Source of the DNA: Candidatus Sumerlaeales bacterium
GTDB lineage: Bacteria > Sumerlaeota > Sumerlaeia > Sumerlaeales > Sumerlaeaceae
Direction: 5' to 3'
Assembly (NCBI GenBank): GCA_036675025.1
Contig: JAKFFN010000113.1
Location: 5,337 to 69,336, forward strand
DNA: 64,000 bases
Program-made: the position numbers and the translations under genes
Part shown: in pieces, positions 1-64,000 of the stretch
Layout of the letters: the number at the start of each line of letters is the position of its first letter
Numbering within the stretch: position 1 is the first letter of the stretch
Notes under the pieces: generated by a model
What the model saw: the letters and a program-made list of their open reading frames with translations, nothing else
Databases searched by the model: none
What the model was told of the DNA's origin: nothing

Positions 1-1238
1 AACGAAAATCTGAGCGAGAAGGTTCCATCAGGATTCAGCTCCACGGGCTGTCCTTGTACCGTAACCTGTGCGTCAGGCTCTGTGGCACCGTAAAGAATCA
101 GTTCCGTGTGCACCTGGAGCCAGAAGTCTTTGCCTACTGGGGGCACGGCCTGCTCACTGAAAAGCCCGCTGCTCATTGCAGCGCGCTCCCCATGTAATAC
201 GCCAGTCAGTTGGCGGTGCAAGTGCTTAAGGATACTTTCGCTAGCAGTATGGCTTTCACCGCGCAGGCGCATTGCCATGTCTGCACCAGACATCCGGGTA
301 ATTTTTTCAAAGGATTCCTCTACGATCATCCAGTCGCTGTCGACGTGGTCGCTAAGGGTATTACGCGGGGTAATAATTTCGTTGGAGCGGCACACGGCGA
401 TATAATTCTGCTCATCATCGATGATCCCAAGTTCAGCACACCATGCCTCGTTCGGCTCAGGCAGCCGCACATACCAGCTGCGCGCGTCGTTGCTAAGATC
501 AATATCGAAAAAATAATGTGCAGCTTCATGAGGCCACTGGCGGGCGGTTATTTTAAACAGGCGGAGAACAAGCCGGTTAGTATGCCCTTCCCGGGGCAGG
601 TTTAGCTCCTGACGGGTGGCGTCGTTAATTTCCCAATAAGCGTAAATCCATTCGGGATCACGAACGAGCAGAACCAGCTTGGTATCATCGTACTCGTCGG
701 GCAGGTCACGCGGTGCCTGGGGCGGGGGAGGCCCAGCGTGAACATGCTGGTCATGGAAAAAGTGCTCTTTTACATCCGTCGGCGATTCATCGGTGATATC
801 TTCTTCGCCGCGGATTGCGTCCGAGCTCGGCAGTTCTCCTATGGTATCTGCAATTTCCCTATCGGAGAGCTCAGCGCTCAAAGCTCCTGCCTTCGTCCGT
901 TTTGATGCGGTGGTTTTAGCTGCCAAGCCGCCAGCAGCTTTGCGTGTTCGGGATGTAGTCGACGCATCGGTTTTTGTCGAAGAACCAGTCTTTCTGGCCG
1001 AAACTTTTTCCGCGATTTCCTTCACAGTACCACTTACGGCAGCAGCCACCTTCTTAGCTGTCGTTTTGGCCTTCCGTGCCACCGCCTCAACCTTTTCTTC
1101 CGCAGTATCCAATTTCTTTTTCGGACGTGAACCAGCAACTGGATCTGTTTTTCTTGAAGAAGACGTCTTTTTACCCGGCGATTGCGGGGTTCTTTCCTTG
1201 TTACCTTGTGGAGTATCTTCGTTATTTCTATTGGCCAT
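1..1238 (-). CDS. DUF4912-domain protein (partial; N-terminal ~412 aa; continues past the window start)
   Basis: My own translation of the minus strand shows an uninterrupted frame starting at the ATG at 1236-1238 (MANRNNEDTPQGNKERT...). It carries the DUF4912 hallmark block KLVLLVRDPEWIYAYWEI. The plus-strand ORFs 210..605 and 793..1266 are low-complexity antisense artefacts. Confidence 0.55.
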   Translation of the reverse strand, partial: MANRNNEDTPQGNKERTPQSPGKKTSSSRKTDPVAGSRPKKKLDTAEEKVEAVARKAKTTAKKVAAAVSGTVKEIAEKVSARKTGSSTKTDASTTSRTRKAAGGLAAKTTASKRTKAGALSAELSDREIADTIGELPSSDAIRGEEDITDESPTDVKEHFFHDQHVHAGPPPPQAPRDLPDEYDDTKLVLLVRDPEWIYAYWEINDATRQELNLPREGHTNRLVLRLFKITARQWPHEAAHYFFDIDLSNDARSWYVRLPEPNEAWCAELGIIDDEQNYIAVCRSNEIITPRNTLSDHVDSDWMIVEESFEKITRMSGADMAMRLRGESHTASESILKHLHRQLTGVLHGERAAMSSGLFSEQAVPPVGKDFWLQVHTELILYGATEPDAQVTVQGQPVELNPDGTFSLRFS

Positions 1239-1626
1239 TGGTGTCAGTCTGCTTTTTCGTTTTTGATACTGCAGAGCTGCTAAGTCTGCAATTCTCATGC
1301 CTTGGCACTTGAAACAATAAACCGAAGCATTTTCACGGCGGTGTTACTCACTATCCCTACCACGCCGGAGGCTTTTTTCATTTCAATGGCAGTGAAAAAC
1401 TCCTTCAAAGTCCAGTAGTTTTTGCTCAGAAAAAGTTCGACTGGAATCGGCAGCGGGCTATACCTCTGATGCGGGATCCCACTTTGAGCTGGTGAAGGTT
1501 AAATCCAACGGTCTGGTTTTGTCACTGTCCTGCCATGAATCCGGTTGACCCTGCTGCTGTGGATTAATGCGGAAAGAGGCTAAACTCCAGCCTCTCCCTT
1601 AATCCTACGGAATTAGGAGAGAGATA

Positions 1627-2370
1627 ATGATATCTCGCCCTGCCGTTTTAGTAGTAGAGGACGAAAAGGCTATCAGCGACCTGATAGCCTTTCACCTGGA
1701 GCAGTCCGGCTTCGAACCAGTGGTGGCCGGCGATGGAAGCCGCGCTCTAAGTCTTACTCGCGAAAGGCTACCCGCGCTGGTAATCCTGGACTTGATGTTG
1801 CCGGATATGGATGGTCTCGACATCTTAAAGCTGTTCCGGCAGCAGGACCGGAGTGCACGTCTGCCCATAATATTGCTAACGGCACGCGCCGAAGAAGCAG
1901 ACCGGATACTTGGCCTTGAGGTTGGCGCGGATGATTATGTGGTAAAACCGTTCTCGCCCCGTGAACTTATGCTTCGGGTTGAGCGGCTGATAGCTACCCG
2001 CGAGAATCAGGACGCCGCGCCGGTTCCCACGGTATTTGGTTGCCTGGAAATTGACGAGAATCGCTTCCGGGTGAGTGTTGCGGGTGAACCGATTGACATT
2101 TCTGCCACGGAAATGCGGCTTCTGTGTGAGCTGATCCGCTGCCGCGGAACAGTACTTTCCCGTGGCCAACTGCTGCAGAATGCCTGGGGTTATATGCCGA
2201 ATGTAACCGAACGCACCGTAGATACGCACGTTAAACGGCTTCGCCAGAAGCTTGGCCTCGCCTCTAATTACCTGGAAACTGTCCGTGGCGTAGGTTACCG
2301 CTGGGTCGAAGATCCGTCCCAAGCCGGTGAAGCCAACGCTGCGGGCAGCGCAGCAACCATTGCAGATTAA
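1627..2370 (+). CDS. OmpR/PhoB-family response regulator
   Basis: A GGAGAGAG RBS precedes the ATG. The receiver domain (VLVVEDE, LPDMDGL) and a winged-helix output domain (VDTHVKRLRQKL, GVGYRW) are both present. Confidence 0.9.
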   Translation: MISRPAVLVVEDEKAISDLIAFHLEQSGFEPVVAGDGSRALSLTRERLPALVILDLMLPDMDGLDILKLFRQQDRSARLPIILLTARAEEADRILGLEVGADDYVVKPFSPRELMLRVERLIATRENQDAAPVPTVFGCLEIDENRFRVSVAGEPIDISATEMRLLCELIRCRGTVLSRGQLLQNAWGYMPNVTERTVDTHVKRLRQKLGLASNYLETVRGVGYRWVEDPSQAGEANAAGSAATIAD

Positions 2371-2393
2371 TTGACATATACCGGAGGCCTGAC

Positions 2394-3488
2394 ATGGATA
2401 ACGAAAGCGCACTTTCCTTTGCCACAGATATGATTCATGCACTGCCTGAGTGCGTATGTCTGTACCTCGTCAGTCCGGATATCGTTATTCCGAATACCCG
2501 ATGGAAAATGGTAGTGGGTGATACCTACAGACTGGCTGACCTGAAGGGTATTGGCGTTAACGTTGAAGAACTGGGACCAGAGGTCCGCCATGCCAGCGAT
2601 TCTTCTCGCACTATCGACGTAGCTGTCAGCAACGAAATGATAGGCATCCGGAGGCTGCTGTTCCTTCCTATCCCAGGTCACAACGGCGTATTTGTGGTGT
2701 ATTTGCGCGATGAAACCGAAGTTCGACGCCTTGAGCAGATGCGCAAAGACTTTATCGCGAATGTGTCTCACGAGTTGCGGACTCCACTGACAGCCGTAAA
2801 AGGTTATATAGAAACTCTTCTAGACCCACAGTTCCTGACTATGGAGCGGGTGCGGCAGTTCCTTCCAGTTATATTTGAGCATACAGAGCGGCTGCATAAC
2901 CTCATGCTCGACCTGCTGAGCCTTAGCCGTCTGGAGAGCCCAAATACACGCATCGAATTATCTCCCCTTAACCTTGCCGAACAGCTTCACGATTCCATTG
3001 AAGCGGTTACGCCGCTTGCCCGCATGAAAAACGTGGGTGTGACACTGATTCCACCACCTGATGAAATCCTTGTACTGGCTAACACGGAACACATGGAGCG
3101 TATCCTGGTGAATCTGTTGGATAACGCCATAAAGTACAGTGACCCCAACGAGCAGATCACGGTATGGGCAGAGAGAAAGGGCGAATACGTCTGGACTTAC
3201 GTCAAAGATGAAGGTCAGGGCATAGCCCCAGAAGAAGTAGGCCGTGTGTTTGAAAGATTCTATCGAACCCGAAGCGCGCTGAGTGGCCGGGCGCGCGGTA
3301 GCGGGTTGGGCCTGGCGATAGTAAAACACATTGTACAGCAGCTCGGAGGCGAGATACGCGTTTCAAGCCGCCCGGGCGAAGGGTCCAACTTTTTTTTCAG
3401 TCTTCGCATAGCGCATCCTGAAGGTTCTGCCGCACCTAACGTGCTTGGGCATCAGCGGGACGACACAAAAACAGCGCGAACCGCCTGA
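2394..3488 (+). CDS. Sensor histidine kinase (soluble PAS-HisKA-HATPase, PhoR-like)
   Basis: A GGAGG RBS precedes the ATG. It has the H-box ANVSHELRTPL plus N, G1 and G2 blocks (DNAIKY, DEGQGI, GSGLGLAIVK). No N-terminal transmembrane segments are visible. It lies 23 nt downstream of the regulator. Confidence 0.85.
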   Translation: MDNESALSFATDMIHALPECVCLYLVSPDIVIPNTRWKMVVGDTYRLADLKGIGVNVEELGPEVRHASDSSRTIDVAVSNEMIGIRRLLFLPIPGHNGVFVVYLRDETEVRRLEQMRKDFIANVSHELRTPLTAVKGYIETLLDPQFLTMERVRQFLPVIFEHTERLHNLMLDLLSLSRLESPNTRIELSPLNLAEQLHDSIEAVTPLARMKNVGVTLIPPPDEILVLANTEHMERILVNLLDNAIKYSDPNEQITVWAERKGEYVWTYVKDEGQGIAPEEVGRVFERFYRTRSALSGRARGSGLGLAIVKHIVQQLGGEIRVSSRPGEGSNFFFSLRIAHPEGSAAPNVLGHQRDDTKTARTA

Positions 3489-3631
3489 TACCGGGGCGCT
3501 CCTAAAGCAGCCTGCAGCAGCCAGAAAATCCCGTAAGGTGACAATTTTCTGCCGCTCCTAGGTATTACCAATCTCAATATCGGCCAAGGCTGCCGTTGTT
3601 ACTATATCTAAAGGTTGGGTTAAAACACATC

Positions 3632-5140
3632 ATGGCTCTTACCATGGACAAAATCGTATCCCTCTGCAAGAGGCGCGGTCTCATATTTCAATCGAGTGAG
3701 ATCTACGGCGGCCTCGGTAGCACTTGGGATTACGGTCCACTGGGCGTAGAGCTGAAGCGCAATGTGATGGATGCGTGGTGGCGCTCCATGGTATACGAGC
3801 GCGACGATATCGAAGGACTTGATGCATCAATTTTGATGGCGCCCCAAACCTGGATTGCCAGCGGACACGTAGCGAACTTCAGTGATCCGCTAGTCGATTG
3901 CAAAAGCTGTAAGCGCCGTTTCCGGGAAGATCACCTGCCGCAGTATTTCGGTGTGAAGCTGGTGCACGAAGGCGACGCCGCGGAGGAACTGGTTGTTGCC
4001 GGCCATGGCGATGATTTTGAATCGGTAGTAAAAAAGGTAAGGCAGGGCCGCGAGTGGAGCTCGAAGCCCAAAGGCTTTTGGACAGTGGCTGATGAACCAG
4101 TAGCAGTGCAGCCAGTTTGTCCAGACTGCGGCGGGGAACTCACAGAGCCTCGCCAGTTCAACCTTATGTTCGAAACCCATCTTGGCCCGGTTAAAGACAG
4201 TGCGGCGGTTACTTACCTGCGCCCGGAAACTGCGCAGGGGATTTTCGTAAACTTTGATAACGTACTTACAACCATGCGCCGCAAGCTACCGTTTGGTATC
4301 GCACAGATTGGTAAGAGCTTTCGCAATGAAATCACGCCCGGCAACTTCATATTCCGCACCCGTGAATTCGAGCAGATGGAACTGGAGTTCTTCTGCAAGC
4401 CGCCCGAGATGTGCGGTGAAGGGGAGTGGGATGACATGCAGTGGTGGGAGCACTGGAAAGAGGAGCGGTACAACTGGTACCTCCGCTACGGAATCCGGAA
4501 AGAAAAGCTACGCCTCCGCTCCCATGCATCTGATGAACTAGCCCACTATGCCAAAGGTTGTGTTGACGTAGAATACGAATTCCCCATCGGCTGGAGTGAG
4601 CTCGAAGGTATTGCCAACCGCACGGACTTTGATCTGAAGCAGCACATGGAATTGAGCAAGCGTGACCTGCGGTACTTTGACCAGGCACGGAACGAGAAAT
4701 ATCTGCCGTACGTGATAGAGCCGTCGGCCGGCGCTAACCGTTCGCTGCTGGCGTTCCTTTGTGATGCCTATCGGGAAGAGGCCGTTGAAGGCAAGGAAGC
4801 GCGCACATTCCTGTCGCTTCATTATGACCTGGCACCAATCAAATGCGCCGTGTTCCCGCTGCTGAAGAACAAGCCGGAACTGGTGGAGAAGGCCAAGAAA
4901 CTTGCACGCGACCTGAAGCCGCACTTCTACACGGTTTACGATGATACGGCCGCCATTGGTAAGCTGTATCGCCGCCAGGACGAAATTGGTACGCCGTTCT
5001 GCGTGACGGTGGACATGGACACCCTCAATGACGGGCAGGTGACGCTTCGCAACCGCGACACCATGCAGCAGGAGCGAATCCCCATGGAAAAGGTTCAGGG
5101 GATCGTGAGTGCTGCACTGGCAGAAGCGCGCAAAAAGTAA
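3632..5140 (+). CDS. glyQS: Glycine--tRNA ligase (class II, dimeric GlyQS type)
   Basis: The N-terminus [37 protein letters not shown] is a typical GlyQS start. It has class II motifs and a C-terminal anticodon-binding domain. The ORF-track start at 3596 is probably too far upstream. Confidence 0.88.
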
Positions 5141-5153
5141 TCATTTGGAGGGA

Positions 5154-5181
5154 GGGCCGGTAGCCGCCGGCCCTCTTTTTT
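5154..5181 (+). terminator. Rho-independent terminator after glyQS
   Basis: A GGGCCGG...CCGGCCC hairpin with a 7-bp GC stem is followed by TCTTTTTT. It abuts the NUDIX ATG at 5182. Confidence 0.7.
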
Positions 5182-5841
5182 ATGAACAAACCGGAATCAG
5201 ACTTCATCGAGCCTCGCTGGCTTGCCTGGGCAAAAGAATTACATTCCGTAGCGCAGAACGGTTTGCTTTACGTGCGCGACCCTTATGACCGGGAACGTTA
5301 TGAACAGGTCTTGCGAATAGCTGCCGAAATGATGGCGACCCAGTCGGGCAGTAAAGAGCTGGAGCCAGTGCTGGACTTACTTAAGCAGGACACCGGTTAC
5401 CTCACGCCTAAGGTCGACGTAAGAGCGGCCGTGTTTCGTGAGGGAAAGGTGCTGCTGGTAAGGGAGCTTCAAGACGAGGGACGCTGGACAATGCCCGGCG
5501 GCTGGGCCGACCCTAACGATACTCCGGCTATCGCTGCCGAACGCGAGGTGGTCGAAGAAACCGGGTACCGTGTTAAAGCGGAACGCGTCCTGGCAGTGTT
5601 TGATCGCAGCCAGCCGCACCACGGCCATTATCCCCCACACCCCTTGCACAGCTACAAAATCTTCTTCCTGTGCCGCCTGGTTGGTGGAAGTCCTGCTGAA
5701 AGCCATGAGACCGGGGAGTCGCGGTTTTTCGCAGAAGATGAATTGCCAGTCGACCTCTCAATCGCGCGCGTTACACTGCCACAGCTTACTCGGATTTTTG
5801 AACAACATCGAAGCGGCACCCTTGCTGCGGATTTTGACTAA
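5182..5841 (+). CDS. NUDIX hydrolase
   Basis: It has a Nudix box, GGWADPNDTPAIAAEREVVEETG, matching GX5EX7REUXEEXGU. Confidence 0.8.
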   Translation: MNKPESDFIEPRWLAWAKELHSVAQNGLLYVRDPYDRERYEQVLRIAAEMMATQSGSKELEPVLDLLKQDTGYLTPKVDVRAAVFREGKVLLVRELQDEGRWTMPGGWADPNDTPAIAAEREVVEETGYRVKAERVLAVFDRSQPHHGHYPPHPLHSYKIFFLCRLVGGSPAESHETGESRFFAEDELPVDLSIARVTLPQLTRIFEQHRSGTLAADFD

Positions 5842-6618
5842 CTAACGTGGTCGGCCGACGGCGATGTGCGACAAGATGATACCCGTAGCAACAGCAGCGT
5901 TAAGACTTTCCGCCTCGCCGACCCGCGGAACGCTTATTCTATAGTCTGCATTACGGAGAAGCTCCTCACTCACGCCCCGTGCTTCGTTTCCAATAAGGAG
6001 AAACCCTTCCTTAACGGGTGCCAGTTCATAAATACTCGTGCCCTCCAGTGCGGCCACGTAGGCGGGCGTGCTGCGGTTCTTTAGCAGGACGTCGACGAGG
6101 TTGGCATACTCAACCCGAACACGGGTCACGCTTCCCATTGTCGATTGAACCACCTTTGGCCCAAATGCGTCAGCGCACGTTGGGCTGCAGACAATGTTGC
6201 TAATCCCAAACCAGTCCGCTATACGGATAATTGTGCCCAGGTTCCCTGGGTCCTGTATGCCATCAAGCATGAGAGTCAAACTGGCATGATAATTCACTGC
6301 AACCTGGTAAGTCGGCTTTCGGAAGATTGCCACGACCTTATTAGGCGTGGTGAGCCCGGAGATCCGCTCCAGTTCTCGTTCCGTGATTTCCATCATAAAT
6401 CGGGAGCGCGACTGGGCAAGATCGTAATTCTGATAGAGCCATTCTTCCGTAGCAAAAACCTCATCTGCCGCGACATTGTCAGCCGCCAAAAGTTCGCTTA
6501 CAAGCTTCGGTCCTTCAGCAACGAACATGTCGTGCTCGTCGCGAGCGGACTTCTTCTGGCGAAGTTCATTAATAAACTTGATATGGGCTTTGGTGAGCAT
6601 GGTGGAACAATACAACAT
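5842..6618 (-). CDS. TrmH/SpoU-family RNA 2'-O-methyltransferase (RlmB-like)
   Basis: It has SpoU-methylase blocks (GNLGTIIRIADWFG, LLIGNEARGVS, ESLNAAVATGIIL). The start is uncertain (ATG at 6618 or 6600). The ORF-track start at 6762 would overlap the lnt start region. Confidence 0.75.
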   Translation of the reverse strand: MLYCSTMLTKAHIKFINELRQKKSARDEHDMFVAEGPKLVSELLAADNVAADEVFATEEWLYQNYDLAQSRSRFMMEITERELERISGLTTPNKVVAIFRKPTYQVAVNYHASLTLMLDGIQDPGNLGTIIRIADWFGISNIVCSPTCADAFGPKVVQSTMGSVTRVRVEYANLVDVLLKNRSTPAYVAALEGTSIYELAPVKEGFLLIGNEARGVSEELLRNADYRISVPRVGEAESLNAAVATGIILSHIAVGRPR

Positions 6619-6722
6619 TCTCGCAAGACTTTGTTTTGATCTCCAGGAAAAGGTATAGCTGATCGTCCATTGACATCGCTGCCATACAATTTCCAATTCT
6701 GCATTAGTGCAGGGAGGAACAT

Positions 6723-8231
6723 GTGAGTACGGAAGTTGTGACAAAAGCCAAAGCTGGTTCACTTTTCACCGGTACATGGCTTCGTACCGTGACGTTTGCA
6801 ATCATAGGAGCGGCATGTTATGCTGCTGCATTTCCGCCTCTTGAGTGGGCTTTATTGGCGTGGGTCGCGCCGGTGGCTTGGCTGCTGATGGTACGTGACA
6901 AAAGCCCGAGGCAGCGCTTTTGGTTTATGTTTTTAAGCGGGTACATTGGCACGGTACTTCTCGTACACTGGCTCAGTTCGCTTTTCTCCACGCTGTCGCT
7001 GATGCTTTGGATGGTGCCCGCGGCATACTTTGGGGTGTGGGGAGTAACGGCAACACTTGCAGCGGCTGCAGCGCCCGCGTTGCGTATAGTATGGCCTGCT
7101 GTGGCCTGGGCTGCCATAGAGTATTTCCGGTGCGAACTGGCGCCGCTGGCATTTTCGTTTGGCGGTCTGGGCTATAGCCAGGCAAACTGGATTGGATTCA
7201 GGTTAGCTTCCGGCGTGGGAGTCTATGGCGTTTCTGCACTCATGGTACTTCTTGCTTCGCTGCTGATCGAGACTTGGAACCGTCCAGGCAGGTTCATGCG
7301 AGTGGCAGCGATCGGGGCTCTCTGCGCTGTATTTGCAGGTACAGTGGTTAGCACTTCGTCAACTGCGCCCGACGGCAGCACCATTTTTGCCTCTGCAATC
7401 TTGCAGCAACTGAAGCAGGATGATGACATTGGAGCATGGGATGCTTTGCCTGTTCGTGAAAATACAGCGGACGTGGACTTAATCATCTGGCCTGAGCTAA
7501 CCCTGACTGATGACCCGAGGCAGCAGCAGGCATCGTGGTTTATTGATATGATAGTAACCGATGCGCGGCATGCAAACTGGGGAGTGATGTTTGGTGCCAT
7601 GGATTTCTATGGAGACAACAAGGGGAACGGAGCACCGTACCACAACTCTATATTTTTTCTTAATGATGACAAACGCGCAGTTAAAATTGCCGATAAGAAT
7701 CAGCCTATCCAACTCATGTTAGATGGTGACCCCGCAAGCGATATTGCGATTTTTCAGCCTGCGTTTGCATCGCGCGCGATACCGAAAGCCGGTGTTGGCA
7801 TCTGCTACGATGGGTGTTTCCAGAGATTCTCCCGACGTATGGTGAGCAGTGGTGCCGAGTATCTGGTCTTTCCTGCAATGAACCTGGAGAACTGGGGCAC
7901 GATACAGCATAGGCAGCACCAGCGGATGTTCCAGATGCGTGCTGCGGAAACAGGTCGAACCGTTCTGGTGGCAGCGGTAAGCGGTCCTACTTTTGCAGCC
8001 AATCCAAATGGCACGGTCGCCAAAGAAGCGCCGCTACATGAGACCTACGCCTTACGCGTTAATGTTAAGGCTGCGAAACAAACAGTGTTTAACGCCGGTG
8101 GATGGCTCTTTGGTTACATTTGTATGGCGGGCTATGTATTGGGGGTAGCAGTAGTTGCGGTTAACAAGTTTCGCAGCAGAGGCAAACGCGACGACGCCAT
8201 AGGAGCTCAAGATCCAACAGCGGCTGTGTAG
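6723..8231 (+). CDS. lnt: Apolipoprotein N-acyltransferase
   Basis: It starts at a GTG with a GGGAGG RBS. It has N-terminal polytopic membrane helices and a C-terminal CN-hydrolase domain (WPE, GICYD, catalytic Cys). Confidence 0.85.
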   Translation: MSTEVVTKAKAGSLFTGTWLRTVTFAIIGAACYAAAFPPLEWALLAWVAPVAWLLMVRDKSPRQRFWFMFLSGYIGTVLLVHWLSSLFSTLSLMLWMVPAAYFGVWGVTATLAAAAAPALRIVWPAVAWAAIEYFRCELAPLAFSFGGLGYSQANWIGFRLASGVGVYGVSALMVLLASLLIETWNRPGRFMRVAAIGALCAVFAGTVVSTSSTAPDGSTIFASAILQQLKQDDDIGAWDALPVRENTADVDLIIWPELTLTDDPRQQQASWFIDMIVTDARHANWGVMFGAMDFYGDNKGNGAPYHNSIFFLNDDKRAVKIADKNQPIQLMLDGDPASDIAIFQPAFASRAIPKAGVGICYDGCFQRFSRRMVSSGAEYLVFPAMNLENWGTIQHRQHQRMFQMRAAETGRTVLVAAVSGPTFAANPNGTVAKEAPLHETYALRVNVKAAKQTVFNAGGWLFGYICMAGYVLGVAVVAVNKFRSRGKRDDAIGAQDPTAAV

Positions 8232-8737
8232 GCTTTCAGCGCTGATTCACCAAACAAAACAAATCGCACCTCGCAGAGCGGCATATCAGGGTTTTCCGCC
8301 AGGTATTGTTTAACGGCTTTCAGTGACACAGTTGCTGCTTCGCCTATTGGGTAACCATAGATGCCGGTACTGATCGCCGGAAAGGCGATTGAACTGGCTC
8401 CAGCCTCGGCTGCGAGCTGAAGTGCGCAGCGATGTGCGCTGGCAAGCAACTCAGCTTCACCGCTGCCGCCGCCGTGCCATACAGGCCCGACTGCATGGAT
8501 CACCCATTTTGCCGGAAGGTTGCCTGCGCCGCTAATGACTGCCGAACCAGTGGGACAGCCTTGTGGGTACCGTTGCCGGGTTTCTGCATTGATTGCAGGT
8601 CCGCCTGCACGGTGGATGGCACCATCTACTCCGCCTCCTACTGCAAGGGCAGAATTCGCCGCATTCACTATGGCATCCACTTCCTGTTTAGTAATATCAC
8701 CCTGCACCAGCGTGATGTTAGTTCGGCCGATTTGCAT
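8207..8737 (-). CDS. Macro-domain protein (O-acetyl-ADP-ribose deacetylase, YmdB-like)
   Basis: It carries VNAANSAL...GGGVDGAIHRAGG and GYPIGEAA macro-domain motifs. Its 3' end overlaps the lnt 3' end by 25 nt, convergently. Confidence 0.85.
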   Translation of the reverse strand: MQIGRTNITLVQGDITKQEVDAIVNAANSALAVGGGVDGAIHRAGGPAINAETRQRYPQGCPTGSAVISGAGNLPAKWVIHAVGPVWHGGGSGEAELLASAHRCALQLAAEAGASSIAFPAISTGIYGYPIGEAATVSLKAVKQYLAENPDMPLCEVRFVLFGESALKAYTAAVGS

Positions 8738-8807
8738 AGTTATCCTTAGGCGGGATGTAGTATATCACTATACAGGATTTACTACTCAATACTGTTGGGC
8801 GTGTCCC

Positions 8808-9674
8808 GTGTCTGAGAATATTAGCGAGCAACTGCTTGGCCCGATTGCACTTGTCGTGCAGGATCTCGACAGGTGCAAGCGTTACTATGAGTTGGATATT
8901 GGACTGCAGGTAATCAGGCATAGTGGCAGTGTGGTTCAAATGGGAGTGGGCAAAAAGCCATTGCTGATTCTGGAGGAAAACCCTGCTGCCGTGCGCATTC
9001 ACCGTTCTACGGGTCTTTATCACATGGCTTTCTTGTTGCCGACGCGGCGAGACCTGGCTGCGCAAATCCAGCATTTCGTGAAAAACGGTATAGGCATTTC
9101 AGGTATGTCGGACCACGGTGTGAGCGAAGCTTTATATCTGTCTGATCCTGAGGGCAACGGGATCGAAATCTACAGCGATAGACCCCGTGACAAATGGGTG
9201 TGGATAGACGGCGAGGTAGACATGCAGACGATGCCGCTGGATATCGACTCATTGCTGGCGGAACTGCCTGATAATCCACCAGCCTGGACCGGTCTGCCTG
9301 CAGATACTGTTCTGGGCCATGTGCACCTGCGGGTTTCAGACTTGTCCTCGACTACAGAGTTTTATACCAAGATTCTGGGCCTTGAGGTGACTACACGTTC
9401 GTACCCCGGGGCTATATTTCTTTCAAAAAACGGCTATCATCACCACCTCGGCCTTAATGTCTGGGGAAGTGCCGGAGCAGTCTCCCCACCGGATGGGACG
9501 GCCGGTCTAAAGCATTACACATACAGAGCTTCGAGTTCATCGGAACTGGAGCGTATCAGCCAACGCGCGAAAGACATGGGGGTAGCGTTAACAGAAGCTG
9601 ACGGTGAAAGCATTATCTTAAACGATCCGTCTGGAAACCACGTAAGAATTAAAACCGGCGACTCGGCCGACTAA
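8808..9674 (+). CDS. VOC-superfamily protein (two glyoxalase/extradiol-dioxygenase-like modules)
   Basis: A GTG start at 8808 (VSENISEQ...) gives 288 aa, which fits two tandem VOC βαβββ modules (HMAFLL, HVHLRVSDL). The longer track ORF from 8520 would overlap the macro gene and I reject it. Confidence 0.7.
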   Translation: MSENISEQLLGPIALVVQDLDRCKRYYELDIGLQVIRHSGSVVQMGVGKKPLLILEENPAAVRIHRSTGLYHMAFLLPTRRDLAAQIQHFVKNGIGISGMSDHGVSEALYLSDPEGNGIEIYSDRPRDKWVWIDGEVDMQTMPLDIDSLLAELPDNPPAWTGLPADTVLGHVHLRVSDLSSTTEFYTKILGLEVTTRSYPGAIFLSKNGYHHHLGLNVWGSAGAVSPPDGTAGLKHYTYRASSSSELERISQRAKDMGVALTEADGESIILNDPSGNHVRIKTGDSAD

Positions 9675-11929
9675 AGACCGAAAGCGCTCAGCGCTTCACC
9701 GGTGGCAACTACCAACACTGGCGACTTCTCGGCCCCGGTAGAGGCCCACGCTATCTCCGGCATACTTCCATTCGCTTTGGCTTTTCCAATGATCTTTCCA
9801 GTCCCGGTATCTGCAACAATTACATCGCTATCGCGGACTCCTACCGCGACGTAGCCGCCACATGGCGATACAGCCATTGAATCAACGTGGCTTTTTTCCG
9901 GTGCTATTAATGTTTCCCACAGCCTGTTTCCATCGGATGAAAAGGCCGCCATTACTTCCATGGCAGTTTTACTACCTGCAGCCAGGATCCTGACGGGTTT
10001 ACCTTTGGCTGAAGATACCCTAACCATGTTTGCGTAAAAGCCAGGGTCGATGTCTCTTTCCCTTTCACCGGTACTGTTGAAGATGTGAACGTCGCCCAGT
10101 GCGGAAGTCGACAGCACCTCTAACTGGCCGTCACCTTCAATATCGCCGATGCAACAATGCCAGTGGTTTCCAAGCTCCTCGTTTTTCCAAAGAAGCTGCC
10201 CGTCAGGAGCTACAGCATAGAGACCCGTATGGCCATTAAAGCCGATGACGACCTCATCCTTTCCGTCTCCATCCAGATCGCCTGCAGCGGCGTCATTCAC
10301 CCCGATCTTCTGTGGGAAGTTCCACAATGCTTCTCCATTTATGGTATCGGCAAATACGTCTGAGCGCCAGTGTATGAAGGTTACTATTTCACGCTCGGCC
10401 GTTTTATCCAACTGTGCAAGTCTGACTGAACCCCCCAAACCTTCAATTGTAAATTCGCGGACGATATTACCATTAATATCGATGTCAGCGCATTTCCCTC
10501 GGTGGCCGGAGGCTACTATCACCTTCCGCTCTTCATCATAAGCCAGACCGTTCCACCGTCCGTTAAGACGCCACAGGGTTTTCATTAGAGGGTGAGCGTC
10601 GGATGTTTCAGTAGTTTGTTCCGCTGCCGCCGATGACTGTGGTTTTTCCTTAGGCTGTGCGACAAGTTTTTCGTCGCTAAGAAGAGTCTCTATCTGGCTC
10701 GTCAAAGTATCCTTAAACCTGGGACCTACTCCTTCATGGAAAGCCTGGATTGTTCCGTCTTTACCAATGACTAAAGTAGTAGGGATTGCACGTATACCAT
10801 ACGTTTTTCCAACACCGCCATCTTTATCCAGGGCTACCTTCAGCGCAAGCTTTTCCTTAATCAGGAACTTCTCGATCTCTTCTTCGCCTTCGCGCAAATT
10901 GACCGCGTAAAATTCGACCGGTTGATCATGAAATTGCTTAGCAATCTGCTCGACAAGCGGCATGCCGCGGCGACATGGCCCGCACCATGTGGCCCAGAAA
11001 TCGAAAACAATAACTTTCCCGGCGAGTGTGGCATTATCAATATTGCCACCGTCGAGAAGGGGCATGTTAAATTGCGGAGCCGGTCGTCCGAGGTGCGACG
11101 CTATGTGTATGGATGGAGTTGCCTTCTTTCCTGATGTGCCGTGTGCTGCGGTTGCGGAGTTCCTGGCCTGCAGAGTCCAATCAAATGTGGAATCAGGTAT
11201 ATCCACGTCAAATTGCCAGTCACGAAACTCTACCGAAAGTGTAGTGGTGACATCGGTCACAGCCGGCTTGCCATGCTTCTTAATTTCATCTGCCGGCAAT
11301 ATCTCGGCTTTAACCATCAGCGGCGGATGAGTATCAGTAAACCACGCATCCCAGTGAAACTGTTTCTGTTCAAAATGCAACCGATGGCAGGATTGATCAT
11401 TCCACTGCTCCGTGCCTCCGTAGGTTCCAGTTGTTACGCCGTCCATGAGGTTGTCATAGGGCATGCTGCCAAACAGGCCCGGAGAGCAAAGAATCATGCT
11501 GCTGTCGATGACTGTTCGAACCTCGAAATTAAGAGCGATTTCCTGAATCGTAGCAGGCGCCGGAGTAGTCGTAACTTCGTCCAGTGATGATTCAGACAAA
11601 GTAAGAATCTTTCCATCGCTCACAATAGTGGATCCCCTAAGGCCCTCTTTATGGATTATTGCCAATTTATTAGGGCGCTCAACGGCGATATCAAATCGGC
11701 TGTCCAATTGGTGCTTCTGTCCACCAGACGCCATTAGTATGGATGATACGGCTTTTACTGAAATCGACCTGGCCGATTTGAGACCTTCGGAATATTGCCG
11801 AACAATTTCAGAGGCCCGTGGCTCAATGGATGGTGAACTGTCTGCAGTTACCTGAGTAGCCGCGAAAACTGGAATGCTGACTGAAAACGCGGTTAATGTT
11901 GCACACCTGAGGCCGCGGCGTAGAGTCAT
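9671..11929 (-). CDS. Secreted multidomain protein: LolA-like N-domain, TlpA/ResA-type thioredoxin and C-terminal β-propeller (FG-GAP/PQQ-like)
   Basis: A signal peptide is followed by the redoxin core FDFWATWCGPCRRGMP and then propeller repeats (DLDGDGKDEVVIG; DIEGDGQLEVL). It overlaps the VOC stop by 4 nt. Confidence 0.7.
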   Translation of the reverse strand: MTLRRGLRCATLTAFSVSIPVFAATQVTADSSPSIEPRASEIVRQYSEGLKSARSISVKAVSSILMASGGQKHQLDSRFDIAVERPNKLAIIHKEGLRGSTIVSDGKILTLSESSLDEVTTTPAPATIQEIALNFEVRTVIDSSMILCSPGLFGSMPYDNLMDGVTTGTYGGTEQWNDQSCHRLHFEQKQFHWDAWFTDTHPPLMVKAEILPADEIKKHGKPAVTDVTTTLSVEFRDWQFDVDIPDSTFDWTLQARNSATAAHGTSGKKATPSIHIASHLGRPAPQFNMPLLDGGNIDNATLAGKVIVFDFWATWCGPCRRGMPLVEQIAKQFHDQPVEFYAVNLREGEEEIEKFLIKEKLALKVALDKDGGVGKTYGIRAIPTTLVIGKDGTIQAFHEGVGPRFKDTLTSQIETLLSDEKLVAQPKEKPQSSAAAEQTTETSDAHPLMKTLWRLNGRWNGLAYDEERKVIVASGHRGKCADIDINGNIVREFTIEGLGGSVRLAQLDKTAEREIVTFIHWRSDVFADTINGEALWNFPQKIGVNDAAAGDLDGDGKDEVVIGFNGHTGLYAVAPDGQLLWKNEELGNHWHCCIGDIEGDGQLEVLSTSALGDVHIFNSTGERERDIDPGFYANMVRVSSAKGKPVRILAAGSKTAMEVMAAFSSDGNRLWETLIAPEKSHVDSMAVSPCGGYVAVGVRDSDVIVADTGTGKIIGKAKANGSMPEIAWASTGAEKSPVLVVATGEALSAFGL

Positions 11930-12028
11930 GGTGATCCTCCTAGAGAGTACGCTTTGCTTGCAGTAGACACCAGTGCCGCGCCAAGGTTCTGCGGTTTGTT
12001 AACCAGTATTTGTATCTTACAAAGATTC

Positions 12029-13258
12029 TTACAAGCAACTGGTTCCGCAGAAAGATGGTGCGACAGTAACTCTTCGGCGCTCGCTGAGAGTTTTCCAGGC
12101 CAGCAGGCCAAGTCCGGTGCCCATGCACAGAATCATCGCCAGGGCCATAGGCATTGAAGTTCCGTTGGCAAGCGTACTAACAGCGCCTGAAGCCAGGGCA
12201 GCGATGAGCATTTGCAGGCTACCAATGAGAGCTGAAGCTGTGCCGGCGAATTTCTTGAATGGCGCCAGGGCTAGCGCGGTTGTGTTTGGTACCAACGGAC
12301 CTAGGCTGGCCATAAACAGGAAGATGAGGCCGGAAAAGGCAACGATGCTTGTGCTATGGGCTATGCTGGCAAGAAGTAGCCCCAGGCCTGCAACTGCAGC
12401 GATACTGCCGGCAATCAGGATGAGGCGCTGCGGCGACACATACTTAAGCACCACCCGGTTCAACTGGGCCGCGCCGATGAATCCCATGGCATTTAATCCA
12501 AAGAGCCATGCAAACTGGCTGTCGCTAAGCCCCAGAATCTTCATAAACAGAAGTGGTGCGCCGCTAATGTAGGCGAAAAGTCCTGCCATGCTGAGTCCGC
12601 CCGCCAGGGAATACACAAGGAAATCACGGTTCCGGAAAACCAGGCGATAATCGCGCATGATGGCGGCCGCGTTTAGCTCTACAGTCTCATCAGGTTCCCT
12701 ACTTTCTGGCATTAGGAAATATACCCCAACCAAGAGACTGCCGCTGAACAAAGTCAGGAATCCAAAAATCCAGCGCCATCCAAGTGTTGACGAGAAAAAG
12801 CTGCCGACAGTAGGTGCTAGAATCGGTGCGACGCCCATGATCAGCATAATGGTAGAGAGGACCTTAGCCATTTCATCAGGATGATACACATCCCGTACAA
12901 TGGCCCGACTGGCCACCATGCCCACACAGGCTCCCAATGCCAGCACACCCCGCAGCCAAACGAGCCAATACAGCCCCGGTGCAAGAGCGCAGCCGAGAGC
13001 GGCCAGTGCAAAAATGCTCAGACCGATTAACATCGGGGTCCGGCGGCCGAAACGGTCGATTAGCGGACCAACCAGGATCTGTCCTATGCAGATGCCGGCG
13101 AAATAGCTCGTAAGGGAAAGCCCGACATGGGCTACGTCAGTATTAAAGTCAATTGCGATAGCGTTAAAGCCGGGAAGGTACATATCGATGGCAAACGGAC
13201 CCAGTGCACCCAGGGCCCCAAGCATTCCAAGCAGCTGAACATGTTGTTTTCGCGTCAT
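12029..13258 (-). CDS. MFS transporter (Bcr/CflA DHA1-like)
   Basis: It is predicted to have 12 TM helices. It has the MFS signature GPLIDRFGRRTPMLIG after TM2. Confidence 0.85.
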   Translation of the reverse strand: MTRKQHVQLLGMLGALGALGPFAIDMYLPGFNAIAIDFNTDVAHVGLSLTSYFAGICIGQILVGPLIDRFGRRTPMLIGLSIFALAALGCALAPGLYWLVWLRGVLALGACVGMVASRAIVRDVYHPDEMAKVLSTIMLIMGVAPILAPTVGSFFSSTLGWRWIFGFLTLFSGSLLVGVYFLMPESREPDETVELNAAAIMRDYRLVFRNRDFLVYSLAGGLSMAGLFAYISGAPLLFMKILGLSDSQFAWLFGLNAMGFIGAAQLNRVVLKYVSPQRLILIAGSIAAVAGLGLLLASIAHSTSIVAFSGLIFLFMASLGPLVPNTTALALAPFKKFAGTASALIGSLQMLIAALASGAVSTLANGTSMPMALAMILCMGTGLGLLAWKTLSERRRVTVAPSFCGTSCL

Positions 13259-13393
13259 ATCAAAAAGAGACAGTAAGGTTCTTAACTAATTCAGGGGTTT
13301 CCCCGGCTCTATGCTACATAAAACTTTGCCTTGCCCAATCCTCACTGCTTGTAGTTTCAATCCTGCGTTTGTATTTCAATTAAGGATAATGCC

Positions 13394-14206
13394 ATGAGCA
13401 ACTTAGGTCTCGATATCGCACCACGTACCTTTCGCGGTACACACAAGCACGAAGGGTACCAGGAGTTCTTCTCTCCAGAGACGAAAGAAATGCGGTATTT
13501 GAGCTACGGGCGCCTTGTGTTATCTCAGTCTGTGCCTTCTCATAAGCTCGCAACGGGCGAGAGGGAGGTAATACTTTTCGCAGTGAAGGCTCCGGTTAAA
13601 GTAAAGATTGCGGCTGAAGAGTTTGAACTGGGCGAATTTGACATGCTTTATGTTCCGCGGAACACAGAGGCTGATATTTCCGGACCAGCAGGTGCGGACG
13701 TGGTTGTAGCCGGAAGCATAAGTGAAAAAGATTCGAAGCCCCAGGTCATCCGATATGCCGACGTGAAAGATAATCCGGACTATTACTTCGACGTAGGTTC
13801 GGAGGAGCTTGGAACCAGGCGACGTATCTTTAATATGGTAGGCCATAACGTAGACGCGTCCCGACTGCTTGCCGGCTTTACCATTGGTGAAAAAAGCGCC
13901 TGGACCAGCTGGCCTCCCCATGAACATCACACCAGCAAGGAAGAGTTCTATCTCTTCTTCAATATGCCGAAGCCGGCATTTAGCGTACAGTTTGTCTATT
14001 CCAACGTAGACGATATGGAATATGCCGAGGTGGTGCAGGAAGGGGATTGTGTCACAATTCCCGGTGGCTACCATCCTACCGCAGCAGCGCCTGGCTACAG
14101 CAGCGTTTTCCTCTGGGTAATGGCTGCCTATGACCCTGAGAAGGATCGCGACTTTAAGCATGGTATAAACATTCAGCCGGATTACCAGGCTGTGAAATTC
14201 GTTTAA
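13394..14206 (+). CDS. KduI/IolB-family cupin isomerase (5-keto-4-deoxyuronate isomerase-like)
   Basis: It has bicupin architecture. It sits next to a KduD-type SDR. An AAGGAT RBS precedes the start. Confidence 0.75.
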   Translation: MSNLGLDIAPRTFRGTHKHEGYQEFFSPETKEMRYLSYGRLVLSQSVPSHKLATGEREVILFAVKAPVKVKIAAEEFELGEFDMLYVPRNTEADISGPAGADVVVAGSISEKDSKPQVIRYADVKDNPDYYFDVGSEELGTRRRIFNMVGHNVDASRLLAGFTIGEKSAWTSWPPHEHHTSKEEFYLFFNMPKPAFSVQFVYSNVDDMEYAEVVQEGDCVTIPGGYHPTAAAPGYSSVFLWVMAAYDPEKDRDFKHGINIQPDYQAVKFV

Positions 14207-14265
14207 TGCCAGTTCCCGGGGCCTGCTGGATAATCAAAAAATCCCTGTCACTGGTTGGCCGCATC

Positions 14266-16260
14266 ATGTTCAAGCCAGCTTTAGTAGTTGTGCTTGCCGT
14301 TTCGACCGGCCTTGGCAGTGCCGAGCCTTATCCGTTAACTAAAGATTACTGTAACCTTTTCGTGACCTATGCGCTGCATGCGAAATCGCTTTGGCATGAC
14401 GGTGCAGAAGGCGGCTACTGGGGCGATGGCTTCGATCATAAAAACCAGAACGGAGCCGTCCGCGGCAACTGCAATACGCTGCTGACTTACGCGATGCTGG
14501 TCCGCGGATTGGATAGTGGGTGGCTGCAACCTGCCGATGTAAAGGCACTGGAGCGGGCGGGACTCGACCGGCATGAAATGATTAAGTACATCCGGCAGAA
14601 CCTGGCTTACCTTGTTGCCCATCACAAGTCCGCCGCAGCACCGGCGGCTCCTGCGTGGGGGTATAGCTGGCAATCCTCGCTCTGGATGCAGTCGCTCGGT
14701 CCTGCCGTCTTGCTAAGCTGGAATGAGATCGGAAATGATCTAAAAGACGGAGTGGCAAGGGTGGCCGCTGCCGAAGCTGACTGGGTGGCTTCCCGACCAC
14801 CAAAAGATCACGCGCCGGGCGATACAGGTGCCGAAGAAAACGCATGGAATACCGCTGCCCCGGCAGTAGCCCTGGCGCTCAAGCCAGATGCCACAAGTTC
14901 TACCCTGTGGTGGAAAACGCTGAGATCGTATTCCGTTAATACCTTTAGCCATCCGGCAGACAAACGCTCGTCGCAGACCGTCGGGCAGGATAAAGTCTCA
15001 GAGCTTGTTTCTACCACCAATGTAAGCGCAGACTGGTCACTGATAAACCATGGCTTCTTTCACCCGGATTATGTTCAGGTATCAGGCCAGCACCTTGGAG
15101 AAGCCTGGATCATTTTAACCCTGGGCGACGCTGTGAACGGAACGAACCTCGCCGAGCAGTATGTGCCCTACAGCCTTCACAACGTCCGTGAAACATGGGA
15201 AAATGTCATGCGGCCGCTTCTCCTGCCGACCGGCGAGTTCGCGTATCCCGCAGGTAACGACTGGACATACCATTGTTCCACGAACCAGGGCTATTTCGCT
15301 TTCATTGCCACAGCACTGGATAGCTACGATGCGGCCGAAGCGGAGGCTCGGGCCCTGGAACACGTGAAGGCGCGCCGCGAAGCCGGACCAGTGGGCAGGC
15401 TATTGGGCGACAGCAACCTGGAATGGTGGTGGGAACCGCTTGTGTGCAAAAGAATGGCCACTGCGCTATTGCACCACATCCTAAGGCCGGGAATTATCAG
15501 GCGGCCCGATGTGGATGCGACCATCGACCGGCTGACCACCACAGTCCAACTGAGTGATGCCAATATCTGGTGGCACCGGACGCCTCATTATTTCTTTTCC
15601 GTCAGTTCCAAAAAGCCGAAACTCGCTTATTTTGCTCCCCTTGGCGGATACGGAGATACTGCTCCTTATACCACACTGCCGGGTAAGGGATCTCTGCTGC
15701 CAAAAGACCCATGGGATTTTCAACCTCAGGATATGAAAGGTGAAAAGCAGGTAGCCGGCGGTACTTTCTGGCGCGATGGCAAGGCAATAGGCGCTGTGCT
15801 ATGCATGCAGTTTTCCACGGTGATCCTTAGCCGCGACGGATTCCGCGCATTGCCGGTGGAGAATGATAGCCTGACTGATCCCGGTAGAACCGTTACTACG
15901 GTGGCGGGATCGCGGTTCTTTCCAGCCCTGAAGAAAAAGAAAGGCATGTGGCTTCCCGGGCCCTGGCTTTGCGTAGACAATGCCTTTGGATTCATCTCAC
16001 CCAGTGGATTCCGCTGGGATCCGGCAGGCGGATGGAACCAGAAAAGCGTAGCTGTCGATAAAGTTGGACCCCGGGCAGATGCTGGTGCGTGGCAGATGCT
16101 AACTGCTGATGAAGAAGCCACCAGGGCTACAGCGGCGGTCTTTGCGGAAGATGTTACTTCGACTGGGGTTGTGGCCATTATTAAAGATGGTCCCCAGGGA
16201 AAGCGCTACAGGGCGCGGCTGACCGACAATGGAGTTGAGTATGATGTACTCGCAGAATAA
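14266..16260 (+). CDS. Secreted hypothetical protein (candidate polysaccharide lyase or unsaturated-uronyl hydrolase)
   Basis: A signal peptide (MFKPALVVVLAVSTGLGSA) starts at the ATG at 14266. The protein is large, with no motif I can assign. It sits between the KduI-like and KduD-like genes. Confidence 0.55.
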   Translation: MFKPALVVVLAVSTGLGSAEPYPLTKDYCNLFVTYALHAKSLWHDGAEGGYWGDGFDHKNQNGAVRGNCNTLLTYAMLVRGLDSGWLQPADVKALERAGLDRHEMIKYIRQNLAYLVAHHKSAAAPAAPAWGYSWQSSLWMQSLGPAVLLSWNEIGNDLKDGVARVAAAEADWVASRPPKDHAPGDTGAEENAWNTAAPAVALALKPDATSSTLWWKTLRSYSVNTFSHPADKRSSQTVGQDKVSELVSTTNVSADWSLINHGFFHPDYVQVSGQHLGEAWIILTLGDAVNGTNLAEQYVPYSLHNVRETWENVMRPLLLPTGEFAYPAGNDWTYHCSTNQGYFAFIATALDSYDAAEAEARALEHVKARREAGPVGRLLGDSNLEWWWEPLVCKRMATALLHHILRPGIIRRPDVDATIDRLTTTVQLSDANIWWHRTPHYFFSVSSKKPKLAYFAPLGGYGDTAPYTTLPGKGSLLPKDPWDFQPQDMKGEKQVAGGTFWRDGKAIGAVLCMQFSTVILSRDGFRALPVENDSLTDPGRTVTTVAGSRFFPALKKKKGMWLPGPWLCVDNAFGFISPSGFRWDPAGGWNQKSVAVDKVGPRADAGAWQMLTADEEATRATAAVFAEDVTSTGVVAIIKDGPQGKRYRARLTDNGVEYDVLAE

Positions 16261-16273
16261 GGATAACGGATAG

Positions 16274-17032
16274 ATGGAAATGTTTCGCCTTGATGGCAAG
16301 ATAGCGCTGATTACCGGCGGCACGGCAGGGATAGGACAGGCCATTTGCGAGGGCATGGCCGCCGCAGGGGCAGATGTAGTTGCTGTTGGTTCAAGTGGAA
16401 GATTTGACGAAACGAAGGCCTCCGTTGAGATTCATGGGCGAAAGTTTTATGGGATAACCGCTGATCTGTCTGACATGGTACAGGTGCAGCAGCTTGTATC
16501 GGAAACAGTCAAAGTCCTGGGCCGTATTGACATCCTGGTCAACAACGCCGGCATCATCCGCCGAACGGCCTGCACTGACTTTTCCGAAGAAGACTGGGAT
16601 TACGTAATGAACGTAAATCTCAAAGCTGCCTTCTTCCTGGCGCAGGCTGCGGCCAAAGCTTTCCTGGAGCAGGGCAGCGGCGGGAAGATCATTAACATCG
16701 CTTCCTTGCTATCGTTCCAGGGCGGCATCCTGGTACCGTCCTACACTGCAAGTAAATCAGCATTGGCCGGCATAACAAAAACACTGGCCAACGAGTGGGC
16801 ATCAAAAAATATAAACGTAAACGCGATTGCTCCCGGCTATATTGCCACGGCCAATACCCAGGCGCTTCGTGATGACCCTGTGCGCAATAAAGCCATCCTG
16901 GATCGAATACCGGCCAATCGGTGGGGCGACGCCAGGGATATCGCCGGCATGGCCGTTTTCCTTGCTTCCCCGGCTGCAGCGTACTGCCATGGTGGAATTT
17001 ACCCGGTAGACGGCGGCTGGCTCGGCAGGTGA
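16274..17032 (+). CDS. kduD: SDR oxidoreductase, KduD-like (2-dehydro-3-deoxy-D-gluconate 5-dehydrogenase)
   Basis: It has the Rossmann motif TGGTAGIGQA and an NNAG block. The catalytic residues S, Y and K of YTASK are present. Confidence 0.8.
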   Translation: MEMFRLDGKIALITGGTAGIGQAICEGMAAAGADVVAVGSSGRFDETKASVEIHGRKFYGITADLSDMVQVQQLVSETVKVLGRIDILVNNAGIIRRTACTDFSEEDWDYVMNVNLKAAFFLAQAAAKAFLEQGSGGKIINIASLLSFQGGILVPSYTASKSALAGITKTLANEWASKNINVNAIAPGYIATANTQALRDDPVRNKAILDRIPANRWGDARDIAGMAVFLASPAAAYCHGGIYPVDGGWLGR

Positions 17033-17175
17033 TGAGCACTGAGACATAAAAGATAACCTTTATGTTATGTGGAGTGGTAGACAGGGTGAAATCTGTATAA
17101 ACCACGGCAGATGCATAAATAAAAGTCGTGGAACGGGTTAAAGGTCCGAGGTTCAGCCAGTCCGGAGGATATACC

Positions 17176-17373
17176 ATGCCAGTACCAAGACGGCGCCACT
17201 GCCCCGCACGGCGGGATCGCAGGCGCGCCAACCACAAGATGACAGCCATTCAGGGCTACAAAGAGTGCGCAAACTGCGAGAAGCCGCGTTTGCCGCATCG
17301 TGTATGTCCGAACTGCGGCGAGTTCAAAGGCCGCTTTTACGGCAAGGCCAAAGACGCAAATCAGACCGCTTAA
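17176..17373 (+). CDS. rpmF: 50S ribosomal protein L32
   Basis: The sequence MPVPRRRHCPARRDRRR...CANCEKPRLPHRVCPNCGEFKG includes the L32 zinc ribbon. A GGAGG RBS precedes the start. The track start at 17128 is too long. Confidence 0.85.
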   Translation: MPVPRRRHCPARRDRRRANHKMTAIQGYKECANCEKPRLPHRVCPNCGEFKGRFYGKAKDANQTA

Positions 17374-17423
17374 GTTTTGATTTGCCGCTCACGCGGCAGC
17401 CTTCATGAAGGTGTCAAGTTTGT

Positions 17424-17465
17424 CGCCCGGTTTCCCGGTTCATCCGGAAGAAACCGGGCGATTTT
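17424..17465 (+). terminator. Rho-independent terminator after rpmF
   Basis: A perfect 11-bp stem (CGCCCGGTTTC / GAAACCGGGCG) is followed by ATTTT. Confidence 0.65.
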
Positions 17466-17573
17466 ACTTGATGGCCGTTTTCCGCTTTAATCTTTTATGA
17501 TTCTTTGTGTACTAAGACCCTTGGCGGCAGGCTTCGGCCGGGCCGCCACTATTTTGCTTTGATAAGTTGGAGA

Positions 17574-18671
17574 ATGGCATCTCGTTTCGCCCGATTACGT
17601 GAACAGGTTCGAATTCGCCGCCAGGAACGCTACCGCGGACCTGTAACAGTGGCCCTGGACGTTATGGGATCAGAAATCGGTCCAGAGGAAATGCTGCGGG
17701 GGGCACTGGAGGCAGTAGAGTCACTGCCGCTGGTAACTGTCATTTGCGTTGGTGATGAAAAGGCCATAAAGAAAGCCATGCAGCGCCTGGTGATCTCGCA
17801 TCCGCGGATTCAGGTAGAGCCTTCTACGGAAATCGTAGGCATGGACGAACAGCCTCACCAGTCACTAAAGAAAGAAGACAGTAGCATTGCCGTGGCTGCA
17901 AGGCTGGTGCATGAGAAGATTGCGGATGCCGTAGTTTCGCCCGGTAACACCGGGGCGACCATGGCCACGTGTATGGTGCAGTGGAAGCGGCTTCCCGGTA
18001 TTGCCCGTCCCGCTATTGCTACTGTTCTGCCTCATCCCAAGCGCCCCTGTCTGCTTCTCGATGTAGGTGCAAACGTTGAAGTGAAGGGGCGCCATTTGCT
18101 CCACTTCGCCATTATGGGCTCTACCTACGCCCGGTACGTACTGCATCGGCGAAATCCCAGAGTCGGTGTTCTCTCTAACGGTGAAGAAGACTGTAAGGGT
18201 ACGGAGATCGTAAAAGAAGCTGCCGGATACCTGCGAGCTTCCACTTTAAATTTTCACGGAAATGCCGAGGGTCGCGATCTTATGAACGGCAGCTTCGACG
18301 TTGCCGTTTGCGATGGATTTGTAGGTAACATCGTTCTGAAGTTTGGAGAAGCCCTCGGTGAGTTCATTATGACGAACCTTAAAGAAGAGGTTCGGCGGAA
18401 CGTAATATCGCAAGTAGGTGCCCTGGCCATGCTGCCCGCGCTTCAGCGGTTTCGTAAGCAGGTCGACCATGCGGAATACGGTGGGGCGCCCCTGCTGGGG
18501 CTAAACGGCGTGTGTATTATCTGTCATGGATCGTCACGAGCCAAGGCTATTAGAAACGCTATTCGTGTAGCCAGTGAACAGGTAAGCCTCCGGGTAAACC
18601 AGCACATTCTCGAAGTGCTGCGCGAGAATCCCGATATCCATACGAAACCGCCAGAGGCAGCCGTAAGATAG
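17574..18671 (+). CDS. plsX: Phosphate acyltransferase PlsX
   Basis: It has PlsX-family blocks (VALDVMGSE, LLLDVGANVE, ICHGSS). It follows rpmF in the conserved order. The start is taken at the ATG at 17574 with a GGAG RBS. Confidence 0.85.
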   Translation: MASRFARLREQVRIRRQERYRGPVTVALDVMGSEIGPEEMLRGALEAVESLPLVTVICVGDEKAIKKAMQRLVISHPRIQVEPSTEIVGMDEQPHQSLKKEDSSIAVAARLVHEKIADAVVSPGNTGATMATCMVQWKRLPGIARPAIATVLPHPKRPCLLLDVGANVEVKGRHLLHFAIMGSTYARYVLHRRNPRVGVLSNGEEDCKGTEIVKEAAGYLRASTLNFHGNAEGRDLMNGSFDVAVCDGFVGNIVLKFGEALGEFIMTNLKEEVRRNVISQVGALAMLPALQRFRKQVDHAEYGGAPLLGLNGVCIICHGSSRAKAIRNAIRVASEQVSLRVNQHILEVLRENPDIHTKPPEAAVR

Positions 18672-18822
18672 GGGCAATTGGGCGTCAAATAATTGCAGAT
18701 AAGGCGGGTACGCTTTGTCTGGGCAAAAACTAGTAAAAGTTGTAGAGTAACAGTAGTAGCGGTGCAATTCTCCCCCGCAAATGCAGGGGCTTTAGTCGTT
18801 CGAAAGGATCACACAAACCGGC

Positions 18823-21800
18823 ATGCTTAAAAATCTCCTGGGTAAGGTCTTCGGAAACAAGCAGGCCCGCGATATGAGACGAATTCGTCCCATCATAGAC
18901 GAGATCAACTCCTATTTCGAGGAATACCAGGGTCTTTCAGAGGAAGACCTCCGTGGTAAAACAGCCGAGTTCAAAAACCGTCTCACCGAAGGTGAGACTC
19001 TTGATGATCTTCTCCCCGAAGCCTTTGCTGTTATTAAAGAAACCTGCCGCCGGCATAAAGGTAAAACCTGGCCGGCTGCCGGTGTAGATATTACCTGGGA
19101 CATGGTTCCGTACGACGTGCAGATGGCGGGTGGCATAGCCCTGCATGAAGGTCGAATTGCCGAGATGGCAACCGGTGAAGGTAAAACCCTCGTAGCCGTT
19201 GCTCCGCTTTACCTCAATGCACTGGCAGGCCGCGGAACTCACCTGGTTACAGTTAACGATTATCTTGCCCGTCGCGATAGTGAGTGGATGGGCCCGATCT
19301 TCGAGTACCTTGGCCTCACTATCGGTTGTCTTGATTCTACCGAGCCGAACACTCTTGAACGTCGCGAGATGTACGAGCGCGACATCACTTACGGCACCAA
19401 CCACGAGTATGGCTTCGACTATCTTCGCGATAACATGGTGACAAGTCCGGACCAGGTAGTACAGCAGCGCGGTCACTTCTACGCCATCGTCGACGAAGTT
19501 GATAACATCCTGATCGACGAAGCCCGTACGCCGCTGATCATCAGTGGTCCTGTTGATCGCAGCACACACCGCTATGATGAAATTAAACCCGTAGTGTTCG
19601 ACCTGGTTAAGAAGCAGAATGAACTAACCAGTCGCTACATGACGGAAGTGGAAGAAGCGACCAAACGTGGGCCGTTGACCCGTGAAGAAGGCGTAAAATT
19701 GCTGCAGGTGCAGCGCGGACTTCCCAAGCAAAAACGATTGCTTAAGTTGAAGGCCGAGCCTGGCGTGCAGGGGCTCATTGAAAAAGTTGAACTGGAGTTC
19801 ATGGCTGAGAAGAAACTCCATGAACTGGATGAAGGCCTGTATTATACGGTGGATGAAAAAACCCACCAGATAGACCTCACTGAAAGAGGCCGAAACGAAC
19901 TTTCACCTTCAAATCCGAAACTGTGGGAATTGCCGGATATTGTTGAAGAGATTGCTGCAATTGAAGCCGGCGATTTTGAAATTATATACCTGAATGACGG
20001 CACAGAAGTGCTGCTGAACGGCACTGTCGCCCAGCGAAAGGGTATGAAGACTGCCGACGGCGGATACGAAATCCATCGTCATGATGGTATCCAGCGCATT
20101 GCTGCAGCCGATGTTGCCAAGGTTGTCTCGGGCGCAGACATTGATAAACCCGGACGTGAGCGATTCAAAGATGTAATTCGCACGGAAAACGGTGTACAGA
20201 CAGAGAAGCTTCATAACATCTCGCAGATGCTGAAGGCGTACAGCCTTTATGAGCGCGATGTTGAGTACGTGGTGCAGGAAAACAAGGTCATCATAGTTGA
20301 CGAGTTTACTGGCCGCCTTATGAATGGTCGCCGCTGGAGCGATGGTCTCCATCAGGCCGTAGAGGCAAAGGAAGGTGTGGAGATTGAAATCGAAACTCAG
20401 ACCCTGGCCACTGTAACCCTTCAGAATTTCTTCCGCCTCTATAAGAAGCTTTCCGGTATGACTGGTACCGCCGAAACCGAAGCCGGTGAGTTTGCCCATA
20501 CCTACGACATTGACGTGATGGTGGTTCCCACCAATCGCCGCATCAAACGGACTGATAACAACGATATTGTTTATAAAACGAAACGTGAAAAGTATAAAGC
20601 CGTAATTGATGAGATTGTCGCTTGCCATGAGAGGCAGCTGCCGGTTCTCGTCGGTACTGTAAGCGTCGAAGTGAGTGAGTTGCTGAGCCGCTATCTGAAA
20701 GCTCGCCGTATCCCGCACAATGTACTAAACGCCAAAGCACACCAGCGTGAAGCTGAGATCGTAATGGGCGCTGGACAGCCAGGCGCTGTTACCATTGCCA
20801 CGAACATGGCAGGTCGTGGTACCGACATTAAGCTGCACCCTGATGTTATCATACGCGATGACAACGGCGAAGGCGTGGATGGTGGTCTCCAGATTATCGG
20901 AACGGAACGCCATGAAAGCCGTCGTATTGACCGTCAGCTGCGCGGTCGTGCAGGCCGCCAGGGCGATCCCGGTTCATCGAAATTCTTTATCTCTCTCGAA
21001 GACGATCTGATGCGTCTGTTCGGCAGCGACCGCATTGTTCGCATTATGGATCGTCTTGGCCTTGAAGAGGGCGAAGACATTACGCACCCGCTGGTTACCC
21101 GTGCCATCGAAAGCGCACAGAAGAAGGTTGAAGCCCGTAACTTTGAGATCCGCAAACGCACGCTTGATTACGATAACGTAATGAACAAGCAGCGCGAAGC
21201 TATCTATAAGCTGCGCCGTTCGATTCTCCTGGGTGAAGATGTTCGTACGTTGATGCTGGATATCCACCTGCAAGCCATTGATAACCTGCTGACAGAGTTC
21301 ATGCCGGAGAGCACGCGGGAAGCCTGGGATGCAGAAGGATTCCTGGATCATCTGCAGCGCCATATCCCGTACGCAAACTTCAAGGAGCTCCAGGACCAGG
21401 TTGCCGGTGGCGACCGCGAATCCATACTGGATCTTGTTTCTGAGAAGCTGGAAGAAGCATACAATGCCAAGTCTGAGCAATTGGGTGAAGACCTGCTGGT
21501 ACGCCTGGCTCGTTACGTGGTGCTTCGCCGTATCGATGACAACTGGCGCGATCACCTTCTGGCTGTTGATGATTTACGTGAGAGCATTGGTTGGCGCGGT
21601 TATGCGCAGCTTGATCCGCTGGTTGAGTACCAGAAGGAAGCTTCCATTATGTTCGAGGAGCTCATGGGGAACATGCATAAGGAAGTTATGGAGCACTTCT
21701 TCCTTACACAGCCCGTGATGCAGGTGCAGGAGCCAGAGCATCAGATTGGGCCGATCCAGGCGCGTCAGGCTACTCTTGAAGAAGCGCTGCCTGAAGTGGC

Positions 21801-21966
21801 CGCTGAGGGCCAGGCCATTGATGAAATGGACGGTACTATCGGCCTTCCCCATGACAAGCAGGAGCCGGTACGCCGCGAACAAAAAGTTGGCCGCAATGAT
21901 CCATGCCCTTGTGGCAGCGGAAAGAAATATAAGAAATGCTGCGGGGCGACAGCCGACGTAGAGTAA
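18823..21966 (+). CDS. secA: Preprotein translocase ATPase SecA
   Basis: It is full length at 1047 aa. It has a Walker A (MATGEGKT), the DEAD-like DEVD motif and the C-terminal zinc finger [14 protein letters not shown]. Confidence 0.95.
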
Positions 21967-22079
21967 AACCTAAACTGCCGAACGGATGGGTAACCGGGAA
22001 CAACAATGCCGGCCCCATCCGCCGTCGGCTGCCGGATGCCACGCTGTGGGACCGTGCATTAATTGCAATTTTCTTTTTT

Positions 22080-22430
22080 GTGACTGGCGCCATTGCAACT
22101 GGTGCGCTCTACTGGTATCTATCACAGCCCGGATCAAACTCGGCTACCTACACGCGGCGCGGTCCGCATTCGCTGGTGATGCCGCTGGAATCCATGACTG
22201 GAGCCGAGGCCTCGACTCACTTTGTATTCGTATGCCTGGCCGGTGGGGTTGTTGCGGCTCTGGCCTATGTCTTGATTTCTGTACTGGATCCCTACGGCAC
22301 GACTGCGGCGGCCAAGGCAGAGAAAAAGCGCAAGCGCGACCGTTTCGAGTTCCTGAAGCAGGCTGGTTACCCGGTAGCTGAGCCTGACGACGAAACTGGC
22401 GAGGCGGGCGCACCTTCCCAGCCGAAATAG
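22080..22430 (+). CDS. Small two-TM membrane protein (hypothetical; start uncertain)
   Basis: The open frame lies downstream of secA. Two hydrophobic helices (IAIFFFVTGAIATGALYWY; VFVCLAGGVVAALAYVLISVL) are followed by a charged tail. There is no in-frame ATG, only GTG or CTG candidates. Confidence 0.3.
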   Translation: MTGAIATGALYWYLSQPGSNSATYTRRGPHSLVMPLESMTGAEASTHFVFVCLAGGVVAALAYVLISVLDPYGTTAAAKAEKKRKRDRFEFLKQAGYPVAEPDDETGEAGAPSQPK

Positions 22431-24344
22431 TTACCTGGCTTTTCCGCCACCCGGTGTCTCGAAATCTTTCCATTCATTAATCCCGGTGTTGCTTTGCAGT
22501 GTACCGGGACTGCCAGCTATGGCGGCATTTGCGTTGCCAGGAGTAATGGTTCGGACGCGCCACAATCCGGAAGGTGTCAAACTACCGTCTGGTGAATTGC
22601 TTACTATCGGGAAACCCCAGTTGCCGCTGTTCGGCAGTGCCTGCGGCACACGGTGCGCCGCTCGATCCACAGCAAAATCAGCCGCGCTGCCAACCCTGTC
22701 CGGGGCAAATGCATCTATAACTAGATCGGTGCTGCTCCGGTAAATATCATAGCAGTCATTTCCATTATGAGCAATATTTAAATCGGTCCCGTCTGGTGCA
22801 AATCCAAAAGCTGTCTGGAAATCTGAACTGTTATTCGCGAGTACATAAAAATCACCTGCGTCGATGGATCCTGTCGTAAGGGCTATATTTGTGGGTGCGA
22901 AGTTGCCATTCGTAAACCGCCGCAGCGATATTCCCGACGTTGCCAGGTTGATTGTTTGTGTCGTGTTATTATACAACTCCAAGTACTTTAGGTTTCCCTG
23001 GCTGCCTTCGAACACTTCAGATATTACCAGTCCAGCAAGAGGTTCACTGGTAATACCGATCTCAAACTCGTTGCTTGCGATCGGCCCGTACGGCGCGATG
23101 TTGTCTTGCCCACCATTGGCAGACAATTCTATGCCATCATCAGAAAGAGAAACGCCGACAGTTGCACCGGCAGTGGACCAAACAGGTATATCAACTGTCA
23201 CAAGGATCGGGTTAGATCCCGTCGCAAGGTAAAAAGGGTGGCTTAATGCGAGCGAAGCTATCCCACCGGTAAATGAGCCGCTTGCCAGCCGTGAATCTTC
23301 CGGACCGACTTCTCCATCGGCGTCCACATCATACCAAAGCTCGATCTGGCTTACTTCATTATCCGCTATGGTCCCCACCTTATAAAAAGTCAACACCGCC
23401 AGGTGAACTTCCTGGCCCACGGTTTCTGTGGGGAGCCGCAGCACTGGCACATTCGCTGTACCGGCAGCAATGGTGCGCGTAGCGGGTCGATCGGCTGCGA
23501 GGGTCAACGTATTATTATCCTGCGGCGTCCAAGCCGGACCACCAAACACATCATCCACCCATTCCGGATGGTCCACAAAGGGATTCGCGTTCTGCTGATA
23601 GCGATAGGCTTTATAGTTACGCGCACGTTCTTCGGCGGTCGGTGGAAACTGCCGGTGCCAGTTCAGCAGCGTAGTTAAAAATGCCATCTGTCCGGCTCCC
23701 GTTCCACCGGGATAGGAATTAGTTACTGTAAGGTTCGGCTCGCCGTTTAATCCCTCATACCGCACATCCATGTAAAGAACGGCCCGCGCCGCCCGCCCCT
23801 TGTCCACGTCTGCCGGTTCAAATACACTGGACGTGGCTTTATTTCCGAACACATCCTGGTAAGTGGGCGCAGTAACTACATCATACGGAGAATTACTGCG
23901 TCGGCTGTTTACGTCAGTATCTGATGGGTATAGCGCATGCACATCGCTGCGCATTGGCTCATCCTGGTTAAAGAATGACTGCGGAAACATATGCTCCCGA
24001 TTCCAGCCGCCCATGGAAGGCGAGCCATCAGCATCTGTGCCGGATATCTTTGCCCGCACATCCCCACCATAGATCAGCCGCACGTGATCTGCCGATGTGG
24101 TTGCTTCGTCGATGTCGCGTAGCGGTTCCCAGGTGTTGTCATAGCCCAATTGAAGTACGCCAGCCGATAACGTGGCGTTCAGGGTACTCCGCAGTAATGA
24201 GGCTGTCGATGTGTTAACGTCGTCATAATAAGCAGGGGATAGGCCGCAGCAACCGGCGCCTGCACTAAGGCTGAGTAGTACAATGGTACCAGCACTAGCC
24301 AGATACCTCAGCGGGTTGATCTGCTTATTTGTGCTCACATTCAT
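22431..24344 (-). CDS. Secreted endonuclease I-family nuclease fused to a lamin-tail domain (LTD)
   Basis: It has a signal peptide. An Endonuclease_1 block (WNREHMFPQS) is present. The C-terminal LTD signature is LVISEVFEGSQGNLKYLELYNNT. Confidence 0.7.
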   Translation of the reverse strand: MNVSTNKQINPLRYLASAGTIVLLSLSAGAGCCGLSPAYYDDVNTSTASLLRSTLNATLSAGVLQLGYDNTWEPLRDIDEATTSADHVRLIYGGDVRAKISGTDADGSPSMGGWNREHMFPQSFFNQDEPMRSDVHALYPSDTDVNSRRSNSPYDVVTAPTYQDVFGNKATSSVFEPADVDKGRAARAVLYMDVRYEGLNGEPNLTVTNSYPGGTGAGQMAFLTTLLNWHRQFPPTAEERARNYKAYRYQQNANPFVDHPEWVDDVFGGPAWTPQDNNTLTLAADRPATRTIAAGTANVPVLRLPTETVGQEVHLAVLTFYKVGTIADNEVSQIELWYDVDADGEVGPEDSRLASGSFTGGIASLALSHPFYLATGSNPILVTVDIPVWSTAGATVGVSLSDDGIELSANGGQDNIAPYGPIASNEFEIGITSEPLAGLVISEVFEGSQGNLKYLELYNNTTQTINLATSGISLRRFTNGNFAPTNIALTTGSIDAGDFYVLANNSSDFQTAFGFAPDGTDLNIAHNGNDCYDIYRSSTDLVIDAFAPDRVGSAADFAVDRAAHRVPQALPNSGNWGFPIVSNSPDGSLTPSGLWRVRTITPGNANAAIAGSPGTLQSNTGINEWKDFETPGGGKAR

Positions 24345-24403
24345 TACAGACCCCTGCAGTACGTGTATAAATCAGGCCACTAATAAAGATGAAAAGTTCA
24401 TAA

Positions 24404-24451
24404 AATAGGGAAAAGGCCGGGCTGCCTTCAGCATTCTTGATATTCCCTATT
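24404..24451. promoter_or_regulatory. Inverted repeat AATAGGGAA / TTCCCTATT in the divergent promoter region
   Basis: 9-bp perfect arms sit at 24404-24412 and 24443-24451, 22 nt before the ATG at 24474. Confidence 0.3.
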
Positions 24452-24473
24452 CTACTTCAGCATATGCCAAAAC

Positions 24474-25046
24474 ATGCATACACTTATTGTTTCTTCCAGC
24501 CTGAATCCCGAGAGTCGTAGCAACTACCTGGCGCGGCAGGCTGCCGACTGGCTTACCCATAACAATATTGACGTATCCCATATCCAGTTGAGCGGGAACG
24601 AGATGCCGGGATTCGACAATTCTGATCTGTTTGAATCAGCCATTTACCTGGACTATTACCAGCAGGCTCAGCTGGCTGATAATATTATTTTTGCCAGCCC
24701 GGTCTATAACTGGAGCATATGCTCTGAACTGAAGAAGTTTATAGAAATTGTGGGATCGACAGACGCAACCCGACAAAGCCCGTTCTTCGACAAGCTCATA
24801 TCGTTCATCTTTTCCGCCGGCCTGCCCCATAGCTATATGGTTATGGGAGGTATAGCTGTCCCGCTTATGTTGGATTTCCGGTGTGTTATTAATCCGCACC
24901 AGGCTTATTTGCATAACCGCGACTGGCAGGATAGCATCAGCCTGACTGCCGATGGTCGCACTAAGCTGGAGCGGATGTTGACAGCCCACGCAGAACTGGG
25001 CAGCCGGCTTCGTGGCTACGGAAATACAACGCTGTGGACTGTCTAG
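24474..25046 (+). CDS. NAD(P)H-dependent FMN reductase-family flavoprotein
   Basis: It has flavodoxin-like fold motifs (LIVSSSLNPESRS; FASPVYNWS). Confidence 0.7.
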   Translation: MHTLIVSSSLNPESRSNYLARQAADWLTHNNIDVSHIQLSGNEMPGFDNSDLFESAIYLDYYQQAQLADNIIFASPVYNWSICSELKKFIEIVGSTDATRQSPFFDKLISFIFSAGLPHSYMVMGGIAVPLMLDFRCVINPHQAYLHNRDWQDSISLTADGRTKLERMLTAHAELGSRLRGYGNTTLWTV

Positions 25047-25092
25047 AAATAGACTCACGAGTAAGTGAAAATGAAGGCATTTTACCCTTGCA

Positions 25093-25401
25093 GTGATGGC
25101 TTGGAGGATAGAACGGTTGTTCTATTGGCTAATGGTGATCAAGAACCCAAAAGGACGCGGCGCTGATGATAATCCCGGTAATCGCTTTGAGCGACTGCAT
25201 GTGGAACCCTATGATGAGGATCTGCTGCCGGATGACGTGACGGAAACGGTTCCGACAACGTATCTTGGAGTCGCCAGCAAGAGCGTTTTAACGACAAACG
25301 ACAGTCCGGATGTCGGCTTTCGCTACAGCGTTAACCCCTACTCAGGATGTTCCCACGCCTGCGCGTACTTTCAGTTGTTACACTGTTGCGACGGCTATTA
25401 A
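25093..25401 (+). pseudogene. Truncated radical SAM paralog (N-terminal ~100 aa only)
   Basis: It shows roughly 50% identity to the N-terminus of the intact radical SAM gene at 29166..30254 (NPKGRGADDNPGNRFE...TNDSPDVGFRYSVNPYSGC vs NPRGRGTPGNPQNRFE...KNDSPDVGFTWSINPYRGC). The CxxxCxxC cluster is degraded (CSHACAYFQ), and the frame ends right after. Confidence 0.5.
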
Positions 25402-25403
25402 GA

Positions 25404-25448
25404 AGCTCCTTCGTCCTTCCGAGGGACGAAGGAGCTACACGGTTTTGT
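25404..25448. terminator. Perfect 13-bp hairpin between convergent genes
   Basis: AGCTCCTTCGTCC-TTCCGAG-GGACGAAGGAGCT is followed by ACACGGTTTTGT on the + strand. It separates the pseudogene and the FG-GAP gene end at 25464. Confidence 0.6.
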
Positions 25449-25463
25449 AACTGTTGGGCGGAA

Positions 25464-28400
25464 CTAGTCGATCGTGAAGCTGCTTACGCTGACGGGGAGC
25501 GTTGCGGCTGCGCTTGAGACGTCAGGGGTCCATTCCAGCGAGAGTGGATTTTGGGAATTGGCATCCCACGCGCGGCTGCTGGCACTAGTTATATGCTTCA
25601 AGATGAGGGAATCGGCTCCCGTCGCATTGGCCGAACGTTCCACGCAAACGAAGAAGGTTTTCGTATTCGTGGCGGCTATCGACGTGGTAGCTGTCGCGGG
25701 AAGAAGTAACTGCAATTGCCCCAGCCAGTCAAGGTTCAGCAGTGTGGTACGCGCTACGATTGTGTCACTAGCCTGTTCGAACGAGCCTGAGGCATCGGTG
25801 TCGTGCCAAACCGAAATTGCAGAGACTAGGTAGTTTGCGCGGTTCGTGGACAACCTGTTACCCAACGAATCTGAAACGCCCAAATGAAAGCTGGACAGAT
25901 ATTCCAACGAATCGGTGGCGGACCCGTTATGAGTCGCGACAATCTTGAGCAGACTTGTGGTGGTGCCGGCGGCCAAACCCGCCGGAGCGACGCTAGTTGT
26001 CGCCAGCTTGAACTGCCCGCCGATATTAGGGAGCACCGAGACGTTATTCGATGAAGAGTTCGCCGCCGCGAGGTCTGCTTTGCTGTCGCCGTTAAAGTCA
26101 CCCACAGCGACGGACCAGGGAACCGTCCCCACGGAGAAGTTCGTCGCTGCGCCGAAGCTACCCGCGCCGTTGCCCAAAAGCACCGAGACGTTGTTCGAAT
26201 TCGCATTTACAGCGGCAAGGTCGACTTTGCCGTCGCCGTTAAAGTCACCCACCACAACGGACCGGGGGCTCGTCCCTGCGGAGAAGTTCGTCGCCGCGCC
26301 GAAGCCGCCCGCGCCGTTGCCCAAAAGCACCGAGACGTTGTTCGAATTCGCATTCACAGCGGCCAGGTCGGCTTTACCGTCGCCGTTAAAGTCACCCACC
26401 GCCACGGAATTGGGGCTGCTTCCGACGCTATAGTTCGTGGGGGGCCCGAAGCCGTCCGCGCCGTTGCCCAAAAGCACCGCAACGTTATTGGAGCTATTTT
26501 TCACCGTTGCGAGGTCGACTTTGCCGTCGTCGTTAAAGTCACCCACCGCGACGGACCAGGGGTTCGTCCCCACGAAGAAGTTAGTCGCCGCGCCGAAGCT
26601 GCCAGTGCCATTGCCTAAAAGCACCGAGACGTTGTCCGAATTCGCATTCACAGCCGCGAGGTCTGCTTTGCCGTCGCCGTTAAAGTCACCAACCGCAACG
26701 GAATTGGGGCTGCTTCCGACGCTATAGTTCGTGGAGGGCCCGAAGCCGCCCGCGCCGTTGCCCAAAAGCACCGAGACGTTGTTCGAATTCGCATTCGCAG
26801 CGGCGAGGTCCACTTTGCCGTCGGCGTTAAAGTCACCCACCGCGACGGAGCGAGGGCTCGTCCCCACGGAGAAGTTCATCGCAGTGCCGAGCGTAGCGCT
26901 GCGGTGGATTTGGTTGTTCAACAGCACCGATACGTTGTTTATGTTAAAGTTTGCAGCTACCAGATCCACCGCGCCGTCGGCGTTCAGGTCGCCAACAGCA
27001 ACGCCAAGGGGGGTCGTGCCCACACCCTGGCTGAGTGCTGCCTGAAAGGTGCCGTTGCCGTTACCGAGGAGGAATGACAGATTCGCACTCCCGGCGTTAG
27101 CTGTCACGAGATCGTCTTTGCCATCGGCATTCAAATCCGCAACGATCACGCGGTAAGGATTTGTTCCAGCGGGGTAACTGGTCGCCAAACCGAAAGTCCC
27201 GAAACCGCTACCGAGCAAAACCGACACGCTGTTCGATCCCTCGTTCGCTGTGGCAATGTCCACTTTGCCATCTCCGTTGAAGTCTCCAAGCGATGCCTGC
27301 CTGGGGTTTGTTCCGGTGGCATAAGTCAAAGCAGGGTTAAAAATGCCCTCGCCGATTCCCAGGTAGATGCCGACATTGTTTGATCCCTGATTCGCGACGA
27401 CGAGATCCTGCTTGCCGTCGCCGTTGAGGTCACCCGCAGCGACCGTATTGGGCGAGATGCCCGTATCGTAGTTGACTGGAGACGCAAAGGATCCGCTTCC
27501 ATCGCCTATCAGTACGGACATGGAGGAAACTCCGTTGGCCACTGCAAGGTCGGGCTTTCCATCGGAATTGAAGTCGCTTACAGCAAGGAACTGGGCGCCA
27601 GCGCCCGAGCTGAAGGAAGCGGCCGTTGCGAACCCGCCAGTTCCATTGCCGATGAGAACTGAGACGTTATTCGAGGTCATGTTTGCTGTCGCGAGGTCGG
27701 TTTTCCCATCACGGTTAAAGTCGCCGGAAACGATGGCGAACGGCCCTGTCCCGACCGAGAAGTTGGTACCCGGGCCGAAGGTTCCGTCGCCAGCGCCCAT
27801 GCGCACGGCGACGTTGTTTGCACCGTAATTGGCGACTGCGAGATCGCGTTTGCCGTCGCCGTTAAAATCGCCGAAGGTGACTGAGGAAGGGTTCGTTCCA
27901 GCGCCAACGGAAGTTGCAGCGCTAAACGTCGCGTCTGTCGGAGTGAAGGTTTGCAAGAGCACCGAGACCTGGTTTGTATAATTCGCCGTAACGAGGTCGG
28001 CCTTGCCGTCGCCGTTGAAGTCGCCCACCGCCACGGAATAGGAGAAGGTCCCGGCGCTAAAAGTCGTGCCGGATCCAAAGCTGCCAGCTCCGTTGCCCAG
28101 AAGTAGTGAGACAATATTGCCTGAAGAGAAGCTAACCGTGGCGAGGTCGGCCTTGCCGTCGCCGTTGAAGTCGCCCACCGCCACGGAAGTGGGGCTGCTT
28201 CCGACGCTAAAGTTCGTGGCGGATCCAAAGCTGCCGGCGCCGTTTCCCATGAGCACCGAGACGTTGCTGGACCAGTAGTTGGCCGTGGCGAGGTCTGCCT
28301 TGCCGTCGCCGTTGAAATCGCCCACCGCCACCGAAAACGGGGCGGTCCCAACGCTTAAGTTCGTGGCGGAGCCAAAGGCGCCGGCACCGTTGCCCAAGAG

Positions 28401-28991
28401 TACCGATACGGTATCCGAGCCATTATTGGCCGCGGCGAGGTCAGCCTTGCCGTCGTCGTTGAAGTCGCCCACCGCCACGGAATAGGGGTTGCTTCCGACG
28501 CTAAAGTTCGTGGGGGAGCCAAAGCTGCCGGCGCCGTTACCCAGCAGCACCGAGACATTACTAGAGCCATTGTTTGCAGTGGCGAGGTCGGGCTTACCGT
28601 CTCCGTTAAAGTCGCCCACCGCCACGGAATAGGGGTTGCTTCCGACGCTAAAGTTCGTGGCGGACCCGAAGCCGCCCGCGCCATTGCCCAGAAGCACCGA
28701 GACGTTATTTGAGTTAATGTTAGCCGTGGCGAGGTCGGCCTTCCCGTCGCCGTTGAAGTCACCTGCCGCCACGGAGCGCGGGGTGCTTCCGGCCGGAAAG
28801 TGTGTCGCCGCAGCAAAATTGACGCTGGCCGCCCTACATGAACATGAAACTGCCAAAATCCCGATAATTGTCAAAAGGGTGCTGAGCCTGCCACGTGAGG
28901 GTAGAATTGGATCAACAACAAACCGAACTGGGTACTTATCCTTCATTATCCAATTCTCCTGTGTATAAATGGAGGCAAGATCATCGGACAA
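25464..28991 (-). CDS. Secreted FG-GAP/VCBS-repeat protein (1175 aa)
   Basis: It has a signal peptide. More than 18 copies of a 49-aa unit (VAVGDFNGDGKADLA..AN..SNNVSVLLGNGAGSFG.ATNFSVG..P.S) occur. The C-terminal region is non-repeat. Confidence 0.85.
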   Translation of the reverse strand: MSDDLASIYTQENWIMKDKYPVRFVVDPILPSRGRLSTLLTIIGILAVSCSCRAASVNFAAATHFPAGSTPRSVAAGDFNGDGKADLATANINSNNVSVLLGNGAGGFGSATNFSVGSNPYSVAVGDFNGDGKPDLATANNGSSNVSVLLGNGAGSFGSPTNFSVGSNPYSVAVGDFNDDGKADLAAANNGSDTVSVLLGNGAGAFGSATNLSVGTAPFSVAVGDFNGDGKADLATANYWSSNVSVLMGNGAGSFGSATNFSVGSSPTSVAVGDFNGDGKADLATVSFSSGNIVSLLLGNGAGSFGSGTTFSAGTFSYSVAVGDFNGDGKADLVTANYTNQVSVLLQTFTPTDATFSAATSVGAGTNPSSVTFGDFNGDGKRDLAVANYGANNVAVRMGAGDGTFGPGTNFSVGTGPFAIVSGDFNRDGKTDLATANMTSNNVSVLIGNGTGGFATAASFSSGAGAQFLAVSDFNSDGKPDLAVANGVSSMSVLIGDGSGSFASPVNYDTGISPNTVAAGDLNGDGKQDLVVANQGSNNVGIYLGIGEGIFNPALTYATGTNPRQASLGDFNGDGKVDIATANEGSNSVSVLLGSGFGTFGLATSYPAGTNPYRVIVADLNADGKDDLVTANAGSANLSFLLGNGNGTFQAALSQGVGTTPLGVAVGDLNADGAVDLVAANFNINNVSVLLNNQIHRSATLGTAMNFSVGTSPRSVAVGDFNADGKVDLAAANANSNNVSVLLGNGAGGFGPSTNYSVGSSPNSVAVGDFNGDGKADLAAVNANSDNVSVLLGNGTGSFGAATNFFVGTNPWSVAVGDFNDDGKVDLATVKNSSNNVAVLLGNGADGFGPPTNYSVGSSPNSVAVGDFNGDGKADLAAVNANSNNVSVLLGNGAGGFGAATNFSAGTSPRSVVVGDFNGDGKVDLAAVNANSNNVSVLLGNGAGSFGAATNFSVGTVPWSVAVGDFNGDSKADLAAANSSSNNVSVLPNIGGQFKLATTSVAPAGLAAGTTTSLLKIVATHNGSATDSLEYLSSFHLGVSDSLGNRLSTNRANYLVSAISVWHDTDASGSFEQASDTIVARTTLLNLDWLGQLQLLLPATATTSIAATNTKTFFVCVERSANATGADSLILKHITSASSRAWDANSQNPLSLEWTPDVSSAAATLPVSVSSFTID
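25880..28800 (-). repeat. Intragenic tandem array of 147-bp (occasionally 156-bp) near-identical repeats
   Basis: I measured the periodicity from recurrences of the ...AGGTCGACTTTGCCGTCGCCGTTAAAGTCACCCACCGC... block at 26218, 26365, 26512, 26659 and 26806 (Δ=147). Confidence 0.8.
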
Positions 28992-29165
28992 TCAGGCATT
29001 GCCATTCGGATGAAATACCAGCACGCCTAAAAGTTCGGATGGATGGTTTAAGTCAATAGAATTATGAGGCGCGCAAATCTATGTGCGCCGAAGCTTATTG
29101 TCGTCAGCTTTGACTGCCGCGACATGGAACTTTTTTGTGCTTTTCCCTTGCGCCAAACATAGAAC

Positions 29166-30254
29166 TTGCGTTCCATTCCACTCCTGATGAACGTGCAGCC
29201 AAATCCGCGCGGGCGGGGTACCCCCGGTAACCCGCAGAACCGGTTCGAGAAGCACGCCATCGAGGTACAACTGGAGGATTTCGAGCACGAGGAGCTGCCC
29301 CCCGCGCCGGGAACCCAATTCATACCCGATCTAAGCAAGTCGATCCTGACGAAGAACGACAGCCCCGATGTCGGCTTCACCTGGAGCATCAACCCGTACC
29401 GCGGATGCGAGCATGGATGTTCCTACTGCTATGCGCGTCCGTACCATGAGTATTTGGGTATGTCTGCCGGTCTGGATTTCGAATCCAAAATTCTTGTGAA
29501 AGAGGATGCACCACAACTGCTACGAAAGGCCCTGGACCGGCCTAGCTATGAGCCAGACATCATAGCTATGAGCGGCGTGACTGACTGCTATCAGCCCGGC
29601 GAGCGGCAGTTTGAGCTGACCCGCGGATGTCTTAAGGTTCTGGCGGAGTACAAGAACCCCGCAGGTCTCATTACGAAGAACCGGCTGGTGACTCGCGACA
29701 TTGACGTGATGAGGGAGATGGCATCGTGGAACGGCATCTGCGTCCTGCTGTCAATCACAACACTCGATCCGGAAATGAGTGGTAAACTGGAGCCGCGGGC
29801 ATCCCGTCCCCAGGCGCGGCTTGATGCGATCAGTAAACTCGCCGATGCTGGCATTCCGGTTGGCGTAAATGCCGCGCCGATGATACCCGGCCTTACCGAC
29901 TCAGAATTGCCTGCCATAATAGCCGCGTCAGCGGCGGCCGGTGCCAAGTTCGCCGGCTATACCGTAGTGCGCCTGCCAGGTGCCGTACATGGAATTTTCG
30001 AAGGATGGTTAAACCGCAATTTTCCCGATGCAGCCAGTAAAGTGATGAATCGGATCCGAGACGTACACGGCGGAAATGTGAGCGACAGCCGCTTTGGCGT
30101 ACGCATGAAAGGGGAGGGAGAGTATGCTACCCAACTGCGTGGACTATTTAACGGCAGCTGCCGGAAAGCCGGCCTGACTAACGGCTTTCCAGAAATGACG
30201 ACAGAGCACTTCCGACGCCCGCAGAAGGGCCAGATGGACCTGTTCGACATTTAA
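29166..30254 (+). CDS. Radical SAM protein (SPL/COG1533-like family)
   Basis: The CEHGCSYCY cluster (CxxxCxxC) lies after a conserved N-terminal NPRGRG..NP.NRFE motif. It has a TIM-barrel-like length (362 aa). Confidence 0.75.
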   Translation: MRSIPLLMNVQPNPRGRGTPGNPQNRFEKHAIEVQLEDFEHEELPPAPGTQFIPDLSKSILTKNDSPDVGFTWSINPYRGCEHGCSYCYARPYHEYLGMSAGLDFESKILVKEDAPQLLRKALDRPSYEPDIIAMSGVTDCYQPGERQFELTRGCLKVLAEYKNPAGLITKNRLVTRDIDVMREMASWNGICVLLSITTLDPEMSGKLEPRASRPQARLDAISKLADAGIPVGVNAAPMIPGLTDSELPAIIAASAAAGAKFAGYTVVRLPGAVHGIFEGWLNRNFPDAASKVMNRIRDVHGGNVSDSRFGVRMKGEGEYATQLRGLFNGSCRKAGLTNGFPEMTTEHFRRPQKGQMDLFDI

Positions 30255-30326
30255 CCTGCAGGCTATTTCCTTGACACGAGTATAGCTCCATCCATCTTCC
30301 TATTTACGCAAACCCCAGAGGCAATA

Positions 30327-32465
30327 ATGTATCGTTGGACTGTTACCCCGGCTTTTCTGTCAGTATTTCTTTGTTTTAATGTGATGGCTGGAGGTTCCGC
30401 ACAAACCAGCCAGACGTCAAAACTTTCCAACTTCGATTACACTGGGGTTCGTCTACTTGATAGCCATTGGAAAGACCAGCAGCAGGATGTAATTGAGTAC
30501 TACCTCTCGATTCCTACGGATAACTATCTCATTGGTTTTCGTAAACGTGCAGGCAAGCCGGCGCCGGGTACTGAACTGGGCGGCTGGTACTCAGAAGATC
30601 GGTTTAACTCCTTCGGGCAGATACTCTCCGGTTTGGCGCGATTCCATGCGGCAACTGGGGATACAAAGGTAAAATCCAAAGTCGATGAGATGGTGGCGGG
30701 ATTCGTCGAATGTATCGAGCCTGACGGATACCATTTTTACTCGCGCAACTGCAACGCTCCCCACTACGAGTTCGATAAATTTCTCGGTGGCCTTATTGAC
30801 GCCAATTTGTACTGCGATAATGCTATAGCCCGTCAGGCCATCTCGCCGATTACAGACTGGGCGATCCAGAATCTGGACCCAAGTCCAAAGTACCCACAAC
30901 TTCCCGGCCAGGCTAACGTAGAAGGTTACACTCTCACTGAGAACTTGTACAGGGCATACATCCTTACCGGTGACCAGAAGTATCGGGATTTTGGAAAGCA
31001 TTGGGAGTATTGGGGATGGTGGGATAAGTTCATCACTAAGTCCCCGGTGGATCTTTACATCCAGCCTGATGGCAACAAGATGCCTCACTACCACGCTTAC
31101 AGCCATGTAAATTCGCTTGGCGGCCTGGCCACCGGATATACGGTAACGCAAGATGACAAGTACCTGGATAGACTGATAAACTCCTATGATGTTACCAGGA
31201 AAAATCAGGCTTATGTAACAGGGGGTTATGGCCCAATGGAGCGATATACACATCGCACCGCCCTGGAAAAGGCAATCGATTATTCTAACCGTCACTTTGA
31301 AACTCAGTGTGGTTCGTGGGCTGTCTTTAAACTTTCAAAGTACCTGCAGACATTTACAGCAGACGGCCGCTACGCCGATTGGGCGGAGCAGATGATATAC
31401 AACGGCATTGGTGGCAGCATCAATATGGACGCCGGGGGAAAAGTCCAGTATTTCAGTAACTATTCATCTCGCGGCGCGAAGAAGATTAACATTAATCCGT
31501 GGTCTTGCTGCACTGGCACCCGGCCCCAGGCGGTCGCCGATTATGTTGATCAAATTTATTACAAAGACGGATCAGATCTCTATGTAAGTCTGTTCCTGCC
31601 ATCGCAAGTCTCGTGGCAAGTAGATAGCAGTACTGCAACTTTAAAAATGGAAACCGCATTTCCAGCAGAAGAACGCGTTCGCATGGTCATAGACCATGGT
31701 CCGTCAACATCGTTTACGATTAACGTACGCCGGCCATCCTGGCTGGCTGGAGATGCACAGTTCACCGTTAATGGAGAATCAATAGCAACAAGCATTTCCG
31801 CCAGCAACTGGTACCCAATCTCCAGGAGTTGGAGTAGCGGTGACGTCCTGGAATTTAACCTGCCTATGAAGCCCGAATGGAAACCGTTCAATCCTGAAAA
31901 TCCATTTCCTGGGGCAGTAACTTACGGTCCGGTGGCCCTCGCCTGGCTTTCTTCTTCAGATAATCCGTCCGAAGGCCGAACACCGGAGCAACTAATCAAT
32001 GCGCTGCAAAGGAGTACCGGCCAGTTTTCCTGGAGCGTTAATGATAGCCCGTCTACTATAGTTAAGCCCTGGTATATGGTGGGCCCTGAAGAAAAATATC
32101 ATCTGTACCTGGATCCAAAAACCGGGCAGTACGTTGATCTCGGAAATGGATGGCGAACCAATGAAATCCACATGATTTCTGATCTTCCGAAATCCGAAGC
32201 AACTTTCTCTTTTGAAGGCACGGGCGTCCGTTTCCATTACTCCCGGTTTGATGATGCCGGAATTGCCAAGGTCCTGGTCGATGGTAAAGAAGTTGCGCTT
32301 ATAGACCAATATGCACCAGGGCGAAACATTGATGCTCATCGTGATATTACAGAGCTACCTGATGGCAAACACACGCTCGCTGTTATTTGTAGTGGTGAGA
32401 AGAATCCCGCTTCAAAGGCACGAGTGATAAATATTAAGCGGTTTGAAGTTCTTAACGGCAGTTAA
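30327..32465 (+). CDS. Glycoside hydrolase family 127-like (DUF1680; β-L-arabinofuranosidase-type), secreted
   Basis: It has a signal peptide. It has the GH127/HypBA1-like length and blocks. The conserved Cys cluster region (CCTG...) is retained. Confidence 0.7.
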   Translation: MYRWTVTPAFLSVFLCFNVMAGGSAQTSQTSKLSNFDYTGVRLLDSHWKDQQQDVIEYYLSIPTDNYLIGFRKRAGKPAPGTELGGWYSEDRFNSFGQILSGLARFHAATGDTKVKSKVDEMVAGFVECIEPDGYHFYSRNCNAPHYEFDKFLGGLIDANLYCDNAIARQAISPITDWAIQNLDPSPKYPQLPGQANVEGYTLTENLYRAYILTGDQKYRDFGKHWEYWGWWDKFITKSPVDLYIQPDGNKMPHYHAYSHVNSLGGLATGYTVTQDDKYLDRLINSYDVTRKNQAYVTGGYGPMERYTHRTALEKAIDYSNRHFETQCGSWAVFKLSKYLQTFTADGRYADWAEQMIYNGIGGSINMDAGGKVQYFSNYSSRGAKKININPWSCCTGTRPQAVADYVDQIYYKDGSDLYVSLFLPSQVSWQVDSSTATLKMETAFPAEERVRMVIDHGPSTSFTINVRRPSWLAGDAQFTVNGESIATSISASNWYPISRSWSSGDVLEFNLPMKPEWKPFNPENPFPGAVTYGPVALAWLSSSDNPSEGRTPEQLINALQRSTGQFSWSVNDSPSTIVKPWYMVGPEEKYHLYLDPKTGQYVDLGNGWRTNEIHMISDLPKSEATFSFEGTGVRFHYSRFDDAGIAKVLVDGKEVALIDQYAPGRNIDAHRDITELPDGKHTLAVICSGEKNPASKARVINIKRFEVLNGS

Positions 32466-32478
32466 GGCGCGGGGTTAG

Positions 32479-33150
32479 CTATGCACGCTGACGCACAGGT
32501 ATCTTGTAGATTTGCCCATCTGCAATACCATAAACCTTATCGCCCGCCTTTGGCTTTACGCTAGCCGTGCCAGTAAATCCGCCGAAAGCTGGCAGCAATG
32601 CCCACCCCAGCGAAAAGAGAAAACATGGCAGACGCATCGCGTGGCCAACACTGTCATACAGTTTAATCGATGGATGAACATGCCCTGATAGCACGAACAG
32701 CCCCGCCTGCTCACACGGCTCGTGGCAGTAAAGAAACGGCCCGTCCTGAATGGGGCGCCTGGAAAACTCAATATCCCAATGCGCAGGCGGCTCATTGCTA
32801 CTGCGGTCGTGATTACCCATAACAATAGTCACGGCTACAGAGGCATGCTGTACGCGCCAGGTCTCCAGCATGTCCATGGTGCGGTCGCATTGTCCGGTAC
32901 GATGATGAAAGAAGTCACCCAGTACGATCAGGCGTTCGGCCTGAGTAATACTCAGCAAATTTGTCACTCGGTTGAGGTCATTAGCTGTGGTACCTGCAGG
33001 AACAGGCACACCCGCCTGTCGAAATGCTGAAGGCTTGCCAAAATGTGGGTCTGCGATAAGCAGGGTCTTTCGGGCCGGCCAGAACAATGCACGGTCTGCC
33101 AGCAATTGAAGCTCTTCTCCAGCCCACTTACACATAGCGGTCGTTGTCAT
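32479..33150 (-). CDS. pdeM: Ligase-associated DNA damage response metallophosphoesterase PdeM
   Basis: It has calcineurin-like motifs ([22 protein letters not shown]). The start is at an internal Met (MTTTAMCKW). Its start overlaps the ynfA stop (ATGA). Confidence 0.8.
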
Positions 33151-33485
33151 GAACGCGGCGCCAGTACTATTATTGCCGTACCCATCAGTATCACCGTAAG
33201 TCCTGCCAAATCCCAACGGTCGGGTCGAATACCTTCCACCACCCACAGCCATACCACGGCTACCGACACATAAACGCCGCCATAGGCTGCGTAGGTGCGA
33301 CCCGCCGCTGCGGGGTGCAGCGTCAGCAGCCAGGCGAACAGTGCAAGCGACATTGCTGCCGGAACAAGCAGCCACGCTGAGCGCCCCTGCTTAAGCCACA
33401 GATAGGGCAGGAAACAGCCAACAATTTCGGCGACAGCCGTTGCGGCGAAAAGCCCGTATGTCTGAAGAAGGCGCATCATTGACAA
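33147..33485 (-). CDS. ynfA: YnfA/UPF0060-family small membrane protein
   Basis: It is 112 aa with 4 TM helices and typical YnfA sequence ([12 protein letters not shown]...YAAYGGVYV). It is inserted between the helicase and pdeM genes. Confidence 0.8.
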
Positions 33486-33507
33486 CTGCTACACGAAAAC
33501 CCTGCGA

Positions 33508-36015
33508 TCAATCGGTACTCATGTCCTCTTCAGCCATGATTTCAAGCTGAGACACCATCCGTTTGATCCTGTCGGCGTAGCTTTCGCTCGAAACGTGAGC
33601 TGTTGCACTCGCCATTCGACTTGCCCATAGGGGGAAAGCCAGTGGCGTAAACCTTGTCACACGGATAAGGCGAAGCTGTGTCTCCTGCAGGCGTCTCAGC
33701 GCCTCTCCCAGACGAACTACCTCCATTTGCCGTTCCATCACTTCGCGCCGTGCCTGGTCAAGCAGCAGGTTTTCCGGATCGTACTTGTTAAAAACATCAA
33801 AAAGCAGGCTGGTAGAAGATTGCACCTGCCTGGCAACTTTAGGTGCACCCGGGTAGCCTGTAAATATAAGTCCCGCCACCCGCGCCACCTCGCGAAACTG
33901 TCGTTTTGCCAGTTCGGTCGCATTAATTGACGCAAACAGATCATCCAGCAGCCGGTCCGGCGAAAGGATCTGGCGCCACGCCTTCTCATCCATTTTCAAA
34001 TCGATAGGCTCATGGCTCAAGAGTTCAAACCCATAGTCGTTCATGGTCACGCCGATTGTGCGCGGGTTCAACTGGGAGACTCTCCAGGCAACCAGGCCGC
34101 CAAGCCCTTCATGCACGAAGTGCCCTTCGAAGGGGTACAGGAAAACGTGGTAGCCCTCCCGGCTGCGTATGAACTCAATAAGCAGTTCATCCTTTGCCGG
34201 TATTACTGACCAGTGTGCCTGGATATCCAGCACCGGTTTTACCTTTTCCATCTCAGGCCCCTCGAAGTTCCCATGCCGTGCATCATCCAGTTTATCACGC
34301 ACTGCCTGGCCTAACTGGCTGGTAATGGGCATGCGGCTTCCGCCCCAGGTCGGCAGCGCGCCGCTCTGCTTCTCTGCGAACTTTACCGTCGCCGTCATTT
34401 CCTTAAGGCGCACCAGTTCAAGCAGCCGGCCCGCAAATACGAAGCAGTCGCCGTTCTTCAGTTTCGCCAGGAAGTTCTCTTCCACTGTGCCCAGGATGCC
34501 GCCGCCCTGCAGCTTTAAGGCGATGTTCATATCTGATGTAATTGTGCCGATATTAAGGCGATGAAGCTTCGCCATCTTATCACTGGAAATTGCCCAGCGG
34601 TTATCGTACTTATGAACCTTCTTGAACTGGTCGTAAGCTCGCAGCGCCTGCCCGCCATGGCTCAGGAAATCAATTACCCAATCCCATTCCTGCCGAGTCA
34701 GTTTTCGGTAAGACCATGCCTTACGCACTTCATCAAAAAGCTGCTCTTCGTCAAAACCTTCGCCGGCGGCGAGGGTCACTACGTGCTGAGTCAGCACGTC
34801 AATCGGGCGATCCGGAGGAATCCGCAGTTCTATCCGGCCCGCCTCGGCGGCGTCGCGGGTTGCAGAATACTCCACCAGTTCAAACGCGTTAGTGGGCACG
34901 CAGAGCACCCGGCTCACGCCCCCCGGCTGGTGACCACTGCGCCCCGCGCGCTGAAGCAGGCGCGCCACGCCCTTAGGGCTGCCGATCTGGATCACCTGGT
35001 CCACAGTGGGAAAATCTACACCAAGATCCAGGCTCGACGTACACACTACGCACTTGATCACGCCTGTGCGCAGGCCGTCTTCCACAGTCTCCCTGATCTC
35101 CCGGTCCAGTGAACCGTGGTGCAGAGCCATTCTGTCCTTCCAGCGCGGTCCAGCTTTCATGATCGATTGATACCAGAGCTCTGCCTGGGATCGCGTGTTA
35201 GTAAAAACCAGGGTCGTCTTTGCCCCGGAAATAGCTTTAACAACATCAGGAAGCAACCGCAGCCCGATGTGACCAGACCACGGAAACCGTTCGATGTTCT
35301 CCGGCAGCATGGTCACGATTTCGGTGATCTTGTCGTTCTCTGCGCGAATCAAAACTTTGTCACGCCTGCCTGTAGCCGTAAGTACATCCAAGGCCATGTC
35401 CAGGTTCCCAAGTGTTGCGCTAAGGCCCCAGATCCGCATGTCCGGCAGCCACGTCCTCAACCGCGCCAGGGCCAACTCCGTCTGGGTGCCCCGCTTATTG
35501 CCCAGGAGTTCATGCCACTCGTCCACAACAACGGCTTTCACAGTACCCAGCAGCTCACGCGTGTTGTCGTAAGTCAGCAGCACCGAAAGGCTTTCGGGCG
35601 TCGTCACCAGTGCCGTAGGAAGCTTCGTTTTCTGACGCGCCTTCCGTGATGCCGACGTATCACCTGTTCGTTTTTCCAGCGTCCAGGGCATGCCAAGGCC
35701 TTCGATTGGTGCACGCAGCGCCGAAAGCGTATCGTTGGCAAGAGCGCGTAGGGGAGTGATCCACAGCACTTGGGTCGGCGCTGGATCTTTCAGGTTCCAT
35801 TGCATCTTATCGGGATTGTCAGCCAGCCACTGCGATACCGGACCCAACCACACAGAGTATGTCTTTCCCATGCCTGTGGGCGCGTTTACCAGTCCATCCG
35901 CGCCTTCGGCAAAAGCAGCCCATGCTTCCTGTTGAAACTCGAACGGCTGCCAGCGCTTTCGCCTGAACCATTTCGCCAGTTCCGGGTGCAGGGTATCTGT
36001 TGTGGCCGTTGTCAT
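33508..36015 (-). CDS. Ligase-associated DEXH-box helicase (Lhr-core type)
   Basis: It has a Walker A (APTGMGKT), DEWH, SATLGN and a helicase C domain plus Lhr-specific C-terminal domains. Its start overlaps the ligase stop. Confidence 0.85.
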   Translation of the reverse strand: MTTATTDTLHPELAKWFRRKRWQPFEFQQEAWAAFAEGADGLVNAPTGMGKTYSVWLGPVSQWLADNPDKMQWNLKDPAPTQVLWITPLRALANDTLSALRAPIEGLGMPWTLEKRTGDTSASRKARQKTKLPTALVTTPESLSVLLTYDNTRELLGTVKAVVVDEWHELLGNKRGTQTELALARLRTWLPDMRIWGLSATLGNLDMALDVLTATGRRDKVLIRAENDKITEIVTMLPENIERFPWSGHIGLRLLPDVVKAISGAKTTLVFTNTRSQAELWYQSIMKAGPRWKDRMALHHGSLDREIRETVEDGLRTGVIKCVVCTSSLDLGVDFPTVDQVIQIGSPKGVARLLQRAGRSGHQPGGVSRVLCVPTNAFELVEYSATRDAAEAGRIELRIPPDRPIDVLTQHVVTLAAGEGFDEEQLFDEVRKAWSYRKLTRQEWDWVIDFLSHGGQALRAYDQFKKVHKYDNRWAISSDKMAKLHRLNIGTITSDMNIALKLQGGGILGTVEENFLAKLKNGDCFVFAGRLLELVRLKEMTATVKFAEKQSGALPTWGGSRMPITSQLGQAVRDKLDDARHGNFEGPEMEKVKPVLDIQAHWSVIPAKDELLIEFIRSREGYHVFLYPFEGHFVHEGLGGLVAWRVSQLNPRTIGVTMNDYGFELLSHEPIDLKMDEKAWRQILSPDRLLDDLFASINATELAKRQFREVARVAGLIFTGYPGAPKVARQVQSSTSLLFDVFNKYDPENLLLDQARREVMERQMEVVRLGEALRRLQETQLRLIRVTRFTPLAFPLWASRMASATAHVSSESYADRIKRMVSQLEIMAEEDMSTD

Positions 36016-37610
36016 TTATTGTGGAGCTCCAACAGGTCGTAAACAAGCTCCAGCGTATCGGCCTGGTCGGCCGGTTTATCTTTCCGCCACCGCTGAATGC
36101 GTGGGAATCTTACTGCAATGCCCGACTTGTTACGTGTGCTTGGTTGAAGACCCTCAAAGGCCAGTTCAAAAACCAGCTCCGGCTTTACCATGCGCACAGG
36201 TCCGAACTTTTCCAGCGTATTCTTTCGAACCCAGGCATCCACTTCTTTAATCTCGGAATCGGTAAGTCCGCTGTAAGCCTTTGCCACAGTAATGAGTTCA
36301 TCACCGCGCCAAACCCCAAATGTGTAATCGGTAAACAAACCAGCCCGCCGTCCACTGCCCGGCTGTGCGTACGTCAGCACGGCGTCCATCGTGTATGGAT
36401 CTACCTTCCACTTCCACCAGTCACCCTTTACGCGACCGGCGCGGTACGGAGAATCCAGCTTCTTCAGCATCAGACCTTCAGTACGATTTTCACGCGATAG
36501 CTGCCGGTGGTTCGCCAGTTCCTGCCAGCTTTCGGCGTTTACCAGCGGCGAAACATAAAGAGAGCTGTCTGGTTCCTGGTCACGCAAAAGTGACTCCAAT
36601 GCCCGGCGACGCTCCGCCAAGGGCCATTCGCGTATATCTTCGCCCTCCAACTCCATTATGTCATACGCCATAAATGCAGTCGGCGTGTCTTTTAAAATTT
36701 TAGGGGTCACAGCCTTTCGTGTAATTCGCGATTGCAGGTCCTGAAACGGTGCCGGCCGATCCACATCCCACGCCAGAATCTCACCATCCAATACGGTTCC
36801 ATCAGGTAGCGACGCTGCCGCGTCACGGATTTCCGGGAACCGGTCGGTCAGCAAATCTTCACCCCTCGACCATATGATCACCTGTCCCTGTCGACAAATT
36901 ACCTGGCTGCGGATCCCGTCCCATTTCCACTCCGCCTGGTAATGCGCCGCACTTTCCTGCTCCAGGAACTCCGTCGGCAGGGGATTAGCCAGGAAAAACG
37001 GAAATGGCTTCGCGGGATTTTCTTCCATTATCGCCGGTTCTGCCAGTCCCAGCATAGAAGTCGCAGTCGGTTCCCAGTTGCCCATCAGGCGGTGCGCCAT
37101 CACCGCAGGCTCCGCATCGTGCAGTTGGGCTAGCGCCTTTACCACAAGGGTTTTAGAAACACCTACGCGAAAAGCCCCTGTGATCAACTTGTTCCAGACG
37201 AATCGCTGATTGCAGTCCATGCGTTGCCATAACTCAATAACTGCCTTGCGTCGTTCCTCCTCAGGCATGGCTCTCAGTTTCAGCAGGTAGTCGTGCACAA
37301 GGCGATGGAGTGGAATTTCCATGGGAACTGGATTATCTGGGAGCAGCAGCGCGATTGTCTCCGCAAGGTCGCCCACATTGTGATAGCATTCGTCAACCAG
37401 CCAGTCCGGCAGTCCGGCAGCCTCGCCAACCCAACGCCGCAGCAGCGGGCTATTTACTGCGCGCTGCACTTTGGCACCCATTAAAAAATAAACAGCCCAC
37501 GCCGCATCTTCCGGCGGCGCATCTGCGAAATACTTTCGCAAGGCTTCGAGTTTTTCATTGGTCCGATTTGTGGCATCCAGGTCCATGTACAGGCGGGTAA
37601 ACTGCTGCAT
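36012..37610 (-). CDS. ATP-dependent DNA ligase (ligase-associated damage-response family)
   Basis: It has the KxDG adenylation motif (EWKWDGIRSQ) and nucleotidyltransferase and OB domains. It overlaps both neighbours. Confidence 0.9.
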   Translation of the reverse strand: MQQFTRLYMDLDATNRTNEKLEALRKYFADAPPEDAAWAVYFLMGAKVQRAVNSPLLRRWVGEAAGLPDWLVDECYHNVGDLAETIALLLPDNPVPMEIPLHRLVHDYLLKLRAMPEEERRKAVIELWQRMDCNQRFVWNKLITGAFRVGVSKTLVVKALAQLHDAEPAVMAHRLMGNWEPTATSMLGLAEPAIMEENPAKPFPFFLANPLPTEFLEQESAAHYQAEWKWDGIRSQVICRQGQVIIWSRGEDLLTDRFPEIRDAAASLPDGTVLDGEILAWDVDRPAPFQDLQSRITRKAVTPKILKDTPTAFMAYDIMELEGEDIREWPLAERRRALESLLRDQEPDSSLYVSPLVNAESWQELANHRQLSRENRTEGLMLKKLDSPYRAGRVKGDWWKWKVDPYTMDAVLTYAQPGSGRRAGLFTDYTFGVWRGDELITVAKAYSGLTDSEIKEVDAWVRKNTLEKFGPVRMVKPELVFELAFEGLQPSTRNKSGIAVRFPRIQRWRKDKPADQADTLELVYDLLELHNK

Positions 37611-38674
37611 CAGTCGCCCGCCTGCTCATCTGACTCAAATGACTGATCCACAGCCTGCTCCGCACCCTCCTCGGCTTCTGCAGCCAGTGTCTCACCCGTA
37701 TAGCGCGTAGGTACGTTGAATGCCTCTACGCGTCCCTGTTCATTAAGGAAGCGCACAAGCGGGTCAATGTGTCCATGTGTCACGCCCACGCGCTGCGCCC
37801 CCGTCGCCTCAATAGCCTCCATCAGCCCTGGCCAGTCGGCGTGATCAGACAAGATAAACCCGCGGTCCAGCGCGTTACGCCGGCGGGCTCCGCGCACTGC
37901 CATCCAGCCCGACGCAAACGCCAGCGAGGCCGGACCAAATTTCTTAAGCCACGGGCTGCCCGCGGCCGAAGGCGGCGCAATAATTAAAGCGCGCCCTTTT
38001 GCATCCTTAGAATTTTCAAGACTCGCTTTCTCTGCAAGCGGCAGGTTAATACCGGCGTCTTTATAAAGCGGCAGAAATGGGCTCACCGCCCCATGTACGA
38101 AAATGGGTCCGATAGAAGAATCAATACCTCCCAGCACCCGCTGCGCTTTTCCCAGGGAGTAGGCGAACACCACTGAAACCCGTCCCTTCTCACGGTTTCC
38201 ACTCCACCAGTTATTAATTGAGCTCATTATATCTTCTTGTGGCGACCAACGGTAAATCGGCAGGCCAAAAGTACTTTCAGTAATGAACGTGTGGCATCGC
38301 ACCGGCTCAAACGGCGTACAGGTTTTATCCGGCGTCGTCTTGTAATCCCCACTGAAAACCCATACCTCACCCTCATGCTCCAGGCGAACTTGCGAGCTAC
38401 CCAAAATATGGCCAGCTGGATGCAGCGATACCTTTACGCCATTGATAATCCGGGTCTCTCCATAAGGGATGGACTCAATATTTGCATCCGGACTCACCCG
38501 CACAGCCAACACCTGGTGACCTTCCTTGCTTGTCAGGTAAGATTTACATCCCCACCGGGCATGGTCGGTATGGGCATGCGTCACAATGGCACGCTCTACC
38601 GGGCGCCAGGGGTCCAGGTAAAAATCTCCGGCTTTGCAATACAGGCCACGATCGGTTGGTTGGATGAGAGTCAC
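37610..38674 (-). CDS. Ligase-associated metallo-β-lactamase/β-CASP exonuclease
   Basis: It has an HxHxDH motif (THAHTDHARWG) and β-CASP motifs. It is the first gene of the minus-strand operon. Confidence 0.85.
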   Translation of the reverse strand: MTLIQPTDRGLYCKAGDFYLDPWRPVERAIVTHAHTDHARWGCKSYLTSKEGHQVLAVRVSPDANIESIPYGETRIINGVKVSLHPAGHILGSSQVRLEHEGEVWVFSGDYKTTPDKTCTPFEPVRCHTFITESTFGLPIYRWSPQEDIMSSINNWWSGNREKGRVSVVFAYSLGKAQRVLGGIDSSIGPIFVHGAVSPFLPLYKDAGINLPLAEKASLENSKDAKGRALIIAPPSAAGSPWLKKFGPASLAFASGWMAVRGARRRNALDRGFILSDHADWPGLMEAIEATGAQRVGVTHGHIDPLVRFLNEQGRVEAFNVPTRYTGETLAAEAEEGAEQAVDQSFESDEQAGD

Positions 38675-38797
38675 GCTTTGAACTTATGTTCTACCCAAAT
38701 TTGTTCTCGAACTTCACCGGTAAGAGCGTACCGCGTGCCGGTTGGTCCGGATGTTTTTCAGTTGTACTGCGTGAGAGTGTCGTATAGGTAAGGCGCC

Positions 38798-39805
38798 ATG
38801 CTTCAGTTCATCTTAAAGCGCCTCGCCGTGGCCCTGCCATTGGCCCTCGGTGCGTCCTTTATCACGTTCAGCATCCTGTACTTCGTTCCCGGCGATCCCG
38901 TAGTCACAATGCTCGGCGACAAGGCTAATGACGCTGCCCTGGTTGCCAAAATGCGGGAAGAGCTTGGCCTAAACGATCCGTTTCTAGTGCGTTACGGCCG
39001 GTTTCTCAAGGGCCTCGTTGCCGGTGATCTTGGCAACAGCTTCGTTTCCAACCGCCCTGTTGTGGAAGAACTGACCGACGCACTTCCGGCCACCATTGAA
39101 TTGGCCATGTGTGGCCTGATCATCGCCTGTTGCATCGGTCTGGTTTCGGGAGTCGTATCAGCCGTTCGCCAGTACAGCGCCTGGGACTACAGCTTTATGG
39201 TCATCGCCCTGGTGGGTGTATCTATTCCCGTGTTCTGGCTGGCGCTCCTGCTAAGTTACTTCTTCGCTTTTAAATACCCCTGGTTCGACATGGCCGGCCG
39301 CATGAGCCAGCAATACTCGGATTTCGTTCCAATCACAGGACTGATGCTCATTGATAGCATACTGACTCTTGACTGGGAGGTGTTTCTCGATGTGCTTCGC
39401 CATATCACACTCCCGGCAGTCACACTTGGTCTAATAGGGTCTGCTCTTATTGCGCGAATGACTCGAAGCAGCGTGCTGGAAGTAAAAAACCGCGACTTCA
39501 TACGCACCGCCCGTGCAAAAGGTTTATCCTCTCGCCAGGTGTTGTGGCATGTGTTGCGAAACGCCATGCTTCCAGTGGTGACGGTTGTCGGGCTGCAGTT
39601 TGGCGCGTTGTTAGGCGGCGCAATCATTACGGAAGAAATCTTTGCCTGGCCCGGCCTCGGTACCTATCTCGTGCAGGCGATCCGCTACCGCGACATTGTG
39701 GCCGTGCAAGGTGCCGTAATGGTCATCGTGATCATGTTTCTCGTGGTGAACCTCGGCGTGGATGTTCTCTATGCCGTAATTGATCCGCGCACTAACGAGG
39801 GCTGA
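38798..39805 (+). CDS. ABC transporter permease, OppB/DppB type (orphan)
   Basis: It has 6 TM helices and a BPD_transp_1 EAA-like loop (IRTARAKGLSSRQV). No cognate OppC, ATPase or substrate-binding protein gene is adjacent. Confidence 0.85.
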   Translation: MLQFILKRLAVALPLALGASFITFSILYFVPGDPVVTMLGDKANDAALVAKMREELGLNDPFLVRYGRFLKGLVAGDLGNSFVSNRPVVEELTDALPATIELAMCGLIIACCIGLVSGVVSAVRQYSAWDYSFMVIALVGVSIPVFWLALLLSYFFAFKYPWFDMAGRMSQQYSDFVPITGLMLIDSILTLDWEVFLDVLRHITLPAVTLGLIGSALIARMTRSSVLEVKNRDFIRTARAKGLSSRQVLWHVLRNAMLPVVTVVGLQFGALLGGAIITEEIFAWPGLGTYLVQAIRYRDIVAVQGAVMVIVIMFLVVNLGVDVLYAVIDPRTNEG

Positions 39806-39907
39806 TCTACCCCTCCTCCGCCCGGTAAAAACCAATTCTTGCATTTGTTTCCGGCGCACTGATTCTTGAAATCCTATCAGACATTGCGTTACCGGAGGTT
39901 TCACTGT

Positions 39908-41989
39908 ATGAAGGAGTACTCTACCAGTCAAATCCGCAATGTGGTGCTGGTCGGCCACAGCCACGCAGGCAAAACATCGTTAATCGAGGCAATTCTCTAC
40001 AATCTGAAAATGACTGATCGTGTAGGGACCGTCGAAGAAGGAAATACTGTTTCCGATTACGACCAGGAAGAGATTCGGCGCCGCATTTCCCTTAACACGT
40101 CTCTTATTCCAATTGAGTTCCGCGACCACAAAATTAACATTCTAGACGTTCCCGGCTCTCGGGATTTTATCGGCGAAATACGCAATACCGTCCGTGTTGC
40201 GGACGCGATGATCATCTTTGTGGATGCCACTGCCGGCGTTGAAACCGGTACCGAGATGGCCTATGATCTTGCGGAAGAGTTTAACCTGCCCCGTATGTTC
40301 GTGATCAATAAAATCAACCATGAGAAAGCGCAATTCGAGCCCATAGTTGAACAGGTGAAATCGACCTTCGGTTGCAATGTGGTGCAATTGAATCACCCTC
40401 ACGGCACCGGGAACAACTTCAAAGGCTGCGTAAATCTTCTTCGCATGAAACTCGCCAGCGGCACCCAGGGCAAGGTGGATTACACCGATATACCAGCCGA
40501 GCTTGAAACGCAGTCAAAGGAGCTGAAGGCCGCGTTAATCGAAGCCGCAGCGGAAGGGGATGACGAACTCACCACCAAGTTTCTTGATGGCGAAGAACTG
40601 AGCCATATCGAAGTTCTACGTGGCTTGAAAGAAGACCTTCTCGATCACCGTATTTGTCCTGTTATTGCTGCCAGCGCTACGGAAGCCACCGGTTGCATGA
40701 GTCTTCTCGATTTCATTATTGAGTGTTTCCCGGCACCGGGCGAAGAGGGACCTTTCCGTGGCGAGGATCCGAAAACTGGAAAAGAGATTCTGCTAAAGTA
40801 TGATCCTGCTGCGCCCGTCGCCGCCTTTGTATTTAAGACCATATCCGATCCTTACGCCGGTCACCTTACATTCTTTAAAGTCCTCAACGGAAGCATGAAG
40901 AACGACACCGTTCTCCTTAACACCACCCGCGGACTGGAAGAGCGAGTAAACCGTTTCCTCACCATGCGAGGAAAGAATACGGAAACGGTAGATTCACTTG
41001 CCGCAGGGGACATCGGTGTTTTGGCCAAACTCAACAATACTCATACCAATGACACTCTCTGCGATCCCAAGGCGCCGCTCAAGATTGACCCGACCCCGAT
41101 GCCGCCTCATGTCGTTCACATGGCCATCCGCGCCAGCAACAAGGAAGACGAAGACCGCATCAGCCTCGCAATGCATCGCCTTATCGAACAAGACCCCACC
41201 CTGCATCTCCACCGCGACACCGAAACTCACCAGACGATTCTCAGCGGCATGGGTGACACCCACCTTGATGTCGCTGTAGCGCGTCTGAAAGCGCAGAGCA
41301 AGGTTGAGGTAGAACTGGAGGCGCCAAAAGTAGCCTACCGCGAAACCATTACAAAGCCTGCCAAGGGACAGGGCAAACACAAAAAGCAAAGCGGTGGCCG
41401 TGGCCAGTATGGCGACTGCTGGATCCGACTGGAACCGCTACCCGAAGGCAGTGGTTTTGTGTTCGGATGGGAAGTGGTCGGGGGTGTCGTACCTACCAAA
41501 TACCAGCCATCTGTAGAGAAGGGAATAGCCCAGGCGCTCGAGCGCGGCATACTAACCGGTCACCGCGCCGTTGATCTTAAAGCTATCTGTTACGACGGCA
41601 GCTACCACACTGTCGACTCCAGCGATATGGCATTCCAGGTAGCAGCCTCTAAGGCTTTTAAGAGCGTTGCAAAAAATGCTGCTCCTGTAATCCTAGAGCC
41701 AATTTATAAAATCAAAATAACAGTACCGGAGCAGTACGTGGGCGATGTTATGGGAGACCTGAACTCGCGGCGCGGCCGGATTCTCGGTATTGATTCAAAT
41801 GGGCGTAATCAGCGAATCGAAGCCCTGGTACCACAAGCGGAGATTCATGAGTACTCCCGGGAGCTTCGGTCTATAACGCAGGGACGGGGCACATTTGAAG
41901 CCGTTTATGAAAAGTATGACCGCGTTCCACAGCCGATCCAGGAGAAACTAATATCTTTTGCTCAGCATGACCAGGATGAAGACGATTAG
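39908..41989 (+). CDS. Elongation factor G paralog with degenerate GTPase motifs (EFG II-like)
   Basis: A GGAGG RBS precedes the ATG at 39908. Domains II–V are well conserved (HKKQSGGRGQYG; YHTVDSSDMAFQVAASKAF). The G-domain motifs diverge: G1 GHSHAGKTS, G3 DVPGSRDF (catalytic His→Ser), G4 NKIN (Asp→Asn), G5 SAT. Confidence 0.85.
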   Translation: MKEYSTSQIRNVVLVGHSHAGKTSLIEAILYNLKMTDRVGTVEEGNTVSDYDQEEIRRRISLNTSLIPIEFRDHKINILDVPGSRDFIGEIRNTVRVADAMIIFVDATAGVETGTEMAYDLAEEFNLPRMFVINKINHEKAQFEPIVEQVKSTFGCNVVQLNHPHGTGNNFKGCVNLLRMKLASGTQGKVDYTDIPAELETQSKELKAALIEAAAEGDDELTTKFLDGEELSHIEVLRGLKEDLLDHRICPVIAASATEATGCMSLLDFIIECFPAPGEEGPFRGEDPKTGKEILLKYDPAAPVAAFVFKTISDPYAGHLTFFKVLNGSMKNDTVLLNTTRGLEERVNRFLTMRGKNTETVDSLAAGDIGVLAKLNNTHTNDTLCDPKAPLKIDPTPMPPHVVHMAIRASNKEDEDRISLAMHRLIEQDPTLHLHRDTETHQTILSGMGDTHLDVAVARLKAQSKVEVELEAPKVAYRETITKPAKGQGKHKKQSGGRGQYGDCWIRLEPLPEGSGFVFGWEVVGGVVPTKYQPSVEKGIAQALERGILTGHRAVDLKAICYDGSYHTVDSSDMAFQVAASKAFKSVAKNAAPVILEPIYKIKITVPEQYVGDVMGDLNSRRGRILGIDSNGRNQRIEALVPQAEIHEYSRELRSITQGRGTFEAVYEKYDRVPQPIQEKLISFAQHDQDEDD

Positions 41990-42399
41990 TCAATGAGGGC
42001 CTGGGAAGCAGTGCCAGCAGTTTACTGTCCCATATGGAAGGATGCACGTACGCTCTAGTGTACCAAATCGTGCAGGTGTGATGTGGTCTCTGAAAGACCG
42101 TTGATCACAAACCATTGAACACGAACACTTTACGGAGATATCAAGCGTGCCCATTCGCTAGGACTGCTTTTTGTTACTATAGGCTGTCACGAAGCGCGAG
42201 AAAGTCACAACAAGACGCGAATCGTGACAGATTTGGCAGTTTCTGCGAGAGGGAAGCCGCAGAATGGGGGGTCGGATCCAAGCGCGAGGGATCCGGCCCT
42301 TCGCTATTTTAGCGAACTGCTGTTTAAAAGTATGGCCAGGAGGGGGGAGGAGGTTCTCCCGCTGGTGATTAAAATCCGGCCGTGAGAACGCAGCATCTT

Positions 42400-43149
42400 T
42401 TAGCCAAACATGCTGCTATTACCAATGAAGTCACAGACTTCGTAAAGCCGCTTGATACGCTGAAGGTCTTGGCACTCCGCGTGGCGGTTATGGCGATCGA
42501 TCAGCAAAGCTGCCATACCGCACTGGGCTGCCGGCCGGTAATCTTCCTCGGGATGATCGCCAACAAAAACGATCCTGCCGGGATCGCAATTGCCACATTT
42601 GTCCAGTGCGCGTCGGAAAATTTCGGTCCCCGGCTTTTCACAGCCAACCGAAGCACTCGTAATCACGAAGTCGAAAAAGTCGGCAATCTCCAGCTTCTTT
42701 AGAAAATCATCCAGGTAGGTGCTGAAGTTCGAAACAATGCCCATCTTGATGTTGTTTTCGGCAAGCGCCTGCAGCGTCTCCAGCGCATCTGGAAAAAGCC
42801 TGACGAACTCGCCCTCTTCAAAGCGGTCAATATAGTCCGCTGCCAGGTGCTCAATAAATCCAGGTGTGCGGTTCAGTCCTTTGGCGCCCAAAAGATCTGC
42901 AAATGCCGTCGAGTACAGGTGCTGCCAGAAAGCTCGGGCCTCTGCATCAGACGAACATCTTGTATCAAACTGACGGGATCTTGCAGCGCGGCGCAATACT
43001 TCGTGAACCTTGTGCACCGTGACGACGCAGCCCTGCTCTGCGCAGGCATCAACAAAGAATTGCTCATACCAATATTCCGAATCAGTATTAGTACCGAGGA
43101 GGGTGCCCCCGGCGTCGAAAAGAACGTAGGAATACGGCATGTTGGACAT
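42400..43149 (-). CDS. HAD-superfamily hydrolase (subfamily IA-like)
   Basis: Motif I is VLFDAGGTL, a DxG variant. Motif IV is VFVGDHPEEDY. An AAGGGG RBS precedes it. It lies 36 nt downstream of the 477-aa gene. Confidence 0.8.
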   Translation of the reverse strand: MSNMPYSYVLFDAGGTLLGTNTDSEYWYEQFFVDACAEQGCVVTVHKVHEVLRRAARSRQFDTRCSSDAEARAFWQHLYSTAFADLLGAKGLNRTPGFIEHLAADYIDRFEEGEFVRLFPDALETLQALAENNIKMGIVSNFSTYLDDFLKKLEIADFFDFVITSASVGCEKPGTEIFRRALDKCGNCDPGRIVFVGDHPEEDYRPAAQCGMAALLIDRHNRHAECQDLQRIKRLYEVCDFIGNSSMFG

Positions 43150-43185
43150 GGATCCGCCCCTTGAAAATTGTTAGGATCCCCCTGC

Positions 43186-44619
43186 TCAGATTTCCTGAAC
43201 GAGGGCCAGTTGCTCTTTCTCTACAAAGACTTCCGACATTTTATGGAGCGGGCGGAGCGGAATTGCGGTTTCTATGCAGAATTCCAGAATCCGCAGAATC
43301 ACCAGGTATTCAAGCGTACAGCGTTCCATTGGGAAATCATAATACACACGGACGCTGGTTGAAAACGTCTGGTCAAAAATATCGCTCATTACAGGAACAC
43401 GGATCTGCTGCAGGTCCGGTTGCTGGAACATGTCGAATTGAAGCTTCAATTGCCTGCGCTCTGTAAGCTGCTGCTCGAAATACGTGCAGCGCTCTCGCCA
43501 GAAATCCAGCACCTGCTGGATTACGTGTAGCGCCCAACCGATCCCGCTTTCTTCCAGGTCGATCCAGATAGGCTCATAAACATTTACATCATCAGCCTGC
43601 AGGCGCCGGCGAATGTTCAACGTTTCCGTTACCGAGAACTTCCACAGCTTCAGCTTGGAGTTGGCATCTGAGAAAACATCTGCCTGCACTGCCGCTGAAA
43701 ACTTTGCATGACTGAGCAGAAACAATTCCATTACGAACTGCGAAAACTGCTGGCGGGTATCCGCGCTCATCAGTGCAAAGAAGTTGCTCTCTGCAGAGGT
43801 CCATTCCAGGAACTCCACATCGTAGCGCCCCAGCACTTCAGAAGATGCCTGGTGAAGCCACGCGATTCCATCAAATGGCAGCGTACGTATTAGCCCGCCG
43901 CGACCGTTAAAATCCGCGGACCGTCGGTTATCCAGGAAGTTCGTACGTAAGCGCAGTTCCGGTTCCTGCAGACCAATCAGGGTGTCATAAAGAAACAGCA
44001 GGATAACCTTCTGCATCAATACCTGCATAAACGCCGGCGTCGCATTCGTGCGTGCGCCGATGCCTACCTTCCACAGGTCCAGCCACCGCGCAAATTCCTC
44101 AGCCCGCTGACTGTTGGTCTTGCGCTGGATCTTGTTCCACTGCTCCGCAATGTGTGCGCCCTCAGATACGGGAATGATTACCAGTTCCTGCAGGCCCGCA
44201 AAATCGTTTCCCCACCGTATGAGTTCTTCCATGGCAGAATCATATAGAAAAAAGCTCTTTTTCCCAATGAAGAGGATATAGGGAATCTCGCAATGCGGCT
44301 TTAGACGCAGCAGCGATTCTGCAATGAAAGCATTTTTATCTACGTACTGTTCGAACAATTCATGAAATTGCGGCAGATCGGCAGTCACTGTATAGATGAG
44401 GCAAAAGGGCCGCGCATCGTATTGTGGCTGGCTTACAACGTACGGCGGAAAGCGTCTTACGCCGCGGCGGACAATAGCAGAAAGATCGCGTCCCGCTTCG
44501 CTCTGCACCCCATCAGGCGCATGCACCGGGTTGAGTTCCACCGGAAACGGTTCAATGTCACCGCGGCGCTCACTCCGGATTTCGTCTATATGTTGCCAAA
44601 AGCGTTCAAACAGATTCAT
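43186..44619 (-). CDS. Hypothetical protein (477 aa, no recognisable domain)
   Basis: It is a long uninterrupted ORF, co-oriented and tightly linked with the HAD gene. I found no nucleotide-binding or metal motifs. Confidence 0.55.
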   Translation of the reverse strand: MNLFERFWQHIDEIRSERRGDIEPFPVELNPVHAPDGVQSEAGRDLSAIVRRGVRRFPPYVVSQPQYDARPFCLIYTVTADLPQFHELFEQYVDKNAFIAESLLRLKPHCEIPYILFIGKKSFFLYDSAMEELIRWGNDFAGLQELVIIPVSEGAHIAEQWNKIQRKTNSQRAEEFARWLDLWKVGIGARTNATPAFMQVLMQKVILLFLYDTLIGLQEPELRLRTNFLDNRRSADFNGRGGLIRTLPFDGIAWLHQASSEVLGRYDVEFLEWTSAESNFFALMSADTRQQFSQFVMELFLLSHAKFSAAVQADVFSDANSKLKLWKFSVTETLNIRRRLQADDVNVYEPIWIDLEESGIGWALHVIQQVLDFWRERCTYFEQQLTERRQLKLQFDMFQQPDLQQIRVPVMSDIFDQTFSTSVRVYYDFPMERCTLEYLVILRILEFCIETAIPLRPLHKMSEVFVEKEQLALVQEI

Positions 44620-44753
44620 AATACTGGGGAGCTAATTCCTGCGAAAGGGGGGAGTTAAGCAAGAGGAAACGCAGAAATTGTTATAGACCGTGTGCGGTTC
44701 TTGCTTCTTCCTTTCATTTCAGAAGATTTACAAACTTTTACTGGAGAGTTCCC

Positions 44754-45041
44754 ATGCCTGAACGCCTGGCTGACAACAAAGTCACAGAACAGTTAAATAC
44801 CTTGTCTGGATGGCAGCGAAGTGGCGACCAGATCGAAAAAGACTTTGAGTTTAAAGACTTTGCAAAAGCGCTCGCCTTTGTAAACCAGGTAGGAGATGAA
44901 GCCGAACGCATGGACCACCACCCCGACATTTTTTTGCATAGCTGGAACAAGGTAAAAATTTCCCTGACCACCCACTCCGCAAAAGGCTTAACTGAAAACG
45001 ATTTTGAACTTGCCCGCAAGATTCAGAAGCTTCAATCCTAG
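44754..45041 (+). CDS. phhB: Pterin-4a-carbinolamine dehydratase
   Basis: It has the signature ERMDHHPDIFLHSW and is 95 aa. A GGAGAG RBS precedes it. Confidence 0.9.
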   Translation: MPERLADNKVTEQLNTLSGWQRSGDQIEKDFEFKDFAKALAFVNQVGDEAERMDHHPDIFLHSWNKVKISLTTHSAKGLTENDFELARKIQKLQS

Positions 45042-45048
45042 GCATTCT

Positions 45049-45393
45049 ATGGAAAGTAAAGACCTTGATGAACTGGAAATCGGCCCCGAGGAAGTGGAAC
45101 CGCTCATCGGCAATGAAAATCACAATACTGATATCGTTGACGTGCGGGAAGAGTCTGAGCTTGCAGGGGGCATCCTGCCAGGTGCAATTCATGTCCCAAT
45201 GTCCCGGTTCCAAGAGCACATTCCTAGCTTTACCAGCGATCGCCGCTATGTAATTTACTGTGCCCATGGCGTACGTAGCCTGCATGTTGCAGAATGGCTA
45301 TGTGCAAACAAAGGCGTCAGCGCAAAGTCCATGCGCGGGGGCTTTGCAGACTGGAATGGGCCGATAGCTTCTTATAACGGCGGCACTCGTTGA
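45049..45393 (+). CDS. Rhodanese-domain protein (single domain)
   Basis: It has the active-site loop CAHGVRS with the catalytic Cys. The start is taken at MESKDL, 8 nt after the phhB stop. Confidence 0.8.
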   Translation: MESKDLDELEIGPEEVEPLIGNENHNTDIVDVREESELAGGILPGAIHVPMSRFQEHIPSFTSDRRYVIYCAHGVRSLHVAEWLCANKGVSAKSMRGGFADWNGPIASYNGGTR

Positions 45394-46118
45394 GAGGCCT
45401 GTTCATTACAGGCACCGATACTGGCGCAGGCAAAACAGTCGCAACGGCAACTCTCTGCCGGATTTTGCGAAGCCGCGGAATCGATGCCGTTGCCTTCAAG
45501 CCCTTCGCTACTGGCATAGGCCCCGATACCCGCTGGAAAGACAATGATCCACTTATCCTGGCCGCGGCTATGGACTATGCCGAACCGCCTGAGGTAATCG
45601 CTCCTTTGCGATTGAAGCCGCCCCTCAGCCCTTACGATGCTGCCCGCGTAAGCCACGCCTCGTTTGATATAGATGCAATCATACAGGCAACTGAAGCCGT
45701 GGCTACCCGACATGAACTTGCGCTTGTAGAAGGCGTGGGGGGAGTTTGTGTGCCTCTGACTGAAGATGTACTGGTTGCCGATTTTGCAAAGCGACTGGGT
45801 CTTCCGGCTCTTGTAGTTGCCAGATCAAGCCTTGGCACCATAAACCATAGTCTATTGACGGTCACCGCCCTGCGTTCTGCAGGTGTCTCCGTGGAAGGGC
45901 TGATTTTTTCCCGGCCCGGTTCCGGTGAACTCAGCCTGGATGAAATAGTGGGACCTGAAACAGCCTGTCGTTTTGCGCGTACTGCTTTTTATGGCCTCAT
46001 TCAGCATAGTAGTGAACTTGATTTCGCCGGTAGCGTTGACGAGTTCGTCTCTGCGCTGCCAGTAAACGACCAGGCTCTTATAGCAGTTGCAGATTCCCTG
46101 CTAACCGGTACTACCTGA
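45390..46118 (+). CDS. bioD: Dethiobiotin synthetase
   Basis: Its N-terminal LFITGTDTGAGKT P-loop is typical of BioD. It has a 4-nt overlap with the rhodanese gene. No other bio genes are adjacent. Confidence 0.85.
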   Translation: MRGLFITGTDTGAGKTVATATLCRILRSRGIDAVAFKPFATGIGPDTRWKDNDPLILAAAMDYAEPPEVIAPLRLKPPLSPYDAARVSHASFDIDAIIQATEAVATRHELALVEGVGGVCVPLTEDVLVADFAKRLGLPALVVARSSLGTINHSLLTVTALRSAGVSVEGLIFSRPGSGELSLDEIVGPETACRFARTAFYGLIQHSSELDFAGSVDEFVSALPVNDQALIAVADSLLTGTT

Positions 46119-46119
46119 G

Positions 46120-47478
46120 ATGCGGGGTCCGCGGACCTTTCTTCGCAAGTACTGGCCCGAAATATTGCTCCTACTGATGTTCGTGGGACTGTCGCTCTAT
46201 TATGACGCTCAACTCAAAAGTCGTCTCGATATTGATTCGCACCGTTACCTGGAGCTTGGAAATCGTCTGCTCGAAACTGGCCGGTTTGAGCATAGAGGGC
46301 TGGATGGCAACCTGACTCCCGACTACAGCAGAACTCCAACGTTTCCTCTGCTAATCGCGGCCTCGATGTCAATATTTGGCAAAAATTCAACGGCCGCAAT
46401 CACAGCAGTAATCTGGCTGCAGCGCCTGGCGTGGGCTGGCTCAGTGTGCTGGTTGCTTCCACGCATTCGCTCCGGCAGTGGAAGAGTTCGCCCTTGGTCT
46501 TTGATTGGTAAAGTCGTGCTGCTGTTTTCGCCCGTGGTGCTTTATCATGGAGCGCTGCTGCTGACGGACCTCCTTTACGCCGCCGGATTGCTGGCAGCAT
46601 GCCGGCTCACATTCCGGTCTTTAAACCAGCAACCGGTGTCTGCCCTTCCAGTGGGATTGTTTCACGGCGTGCTCACGCTCCTGCGACCTGTGCATTTACT
46701 CGTTCCCGTGATCCTGAGCCTGCCATTTATCAGGCACCGTAATACTACTGTCGTTGTTTTGATCTTCGCCGCATTTCTCGTTCCGGCAGGGTGGATGATC
46801 CGCAACCATAGCATCCACGACAGCTACTCATTAGTAGCTTTGGACGGTCGTGCCCTTGCTCTTCACCGCGAACAGACGATACGCCAGATGCAGCCCGCAG
46901 ATAGTAGCGCAGAATACGGACCGGAATTTATAGCAGCGCTTCATTCCACAAACGAGAATCCTATCACGGCCGCATGGATTCTCATGCGCGACTACCAGCT
47001 AACCGAGATTCACGCGGACAAAACAGCCAAGGCCGTTGCTCTTGAAGCGATCAGAACAGATCCGCTCAACTACCTGAAGCAAACTGCCAGCAATCTCGGC
47101 CGATTGGTCTGGAGCCGGATCGACGGCTACAACGTTGCACAGGTTCTGATGCCGGCGGCAGGGGAGCGGACCTGGCAACTGGCCGGAACAGCTAACGGAA
47201 TCTGGGGTGTTGTAATGTTTTTGTTAATCCCTGTCTGGCTTGTTGTAACGCGGATCAGGCTACGCCATTTTTACAACCGTGTCACCATAGCGTTGATTCT
47301 TCTCGCCCTATATATGGCCGCCTTACCCGCGTTTACTACCGTAACCTACGGCCGCTTCATGCTTCCCCTGCTGCCTTTGGTCGGGCTTGTTTATTGCATG
47401 GCAGATATTGGCCCACAGAAGAAGTCGTCTCGCCGTTGGCAAGAGAAAAACAAAAAGAAAAACTTTCCTGAAAGCTAG
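46120..47478 (+). CDS. GT-C fold membrane glycosyltransferase (GT39/ArnT/PMT-like)
   Basis: It is predicted to have about 10 TM helices. The N-terminal loop has a DxD-like motif (DIDSHRYLE). Confidence 0.6.
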   Translation: MRGPRTFLRKYWPEILLLLMFVGLSLYYDAQLKSRLDIDSHRYLELGNRLLETGRFEHRGLDGNLTPDYSRTPTFPLLIAASMSIFGKNSTAAITAVIWLQRLAWAGSVCWLLPRIRSGSGRVRPWSLIGKVVLLFSPVVLYHGALLLTDLLYAAGLLAACRLTFRSLNQQPVSALPVGLFHGVLTLLRPVHLLVPVILSLPFIRHRNTTVVVLIFAAFLVPAGWMIRNHSIHDSYSLVALDGRALALHREQTIRQMQPADSSAEYGPEFIAALHSTNENPITAAWILMRDYQLTEIHADKTAKAVALEAIRTDPLNYLKQTASNLGRLVWSRIDGYNVAQVLMPAAGERTWQLAGTANGIWGVVMFLLIPVWLVVTRIRLRHFYNRVTIALILLALYMAALPAFTTVTYGRFMLPLLPLVGLVYCMADIGPQKKSSRRWQEKNKKKNFPES

Positions 47479-47562
47479 GATTTTGCTTTCATGCGTTGAC
47501 ACGCTAGGCGCATCATCCGAAACCTAACAACAAAGTAAGTGTGAAAGGTCTCTCGACCACAA

Positions 47563-48945
47563 ATGGCAGAAGTTTATCCATTTATTGGAACTCGATACAA
47601 CTCGCAGCTGATCGGAAGCCTGAGTAAGGTCATCAGTCCGCCGCATGATGCGATAACACCTGAGTTGCAGAACACGTTGTATGATCGGCACGAGCACAAT
47701 ATTGTCCGAATAGCATGCGTGCGGGAAGGCGAGGGTGAAGACGAGGAAGAGGGCTTTTCCAGCCGGTTTAACCGTGCCGCCAACACGCTGGGCTCCTGGC
47801 GCAGCGACGGCGTATTTATCGAAGATGAACGTCCGTCTTTCTACTTGTATGAACAGGTGTTTAAATCTGCCGACGGCCAGGAGCAGCGCCGTTCTGGTTT
47901 TTTTGCCAAGGTAAAACTGGAAGAGACCGTTGTCAGTACTGATCCTGATGCCGTCGGACAACTCTCTGGTGCCCGGGCTGACATGCTCAGCTTTATCCGG
48001 TCCACAAAAGCCAACGTCAGCCCTATAACATCCTTGTTTGATGACCCGGGGCAGGAAGTTACCCAACTCCTCCAGGCACGCATGAAAGAAAAGCCCTGGG
48101 AGGAAATGAAAGACGAAGACGGCGTTGTTCATCGCCTGTGGGTGGTACAGAAGAAAGATTTGCTTCTTAACGTCATCGAGGCCATGAAATCTCGCAACAT
48201 CTTTGTAGCTGAAGGCCAGAAGCGCTACGTGACTGCCCAGGCGTATCGCGATGAGATGCGCGCTGAGGCTGGCAAGGGCGATGGCAAGCAGCCGTATGAT
48301 TTCATTATGATGCTGCTGCTCCCGGCGCACCAGGAAAGCCTCATGGTTGAGCCGGTACATCGCGCCCTTACCAAGAGCATCATGGCAGACGTCGATCTGA
48401 AAGACGCACTGGAAGAGCTCGGCGATAACTTTACCATCGAGCGAGATAAAGTCAACCTGGCCGACAGCGAGGCGGAAGCTGCCCGAGTAGTGGAGAGGTT
48501 GCGTGAACTTGGGAACGACGGCACTACCATCGCACTGGTTCATGCATCGGGCGGCGTGTTTTACCTGAAACTCAACAGCGACGTAGAAATGGCCGACCTG
48601 TACGACGATTCCCAGGTCCCCGATTGCATGGGGGCTGTGGACGTCTGCATTCTTCACAACTATATCATCAACCATGTGCTCATCGGGAACCCGGAATATG
48701 AACTGGATGATGATGAGTGCCTGTATGTGGAATCGGCAGAACAGCTTTTAAATCTGCTCAAACAGAAGAAGGCCGTCTGCGGCTTTCTACTGAATCCCAT
48801 GCCGGTTTCGCGCATGATGACGATTGCAGGCTCGTCGGTGCTTGTGCCCATGGACGAGGGGGCTATGCGTCCGCGTCCTGCTACAGGCCTGGTCCTTCGA
48901 AACATGCAGACCGACAATCCCAAACCCGCTCGCGCGAAGAAATAA
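47563..48945 (+). CDS. DUF1015-family protein
   Basis: Its N-terminus, YPFIGTRYNSQLIGSLSKVISPPHDAI, matches the conserved DUF1015 start (PF.G.RYN....ISPPYD.I). Confidence 0.75.
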   Translation: MAEVYPFIGTRYNSQLIGSLSKVISPPHDAITPELQNTLYDRHEHNIVRIACVREGEGEDEEEGFSSRFNRAANTLGSWRSDGVFIEDERPSFYLYEQVFKSADGQEQRRSGFFAKVKLEETVVSTDPDAVGQLSGARADMLSFIRSTKANVSPITSLFDDPGQEVTQLLQARMKEKPWEEMKDEDGVVHRLWVVQKKDLLLNVIEAMKSRNIFVAEGQKRYVTAQAYRDEMRAEAGKGDGKQPYDFIMMLLLPAHQESLMVEPVHRALTKSIMADVDLKDALEELGDNFTIERDKVNLADSEAEAARVVERLRELGNDGTTIALVHASGGVFYLKLNSDVEMADLYDDSQVPDCMGAVDVCILHNYIINHVLIGNPEYELDDDECLYVESAEQLLNLLKQKKAVCGFLLNPMPVSRMMTIAGSSVLVPMDEGAMRPRPATGLVLRNMQTDNPKPARAKK

Positions 48946-49026
48946 TACGTGCGCCTGGCCCGTGCTTAGATGCTCAGCCAGCTCGCTTCATTGATTACCA
49001 TCTCAACCCTCAGGTAGTACCGATCC

Positions 49027-50118
49027 ATGGCTCGTACGTCCAATAATCTTCTCACGCCCAACCCGGGCAGCCCGGCCGCTGCCGGCTATATCATGCCGGC
49101 AGAATGGGAGACACACGCCGCTACCTGGCTGGCCTGGCCCCATAACATTGAGGACTGGCCGGGGAAGTTTTCCGTCATCCAATGGGTTTACACAGATATC
49201 ATCAGGCACCTGGCGAAAGATGAGATCGTGAACCTGCTGGTAAACGATGCCGCCATGGAAACCAAAGCGCGGCGTGTTCTGGTTAAGCATCACGTGAACC
49301 TCGACGCTGTGAAGTTTCACCACGTAAAGACCGATCGCATCTGGACCCGTGACAGCGGCCCGATTTTCATCCAGAACTCCGACGGCAAAACCGCCATCAC
49401 CAACTGGCACTTTAATGCCTGGGCCAAATATGACAACTGGACCAATGACGACCTGGTGCCGGATGCGGCGGCTGGCGTGCTTCGCTTGAAGCAGTACAAG
49501 CCGACTGCCGGCAAGCCGAAGCGCCGGGTTGTTCTCGAGGGCGGCAGCATCGACGTGAACGGTGCCGGCCTTATCCTTACTACCGAAGAGTGCCTGCTGA
49601 GTGAAGTGCAGCAGCGCAATCCCGGGCTCAGCCGCGAAGAGGTCGAGCAGGTCATGTGCGACAACCTCGGCGTCCGCAAAGTTCTCTGGCTGAAAAATGG
49701 CATCGCCGGCGACGACACCCACGGCCACGTTGACGATCTTGCGCGCTTTACGGATAAGAACACGATTGTCATCGCCTCGGAGCAGGACAAGTCCGACGCG
49801 AACTACGAGAATCTCCGAGAGAACGTGGAACTTCTGCGCAGCATGAAGAACCTGCAGGGTCGGCCGTTCCGGGTTGTGGAACTTCCTATGCCGGCGCCCG
49901 TGGTATTCGAAGGTCAGCGTCTGCCGGCCAGTTATGCGAACTTCTACATCGCCAATAAGAAGGTTCTGGTGCCGACGTTTAATGATCCAAACGACCGCAT
50001 TGCCCTGAACATCCTGGCCGACCTGTTCCCGAAGCGGCAGATCATTGGCATTCATAGCCTGGACCTTGTCTGGGGTCTCGGCACGCTGCATTGCATGACG
50101 CAACAGCAACCTGCGTGA
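49027..50118 (+). CDS. aguA: Agmatine deiminase (porphyranase/PAD family)
   Basis: It has AguA family blocks (ATWLAWPH; EGGSIDVNGAG; GTLHCMTQQ with the catalytic Cys). Confidence 0.85.
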   Translation: MARTSNNLLTPNPGSPAAAGYIMPAEWETHAATWLAWPHNIEDWPGKFSVIQWVYTDIIRHLAKDEIVNLLVNDAAMETKARRVLVKHHVNLDAVKFHHVKTDRIWTRDSGPIFIQNSDGKTAITNWHFNAWAKYDNWTNDDLVPDAAAGVLRLKQYKPTAGKPKRRVVLEGGSIDVNGAGLILTTEECLLSEVQQRNPGLSREEVEQVMCDNLGVRKVLWLKNGIAGDDTHGHVDDLARFTDKNTIVIASEQDKSDANYENLRENVELLRSMKNLQGRPFRVVELPMPAPVVFEGQRLPASYANFYIANKKVLVPTFNDPNDRIALNILADLFPKRQIIGIHSLDLVWGLGTLHCMTQQQPA

Positions 50119-50503
50119 TTTTCGCTGGCGTGGGTAAGAAGGGCCGCGAAAGTTTTCCACAGGCAAAAAAAAAGTAATTCTAATTGCTTCAAATGCAGTG
50201 GATGCAGCGTTTTTACCTGATCTATTAAGTACATAATTATCTCGTTCTGTGCAGGTTTGGGCCGGGTAAACAGCCTTTGAATCGCTGCCGAAGTGGCCGT
50301 CGCGGAAGTGGGAGAGTTCCTGGTTCTTTTAGTTTTCATAGTGCTGGTATTTAACCGGAAGAAATCCGGTGCGCCATTCCCACACGGACCCTTAGAGACC
50401 CTTACGGGATCAGAATCATTAATCGGGGGAGTGATGCCAAACCTTGTTGATCCTGTCGGGATCATATCAGAGGAAGTAGCTTGGCGATAGCTGGAGGTGT
50501 TGG

Positions 50504-51895
50504 ATGCTCAATGGATTAAAGTCGTTAGGGTGGTGGCAGGTTTGGGTATTGCTGTTTTGTGTTGTCGGGCAGGCCGCGGAGCAATCAGACGCGAGTACGT
50601 CATCGCCGCTCTACTTTAGACAGTATGCGGTGCGGGAGTCTCGTCTGTTGGAGCTGGCAGGGGACGGCAAATACCGCCTGCTGGAGCGGGAGCATGATCG
50701 CGTAGATGAGGTCGATCGCGGGGCATGGGACGAGGTGAGTGCGGGGCAGTTGCGGTTGGTATCGTGGCGGTTTTCCAAGACTATAGATTCACCGCCTTTA
50801 AAGCTTGGTTGGGTGACAACAGAGACTTTATCGGAACTGGATCGACTGGACTCAGCCCTGGACCATATCCTGTCGCATGATCAAAGCACCACTATCCCGG
50901 GGGGATATGTCGATAACACCTTGCGCTATGCGCTTAACGATACAAAGGTGCGGCCGGATATTGATTACGAACGGATAAGAATTAAAGACCCCCAACCTAT
51001 AAGCCGGTTGGAAGTTGAGAGTTTTAAGACCGCGGTGGGCGCGGCGATGACATCACCCATTGCAGTGACGGTTGTGGCGAAGCAAAGGGAGCAGAAGGAA
51101 GTTCCGTATTTGGAGATTCCTGCCGTGACCGACTATCCGTGGGTAGGTCTGCAGAGGGCTTCTGTTAATGATGCTGCCGCGCTGGAGGCAATTACGACGG
51201 CGCCAGCGGTGGAGCGCATTCGCGGATTGTTTGTGCAGATTACGGAGGAAGAATTCCGGCGAGAGGCGACATCGCACCAGGAGTATCTGTTTGTGCCGCA
51301 GTTTGGTGCAGATGTTAGCAGTGCACCGGCGCCAGTCAAAACTTCGGATCCTGCGGTGGACCCGGTAGGCGCCATCCAGGCGTTCGTGCCGAGCCTTGTG
51401 GAGCTATCCACTAGCACGACGGAAGAAGTTGCAGGCTATTATGCGAATCCCGGCCCTACCATGAAAGGCGGATTGTCGGGGAGCAGGCTGTACCTGTTTC
51501 CGGATAGTTCCTATTTCTTCATTGAGTGGGCAGATATTATGCCCGGGCTGATAACGAGCCGGGGCATATGGGACGTGGTGGGGGATTATGTGCTGCTAAC
51601 GGATGATGGCACCGTGCAGGGCAAGGGGCGTCGGATGGATGATTTTGCATACCTGCCGGTGACGTATAAGGAGAAGGGGACAACGGTGACGGGATTGTTG
51701 GGATTTCCGGAGTCGTATGAGTGGCTGATGGATGATGATGTTTTTGACAGCCGGCGTCTGTTGTTCAGGACTATGGAGAGGTCGCGGGATATTCCGGTGG
51801 CGGAGGCAGCGGAGCTAAAGGCTGAACTGATGCGGAAACATTGGCGTCCGGATTACGCGGCGGGCAAGCCGGGGGCGCAGCCGCCGAAACGGTAG
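50504..51895 (+). CDS. Secreted hypothetical protein (463 aa)
   Basis: It has a signal peptide (LGWWQVWVLLFCVVGQA) and a GGAGG RBS. I found no assignable domain. Confidence 0.55.
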   Translation: MLNGLKSLGWWQVWVLLFCVVGQAAEQSDASTSSPLYFRQYAVRESRLLELAGDGKYRLLEREHDRVDEVDRGAWDEVSAGQLRLVSWRFSKTIDSPPLKLGWVTTETLSELDRLDSALDHILSHDQSTTIPGGYVDNTLRYALNDTKVRPDIDYERIRIKDPQPISRLEVESFKTAVGAAMTSPIAVTVVAKQREQKEVPYLEIPAVTDYPWVGLQRASVNDAAALEAITTAPAVERIRGLFVQITEEEFRREATSHQEYLFVPQFGADVSSAPAPVKTSDPAVDPVGAIQAFVPSLVELSTSTTEEVAGYYANPGPTMKGGLSGSRLYLFPDSSYFFIEWADIMPGLITSRGIWDVVGDYVLLTDDGTVQGKGRRMDDFAYLPVTYKEKGTTVTGLLGFPESYEWLMDDDVFDSRRLLFRTMERSRDIPVAEAAELKAELMRKHWRPDYAAGKPGAQPPKR

Positions 51896-52097
51896 GAAGG
51901 CTAAATGATTAGCAACTTCTGGGAATGCGCCCGGTTGCTGGCGCTGTTGGAAGGTTTGTGAGGAGCGTGTGGGAACAATAAACGTCGAGGCTGACTTCGT
52001 ACGTGAAAACTGGGGTAAATATTATGTTATGTTTGCTTCTGGCTTTGCACGCGGAAATTTTGGGTCGGTATGCGCTTTCCTACAGCGCCAGCAAGCG

Positions 52098-52124
52098 GGC
52101 GCACTCCTAGAGGGTGCGCTTTTT
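52098..52124 (+). terminator. Rho-independent terminator-like hairpin + T5
   Basis: An 8-bp stem (one G·U) with a CTAGA loop is followed by TTTTT. It lies about 200 nt after the 50504..51895 gene. Confidence 0.5.
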
Positions 52125-52265
52125 CGTGTGATGGCGCTGCGCGGGTTTGGGGTGGCGGGTTTTTCCGGTGCTGCGCACCGGCGGGCGGGACGCCCGCGCT
52201 CCCAGGAACAGCGCTCCCAGAATCTGGCGCTTCGCGGGTTGGCGCTCCAGTAAGCTTGTCAGGTG

Positions 52266-55200
52266 TTACTCGTAGCGCTCATTTTCTATTAGCCTGAACT
52301 GTACGCGGTTTACTCCGGGGGTGCGGTGGAGGTTTTTGATGAGGTTGTCGGTCAGGCGGACTTTGATTTTGTCTGACAGGTTTACGCGAAGTTCGCTTTC
52401 GCGTTCTACTGTTGGTATTACCAGGTTCACGGGCTTGGTTCCCGGTTCGCTTTTCAGCAGCGTGTGGAGTTTTTCCATCAGGCCGTTACGGGCGGCGTCG
52501 TAGTCGAGGCGCAGCTCCAGGCGTTCTGTCTGCTTTTCGCGGAGTTCTTCCACCGGCATCACGTCGTTCGCCAGCATCTTCTTTACGCCTTCGCGGTCCT
52601 GGATCTTGCCGCGGAGCATCAACACCTGGTCTAGCGCGATATACTGCCGTGTTTTTTCGAACGTGCGCGAGAAGAAGACAACCTCGATGGTCGCGTTGAC
52701 GTCGCTCACTTCCACAAACGCCATGTTGCCGCCGTTGCGGTCGACCTTGTTAATGATCTTCGTCACCATTCCCACGATCGTCGCGAACTGCCCGTCTTCC
52801 GCCAGGCTGATCTTGCTGATGGGGAAATCGGCGAAATTCTGAATGTCTGCCTCGTAGGCGTCCAGCGGGTGACCGCTCACGAAGAAGCCGATCAGTTCCT
52901 TCTCATACTGGAGCCGCAGCTTGTCATCGATTTCCGGGATGTCGCGAAGCTGAACTGATCCCGTCTCATCTGCGCCGATTTCGCCTTCGCCGTCAGAGAA
53001 TGCATCAAAGAGGCTTGCCTGGCCGCGCGCTTTTTCCTGCGCCTTCACCTGCGCCAGGCTGATGCATTGTTCCGCAACTTCAAGCAACTGGCTGCGCCGG
53101 TGCCCCAGTGAGTCAAACGCTCCCACCTTGATCAGGCAGTCCAGCGTGTTCAGTCGAAGGAAAGCCGGGTCCAGGCGCTGGCAGAAGTCTTCGAAAGACG
53201 TATACTTGCCGTTCTTATCGCGCTCGGCCACCAGGCTTTCCACCACGGCCTCGCCAACGTTCTTGATCCCGGCTAATCCAAACCGCACTGACTTCTCACG
53301 CGGTGTAAAGTTCTTATCGCTGCCGTTCACATCCGGCCCCAGCACCTTAATGTCCAGTTCGCGCGCTTCTGCGAAATAGGTCACCATGTCTTCCACTTTG
53401 CCGCCGATGGCATTGGTCATCAGGGCGGCCATGTACTCGACAGGGTAGTGGGTTTTCAGGTAGGCTGTACGGAAGGAAATGATGGCGTAGGCAGCCGAGT
53501 GCGACTTGTTGAAACCGTATCCGGCGAAGTAGTCGATCTGCTGGAAAATGTGATCCGAAATTTTTGGATCGACGTTGTGATGCTCTTTCGCGCCCTCAAC
53601 GAACTGGACGCGGATTTTCGCCATCTCCTCGGCCTTCTTTTTACCCATGGCGCGGCGCATCAGGTCGGCGCCGCCGAGGGTAAAGCCGGCCAGTACCTGG
53701 GCGATTTTCATCACCTGTTCCTGGTAAAGGATGATTCCGTAGGTCTCCCTGAGGATATCTTCAAGCAGTGGGTGATCGTACTTCACTTCCTTGCGGCCGT
53801 GTTTGCGGTCAACGAAGTCTTCCACCATGCCGCTGCCGAGCGGACCCGGGCGATACAGCGCCAGCAAAGCCGTGATGTCTTCAAAACAGTTAGGGCGCAG
53901 GCTGCGCACCAGCGATGTCATGCCGCTCGATTCCAGCTGGAACACACCAAACGTGCGGCCTTCCGTCAGCAGGCGAAGCGTCGCGGGATCATCCAGCGGA
54001 ATTTCGGCCCAGTCCACTTCCACGCCGTGGTTCTTGCGGATGCTCTTCAGACAGTTCTCGATAACGGTGAGGTTCTTCAGGCCGAGGAAGTCCATCTTCA
54101 GCATGCCGATCTCTTCCACCGTCGTCATGGTGTACTGCGTGGCCATATCGGGGCTGTCGGCCGGCTTATACACCGGCACAAGATCGCTGATATCCTGGTC
54201 GCTGATAACCACGCCGGCCGCATGGGTGCTGGCGTGGCGGGCCATGCCTTCCATGCTCTTGGCGTAGTCCATCACCTTGCGGAGGGTTGCGTCTTCTTCG
54301 TATATCTTCTTCAGCTCGGGAATTGTCTCCAGCGCGGTCTCAAAGGTCGTCTTGCCCTTCTCGGCCTTCAGCAGCGTGGGGATCAGCTTTGCTACGCGGT
54401 CGACTTCCTGCAGCGGCACATTCATGGCGCGGCCCACGTCGCGAATCGCATTCTTCGGCTTCAGGGTTCCGAAGGTGATGATCTGCGCCACGTTCTTCTC
54501 GCCGTACTTGCGTTTCACGTACTCGATCACGCGGCCGCGGTTTTCGTAGCAGAAGTCGATATCAATATCAGGCATGCTGATACGCTCGGGGTTCAGGAAT
54601 CGCTCGAAGATCAGCCCGTGCTCGATGGGATCGATATCAGTAATTTCCAAACAGTAAGCCACCAGGCTGCCAGCCGCGCTGCCGCGACCCGGACCTACAG
54701 GAATGCCGTTTACCCTGGCGTAATGGATGAAATCCCACACGATAAGAAAGTACGAGCTGAAACCCATGCTCTGGATGCAGGCCAGCTCCATGTCCATGCG
54801 TTCCTTCTGAGAAGGAGTGGGCTCTTTGTACCGCTTCACCAGGCCTTCATAGGTCACCTGGCGCAGATACTCATCAATGGAAAGGCCGTCGGGCGGCTGG
54901 AACACCGGGAGCAGCTTCTGGTTAAATTTGATATCGCAATTGCAGCGCTCCGCCACGGCCAGCGTCTCGCGGCAAGCCTCCGGCATCTCTGCAAACACCT
55001 GGTACATCTCTTCCGCCGTCTTTACATAGAAGGCATCGCTGCTGAACTTGAAGCGCTTTTCATCCTGAAGCGTCTTGCCCGTCTGGATGCACAGGAGCAC
55101 ATCATGAAAGGCGGCATCTTCTTTCATGGTGTAGTGGCAGTCGTTGGTGGCCAACAGGGGAATCTGGTAATGCTTGGCAAACTCGCGCATGTACCGGATC

Positions 55201-55766
55201 ACGGTCTTTTGCTCCGGCAGGTCGTGATCCTGGATTTCAAAGTAGTAACGGTCGGGACCGAAGATCTGAAGATAGTCGTCGATGAGTTTCTTTGCTTTGT
55301 CTTCGCGGCCCTCTACCAGCGCTTCGGGGATTTCGCCTTTGAGGCAGCTGGAGGTAGCGATGACGCCCTTGCTGTACTTTGCCAGCATCTCGTGGTCGAT
55401 ACGCGGCTTGTAGTAATAGCCTTCGGTGTAGCCGATGCTGCTGAGCTTGGCGATGTTGAGGTAGCCTTCGTAACTATCGGCCAGGAGCAGCAGGTGGTTG
55501 GCTGATTTGCGCTCGGCCACGTCGCCGCGTTTCTGGCGACCTTCGGGCGCCATGTAAACCTCGCACCCGATGATGGGTTTGATGCCGTCTTTCTTGCACT
55601 GCTTGTAAAAGTTCACCGCGCCAAACATGTTGCCATGGTCGGTAAGCGCGACGGCGTTCATGCCGAGCTGGTGCAGGCGTTTTGTCAGCTGGTCAAAGCG
55701 ACAGGCACCATCCAGCAGACTGAACTCAGAGTGCAAATGTAAATGGACAAACTCAGGCTTACTCAC
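52266..55766 (-). CDS. dnaE: DNA polymerase III α subunit
   Basis: It is 1166 aa. The PHP domain HLHLHSEFSLLDGA is at the N-terminus. It has the polymerase core, OB fold and τ-binding region. Confidence 0.95.
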   Translation of the reverse strand: MSKPEFVHLHLHSEFSLLDGACRFDQLTKRLHQLGMNAVALTDHGNMFGAVNFYKQCKKDGIKPIIGCEVYMAPEGRQKRGDVAERKSANHLLLLADSYEGYLNIAKLSSIGYTEGYYYKPRIDHEMLAKYSKGVIATSSCLKGEIPEALVEGREDKAKKLIDDYLQIFGPDRYYFEIQDHDLPEQKTVIRYMREFAKHYQIPLLATNDCHYTMKEDAAFHDVLLCIQTGKTLQDEKRFKFSSDAFYVKTAEEMYQVFAEMPEACRETLAVAERCNCDIKFNQKLLPVFQPPDGLSIDEYLRQVTYEGLVKRYKEPTPSQKERMDMELACIQSMGFSSYFLIVWDFIHYARVNGIPVGPGRGSAAGSLVAYCLEITDIDPIEHGLIFERFLNPERISMPDIDIDFCYENRGRVIEYVKRKYGEKNVAQIITFGTLKPKNAIRDVGRAMNVPLQEVDRVAKLIPTLLKAEKGKTTFETALETIPELKKIYEEDATLRKVMDYAKSMEGMARHASTHAAGVVISDQDISDLVPVYKPADSPDMATQYTMTTVEEIGMLKMDFLGLKNLTVIENCLKSIRKNHGVEVDWAEIPLDDPATLRLLTEGRTFGVFQLESSGMTSLVRSLRPNCFEDITALLALYRPGPLGSGMVEDFVDRKHGRKEVKYDHPLLEDILRETYGIILYQEQVMKIAQVLAGFTLGGADLMRRAMGKKKAEEMAKIRVQFVEGAKEHHNVDPKISDHIFQQIDYFAGYGFNKSHSAAYAIISFRTAYLKTHYPVEYMAALMTNAIGGKVEDMVTYFAEARELDIKVLGPDVNGSDKNFTPREKSVRFGLAGIKNVGEAVVESLVAERDKNGKYTSFEDFCQRLDPAFLRLNTLDCLIKVGAFDSLGHRRSQLLEVAEQCISLAQVKAQEKARGQASLFDAFSDGEGEIGADETGSVQLRDIPEIDDKLRLQYEKELIGFFVSGHPLDAYEADIQNFADFPISKISLAEDGQFATIVGMVTKIINKVDRNGGNMAFVEVSDVNATIEVVFFSRTFEKTRQYIALDQVLMLRGKIQDREGVKKMLANDVMPVEELREKQTERLELRLDYDAARNGLMEKLHTLLKSEPGTKPVNLVIPTVERESELRVNLSDKIKVRLTDNLIKNLHRTPGVNRVQFRLIENERYE

Positions 55767-55823
55767 GGGAACAACAGACCTCGATAAACTTCGAGAGGCA
55801 ACTACAGAAGATAAGAAATAATT

Positions 55824-55856
55824 GCCGCAAAAAGGCGCAAAAGGCGCAAAAAAGGC
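55824..55856. repeat. Left arm of imperfect inverted repeat flanking the GxxExxY gene (contains 3× GCGCAAAAAG)
   Basis: The arm reads GCCGCAAAAAGGCGCAAAAGGCGCAAAAAAGGC. The reverse complement of 56317..56348 is GCCGCAAAAAAGCACAAAAGGCGCAAAAAAAA. Confidence 0.6.
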
Positions 55857-55926
55857 ATCGGAAAATTCTGGATTCTTTACCTTGCCTGCTTATTCTTTGG
55901 GTGAAATTTCTCAGTGAGGAAGCATA

Positions 55927-56316
55927 TTGGAACCTGCTAAAGATCCTATTTTTCAGCTATGCGATACAATAAGGGAAACTTCATTTGCGCTGCATTCGTA
56001 CCTGCGGCACGGACAGATGGAAAAGGTTTATGAAAATGGATTAGTCCATCGATTACGGAAATTTGGCTATCATGTGGAGCAGCAGTTTCCCATTGCAGTA
56101 CGAGACGAAGATGGTACGATTCTAGGTGATTTCTTTGCTGATGTCTTTGTCCAGTCTGAAATTGTTGTTGAACTAAAGGCGTGTAGAAACCTATGTGATG
56201 AGCACGTGGCTCAACTGCTTGGCTACCTAAGGGCATCGAACCTGGAACACGGCTTGTTGATCAACTTCGGTGCACCAAAGCTTCAAATCAAGAAGCTTGC
56301 ACTGTCTCATGCCTAG
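55927..56316 (+). CDS. GxxExxY-family protein
   Basis: It has the signature GQMEKVY. It ends with the typical HGLLINFG block. It starts at a TTG with a GAGGAAG RBS. Confidence 0.8.
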   Translation: MEPAKDPIFQLCDTIRETSFALHSYLRHGQMEKVYENGLVHRLRKFGYHVEQQFPIAVRDEDGTILGDFFADVFVQSEIVVELKACRNLCDEHVAQLLGYLRASNLEHGLLINFGAPKLQIKKLALSHA

Positions 56317-56348
56317 TTTTTTTTGCGCCTTTTGTGCTTTTTTGCGGC
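56317..56348. repeat. Right arm of inverted repeat flanking the GxxExxY gene
   Basis: The arm TTTTTTTTGCGCCTTTTGTGCTTTTTTGCGGC lies immediately after the stop codon. Confidence 0.6.
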
Positions 56349-56416
56349 TAAATTTTGTTGCCTTGCCAAACGACATGTTCAATATATGATCTTAGCCTGT
56401 TTAAAGGGGAGTAGCT

Positions 56417-57340
56417 ATGCGTGCTTTATGGGGACTAGGCTTGATAAGTCTTTCTGCTGTTGTTTCGGCTGATATCATTCATTTAGATTCCGGTAAGTCC
56501 ATCCAGGGTGTTGTGGTTCAGGAGACTGCTTCTCAGCTTCAGGTGGAGACTTCTGCTGGGATCATGCGGTTTCAGCGGGGAGAGGTTTCGCGGATTGATC
56601 GTGATAATGCGCAGGTGGTGGCAACCCTGCAGAAACTTGTGGCGTCCGGCGAGGGGACTGAAGCTGTCGACCGGATCAGCCGCCTTGATCGCACCCGGTT
56701 TTCTGCCGCGGAACTGGCCACTGTAGATCAACTGGCCGCGCAGGTGAATCAGCAGTCGGCGTTATCGGCGGCGCAGACCGTGCACCAGCAGGACATGAAA
56801 GTTGTGGGCGAGGCGGCGGCCGTTTTCCAGAAACTGGGCTGGCGCGAAAGCGCTGCGCACCTTGAGCATGCATGTGCTGCTGCCCAGGTGCCTCTCATAA
56901 ATTCCCAGGTTGCCCTTGTGGAACTCTATGCGGCAAACGCCACATATCCTGAGGCCATGGATTTCTCGACAAAACTGGACGGTTATATGGCCGGAGGATC
57001 AACGGCTGTGTACCAGCAGGCACTGGCTTCTGCCCGCCAGAAGTTTGACCAGCGAATTGATCAGCTTAGGATCGACAAAGAGAAGCGCGACCAGGCGTTT
57101 ACGTCCGCCGGTGAAGCCCGGGCCCGGCTTGACCAGGCCGCCCAACAGCGCGCCCAGGCGGCTGCGGTGCAGGGTGCACGCATAGCCGCGGCAAATCCGA
57201 ACAAGTTTAAGCCGAAGGCCGCTGATCTGGGAAAGATTGAAGCTGCCAAAAAATCCCGCGCTGCCGCATTGACCCGCGAGGCCATGGATAAGGCAGGCGT
57301 AAAGATGAACTGCCAGGGCGGCGTTTGCCCTTCTCGGTAA
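56417..57340 (+). CDS. Secreted hypothetical protein, Ala/Gln-rich coiled-coil-like
   Basis: It has a signal peptide (MRALWGLGLISLSAVVSA) and an AAGGGGAG RBS. The C-terminal half is low-complexity Q/A-rich. Confidence 0.55.
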   Translation: MRALWGLGLISLSAVVSADIIHLDSGKSIQGVVVQETASQLQVETSAGIMRFQRGEVSRIDRDNAQVVATLQKLVASGEGTEAVDRISRLDRTRFSAAELATVDQLAAQVNQQSALSAAQTVHQQDMKVVGEAAAVFQKLGWRESAAHLEHACAAAQVPLINSQVALVELYAANATYPEAMDFSTKLDGYMAGGSTAVYQQALASARQKFDQRIDQLRIDKEKRDQAFTSAGEARARLDQAAQQRAQAAAVQGARIAAANPNKFKPKAADLGKIEAAKKSRAAALTREAMDKAGVKMNCQGGVCPSR

Positions 57341-57405
57341 TGATTCTTTAGTAATTTTAGGTGGGATGGAGCGCGCTGAACGCGTATGCTCCAAGGCAAA
57401 AAAAA

Positions 57406-57493
57406 TGGTGCCGGAGACAGGACTTGAACCTGCACAGCCTTGCGACTACTAGAACCTGAATCTAGCGCGTCTGCCAATTCCGCCACTCCGGCA
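57406..57493 (-). tRNA. tRNA-Leu (anticodon CAG), 88 nt incl. encoded CCA
   Basis: The minus-strand sequence is GCCGGAGTGGCGGAATTGGCAGACGCGCTAGATTCAGGTTCTAGTAGTCGCAAGGCTGTGCAGGTTCAAGTCCTGTCTCCGGCACCA. It has a 7-bp acceptor stem, a long variable arm, the anticodon loop TTCAGGT and a GTTCAAGTC T-loop. It closely matches the D and anticodon arms of E. coli leu tRNA(CAG). Confidence 0.9.
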
Positions 57494-57651
57494 CTCGGTT
57501 GAGCAAGGCGTATTACTCTGAAGTGAAATCTTCATTCGCAGCGATGCTGCTGCGCCCGTAAAAAGGTTGACCGTAAAGGAAACCCCGCTGCTAATGGGTA
57601 GCAGTGGCGCCGGTGTGGGCGCGGGTGTGTGATTAACCAGGGGATTTTTAA

Positions 57652-60048
57652 ATGACCATTTTCCGCAGGACCATGACCTATTTGTGCGCTGCATCTGTAA
57701 CGCTGACGGCCAGCAGTCTTTTAGCCGATCAGTTGCCCGGACAACCCGTATATACGACCCTGGGCGAGCAGGAGAATGCAGCCACACAGACGATGCAACC
57801 GACAGCCATACCTCCTGATGCCCGCGCGGTATCGCTGGTAGACGGACCAGGCGTATGGCGGGAAGACGAGCCGCCGACCTCGGGCGGATTGTGGGGAAAA
57901 AAGATAGCCATTGAAGCGGGCCATGGCCTCACCTGGCGCGGAAGCTTCTGGGGCTGGCAACGGGAGGACTGGTTTCCGGGGCGCCATGTGCACTCCAGCC
58001 AGGAAGACTACAACACCGCACGCATGGTGAACCGGTGGCTGCTGCCGTATCTGCGAAATGCCGGCGCTGATGTTTACCCGGACCGGTGCCCCGACGAACA
58101 GACGAACGAGGTGCTATTTGATGCTCCCGTGCAGATGCCTGCCACGCTGACTGGCAGTTGGCAGGCAACGCCAAATTCCAGTGCCCGCGGAGGCACTTAC
58201 TTTTACTCTTTGTCTACGGCTTCGTCTGCCCCAACGGCAGTGGCCCAGATCCGTGCAGACATTCCGGAAGATGGCTACTACGGCGTTAACGTCTGGTATC
58301 CCAATGGGTGGGCTCCGGCCACCGATGCTCCCGTTACAGTTGTAGATGCAGCCGGAAACCGGCACCCGTTTCGGGTAGATCAGTCGCGAAATACGGGCGA
58401 GTGGGTGTGGCTCGATCGGTTTTACTTTGAGGCTGGTGACGATGTTCTTGTCATGGAAATCTCAAACCAGACCTCTGTGGCAAACAAGCAGGTTCTACTT
58501 GATGGGGTTCGCCTGGGTGGAGGTATGGGCAGCGAGGATTTTGGTGGTGGACCGAGCGGTGTGCCGCGCTGGCAAGAGACGGCTACCTGCTGGACTAAAT
58601 ACAACGGCGCGCCGAGCAGCGTGTGGCAGGCAAACCTGGGCCAGACGCACGATTATTCTGTGCGGTTTAACTACGCAATCTGGCAGGACGCTGATCTGCT
58701 GCTGCGCCTCCACACAAATGGCAGCACTTTCCACACGGGTTTTGGAAGCGAAGCTTACCAATACGCCCCAGACAGTGCGACCCTTACTCGGCTGGGGTAC
58801 ATTTATCCGAAAATCATCCAGTCGGTACGCAACCATTATCGCCCAACATGGACAAACCGCGGCGTTAAGGCCAACGCAGTGAGTGGCTGGTCTTTTCCTT
58901 ATGTGCTGGTGGAGCTGGGCTTTCATGACTGGCTGACGGACGCACAGGCGATGATGGACGCGGATTTCAGGCGAATGGCCATGCGTGGTTATTATGAAGG
59001 GACTATCGACTTTTTCACGAACAAGACCGGAGCCTACCTGCCTGAACCGCCGGTGAACCTTGCCGTGTACAATACAGGCGACGGGATGGTGCGAGCGGAG
59101 TGGACCAGTTCGACAGTGGGAACGGCGCCGGAAAGCTATCGCGTGTATTATAGCACGCACCCTCACTGCTATAAGGATTACGTGGAGACCACCGCCCCGC
59201 TTACCTCTGTAGAAGTTGGTCTATTGGCGCCCGGGCAGGTTTATTACTTCCAGTTCCGGTCGCGAAACGACGGTGGACTTAGCCTGCCATCGGAAACGCT
59301 GGTTGCGATGACGTCTGCAAACCCTGATGCACGCAGGACGCTGCTGGTGAATGGCTTTGACCGGTTCGACTGGGATATTGATGAGACGGATAATCAGCGA
59401 AATTATTGCAAGGAGCATGCGGTGGCGCTGGCTGATGCTGCGACTTCCATTGGCATGGCGATAGTAATCGACTCGGCTTCCAACGAAGCTGTCTCCAGCG
59501 GTCGGCGTTCGCTTACTGGTTATGCATTGGTGAACTGGCAATTGGGCCAGGAGAGCGCAGCCGACGAAACGTTCAGCGCGGCAGAACAGGCTGCTGTCAG
59601 TACGTACAGGGAGCAGAGCGGGGTGCTGGTTGTTTCAGGCACCGATGTGGCATCTGACCTTGGCACAAGCGGCACGCTGGAAGATAAGGCTTTTCTGGAG
59701 GCGAACCTCGGAGTTCAATCGGCCGCTGGCAGGATCTTCGAACCGGAGGCATTGGAAGCGGATTCTGCCGGCGTGTTTGCGGGCTTGAACCTGACGATTG
59801 ACCAGTCGACAGGAACATACAACCTGCTTGGACTGGACGGCGTTAATGCCGGTGCGGCCAGCTCGACTTCTTATGTAGAGGGAGATGTTGCGGTGGCCGT
59901 GCAGTCCATCGCGCAACCCAGCCCGCTGTTCTTTTTCAGCTTCCCGCTTGAAACCATAGCCGGGGCAGAAAACAGGCGGGCGGTAATGGAGCGGATTCTT
60001 CCGTTCACACCGGACAAGGCGCGTGTGGGGGAGTGGTCTTTGTACTGA
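57652..60048 (+). CDS. Secreted protein with Amidase_3-like (N-acetylmuramoyl-L-alanine amidase-type) domain and fibronectin type III domain
   Basis: It has a signal peptide. IAIEAGHG resembles the Amidase_3 start. The FN3-like segment PPVNLAVYNTGDGMVRAEWTSS...YRVYYS is present. Confidence 0.55.
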   Translation: MTIFRRTMTYLCAASVTLTASSLLADQLPGQPVYTTLGEQENAATQTMQPTAIPPDARAVSLVDGPGVWREDEPPTSGGLWGKKIAIEAGHGLTWRGSFWGWQREDWFPGRHVHSSQEDYNTARMVNRWLLPYLRNAGADVYPDRCPDEQTNEVLFDAPVQMPATLTGSWQATPNSSARGGTYFYSLSTASSAPTAVAQIRADIPEDGYYGVNVWYPNGWAPATDAPVTVVDAAGNRHPFRVDQSRNTGEWVWLDRFYFEAGDDVLVMEISNQTSVANKQVLLDGVRLGGGMGSEDFGGGPSGVPRWQETATCWTKYNGAPSSVWQANLGQTHDYSVRFNYAIWQDADLLLRLHTNGSTFHTGFGSEAYQYAPDSATLTRLGYIYPKIIQSVRNHYRPTWTNRGVKANAVSGWSFPYVLVELGFHDWLTDAQAMMDADFRRMAMRGYYEGTIDFFTNKTGAYLPEPPVNLAVYNTGDGMVRAEWTSSTVGTAPESYRVYYSTHPHCYKDYVETTAPLTSVEVGLLAPGQVYYFQFRSRNDGGLSLPSETLVAMTSANPDARRTLLVNGFDRFDWDIDETDNQRNYCKEHAVALADAATSIGMAIVIDSASNEAVSSGRRSLTGYALVNWQLGQESAADETFSAAEQAAVSTYREQSGVLVVSGTDVASDLGTSGTLEDKAFLEANLGVQSAAGRIFEPEALEADSAGVFAGLNLTIDQSTGTYNLLGLDGVNAGAASSTSYVEGDVAVAVQSIAQPSPLFFFSFPLETIAGAENRRAVMERILPFTPDKARVGEWSLY

Positions 60049-60122
60049 GATCATTCAATTTCCAGAGTTTTCATTGGATGATCGTGTAAGGCGATTTCAT
60101 CGCATACAGGCACTGAGAGCTT

Positions 60123-61412
60123 TTGGAAACCGACGCCGTAGCACCAAATGAAGCCATCCATCCTCGCGCGGCATTTCAGCACCGCGACTTTCGTCACTTC
60201 CAGGCGGCGAGGGTGTTTGCTATTCTCGGCTGGCAGATGCAGATCACGGCAATCGGCTACCAGATCTACTCAATGACCGGGCGCGCCCTGGACCTGGGGT
60301 ATGTGGGTCTGGCGTTTTTTCTCCCGAACCTGCTGTTGTCGCTGGTGAGCGGGCATACTGCCGACCGGTTTGATCGTCGCCTGATCATGCTGCTTTGCTT
60401 CGTGGTTTTGCTTGCGGGCTCGCTGGCGCTTTTTGCCATAGCGCTTACCCCCGGGGCGCCTGTCTGGTGGATTTATGCAACCCTGGTAATAACCGGCTCA
60501 GCCCACGCTTTTTACGGCCCCGCCAGCCAGGCGCTCATGCCGCAACTGGTACCTGATAAGCACTTTGCCAATGCCGTGGCGTGGAACTCCACAATCTGGC
60601 AGGCGGTAATGATAGTTGGCCCGGCCAGCGGGGGTTTCATATACGACTTCTTCGGTGGTCCGCACGCTGTCTATGCCATAGATGCTGCATGTTCGGTCAT
60701 CGCGTTTTCGCTCATACTGACGGTTCGTATGCGCACCGGGCGCATGGAAACCGCGGAGGCCAGCTGGCAGACGGTCCTGGCCGGCCTGCGGTTTATCTGG
60801 GACAGAAAGATTGTGCTGGGTGCCATATCCATGGATCTGTTCGCTGTACTTTTTGGTGGTGCCACGGCGCTGCTTCCGGTTTATGCAAAAGATATCCTGC
60901 AGGTGGGCGAGACGGGCTTTGGCGTGTTGCGAAGCGCGCCGGCCGTTGGCGCAGCGCTTACGGCTATTGCGGTGGCTCATTTGCCGCCCATGAAGCGGGC
61001 CGGGGCTACCATGATGTGGTGCGTAGCCGGGTTCGGCGTGGCCACTATTGTATTTGGCGTAAGTAAAAATTTCTATATCTCGGTGGTGGCGCTTTTTATC
61101 ATGGGTGCCACTGATATGGTGAGTGTTATCATCAGGCATACCTTGGTCCAAGTGCTCACGCCGCCCTCTATGCGCGGGCGTGTGGCTGCTGTAAATATTG
61201 TGTTTATCGGGGCAAGCAATGAACTTGGCGATTTTGAAAGCGGTGTGGTGGCGCACTGGGTTGGCGTTGTCAGGGCGGTGGTAATCGGGGGTATCGGTAC
61301 GATACTCGTGGTAGGTGCCTGGGCGGGAATGTTCCCGCAGTTGCGCAAGTTTAAGAGGCTGGACACGCCCCACGCCGAACTCGAAGATGAACCGCGAATG
61401 AATGAGAGCTGA
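60123..61412 (+). CDS. MFS transporter (EntS/enterobactin-exporter-like)
   Basis: It is predicted to have 12 TM helices. Its N-terminal motif FRHFQAARVFAILG is like the EntS family FRxxRF... Confidence 0.8.
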   Translation: METDAVAPNEAIHPRAAFQHRDFRHFQAARVFAILGWQMQITAIGYQIYSMTGRALDLGYVGLAFFLPNLLLSLVSGHTADRFDRRLIMLLCFVVLLAGSLALFAIALTPGAPVWWIYATLVITGSAHAFYGPASQALMPQLVPDKHFANAVAWNSTIWQAVMIVGPASGGFIYDFFGGPHAVYAIDAACSVIAFSLILTVRMRTGRMETAEASWQTVLAGLRFIWDRKIVLGAISMDLFAVLFGGATALLPVYAKDILQVGETGFGVLRSAPAVGAALTAIAVAHLPPMKRAGATMMWCVAGFGVATIVFGVSKNFYISVVALFIMGATDMVSVIIRHTLVQVLTPPSMRGRVAAVNIVFIGASNELGDFESGVVAHWVGVVRAVVIGGIGTILVVGAWAGMFPQLRKFKRLDTPHAELEDEPRMNES

Positions 61413-61515
61413 GGCTCGGCCTGTGGATAAATCTGTGGAAATATGGTTGACGTCCTAAAGTAAATGGGGTTCAGGGTTGTCGTATAGTGTATCTCCAGCC
61501 CGGAGGCTGTTATAG

Positions 61516-61974
61516 ATGTTGTGCCCCTTCTGCGGACACCTCGAAAGCAAAGTGGTTAATTCGCGTCAGAATCCTCGCGGTGATGCAATCCGCCGCCGCC
61601 GCGAATGTCTTGAATGCTCCCATCGTTTTACCACTTTCGAAATGGTGGAGAAAACCCCTATTATCGTGGTGAAGCGCGACGGCAAACGGGAAGCCTACGA
61701 CCGTGAGAAAGTAACCAAGGGGCTGCTGCGGGCGTGTGAGAAGCGTCCGGTGACCATGGAGCAGGTTGAGCGCATAGTACAGACGGTGGAAAAATCGCTC
61801 TATAACAACATGGAAAAGGAAGTAAGCTCACTAAAGATAGGCGAGCTGGCGCTAAGCCAGTTGCGGTCGGTAGATGAAGTTGCCTATGTGCGTTTTGCCA
61901 GCGTTTACCGGCAGTTCCGCGATATCAGCGAGTTCAATCACGAGCTAAAGGTGCTGATGAAGAGCGATATGTAG
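61516..61974 (+). CDS. nrdR: Transcriptional repressor NrdR
   Basis: It has a zinc ribbon (CPFCGH...CLECSHRF) plus an ATP-cone and is 152 aa. Confidence 0.9.
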   Translation: MLCPFCGHLESKVVNSRQNPRGDAIRRRRECLECSHRFTTFEMVEKTPIIVVKRDGKREAYDREKVTKGLLRACEKRPVTMEQVERIVQTVEKSLYNNMEKEVSSLKIGELALSQLRSVDEVAYVRFASVYRQFRDISEFNHELKVLMKSDM

Positions 61975-62104
61975 CACATCCAACCGGGATGTGAATTATT
62001 GCTTGCTAACGCACTTTGGTGAGATTTCATTGCCTGTATTATTACGGTTGTAGCGCGTTCCGCTGTAAGCCGTGTTTGAGACCAGAGGGAAATCGACGAA
62101 GTTT

Positions 62105-63178
62105 ATGCCATCAATTAACTACGCGTTTAAAGAGATCACCTGCAAAATCGTGTATTACGGCCCCGGAGCCGGCGGCAAAACGACTAATTTGCATTACGTC
62201 CACGGTAACGTGCCCTCCAAACATCGCGGCGATTTGGTGTCGCTGGCAACGGAGCAGGACCGCACACTCTTTTTCGATTTTCTTCCGCTGGATATCGGCG
62301 ACGTAAAAGGTTTTAAAACAAAGTTCCAGCTCTACACGGTGCCCGGGCAGGTCTATTACAATGCTACCCGTAAGCTGGTGCTTCGGGGTGTGGATGGTAT
62401 TGTTTTTGTGGCAGACAGCCAGGCCAGCCGCTTCCAGGACAGCCTCGACAGTCTTCGAAACCTCGAAGAAAATCTTCGGGATTATGGCCTCGACCTTGAG
62501 ACAATTCCTTTTGTCATGCAGTACAACAAGCGCGATCTGCCCGATGCTCTCCCACTGGATCAGCTACAGGCGGCTCTCAATCCCGGCGGAAAGTATTCGG
62601 AGTATGAGGCCGTGGCCACTGAAGGTGATGGCTGCCGCGAATCTCTGCGCGATGTTGCCAGCCAGGTTCTGAAAAAGCTTAATTCCACCGCAAATATTGT
62701 TTCTGATGAACAGGTGGTAACCGAGCGATTGGGTGTGGCCGGTGGTACGGCTGCGGCAGGAAAGAGCGGCGCGTCAGCGCCGGTTAGCCATGCAGACCGG
62801 CGGGCGCCTCAAATCTCGATTGACCAGGATACGGTGTTTTCGTGGAACGGGATCAAGCTGGGTTCGGGGGATGTCCGCTTGGAAAGCCGTAAGAACGATC
62901 GCGAAGAAGTTGAGTACAACCTCTCCACGAAGCATAAGGTTCTCGGCTTGAGCAAAAGTCTTAGTCGCATGATGCGTTATGTGGGCGAAGACAAGCAGAC
63001 TGTGGATGGCATCGAACGCACTTACCACGTGCTACGCGATGCGACTTCAAGCTCTGACGGTAAACGCGTGGCGGCGTTTGTGGAAAAGGGCCACGGCATG
63101 GATCGTATCTACCTGGTCTACCCGGGCATTGCCGGAGAAATGAAAGCCGGGCCGGAAGGCGAAGCTAACCCTTTCTAA
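62105..63178 (+). CDS. mglA: MglA-family Ras-like GTPase with ~160-aa C-terminal extension
   Basis: Residues 1-195 are near-identical in key blocks to Myxococcus MglA (KIVYYGPGAGGKTTNL; DRTLFFDFLP; LYTVPGQVYYNATRKLVLRGVDGIVFVADSQ; QYNKRDLPDA). Residues ~196-357 have no recognisable domain. Confidence 0.8.
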   Translation: MPSINYAFKEITCKIVYYGPGAGGKTTNLHYVHGNVPSKHRGDLVSLATEQDRTLFFDFLPLDIGDVKGFKTKFQLYTVPGQVYYNATRKLVLRGVDGIVFVADSQASRFQDSLDSLRNLEENLRDYGLDLETIPFVMQYNKRDLPDALPLDQLQAALNPGGKYSEYEAVATEGDGCRESLRDVASQVLKKLNSTANIVSDEQVVTERLGVAGGTAAAGKSGASAPVSHADRRAPQISIDQDTVFSWNGIKLGSGDVRLESRKNDREEVEYNLSTKHKVLGLSKSLSRMMRYVGEDKQTVDGIERTYHVLRDATSSSDGKRVAAFVEKGHGMDRIYLVYPGIAGEMKAGPEGEANPF

Positions 63179-63224
63179 CTTTCAGCTGAGGGCGGATGGA
63201 GTTTGGCGCACAAACTCGGAGCGG

Positions 63225-64000
63225 CTAGTGGATTTCCGTCAGGGCTTCATTAGACAGTTTTACGGCCATCTTAAGTGTCTCGGTGGGGTTTGCGTCTCGT
63301 GCTACGATTTCATGCATGGCCCAGCGCACATGCTGCTTCATCACCTGGGCATTGGGCAGTAACTGGAGCGGTCTGCTGTCGTCGATAGCTTCTCGTACAA
63401 CCTTATAAACGCGCTGCTCGCCGAAGTAAGGCATCGGCTGGTCGAGCAATGGATTATTCCACACCTCTCGCAGCGGCGGCGGGCTGCCTACCCGGCGGAA
63501 GTAGGCGAGGGCAAATTCTTCTGAAGCCAGGAACCTGGCCAGTTCCACGGCCCCTTGCTTATTACTGGCGTTATAGGGCATGGCCAGGCAAGAGCCACCC
63601 AGCCCAGTAGAAGGGTATTGCGGCGCTCTTTTGGGGAACAAAGCCACTCGCCACTTACCAGCTTGCTCAGGCACTTTTTGTTCCAGGATTTTTGCGAACC
63701 ATGGCCCCGCAATATATCCCGCAATACGCTCCGATTTTATCAGTTCCGTGGGATCGCCTTGCGTGACACGGTTCCATTCTTTTGCTGTGTTATTTTCTAT
63801 CAGATGGTTCAGGTAGCTGAATGCAGCAATGGATTCCGGCGAATCAAAAACGGCCTCACTTAAGTCCTCGCTGAACAATTTGCCTCCCGATGCTGGAAGA
63901 AACGCCATGCGGATTGGAACCGGGTCTTCCGGATCCAGATAAAGAAGGTTCTGAGATGAGCCACGCAAAGTGCGGGGGGTGAAGGTAGCCTCACCCAGGC
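63225..64000 (-). CDS. ABC transporter extracellular solute-binding protein (family 1, sugar-type; C-terminal part only, start beyond the window end)
   Basis: The open frame runs to the window edge. The C-terminal SBP_bac_1-like sequence has the WxxxxYN-type blocks. Confidence 0.6.
   Translation of the reverse strand, partial: LGEATFTPRTLRGSSQNLLYLDPEDPVPIRMAFLPASGGKLFSEDLSEAVFDSPESIAAFSYLNHLIENNTAKEWNRVTQGDPTELIKSERIAGYIAGPWFAKILEQKVPEQAGKWRVALFPKRAPQYPSTGLGGSCLAMPYNASNKQGAVELARFLASEEFALAYFRRVGSPPPLREVWNNPLLDQPMPYFGEQRVYKVVREAIDDSRPLQLLPNAQVMKQHVRWAMHEIVARDANPTETLKMAVKLSNEALTEIH

Follow-up and report, generated by a model that had tools for sequence, protein, structure and literature searches.

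A candidate uronate β-eliminase of unassigned family encoded between kduI-like and kduD genes

In the 64,000-nucleotide stretch of DNA analysed here (the window), a gene for a protein termed X stands between genes for a KduI-like isomerase and the reductase KduD, and our leading though tentative reading, to which we give a little less than an even chance, is that X is a secreted uronate β-eliminase feeding 4,5-unsaturated uronate to KduI and KduD. That the three genes are an operon turning a uronate-containing glycan into 2-keto-3-deoxygluconate (KDG) is proposed with the same reserve, just short of an even balance. With somewhat more hesitation still, X may be the founder of a family of uronate β-eliminases that is new at the CAZy level (poly- or oligosaccharide lyases or uronate dehydratases) and has about 1,400 sequence clusters, the toroid and β-sandwich scaffold of lyases, a catalytic set of its own located wholly in the toroid (R66, E170, E190-E191-N192, H262 and Y269), perhaps with a metal, and an acidic glycan as substrate; with the divergent KduI-type isomerase it would then be part of a previously unrecognised three-gene route to KDG.

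By the open reading frame list and the family models, the kduI-like gene, X and kduD form a tight operon (13394-17032, forward strand). All four open reading frames reported in an earlier note on this DNA, these three and that of an MFS transporter, are present where it had placed them (Table 1). The stop codon of the kduI-like gene shares 1 base with the start of X (TAATG) if X begins at the ATG at 14206, and 13 nt separate the X stop from the kduD start. Because of this overlap, the identical 1-nt kduI/X overlap in the closest relative, L090 (TGATG), and the listing of X at 684 aa in the source database (P0001), the ATG at 14206 is probably the true start; residues are numbered throughout in the 664-aa form that begins at the ATG at 14266. 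A promoter and terminator scan of the locus gave nothing above background, an Rfam search had no match near it, and no inverted repeat was found in the intergenic region between the MFS and kduI-like genes.

Table 1. Features of the locus, in window coordinates.
Feature	Position	Strand	Basis or remark
MFS transporter, Bcr/CflA-type	12029..13258	-	TIGR00710; divergently transcribed neighbour
KduI/IolB-family bicupin isomerase, 270 aa	13394..14206	+	PF04962
Protein X, 684 aa from ATG 14206 or 664 aa from ATG 14266	14206..16260	+	ORF
X, signal-peptide-like N-terminus	14266..14322	+	read from sequence
X, (α/α)6 toroid domain, residues 25-406	14338..15483	+	predicted model
X, R66	14461..14463	+	conservation; codon checked
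X, E190-E191-N192-A-W194 motif	14833..14847	+	conservation; translation checked
X, N261-H262-G-F-F-H266-P-D-Y269 motif, start of helix 267-291	15046..15072	+	conservation; translation checked
X, C-terminal antiparallel β-sandwich, residues 425-662	15538..16251	+	predicted model
KduD, 2-dehydro-3-deoxy-D-gluconate 5-dehydrogenase, SDR, 252 aa	16274..17032	+	TIGR01832

X matched no model in Pfam or NCBIfam, and a phmmer comparison with all PDB sequences gave no relevant match; a 45-sequence family profile run against the same PDB sequences returned nothing but two chance matches at E of about 1. In hhalign comparisons the family profile reached a probability of 0.6% with the PL17-like lyase of L002, less than 1% with a DUF4861 protein and 0.2% with the GH88 domain of the fusion protein P0066. 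Judged by Pfam, NCBIfam and the PDB the family is unannotated, no source gives its domain a name, and the description in the earlier note of a 664-aa signal-peptide-like protein without an assigned family stands. A match to a characterised PL or GH family, which according to that note would have overturned its proposal, appeared in none of the three. By these sources and hhalign, X is not a sequence member of the PL8, 12, 15, 17, 21, 23, 35 or 39 class of families, and this lack of similarity to any PL family, profile-profile comparison included, is a point against its being a lyase. Neither PF07470 nor a related model places it in GH88 or GH105. Membership of GH154 was rejected on the lack of a sequence relation to BcGDH or BT3677, with their Tyr/Tyr/Arg active site, and a low structural rank.

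The N-terminus, as read from the sequence, resembles a signal peptide (MFKPALVVVLAVSTGLGSA followed by E, with cleavage predicted before E20); residues 1-20 have a pLDDT of about 52-54 in the AF2 model, and most orthologues have a signal peptide or lipobox at the matching place. We infer that X leaves the cytoplasm for the periplasm or the surface of the cell. Overall the model (pLDDT 93.2, pTM 0.93) predicts an N-terminal (α/α)6 toroid and a C-terminal antiparallel β-sandwich, the architecture of the Tyr/His uronate lyases, whose toroid is of the (α/α)5-6 kind, and the two domains for which the earlier note had advised looking. The best 32 Foldseek matches were all of the toroid plus β-sandwich class, with PL8 first at E 3e-10. 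When both domains are considered, only lyases and an epimerase align over 395-488 residues, GH146 reaching only E 1.6e-2, while for the toroid alone PL8 is missing from the best 60 structural matches and the modelled barrel is also of the (α/α)6 kind by which GH88 and GH105 are recognised. A peptidase or other non-carbohydrate fold was rejected, the structural matches being overwhelmingly to carbohydrate-active enzymes.

Residue conservation was computed over 191 family members, in which 14 polar residues and five Trp are at least 90% conserved; in the model the conserved residues lie at the starts of alternate toroid helices, the usual (α/α)6 active-site pattern. R66 (99%) is a candidate substrate-carboxylate ligand or catalytic residue. 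Farther along are E190 (98%), E191 (90%), N192 (96%) and W194 (97%), with N192 a candidate carboxylate neutraliser, and then N261 (98%), H262 (100%), H266 (91%) and Y269 (99%), with H262 and Y269, by analogy, as candidates for the base/acid pair. Among these residues R66, N192, N261, H262 and Y269 make up a set of the lyase type. In PL8 and PL23 a His stands 8-9 residues before a Tyr (PMC12088678, Table 4), and N192, N261, H262 and Y269 (96-100% conserved), all in the predicted toroid, appear to resemble those enzymes in order and spacing; it is from sequence order and spacing only that we infer these roles. No conserved His was found in the β-domain of the 191 sequences, which counts against a lyase: PL12, 15, 17, 21, 35 and 39 require one (PMC12088678), and so only an arrangement like that of PL8 and PL23 is left. 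Also against a lyase are the conserved acids E170, E190, E191, D256 and D332 (90-98% in the same sequences), which are unusual for an anion-binding pocket unless metal is bound and are typical of glycoside hydrolases.

The upstream neighbour had been called KduI, and this holds as far as the family: its product belongs to KduI/IolB (PF04962, 118.8 bits against a cutoff of 23.9) but falls below the equivalog cutoffs of both KduI (NF002091, 47.5 against 250 bits) and IolB (TIGR04378, 102.7 against 205 bits). In the PDB it comes closest to the IolB-like 2qjv (4e-11), with KduI structures at only 5e-5; the cupin region has an HxH motif (H-E-H-H from residue 176), and a GGYHP motif begins at residue 224. 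It is presumed to be the 4-deoxy-L-threo-5-hexosulose-uronate ketol-isomerase of the module, from a divergent subfamily. The naming of KduD was sound, as its product passes the TIGR01832 equivalog cutoff (375.5 bits against 338.85) and has Pectobacterium KduD, 4z9y, as its best PDB match (2.4e-86).

The kduI-X-kduD trio recurs in four other lineages, L090, L002, L007 and L092, with X 44-60% identical. The isomerase is 81, 71, 72 and 58% identical, respectively, to the product of the gene preceding X in these four, and KduD is 75, 71 and 67% identical to that of the gene following X in L090, L002 and L092. DUF4861 precedes the trio in the larger loci of L002, L007 and L092, and a PL17-like lyase and an MFS gene lie downstream of it in L002 and L007. 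That several loci with X already have another lyase, PL17-like or PL9-like, argues against X being one itself, as does the occurrence of X alone, without kduI or kduD, in the close relatives L001 and L091. The proteins P0066 and P0209 are fusions of GH88, DUF4861 and X; the second of the protein searches, made with the profile, contributed just a single fusion protein. GH88 requires an unsaturated uronate end, and a lyase supplies such an end. In Bacteroides thetaiotaomicron a DUF4861 protein, BT3233, has an important part in growth on three glycosaminoglycans (PMC8121099). The wider X family comprises about 1,400 clusters, with members from Sumerlaeota, Planctomycetota, Verrucomicrobiota, Armatimonadota, Bacteroidales and a few Proteobacteria and haloarchaea. 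F5/8-type-C carbohydrate-binding domains occur in the family, PATR, Ig-like or discoidin modules are present in certain relatives that are very large surface proteins of many domains, and sulfatase, fucosidase, rhamnosidase-like and alginate-lyase-type genes adjoin X-family genes. The partner families seen beside X genes are a protein of about 620 aa, a paralogue X′, DUF4861 and the 270-aa KduI/IolB subfamily. The earlier proposal that the middle gene encodes a carbohydrate-active enzyme tied to KduI and KduD draws support from the fold, the lack of a family match, the conserved gene order and the GH88/DUF4861 fusions; the enzyme may be either a lyase or a hydrolase.

Other parts of that proposal fared differently. 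The divergent MFS gene had been suggested as the oligosaccharide importer, but its product is of the efflux type, scoring 280.9 bits with TIGR00710, the model of the Bcr/CflA subfamily, whose cutoff is 200.9, and only 26.8 bits with the Sugar_tr model. No homologue was found in the related loci at E<1e-5, and in relatives TAL-PGI or DUF4861 stands upstream of kduI in its place; being efflux-type and not conserved alongside the trio, it was rejected as the importer of the module. A GH127 gene mentioned as lying downstream is indeed present (30327-32465), but about 13 kb of unrelated genes intervene, and because these include rpmF, plsX, secA and other housekeeping genes, it is not counted as part of the module. 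The open reading frames of the window that were scanned yielded neither a PfkB kinase (kdgK) nor a KDPG aldolase (kdgA), in agreement with the earlier remark that none is nearby, and the same frames contain no GH88 or GH105 gene.

If X is a β-eliminase, one end of its toroid would bind a uronate residue in a pocket lined with Trp, where N192, possibly together with R66, would neutralise the carboxylate while H262 and Y269 would remove the proton from C5 and supply one to the departing O4. Cleavage of the (1→4) glycosidic bond would proceed by β-elimination and place a 4,5-unsaturated uronate at the newly formed non-reducing end, or, were X exolytic, the unsaturated monomer would be released directly; both the chemistry and the exo or endo mode are proposals. 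Free unsaturated uronate would open to 4-deoxy-L-threo-5-hexosulose-uronate and be imported by a transporter, whereupon the KduI-like cupin would isomerise it to 2,5-diketo-3-deoxygluconate and KduD would reduce this to KDG, to be taken further by a kinase and an aldolase encoded elsewhere.

An unlikely but serious alternative is that X is a glycoside hydrolase, either an analogue of GH88 and GH105 hydrating the 4,5-double bond at an unsaturated uronate end and setting the monomer free for KduI and KduD, or an exo-glycosidase removing a neutral sugar from the same glycan. The five conserved acids named above and the many Trp are typical of glycosidase pockets, the minimal module in the window has no other monomer-releasing enzyme, and a GH88 followed by a DUF4861 would also look like an (α/α)6 barrel with a mutarotase-like sandwich. 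In known pathways the direct supplier of KduI is often a GH88 or GH105 enzyme, which is likewise in favour of a hydrolase. X nonetheless matches neither PF07470 nor any GH model in Pfam, hhalign gives 0.2% against the GH88 domain, and the alignments over 395-488 residues are with lyases and an epimerase and not with GH146 (E 1.6e-2). In some genomes X is joined to a genuine GH88 or has one as its neighbour, which argues against its being a redundant unsaturated-uronyl hydrolase. The same fusions with GH88 and DUF4861 are the pairing expected of a dehydratase and an unsaturated-uronyl hydrolase, and so bear on a rather improbable second possibility, that X is a uronate 4,5-dehydratase with the same C5-proton abstraction, the leaving group being the free 4-OH of a saturated non-reducing-end uronate and the unsaturated end so made being handled by GH88/GH105 or by spontaneous chemistry. 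GH154 (BcGDH) and the ulvan-pathway enzyme P29_PDnc act as uronate dehydratases. The GH154/BcGDH β-glucuronate dehydratases are (α/α)6 proteins that perform β-elimination on uronates and whose genes co-localise with GH88/GH105 genes, and the founder BT3677, expressed as residues 30-673, has a second domain (PMC12269599). GH154 structures are, however, far from the best matches of X, the X profile run against the PDB reveals no sequence relation, no GH88 or GH105 that could take up the product is encoded in the window, and the two-domain architecture of lyases is the better fit.

We consider it very improbable that X remodels the glycan instead of cleaving it, whether as a polymer-level uronate C5-epimerase like dermatan-sulfate epimerase or as a sugar 2-epimerase or isomerase resembling the AGE superfamily, though its conserved R66, H120, H262 and H266 may resemble the catalytic Arg and His of AGE-type enzymes. 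Such an activity would leave the position of X between KduI and KduD unexplained, both of these needing a 4-deoxy-5-keto monomer, and the GH88 fusion points to the making or using of an unsaturated end; AGE enzymes are moreover, to our knowledge, cytoplasmic single-domain proteins, unlike the two-domain X with its predicted export. The very large surface proteins among its relatives, with their PATR, Ig-like and discoidin modules, would suit a protein that binds glycans or serves as a scaffold at the cell surface without being a catalyst, but the strict conservation of polar residues and Trp at alternate toroid helix starts in the 191 sequences, and the operon linkage that X keeps with two enzymes, make this hard to credit.

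Should X prove to be a lyase or a dehydratase, it would establish a new enzyme family for the degradation of acidic polysaccharides, one that occurs widely in poorly studied degraders from soil and water (PVC bacteria, Armatimonadota and Sumerlaeota), in which a large share of carbohydrate-active genes is annotated as 'hypothetical'. Its roughly 1,400 protein clusters could be annotated together with their partners, the protein of about 620 aa, X′, DUF4861 and the 270-aa KduI/IolB subfamily, and it would throw some light on the divergence, on a single scaffold, of toroid lyases, GH88/GH105 hydrolases and uronate dehydratases. As the kduI-X-kduD operon offers a ready coupled assay through NADH oxidation, the β-eliminase hypothesis is directly testable.

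Set beside known systems, X is about 9-13% identical to the PL35 glycosaminoglycan lyases (BcPL35, 9O3Q; GAGase II, 8KHV), with no HMM or profile similarity, and its toroid is some 50 residues longer than theirs. PL35 has a β-domain His (H401) and binds Mn2+ there (PMC12088678), whereas the β-domain of X has no conserved His. The candidate catalytic residues of X appear to be spaced much as in PL23 and in PL8 (chondroitin AC, hyaluronate and xanthan lyases), with a longer N-to-H spacing in X and no sequence similarity. GH88 and GH105 share the (α/α)6 barrel predicted for X, which has an extra β-sandwich and no relation to them by Pfam or hhalign, and with true GH88 it both co-occurs and is fused. 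In the classical kduI-kduD modules of pectin and alginate degraders, with ogl (PL22) or PL15/PL17, the enzyme that liberates the unsaturated monomer is encoded beside the isomerase and reductase. Unlike in those modules, the adjoining genes here do not include kdgK, kdgA or one for a uronate transporter, X is outside PL22, PL15 and PL17 and appears to be exported, and the isomerase is a divergent KduI/IolB member; as in them, the gene for the putative liberating enzyme adjoins those of the isomerase and reductase that lead to KDG.

In the window, the kduI-like gene, the gene for the secreted-looking protein X and kduD are co-directional and closely spaced, with the kduI-like TAA stop and the ATG at 14206 sharing one base (TAATG) and 13 nt lying between the X stop and the kduD ATG. 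KduD is identified by TIGR01832 (375.5 bits against a cutoff of 338.85), with which its match to PDB 4z9y (2.4e-86) agrees. The KduI-like protein matches PF04962 (118.8 bits) and is under both equivalog cutoffs, that for IolB (102.7 versus 205) and that for KduI (47.5 versus 250); its best PDB match is IolB-like 2qjv (4e-11), KduI structures reaching only ~5e-5. By coordinates, family scans and PDB comparisons the earlier note's description of the module is accurate: the ORF list bears out its four genes and, in keeping with its report of no nearby kdgK or kdgA, there is no PfkB kinase or KDPG aldolase among the scanned ORFs of the 64-kb window. Its suggestion that the adjacent MFS protein imports oligosaccharides is unsupported because the transporter is of the Bcr/CflA efflux type (TIGR00710, 280.9 bits; cutoff 200.9) and none of the relatives has a homologue of it next to the trio. 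In the larger loci, L002 and L007, the last gene is another MFS, sugar-transporter-like and distinct from that of the window. The GH127 gene is also outside the module, with rpmF, plsX, secA, an endonuclease gene, a large FG-GAP protein gene and a radical-SAM gene intervening.

Features of the window (from its ORFs) and of loci carrying relatives of X (locus label before the colon)
Feature	Position	Strand	Product or content
Thioredoxin/β-propeller gene	9671-11929	-	752 aa, secreted-looking; DUF2092, thioredoxin/AhpC-TSA (ResA-like, WCGPC), FG-GAP/WD40-like β-propeller
MFS gene	12029-13258	-	409 aa
KduI/IolB-family gene	13394-14206	+	270 aa
X gene	14206/14266-16260	+	684 or 664 aa
kduD	16274-17032	+	252 aa
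FG-GAP repeat gene	25464-28991	-	1175 aa; FG-GAP/VCBS-type repeats (18 FG-GAP_3 stretches, 580 bits)
GH127 gene	30327-32465
Helicase–ligase row	33508-38674	-	Lhr-type helicase (835 aa), ATP-dependent DNA ligase (532 aa), 354-aa protein with no Pfam match
tRNA gene	57409-57492	-
Amidase_3 gene	57652-60048	+	798 aa; Golvesin_C, Amidase_3 (N-acetylmuramoyl-L-alanine amidase), fn3
ORFs with no Pfam match (E≤1e-5)	32479-33375	-	about 300-480 aa each
	43186-44619	-
	46120-47478	+
	50504-51895	+
	56417-57340	+
X paralogue	L002:13005-15143; L003:9984-12104; L007:12422-14539; L008:12056-14305; L092:12792-15011		about 705-750 aa
Companion	L002:10945-12816; L006:9966-11999; L007:10431-12269; L008:10100-12028; L092:10925-12784; also L010, L062		about 612-677 aa
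GH88–DUF4861–X fusion P0066	L089:4926-8927		1333 aa
X between TAL-PGI gene and plsX	L001:5117-10001; L091:1355-6342; L090:408-6878		TAL-PGI about 935 aa

Elsewhere in the window, the build of the thioredoxin/β-propeller protein is unusual for a thiol-disulfide oxidoreductase, and the 1175-aa protein is nearly all repeats. The helicase, ligase and 354-aa genes, whose ends overlap or abut, look like a DNA-repair cassette. The tRNA gene is just upstream of the Amidase_3 gene.

X has no match in Pfam, NCBIfam or PDB sequences (E≤10). Its N-terminus, MFKPALVVVLAVSTGLGSA|E, resembles a Sec signal peptide, a signal peptide or lipobox is at the same place in most orthologues, and X is, as read from sequence, probably exported. 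Among 5.8 billion proteins, word-indexed searching picked out 64 relatives, those with names being 'hypothetical protein' or named for an accessory discoidin or LamG domain, and the picture was unchanged in a further search that took the family profile as query. Exhaustive profile searching of 1.84 billion cluster representatives yielded 1,425 matches at E≤1e-3 (538 at E≤1e-30). By these counts the family of X is sizeable, yet it goes unannotated in Pfam (2025), NCBIfam (2026), PDB (2026) and the names given by the source databases searched, UniRef among them. GTDB species representatives encode 242 relatives, mainly in Sumerlaeota, Planctomycetota, Verrucomicrobiota, Armatimonadota and Bacteroidales; a few are from cultured organisms (Rhodoferax, Hydrogenophaga, Halocatena). 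Distant members (24-29% identity) occur in the haloarchaeon Halocatena marina, in Rhodoferax saidenbachensis with a GH78-like rhamnosidase gene nearby, in Hydrogenophaga taeniospiralis next to an alginate-lyase-domain gene and in Bacteroidales bacterium F22 next to a sulfatase gene; all four are cultured, and their strains could serve genetics or expression work.

The α/α-toroid plus β-sandwich that the earlier note advised looking for in a predicted structure is what the AlphaFold2 model, built from an alignment of 45 family members, presents. The model is confident (pLDDT 93.2, pTM 0.93), with roughly a dozen long helices making up one domain (residues 25-406 of the 664-aa form) and an all-β domain after it (425-662), and the first 32 Foldseek matches are all of the toroid plus β-sandwich class (best PL8, E 3e-10, TM about 0.5). 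The architecture is a known one; the chemistry is probably known also. Over 191 family members, a distant paralogous branch included, the polar residues kept in ≥90% are R66 (99%), H120, E170 (98%), E190 (98%), E191, N192 (96%), N225, D256, N261 (98%), H262 (100%), H266, Y269 (99%), D332 (98%) and R541; W131 (100%), W135, W194, W215 and W333 are also conserved. In the model most conserved residues fall at the starts of alternate toroid helices or in the loops just before, the usual (α/α)6 active-site signature. The catalytic set of the lyases with this architecture is Tyr and His plus an Asn neutralizer, with the His 8-9 residues ahead of the Tyr in the helical domain of PL8 and PL23, whereas in PL12, 15, 17, 21, 35 and 39 one His is supplied by the β-domain (PMC12088678, Table 4). 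In X, H262 follows N192 by seventy residues and precedes Y269 by seven, and in the β-domain neither His nor Tyr is conserved across the 191-member alignment; because of this order and spacing a PL8/PL23-like constellation is possible.

The trio is no chance feature of the window. With L002 and L011 (the same Sumerlaeaceae MAG contig) counted once, five of ~14 distinct orthologue contexts have it exactly, and in six a gene of the KduI family lies within ~8 kb. Across trio loci identity to the window proteins is 58-81% for KduI, 67-75% for KduD and 44-60% for X. In L090 (X 60% identical) a transaldolase–phosphoglucose-isomerase fusion gene (TAL-PGI) precedes the trio, and kduI and X have the 1-nt overlap seen in the window. 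L002/L011 and L007 (48-49%) have the order GH42 (divergent), DUF4861, kduI, X, kduD, a ~620-aa companion, a ~710-aa X paralogue, a PL17-like lyase and MFS; in L092 (44%) the order runs from DUF4861 to the paralogue. In L006 a distinct KduI gene and two DUF4861 genes lie some 4 kb away from X, and kdu genes are absent near X in L003, L004 and L008. In the close relatives L001 and L091, X stands alone between TAL-PGI and plsX, with downstream synteny as in the window. Best matches and synteny make Sumerlaeota the probable source phylum of the window. As the TAL-PGI–X–plsX setting occurs with or without them, kduI and kduD have been acquired or lost next to an X gene already in place. Upstream of the window trio, the MFS and thioredoxin/β-propeller genes are in place of TAL-PGI.

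In the larger loci the paralogue follows X at a distance of a few genes, and in L003 it comes directly after X; the window has no second X copy. Most of the distant family members in Planctomycetota and Verrucomicrobiota resemble the paralogue more closely (33-38% identity) than they do X (28-33%). The companion, directly after kduD or X in seven loci, is a second unannotated family travelling with X; it has no Pfam or PDB sequence match and is absent from the window.

GH88, DUF4861 and X occur in single polypeptides, P0066 and P0209 (1359 aa), both starting with a signal peptide; encoded at the P0066 locus, too, are a TonB-receptor-like protein and a PL9-type β-helix protein bearing a discoidin domain. 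DUF4861 is the family of BT3233, important for B. thetaiotaomicron growth on chondroitin sulfate, hyaluronan and heparin (PMC8121099). Neighbours of more distant members include sulfatases, FGE-type sulfatase maturases, GH29 fucosidases, Gfo/Idh/MocA oxidoreductases, a GH78-like gene and an alginate-lyase-type gene. This genomic context points to breakdown of acidic, often sulfated, glycans.

The reading of X as a glycoside hydrolase, GH88/GH105-like unsaturated-uronyl hydrolases included, draws mainly on the five conserved acidic residues, which fit a metal site or a glycosidase, and also on barrel similarity; against it stand the fusions of an X domain with a true GH88 and the fold matches that span two domains, and a hydrolase is unlikely. 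GH154 enzymes, which pair with GH88, have lately proved to be uronate 4,5-dehydratases (PMC12269599), and such an activity in X would explain the fusions well, but the window is without GH88, making this rather improbable. An epimerase or isomerase, suggested by the fold matches, fits the pathway poorly and is very improbable, and the conservation pattern makes a non-catalytic X scarcely credible.

The reading favored here, tentatively and with chances a little short of even, makes X an exported uronate β-eliminase supplying the KduI-like isomerase and KduD. It would create a 4,5-unsaturated uronate which, once freed, would become 4-deoxy-L-threo-5-hexosulose-uronate, to be taken by the isomerase and KduD to 2-keto-3-deoxygluconate. 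Were X exolytic, the three genes alone would suffice for the route from oligouronate to 2-keto-3-deoxygluconate, the same logic as in pectin and alginate systems, where PL22, PL15 and PL17 enzymes fill the exolytic role on oligouronates.

Follow-up and report, generated by a model that had tools for sequence, protein, structure and literature searches.

A ynfA gene embedded between lhr-core and pdeM in the ligase-associated DNA damage response operon of a narrow bacterial lineage

The window, meaning the whole 64-kb stretch of DNA that was analysed, contains five co-directional open reading frames between 38674 and 32479 of the minus strand, which encode an exonuclease (Exo), an ATP-dependent DNA ligase (Lig), an Lhr-core helicase, the small membrane protein YnfA and the metallophosphoesterase PdeM (MPE). 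The gene order Exo, Lig, Lhr-Core, MPE is kept, with one foreign gene separating Lhr-Core from MPE. The features of the locus are as follows:

38680..38693, minus strand: operator-like box, TAGAACATAAGTTC, a GAAC-N4-GTTC palindrome located 5 nt 5' of the exo start
37610..38674, minus strand: exo, 354 aa, GTG start; metallo-beta-lactamase/beta-CASP exonuclease of the ligase-associated DNA damage response (TIGR04122)
36012..37610, minus strand: ATP-dependent DNA ligase, 532 aa (TIGR04120, PRK09247, Pfam domains)
33508..36015, minus strand: Lhr-core DEXH helicase, 835 aa (TIGR04121, domain matches)
33480..33507, minus strand: lhr/ynfA spacer, 28 nt (read from the sequence)
33147..33479, minus strand: ynfA (UPF0060), 110 aa; four-helix SMR-like membrane protein, a lineage-specific insertion (PF02694, NF002586)
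32479..33150, minus strand: PdeM/MPE metallophosphoesterase of the single-strand DNA endonuclease family, 223 aa (TIGR04123)

As read from the sequence, the exo stop and ligase start overlap by 1 nt (TGATG), and 4-nt overlaps (ATGA) occur both between the ligase stop and lhr start and between the ynfA stop and pdeM ATG. The sequence-only reading had described overlaps of 1 to 4 nt throughout, which holds for these three junctions but not for lhr/ynfA, where a gap of 28 nt lies between the lhr stop (33510-33508) and the ynfA ATG (33479). Similarly, YnfA had been read as a protein of 112 aa from a TTG start at 33485, and is shortened here to 110 aa from the ATG at 33479, the equivalent of which is used in the relatives L172 and L174. 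An ATGAGT at the lhr 3' end was considered as the remnant of an old pdeM start and rejected, as it aligns as ordinary coding sequence in relatives.

The identity of the repair genes as a ligase-associated repair cassette, as proposed in that reading, is borne out by profile comparison, with all four proteins exceeding the NCBIfam cut-offs (TIGR04120-04123). The Exo protein (TIGR04122, 470.6 bits; cut-off 325) carries the HxHxDH motif in its translation as VTHAHTDH, and the ligase scores 628.7 against TIGR04120 (cut-off 400) and 714.9 against PRK09247 (cut-off 543), with the Pfam N, adenylation and C domains matched. Lhr-core (TIGR04121, 1091.2; cut-off 850) comprises DEAD, Helicase_C, WH_Lhr and DEAD_assoc domains, while PdeM scores 218.7 against TIGR04123 (cut-off 150); profile matches revealed no extra domains in either protein. 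The residues D34, H36, D79, H82, N113, H114, H157 and H159 are present in PdeM and invariant in 37 homologues, and on the basis of these residues the binuclear metallophosphoesterase site is judged to be intact. The four repair genes are intact members of their families.

The same four protein families, order, tight co-directional packing and metallophosphoesterase active-site residues are found in Pseudomonas putida's Exo-Lig-Lhr-Core-MPE nucleic acid repair gene cluster, as far as this is outlined in a secondary source (Ejaz and Shuman 2018, via PMC7826289), a type of cluster for which NCBIfam (TIGR04120-04123) uses the name 'ligase-associated DNA damage response' cassette. By position, rather than by direct alignment, H82 and H114 of PdeM would correspond to His81 and His113 of the P. 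putida MPE, which are essential for its nuclease activity. In both clusters Lhr-core is about 835 aa in length and devoid of the long extension that full-length Lhr carries at its C-terminus. The P. putida cluster, in the account given there (PMC7826289), is without a membrane component, whereas here ynfA lies between Lhr-core and MPE/PdeM, ynfA, not lhr, would be the gene to which pdeM is coupled, and the GAAC-N4-GTTC operator-like box precedes exo.

YnfA matches its family models over the full length (PF02694, 124.6 bits, cut-off 24.9; NF002586, 156.5, cut-off 114), as do the YnfA/UPF0060 proteins of E. coli and Shigella and those of the thallium-resistance genes of Cupriavidus, Sphingomonas and Pseudomonas, and is a typical full-length member of the family. 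It shares 70-77 % identity with proteobacterial YnfA proteins from unrelated contexts. The AlphaFold2 model (pLDDT 86.7) predicts helices at residues 2-31, 35-54, 59-82 and 88-106, connected by loops of 3-5 residues, with no soluble domain in the model. Comparison of this model against the PDB with Foldseek gave EmrE or Gdx-Clo as the top seven matches (query-normalised TM-score 0.50-0.69), with weak E-values (0.015-0.66), and none of 53 sequences departs from Glu18 in helix 1. The four helices, the helix-1 glutamate and the predicted EmrE/Gdx-like fold are features shared with the SMR superfamily. Shigella cells that lose YnfA become more sensitive to ethidium and acriflavine, both of them DNA intercalators (PMC9295541), and UPF0060 has been linked to thallium resistance (bioRxiv 10.1101/072470).

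Five GAAC-N4-GTTC palindromes occur in the window, against 0.91 expected. The exact box TAGAAC-N4-GTTC is present at three places, 38680-38693, 29160-29173 and 25109-24, which give four exact matches, as the palindromic 25109 site is counted once on each strand. These places are upstream of exo, of a SplB/PA0069-type radical SAM gene and of the truncated copy of the latter, and the box also precedes exo in L084, as it does the radical SAM genes of L083, L084 and L171. Motifs of the GAAC-N4-GTTC type are known LexA sites (PMC4951493), and the palindrome is of the same type as that of the LexA regulons of Firmicutes, Actinobacteria and Gallionellales. The splB/PA0069 radical SAM genes are frequent members of the LexA regulon, and here too the box is directly upstream of a gene of this family. 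Conservation of the box suggests LexA (SOS) control, with the box as a candidate operator; no lexA gene is present in the 64-kb window. The placement of the Lhr-core cassette under GAAC-N4-GTTC is proposed here, the cassette not being a described member of the regulon in the papers cited.

The distribution of the insertion was determined in two collection scans, anchored on PdeM and on YnfA, with the best 80 of at least ~600 candidates examined in each. Among the 80 genomic PdeM loci so selected, which derive from many phyla and do not include the genome of the window itself, lhr is directly upstream of pdeM in 53/80 and ynfA is found within 10 kb of pdeM in none. None of the four repair genes occurs within 5 kb of the YnfA homologues (63-75 % identity) in the 80 metagenomic loci that ranked best in the YnfA scan. 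The earlier statement that ynfA falls outside the described cassette is thus upheld in these 80 + 80 loci. The alternative, that the cassette commonly carries ynfA in many genomes, is not what was found, yet the arrangement is kept in five distinct close relatives (L001, which is identical to the window, L172/173, L174, L085 and L086), all with lhr, a spacer of 28-29 nt, ynfA and a 4-nt overlap with pdeM. The sister lineages L082/83, L084, L087, L168/169 and L170, with Lhr 75-80 % identical, are without ynfA, and in all of these lhr and pdeM overlap by 8 nt. Relatives also carry other insertions inside the cassette. Among the loci sampled, the ynfA insertion is rare and limited to one narrow lineage; uncommon independent recurrences may have gone unnoticed, since the best 80 of at least ~600 were examined in each scan. 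A literature search returned no papers on ynfA together with Lhr, and megablast comparison of the whole locus against plasmids gave no match.

The embedded ynfA copies of the relatives have a dN/dS of about 0.03-0.06 with dS above 1, and the gene has stayed at the lhr/pdeM junction, subject to strong purifying selection, for longer than synonymous sites take to saturate. In a neighbour-joining tree the embedded YnfA proteins are each other's nearest neighbours, with weak bootstrap support for their monophyly (71/200; three full-length sequences), a consequence of the small size and high conservation of the protein. The GC3 of ynfA (0.595) falls within the range of the neighbouring genes (0.536-0.640), so that composition is uninformative on horizontal transfer. 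The closest outside homologue among the matches listed is the last gene of an ArsR-ArsC-Acr3-phosphatase operon, where it also forms a 4-nt overlap, and this operon adjoins a primase-type mobile-element gene. GAPDH, ArsH-like, CDF, MerR, HMA and P-type ATPase genes neighbour the 80 YnfA homologues examined (best 80 of at least ~600). Known and sampled ynfA genes occur alone or in metal/arsenic resistance operons, in contrast to that of the window, which is inside a DNA-repair operon.

The reading we favour, with a probability of roughly 0.6, is that a mobile gene for a detoxification exporter, ynfA, entered a canonical Exo-Lig-Lhr-core-PdeM operon once, long ago, with the exporter acting independently of repair. 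The event would have placed a single ynfA at the lhr/pdeM junction in an ancestor from which one narrow lineage descends. The five genes would form one transcript from a promoter upstream of exo, probably repressed by LexA via the TAGAAC-N4-GTTC box, and translation of pdeM, formerly coupled to lhr, would now be coupled to ynfA. YnfA may function as a stand-alone SMR-type membrane exporter of a toxic cation rather than as a subunit of the repair machinery; by analogy with its family, Tl(I) and the cationic dyes ethidium and acriflavine are candidate substrates, while the gene context of the homologues points to arsenic and metal detoxification. The placement of ynfA would be a historical accident, which survived because the coupling to pdeM was preserved, and as a side effect the exporter may now be expressed along with the DNA-damage response. 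The role of hitch-hiker, one of two suggested by the sequence-only reading, fits the lack of pairing in the 80 + 80 loci (best of at least ~600), the arsenic/metal operons of the nearest homologues, the primase-type mobile-element gene beside one of these and the other cassette insertions in relatives.

That ynfA is instead an independent transcription unit, placed by chance, with a promoter inside the lhr 3' end and no functional membership of the operon, is improbable. Of the junctions in the cluster, lhr/ynfA alone has a true gap, of 28 nt, and a weak promoter-like match (9/12) is found inside lhr at 33864-33836. However, the 4 promoter-like sites found are no more than chance would give (4.2 expected), a scan of the spacer yielded no promoter or terminator matches, and there is no terminator-like structure in these 28 nt 3' of lhr (RNA fold z-score 0.22), which argues against a separate ynfA transcript. 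An Rfam scan of the 64-kb window gave one tRNA only, with nothing near the operon. Since pdeM lacks a separate start region and its start lies across the ynfA stop, transcription has to pass through ynfA to reach pdeM, and an internal promoter would supplement read-through from upstream, not replace it. The other suggested role, that YnfA is a structural partner of the repair complex, physically anchoring Lhr-core and PdeM at the inner membrane, is most improbable: it draws on gene adjacency and translational coupling with pdeM, but the predicted structure, with four membrane helices and short loops, leaves no soluble surface and matches EmrE and Gdx, and on this model the tether is rejected. 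Moreover, the high identity with YnfA proteins from unrelated contexts leaves no evident lineage-specific interaction surface, and no domains have been added to PdeM and Lhr-core in the lineage.

A further explanation is an 'expel and repair' module, in which YnfA exports a cationic or metal genotoxin whose lesions are repaired by the four enzymes, with ynfA recruited and retained for the joint induction of efflux and repair by damage. Its position and 4-nt coupling, kept in five lineages past synonymous saturation under strong purifying selection, argue for this explanation, as do the candidate SOS operator upstream of the operon, the sensitisation of Shigella to ethidium and acriflavine (PMC9295541) and the UPF0060-thallium resistance link (bioRxiv 10.1101/072470). 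The cassette ligase is named 'cisplatin damage response' in NCBIfam, cisplatin being a metal-based genotoxin. However, pairing was seen in 0/80 cassette loci and 0/80 YnfA loci (best 80 of at least ~600 each), and YnfA homologues among the matches listed adjoin arsenic/metal detoxification genes, never repair genes. Furthermore, nearly all lineages, sister lineages included, have a cassette that works without YnfA, and ynfA would be expected to be under purifying selection next to any genes. We consider this explanation a possible but minority one, and it is slightly more doubtful still that the cassette and YnfA form one such SOS-controlled unit in the lineage, with a cationic or soft-metal genotoxin pumped out by YnfA. 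While independent action of YnfA after a single insertion remains the preferred reading, the long retention of position and overlap past synonymous saturation is also consistent with a functional link to repair that selection has favoured.

The locus is a curious local variant of a well-known four-gene repair operon rather than a new system. A conserved extra partner could be a clue to the physiological role of the Exo-Lig-Lhr-core-PdeM cassette; however, ynfA occurs in a single small, poorly sampled lineage and has the look of a detoxification gene that was captured, which limits what can be learned from it on the cassette in general. Comparison of the 8-nt lhr overlap in the sister lineages with the 4-nt ynfA overlap here suggests that translation of pdeM depends on coupling to the open reading frame that precedes it, whichever that is. 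The candidate LexA box provides a handle on the regulation of the cassette in this lineage and, if the box is real, an SMR-type exporter stands under DNA-damage control. Should efflux and repair indeed form one unit, the substrate of YnfA would point to the natural damage against which the cassette evolved.

Five co-directional ORFs, identified on the basis of Pfam and NCBIfam models, are encoded on the minus strand of the window between 38674 and 32479:

Genes of the repair cassette and the embedded ynfA, with model scores and cut-offs
38674-37610, minus strand, exonuclease (TIGR04122; 470.6 bits, cut-off 325)
37610-36012, minus strand, ATP-dependent DNA ligase (TIGR04120, 628.7 bits, cut-off 400; PRK09247, 714.9 bits, cut-off 543)
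36015-33508, minus strand, Lhr-core DEXH helicase (TIGR04121; 1091.2 bits, cut-off 850)
33479-33147, minus strand, YnfA/UPF0060 protein (PF02694, 124.6 bits, cut-off 24.9; NF002586, 156.5 bits, cut-off 114)
33150-32479, minus strand, PdeM (TIGR04123; 218.7 bits, cut-off 150)

The four repair genes exceed the TIGR04120-04123 cut-offs, in agreement with the cassette proposed in the sequence-only reading, and the embedding of ynfA noted there is real: the operon is of a known type, in a conserved variant specific to this lineage. Overlaps had been proposed at every junction, and those of exo/lig (TGATG; 1 nt), lig/lhr (ATGA; 4 nt) and ynfA/pdeM (ATGA; 4 nt) stand, but lhr and ynfA are separated by a 28-nt gap. 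The 112-aa YnfA with a TTG start is replaced by one of 110 aa, with the equivalent ATG being used in relatives. The minus-strand starts of lhr (36015-35998; ATGACAACGGCCAC) and pdeM (33150-33133; ATGACAACGACCGC) are near-identical (MTTA versus MTTT), a likeness which is probably due to chance, given that the pdeM N-termini differ in the related loci L172, L174, L085 and L086.

A PdeM alignment (A1) was scanned against one genome per species, and the best 80 of at least 600 matches, spanning the Verrucomicrobiota, Planctomycetota, Chloroflexota, Gemmatimonadota, Proteobacteria, Bacteroidota and others, were taken as loci. YnfA was found within 10 kb of pdeM in 0/80 of these loci (tblastn, even at E = 10). 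The lhr gene lies directly upstream of pdeM in 53/80 (median gap of ~18 nt), unrelated genes intervene in 15/80, and the remaining 12/80 have no lhr upstream of pdeM. Conversely, when the window YnfA was compared against metagenome contigs, none of the best 80 of at least 600 loci (63-75 % identity) encoded even one of the cassette's four repair proteins in the surrounding 5 kb. Both scans are samples rather than censuses. A literature search for ynfA together with Lhr revealed no mention, and the published Pseudomonas putida cluster comprises four genes and no membrane component (PMC7826289), unlike the window, where a membrane protein gene is added between lhr and pdeM. Two Burkholderiales loci (L036, 7384-8061; L048, 7586-8131) encode a multi-pass membrane protein of ~180-225 aa, Yip1-like in appearance, on the same strand after lhr-core, with a short-chain-dehydrogenase-like ORF and an opposite-strand ORF of ~271 aa between it and pdeM.

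Among the relatives, L082/L083, L084, L087, L168/L169 and L170 (Lhr 75-80 % and PdeM 57-65 % identical to the window) lack ynfA, and their lhr and pdeM share 8 nt. The 4-nt ynfA/pdeM overlap is common to five separate lineages that are more closely related to the window, namely that of the window itself (L001 being identical), L172/L173 (YnfA 94 % identical), L174 (YnfA 80 %, Lhr 87 %), L085 (PdeM 78 %) and L086 (PdeM 73 %; pdeM start TTG). The lhr and ynfA genes lie 28-29 nt apart in 3/3 of the ynfA-bearing lineages that reach the ynfA 5' end, with the L085 and L086 contigs ending before it. Nucleotide identity among the embedded copies is only 66-72 %, with dN/dS values of ~0.03-0.06 and dS above 1; ynfA has thus long occupied this site and been subject to strong purifying selection. 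The nearest neighbours of the embedded YnfAs are one another, with weak bootstrap support because the protein is short and highly conserved, and it would be most parsimonious for the gene to have been gained once, by the subclade's ancestor.

In this family, the cassette generally tolerates rearrangement. Four genes, including an opposite-strand Ion_trans_2/TrkA potassium channel and an HGLS-family gene, lie between lig and lhr in L082 (2397-7445; GCA_038243585.1), a different junction from that of ynfA, while L168 and L170 retain lhr-pdeM only. The following features also occur in the window:

22431-24344, minus strand, 637-aa protein with Endonuclease I and lamin-tail domains, likely a secreted or surface nuclease
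25093-25401, plus strand, truncated second PA0069-like radical SAM gene (N-terminal fragment NPKGRGA...NRFE...NPYSGCSHACAYF, then stop), which appears to be a pseudogene
29186-30254, plus strand, PA0069/SplB-family radical SAM gene (NF033668; 467.8 bits), whose true start probably lies downstream of the listed TTG (29166)
30327-32465, plus strand, GH127 beta-L-arabinofuranosidase-like gene, convergent with pdeM and ending 13 nt from its stop

The GH127 gene separates pdeM from the radical SAM gene, which directly adjoins pdeM, convergently, in L082 and L084, and is a further local insertion. In L171, a full-length pdeM (5463-6202; 56 % identical by tblastn) lies 77 nt past lhr, where the stored gene calls hold a 144-aa opposite-strand ORF alone; either a wrong gene call or disruption of the locus could be the cause. 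Next to the radical SAM genes, this locus also encodes a serine recombinase and a ParB-like protein.

No terminator-like hairpin was found in the lhr/ynfA spacer, the region of which folds no better than shuffles, and promoter-like and terminator-like sites in 32000-39200 are as frequent as in shuffled sequence. A palindromic box (TAGAAC-N4-GTTC), TAGAACATAAGTTC, sits 5 nt upstream of the exo start. Its core, GAAC-N4-GTTC, occurs five times in the window (0.91 expected), and the longer box with one mismatch allowed eleven times (2.15 expected). The exact box is present at three sites: upstream of exo, at 29160-29173 (TAGAACTTGCGTTC), 12 nt upstream of the likely ATG (29186) of the radical SAM gene, and at 25109-25124, a perfect 16-nt palindrome (TAGAACGGTTGTTCTA) upstream of the truncated copy. 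It is kept before exo in L084 and at radical SAM starts in L083, L084 and L171. In several phyla the LexA motif reads GAAC-N4-GTTC, and splB (COG1533) is widespread in SOS regulons (PMC4951493). PA0069 belongs to the SOS set of P. aeruginosa, which numbers 15 genes; the window resembles these regulons in both motif type and the splB/PA0069-family gene behind the box. On these grounds we infer, tentatively, that the operon may be under LexA control, with ynfA induced together with the other genes. No lexA gene occurs within the 64-kb window.

The window YnfA shares 70-77 % identity with orthologs in Pseudomonas/Stutzerimonas, Nitrosospira, Methylophilus and Myxococcus, and retains all family-invariant residues, including Glu18 of helix 1. 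Its AlphaFold model (pLDDT 86.7) comprises four helices (2-31, 35-54, 59-82 and 88-106), and EmrE and Gdx-Clo account for all seven top fold matches in the PDB, with weak E-values. As modelled, YnfA would have no soluble domain to hold a cytosolic complex. UPF0060 has been proposed as a thallium(I) efflux pump on the basis of transposon fitness data (bioRxiv 10.1101/072470). In Shigella, cells that lose YnfA become more sensitive to the intercalating dyes ethidium and acriflavine (PMC9295541). The closest YnfA outside the clade among the matches listed (L175, 1784-5327; 76 % identical) ends an ArsR-ArsC-ArsR-ArsC-Acr3-dual-specificity-phosphatase operon, overlapping the upstream gene by 4 nt; an adjoining Toprim/DUF3987 primase gene suggests a mobile element. 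Same-strand neighbours of the metagenomic homologues (best 80 of at least 600) include GAPDH, ArsH-like FMN reductase, CDF transporters, MerR, HMA domains and P-type ATPases, with no repair gene among them. Given these neighbours and the L175 operon, ynfA resembles a mobile accessory gene for detoxification that is often appended to operons.

The best-supported account is that one mobile ynfA inserted between lhr and pdeM in a standard cassette, where it would have been tolerated because translational coupling of pdeM was re-created, and kept since YnfA may be useful in its own right. The embedded gene is most likely a co-transcribed passenger. The main rival holds that selection joined the efflux of a genotoxic cation with the repair of the lesions it causes, but independent recurrence of the arrangement is absent among the sampled loci. 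If true, such a link between efflux and repair would be a more interesting outcome than a passenger.

Follow-up and report, generated by a model that had tools for sequence, protein, structure and literature searches.

The window, i.e., the whole 64-kb stretch of DNA that was analysed, carries an uninterrupted open reading frame of 693 aa for a paralog of elongation factor G, which is very probably of the EFG II (EF-G2) type. The gene, its domains and nucleotide-binding motifs and its immediate surroundings comprise the following features, with the end coordinate of the coding sequence including the stop codon:

38798..39805, + strand: ABC-transporter permease gene (Pfam BPD_transp_1), the upstream neighbour, possibly co-transcribed
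39893..39897, + strand: Shine-Dalgarno sequence GGAGG, about 10 nt 5' of ATG 39908, from direct reading of the sequence
39908..41989, + strand: coding sequence of the elongation factor G paralog, very probably EFG II-type
39929..40732, + strand: G domain with its G' subdomain (residues 8-275, Pfam GTP_EFTU)
39953..39979, + strand: G1/P-loop GHSHAGKTS (residues 16-24; AHIDAGKTT in Thermus thermophilus EF-G)
40076..40093, + strand: switch I/G2 RRRISL (residues 57-62; RRISL for RGITI of T. thermophilus EF-G)
40145..40168, + strand: G3/switch II DVPGSRDF (residues 80-87; DVPGS for DTPGH of T. thermophilus EF-G)
40307..40318, + strand: G4 NKIN (residues 134-137; NKMD in T. thermophilus EF-G)
40673..40684, + strand: G5 SATE (residues 256-259; SALK in T. 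thermophilus EF-G)
40814..41320, + strand: domains II and III (residues 303-471, Pfam) with T311, G355 and K374, which are EFG II type I residues
41324..41680, + strand: domain IV (residues 473-591)
41690..41947, + strand: domain V (residues 595-680, Pfam EFG_C), with the type II residue G627
42284..42304, + strand: terminator-like hairpin with a T-rich tail after it, some 295 nt past the stop codon, from a consensus scan only and of uncertain assignment to this gene

As start codon, ATG 39908 is favoured over the upstream TTG 39866 because of the spacing of the GGAGG motif and because the homolog consensus begins with MKEY, as does the window protein. A HMMER alignment to the T. thermophilus EF-G chain (580 bits, query residues 3-683 against residues 6-689), read residue by residue, bore out all G-motif substitutions that a first-pass annotation of this DNA had listed. 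A frameshift, a sequencing error or a misalignment as their source can be ruled out, since no break interrupts the reading frame, T. thermophilus EF-G aligns colinearly, an identical protein is encoded by a separately assembled Logan contig, and homologs from other samples show the same motif states. At the codon level, Ser84 in G3 is encoded by TCT, which is at least two changes away from any His codon, and Asn137 in G4 by AAC.

The gene is not part of a str operon and is not flanked by rpsL, rpsG or tuf, and the same holds at the orthologous loci, which were covered to +/-10 kb and included that of S. chitinivorans (CP030759.1). In addition, tblastn gave no second EF-G homolog within the 64-kb window and hence no canonical fusA; on both points the first-pass annotation had been right. 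Other neighbours of the gene are a HAD hydrolase and an Lhr/ligase cassette. The adjacency to the permease is repeated in the contig of the nearest homolog (L086); Sumerlaeaceae farther off do not have it and carry the gene next to yajC-HD-secDF. A conserved neighbourhood was consequently rejected as a clue to function, the permease accompanying the gene only in the nearest relative. The 410-nt gap downstream contains no Rfam family, and an Rfam and tRNA scan of the whole window yielded nothing associated with the EF-G paralog gene.

Pfam recovers the full EF-G architecture, i.e., GTP_EFTU, EF-G_D2, EFG_III, EFG_IV and EFG_C. The AlphaFold model (pLDDT 89, pTM 0.84) predicts a confident EF-G fold with TM scores of 0.93 to ribosome-bound EF-G, 0.88 to Mycobacterium smegmatis EF-G2 and 0.86 to EF-G2 of Bacteroides thetaiotaomicron (Bacteroides EF-G2 in what follows), although EF-G classes are not told apart by fold search. 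With canonical EF-G (EFG I, fusA, TIGR00484; T. thermophilus, PDB 1DAR) the window protein shares this five-domain fold and the tip residues of domain IV, at a full-length identity of about 40% and with almost no indels, but it lacks AHIDAGKTT, RGITI, DTPGH and NKxD as well as the str-operon setting. The two loops of domain IV read GQGKHKKQSGGRGQYG and YHTVDSS, the former including K492 and K493. Conservation was counted over 117 full-length close homologs, among which K492, Q494, G496, G497, G499, Q500, H567, D570, S571 and S572 of domain IV are invariant, and the acidic G' residues E212, E216 and D218 are conserved. Judged by these patterns, the ribosome interface appears to be kept, with invariant domain IV tips that reach the decoding centre and conserved acidic G' residues that contact L7/L12.

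For the family assignment, the diagnostic residue lists and EFG II criteria of Margus, Remm & Tenson 2011 (PMC3150367, 1WDT numbering) were applied, in which the type I positions are Gly16, Leu25, Ser61, Thr291, Gly333 and Lys/Arg352. All six are present in the window protein (G16, L25, S61, T311, G355, K374), in columns that are 92-99% conserved across the 117 homologs, and so are the seven type II residues (D218, V252, L266, K492, K493, E537, G627). The same study describes EFG II as having G1 GhxxxGKT, a G2 loosened from the trGTPase consensus RGITI to xxxSx with a Thr-to-Ser signature, G3 DxPG without a conserved His, a conserved G4 NKxD and G5 SAx, as encoded away from the str operon, and as never being the only EF-G of a genome, the companion usually being EFG I (PMC3150367). 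The switch-I segment RRISL conforms to xxxSx, and the G4 motif, NKIN, does not conform to NKxD. Since the 13 diagnostic residues, the switch-I segment, the profile score and the genomic setting all agree with EFG II, NKIN is best seen as a departure within EFG II and not as a reason for exclusion, and it is the only departure of the window protein from the EFG II consensus.

Profile searches, which had been suggested as a check on the first-pass assignment to EFG II, point in the same direction as the 13 of 13 diagnostic residues. NF009381 (PRK12740.1-5) is the best NCBIfam model, with 901.5 bits against a cut-off of 583 and an alignment over 1-689 of 692, and it was matched by 66 of 66 sampled homologs at E <=1e-200. 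The canonical EF-G equivalog TIGR00484 gave 641 bits, below its cut-off of 659.4, and the Bacteroides-type model NF058620 and the Tet models likewise remained below theirs. NF009381 is also the best model of T. thermophilus EF-G-2 (808 bits), whereas the canonical representative P0149 is assigned to TIGR00484. In a neighbour-joining tree (single canonical outgroup, no bootstrap), T. thermophilus EF-G-2 nests among the His-less sequences. A scan of genome contigs with query-specific peptides picked up loci of other phyla that encode EFG II proteins at 41-50% identity, and no Sumerlaeaceae genomes.

Within the G domain, the GxxxxGK[ST] consensus is preserved in G1, which carries the EFG II type I residues G16 and L25, and G21 and K22 are invariant in the 117 homologs. 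Further invariant positions are D80, P82, G83, D86, F87, E212 and E216. Ser18 of G1 stands in for the Ile of the hydrophobic gate, a position that is Ser in 70 and Thr in 40 of the 117 homologs, and Ser61 occupies the Mg-coordinating Thr site of switch I (Ser in 115/117). DxPG is likewise preserved in G3, where Ser84 takes the place of the catalytic His. None of the close homologs has His there (Y61, R19, F14, S8, T8, N4, A3), it is likewise missing from all 29 loci sampled across about 10 phyla, and in a more distant sample it is present in five of the best 150 cluster representatives at 50% identity. The Arg85 that directly follows is found in 108 of the 117 close homologs; compared with EFG II at large, this near-invariant Arg sets the close family apart, as NKIN does the window protein. 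The fourth position of G5 is variable in the family, and SATE fits the EFG II consensus 'gSAx'.

The phosphate- and Mg-binding core is intact, because the P-loop Gly and Lys as well as DxPG never vary among the 117 homologs and Ser of switch I is nearly constant. At the 82% amino-acid identity to the nearest homolog, synonymous sites are saturated, hence selection was gauged by pN and two regional ratios only; against the gene of that homolog, pN is 0.076 for the G core and 0.12 for the whole gene. Strong purifying selection acts on the whole protein, the core of the G domain included. This bears on the first-pass description of a degenerate G domain, which holds for the lost His, G4 Asp and G5 Lys and fails for GxxxxGK[ST], DxxG, the switch-I hydroxyl (Ser) and the SA of G5, all of which are kept. 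In terms of sequence, the real losses are confined to four residues: the His of catalysis, the Asp of G4, the gate Ile (polar S18 instead) and the Lys of G5. The homolog surveys also show that the G1 and switch-I changes and the missing His are not decay specific to this gene; most of the motif "degeneracy" is a signature of the EFG II family. "Degenerate" should therefore be read as a hydrolysis-impaired switch rather than a dead domain.

The first-pass annotation had called the function of this subfamily unresolved, which is true only in part, as two of its characterised relatives have assigned activities. Bacteroides EF-G2 translocates without GTP hydrolysis, lacks ribosome-stimulated GTPase and is induced by carbon starvation; for T. 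thermophilus EF-G-2, intrinsic and ribosome-dependent GTPase as well as poly(Phe) activity were reported. Bacteroides EF-G2 (BT_2167; PDB 7UVP/8DMF; NF058620), whose sequence was obtained indirectly via a PDB alignment with the sequence P0200, resembles the window protein in the Ser at the His position (DCPGSDDF, i.e., DCPGS for DVPGS), in the switch-I Ser and in the basic KKQ loop of domain IV. However, the two are only about 35% identical, the G1, G4 and G5 motifs differ (GSSGSGKTT, NQLD and GGK in Bacteroides EF-G2), and NF058620 matches the window protein with 617 bits against a cut-off of 1000, in two pieces that break near residue 515. An insertion of roughly 26-29 residues in domain IV, present in Bacteroides EF-G2 and in P0200, is absent from the window protein. 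Work by Han and colleagues in EMBO J in 2023 reportedly attributed the missing GTPase of Bacteroides EF-G2 to a unique 26-residue region.

We lean, with slightly better than even confidence, towards an EFG II paralog with a nucleotide-bound, hydrolysis-poor role as alternative translocase or ribosome factor; for the mechanistic part, a hydrolysis-poor translocase or ribosome-associated factor driven by nucleotide binding, we regard the chances as evenly balanced. Here, the protein would still bind a nucleoside triphosphate and dock in the EF-G site of the ribosome, and ribosome-stimulated hydrolysis would probably be very slow or absent, because the catalytic His is replaced by Ser and the hydrophobic-gate residue of the P-loop is polar. 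By analogy, poor hydrolysis is also suggested by Bacteroides EF-G2, which has the same Ser and is GTPase-dead. The protein may then act as a slow, low-cost translocase or ribosome-associated factor that is driven by nucleotide binding and used alongside canonical EF-G, most plausibly in nutrient or energy limitation, as the relative from Bacteroides might suggest. For E. coli EF-G, the H92A variant is still capable of slow multi-turnover translocation.

Two further observations concern the hydrolysis-poor reading. The missing GTPase of Bacteroides EF-G2 was reportedly put down to a region unique to that protein, and the window protein lacks the domain IV insertion of Bacteroides EF-G2; in addition, the near-invariant Arg85 could take a catalytic or SRL-anchoring role. 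Both speak against that reading.

A GTP-hydrolysing protein, i.e., a slower but otherwise normal EF-G isoform like T. thermophilus EF-G-2, in which, for instance, an elevated intrinsic GTPase associated with Gly16 or assistance from Arg85 makes up for the His, is unlikely but has concrete points in its favour. T. thermophilus EF-G-2 (TTHA1498; PDB 1WDT/2DY1) is placed in one NCBIfam subfamily with the window protein and likewise lacks the catalytic His (DAPGYGDF, with Tyr at this position), and it was reported to possess GTPase and translocation activity, so that a missing His cannot be taken as proof that hydrolysis is lost. The two proteins share DF[IV]GEIR, LPRM and GQGK[HY]KKQ[ST]GG.GQYGD.W, the latter containing the KKQ signature of domain IV. 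The G' acidic residues needed for L7/L12-stimulated hydrolysis are conserved as well, and Arg85 is nearly invariant. Unlike the window protein, T. thermophilus EF-G-2 keeps the switch-I Thr and the G4 Asp (TKLD), and it is shorter, with 658-665 aa and deletions. Against hydrolysis stands the high variability at the His position (Y/R/F/S/T/N/A), which argues that no conserved catalytic role resides there. Moreover, the characterised protein with the same Ser, Bacteroides EF-G2, is without GTPase, the H88Y exchange in the canonical mycobacterial EF-G1 almost abolishes GTPase activity, and the hydrophobic gate is dismantled.

Rather improbable, in our view, is a stress-specific regulator like mycobacterial EF-G2, which would associate with non-rotated 70S ribosomes or with 50S subunits, modulate translation in stress and catalyse neither translocation nor recycling. 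M. smegmatis EF-G2 (MSMEG_6535; PDB 9K0Z/9K10) is an EF-G paralog of the same broad class, with Tyr in place of the His, altered G4 and G5 motifs and minimal or no ribosome-dependent GTPase. It is non-essential and stress-associated, binds non-rotated ribosomes and was reported to be incapable of translocation or recycling; the predicted structure of the window protein is similar to its ribosome-bound form (TM 0.88). In sequence, however, M. smegmatis EF-G2 is farther from the window protein (433 bits) than T. thermophilus EF-G, T. thermophilus EF-G-2 or Bacteroides EF-G2, and its G4 reads TKLD. The window protein retains invariant tip loops of domain IV, including the extra-basic KKQ loop that was proposed to strengthen contacts with the decoding centre for translocation, which speaks against this reading.

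Of special interest is the Asp-to-Asn exchange in G4. Among the 117 homologs, position 137 carries Asp 87 times, Asn 24 times, Glu five times and Gly once, and all N-bearing sequences fall within the Sumerlaeaceae-like group of at least 60% identity (24/35). Within the clade of the window protein, which extends to about 65% identity, Asn137 is uniform; it turns up again in the S. chitinivorans clade as well as elsewhere, and NKxN is uncommon outside the group (three of the best 150 cluster representatives at 50% identity). D and N lineages are intermixed in the neighbour-joining tree, and the G5 Ser is replaced as well in several N-bearing lineages. The clade-specific exchange together with the variable G5 would probably weaken or relax guanine recognition, and nucleotide binding would probably not be abolished.

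One way to read this, in line with the xanthine specificity that the first-pass annotation had raised, is that Asp137 to Asn may have re-tuned the nucleotide specificity, towards XTP/ITP or ATP or towards GTP binding so weak that activity reports the GTP level, which we consider improbable. In engineered GTPases such as EF-Tu D138N and Ras D119N, the exchange of Asp for Asn in NKxD turns specificity from guanine to xanthine nucleotides. Fixation of Asn in the own clade, its recurrence in that of S. chitinivorans, its rarity outside the group and the concurrent loss of the G5 Ser would also fit such a shift, as would the otherwise conserved NKxD of EFG II (PMC3150367). On the other side, the interleaved D and N lineages fit relaxed constraint equally well, N134 and K135 of G4 are retained, and our literature search on natural NKxN GTPases found no biochemical data on any natural NKxN translational GTPase. 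A further point against re-tuning is that cellular XTP is normally negligible.

Two other readings carry very little weight. It is very improbable that the protein confers tetracycline resistance as a ribosomal protection protein (TetM/TetO/TetQ type) or serves in recycling only, as EF-G of the spdEFG2 or mitochondrial EF-G2 type would: the EF-G fold is common to all of them, PDB depositors named the Bacteroides EF-G2 chain 'TetQ' and NF012153 is matched weakly, yet this match (289.6 bits) stays far below the cut-off of 775, the TetM/W/Q models reach at most 190 bits against cut-offs of at least 1100, the loops of domain IV are invariant and of EF-G type, all EFG II diagnostic residues are present, and mitochondrial EF-G2, the one recycling-only factor compared, retains both the catalytic His and GTPase. 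Equally hard to credit is the sole (housekeeping) EF-G of the organism or a decaying, non-functional duplicate, for which the lack of a canonical fusA within the 64-kb window could be cited; decay is contradicted by the intact reading frame, by strong purifying selection that includes the G core and by dozens of invariant functional residues.

EFG II/EF-G2 proteins without the catalytic histidine are already known from many bacteria, and the unusual feature here is the Asp-to-Asn exchange in the guanine-recognition motif, which is common to the closest Sumerlaeota relatives. Loss of the His is a property of the entire, very large EFG II class, as reflected by a His in only five of the best 150 representatives, and the window protein extends this His-less class to the uncultured candidate phylum Sumerlaeota without adding a new principle. 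Paralogs of the EF-G2 type bear on whether GTP hydrolysis drives translocation and on how bacteria translate when energy is scarce. In this context, NKxN on a background of invariant or near-invariant phosphate and Mg ligands represents an experiment of nature on the extent to which a switch like that of EF-G depends on guanine recognition. There is an outside chance that NKxN marks the first natural lineage of translational GTPases with re-tuned base specificity, be it for xanthine/hypoxanthine, for purines in a relaxed manner or as a GTP-threshold form, whose GTP binding would be so weak that ribosomes are engaged only once GTP exceeds a certain concentration. If true, the GTP-threshold form would be a built-in sensor that ties an alternative, hydrolysis-independent translocase to the guanine-nucleotide status of the cell, and any genuine shift in specificity or affinity would add a new regulatory twist to alternative translocases.

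The EF-G paralog is encoded by 693 uninterrupted codons on the + strand (39908-41989), and an identical protein is encoded on a separately assembled contig. As start codon, the ATG at 39908 chosen in the first-pass annotation is preferred to the mechanically called TTG at 39866, since it is preceded, at a distance of about 10 nt, by the ribosome-binding site GGAGG and since the resulting N-terminus, MKEY, is also found in the consensus of 117 full-length close homologs. The EF-G domain set is complete (Pfam GTP_EFTU, residues 8-275, EF-G_D2, EFG_III, EFG_IV and EFG_C), and no other EF-G homolog was found within the 64 kb, in line with the earlier statement that the window holds no canonical fusA. 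A colinear HMMER alignment with Thermus thermophilus EF-G (residues 3-683, 580 bits) exactly reproduced all five motif substitutions that had been read from the sequence alone:

G-domain motifs, T. thermophilus EF-G compared with the window protein
G1: AHIDAGKTT, here GHSHAGKTS
Switch I: RGITI, here RRISL
G3: DTPGH, here DVPGS
G4: NKMD, here NKIN
G5: SALK, here SATE

The substitutions are thus real, but the claim that every nucleotide-binding motif is altered was too broad, as GxxxxGK[ST], the DxxG of G3, the switch I hydroxyl residue and the SA of G5 are all retained. Gone are the catalytic His (Ser84, codon TCT), the G4 Asp (Asn137, codon AAC), the G5 Lys and the hydrophobic-gate Ile of the P-loop, position 18, which is Ser here and Ser or Thr in 110/117 homologs.

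The nearest database proteins are 49-100% identical, and those bearing a name belong to Candidatus Sumerlaeota or Sumerlaeaceae, including the complete genome of Ca. Sumerlaea chitinivorans. The best NCBIfam model for the window protein is NF009381 (PRK12740.1-5; 901.5 bits, cut-off 583), which was matched by all 66 sampled homologs at E ≤1e-200 and is also the best model for T. thermophilus EF-G-2 (808 bits), the structural archetype of EFG II, whose sequence was checked against PDB 1WDT and which likewise does not pass the canonical EF-G equivalog TIGR00484. The latter is the best model for a canonical EF-G representative, P0149 (1149 bits); the window protein reaches 641 bits, under the cut-off of 659.4, and it stays far under all cut-offs of the EF-G2, Bacteroides-EF-G2 and Tet-protection models. 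EFG II was defined by six "type I" positions, at which it departs from EFG I, and by seven "type II" positions that are more strongly selected (Margus, Remm & Tenson, 2011, PMC3150367). When these were transferred via an alignment with both Thermus proteins, the window protein had the EFG II state at 13/13 positions (type I: G16, L25, S61, T311, G355, K374; type II: D218, V252, L266, K492, K493, E537, G627), states which are 92-100% conserved across the 117 homologs. Moreover, G1, G2 and G5, three of the five motifs called "altered", agree with the EFG II consensus, and the absent His is likewise typical. The diagnostic residues and subfamily-typical motifs support the EFG II assignment, which, as first proposed, withstood this direct comparison together with that of the family models. 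Judged by its sequence, the protein is an EFG II-type EF-G paralog, a member from an uncultured phylum.

Absence of the catalytic His is class-wide. None of the 117 homologs has His at this position (Tyr 61, Arg 19, Phe 14, Ser 8, Thr 8, Asn 4, Ala 3). When 1.84 billion cluster representatives were searched exhaustively with HMMER, 4,457 proteins passed E ≤1e-30; of the 150 best (50%-identity cluster representatives, 35-57% identical), just five have His, and one of these five has the complete canonical motif set. A genome scan gave relatives of 41-50% identity in Sumerlaeota, Armatimonadota, Nitrospirota, Methylomirabilota, Desulfobacterota (including Geomonas paludis and Syntrophobacter), Acidobacteriota, Gemmatimonadota, Chloroflexota and Bacillota, and the catalytic His was found in none of its 29 translated loci. 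It is missing from the characterized proteins, too: T. thermophilus EF-G-2 reads DAPGY, Mycobacterium smegmatis EF-G2 has Tyr98 where His stood, and Bacteroides thetaiotaomicron EF-G2 has DCPGS, with Ser as in the window protein. Of the "catalytically degenerate G domain" first described, the His-to-Ser change and the lost motifs hold, but they are largely a known family signature. The residue following the lost His (residues 84-85, window 40157-40162) is Arg in 108/117 close homologs (GxRDF), in contrast to the Val of canonical EF-G, the Gly of Thermus EF-G-2 and the Asp of Bacteroides EF-G2; being basic, conserved and placed at the active-site mouth, Arg85 might play a part in catalysis or in docking to the SRL.

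A decaying G domain is ruled out by invariant ligands, by conservation within the protein's own clade and by a low non-synonymous difference in the G core. P-loop G21 and K22, G3 D80, P82 and G83, as well as D86, F87 and R58 are invariant in the 117 homologs, S61 (115/117) and N134 (114/117) nearly so, and residue 135 is always Lys or Arg. Mean pairwise identity within the clade is 0.72 for the G-domain core and 0.68-0.80 for the other domains. In a comparison with the nearest homolog's gene (82% identity at the amino-acid level), synonymous sites have reached saturation (pS 0.73-0.93), and the non-synonymous difference is 0.076 in the G core but 0.12 on average over the gene. Also invariant are the domain IV tip loops that reach into the decoding centre (K492, Q494, G496, G497, G499, Q500, H567, D570, S571, S572) and two of the G' acidic residues contacting L7/L12 (E212, E216); the third, D218, is present in 112/117. 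A confident AlphaFold2 model (pLDDT 89, pTM 0.84) fits ribosome-bound EF-G best (7N2V, TM 0.93), followed by M. smegmatis EF-G2 (9K0Z, 0.88) and B. thetaiotaomicron EF-G2 (8DMF, 0.86). The G domain is under purifying selection, with its triphosphate and Mg ligands intact and the ribosome-contact elements conserved.

The genomic context of the paralog gives no functional lead. It is preceded by a same-strand ABC permease, as on the contig of the nearest homolog (L086), whereas the ortholog follows yajC-HD-secDF in S. chitinivorans (CP030759.1) and in another Sumerlaeaceae MAG; the str operon was found at none of these loci. The orphan permease arrangement (38798-41989 in the window, and L086) as opposed to yajC-HD-secDF implies a local rearrangement within Sumerlaeaceae. 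The surroundings comprise the following features:

Other features of the window
33508-38674, - strand: directly upstream of the permease/EF-G pair, three genes that overlap or are tightly packed, for an 835-aa Lhr-type DEAD/DEAH helicase, a 532-aa ATP-dependent DNA ligase and an ORF of 354 aa with an HxHxDH-like motif (THAHTDH) and no Pfam match at 1e-5
41990-42399: 410-nt non-coding gap between the paralog and a convergent HAD gene, without a match to an Rfam family
42284-42304, + strand: sole terminator-like hairpin of this gap, about 295 nt past the stop codon
43186-44619, - strand: 477-aa ORF between the HAD hydrolase and pterin-4a-carbinolamine dehydratase genes, no Pfam family at E ≤1e-5
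46120-47478, + strand: 452-aa ORF right after a dethiobiotin-synthase-like gene (AAA_26/CbiA), no Pfam match at E ≤1e-5
47524-48945 and 49003-50166: two ORF pairs on opposite strands with nearly full overlap, 383 aa (-) with 460 aa (+) and 387 aa (-) with 363 aa (+)
50001-52000: local GC-skew spike of 0.211 (|skew| ≤0.13 in the rest of the window)
57406-57492, - strand: tRNA-Leu(CAG), the sole Rfam or ARAGORN match in the 64 kb

The helicase, ligase and 354-aa set looks like a ligase-associated DNA-damage-response cassette, and the 410-nt gap could represent a long 3' UTR or contain a small RNA that is not annotated. The Pfam blank of the 452-aa ORF is unexpected, as a biotin-pathway enzyme might be expected at its position. 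For both overlapping pairs, the coding strand is ambiguous by ORF listing alone.

The function of EFG II had been taken as unsettled at first, but the work on Bacteroides, mycobacterial and Thermus EF-G2 has since shed light on what the family does. In E. coli EF-G, H92A severely impairs hydrolysis and Pi release, yet slow multi-turnover translocation persists; H88Y almost abolishes the ribosome-dependent GTPase of mycobacterial EF-G1, an activity that M. smegmatis EF-G2 lacks. Bacteroides EF-G2 translocates without hydrolysing GTP, and fusA2 is induced on mucin, with its expression at a maximum during carbon deprivation. By analogy with these systems, the window protein is most likely a nucleotide-bound, hydrolysis-poor alternative translocase or ribosome factor, which would act alongside canonical EF-G under energy limitation. 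As a caveat, Thermus EF-G-2 was reported to hydrolyse GTP although it lacks the His. The analogy to Bacteroides is further qualified by a domain IV insertion in B. thetaiotaomicron EF-G2 and its 717-aa relative P0200 that is absent from the window protein, and the GTPase deficiency of Bacteroides EF-G2 was reportedly ascribed by Han et al. in 2023 to a 26-residue region. The insertion comprises 20-29 residues after the "EP..E" strand of domain IV and aligns to residues ~513-514 of the window protein; P0200 has TKIN as G4. The B. thetaiotaomicron chain is entered as "Tetracycline resistance protein TetQ" in PDB 7UVP and as EF-G2 in 8DMF.

NKxD is described as conserved in EFG II (Margus et al., 2011, PMC3150367). 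Position 137 is Asp in 87, Asn in 24, Glu in 5 and Gly in one of the 117 homologs, and Asn is confined to the Sumerlaeaceae-like group (≥60% identity; 24/35); outside this group it is rare (3 of the best 150 representatives). Within the neighbour-joining clade of the window protein (P0001-P0009, P0012 and P0035), the states are uniform, with Ser or Thr at the His position, NKxN and SATE in G5. The S. chitinivorans clade also carries Asn (Tyr, NKMN and APIS/AGxx in G5), as do further scattered lineages, so that Asn and NKxD lineages interleave in the tree. Several Asn lineages have, in addition, Ala or Asn in place of the G5 Ser. The AAC codon is retained at 137 while neighbouring codons change synonymously. 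Such a distribution agrees with base recognition that is either relaxed or re-tuned, over a strictly conserved phosphate/Mg site. In the favoured reading, Asn137 would lower or broaden base recognition. No literature on natural NKxN translational GTPases was found. The clade-fixed change from NKxD to NKxN is the sole real departure of the window protein from EFG II, a possible twist of modest interest.
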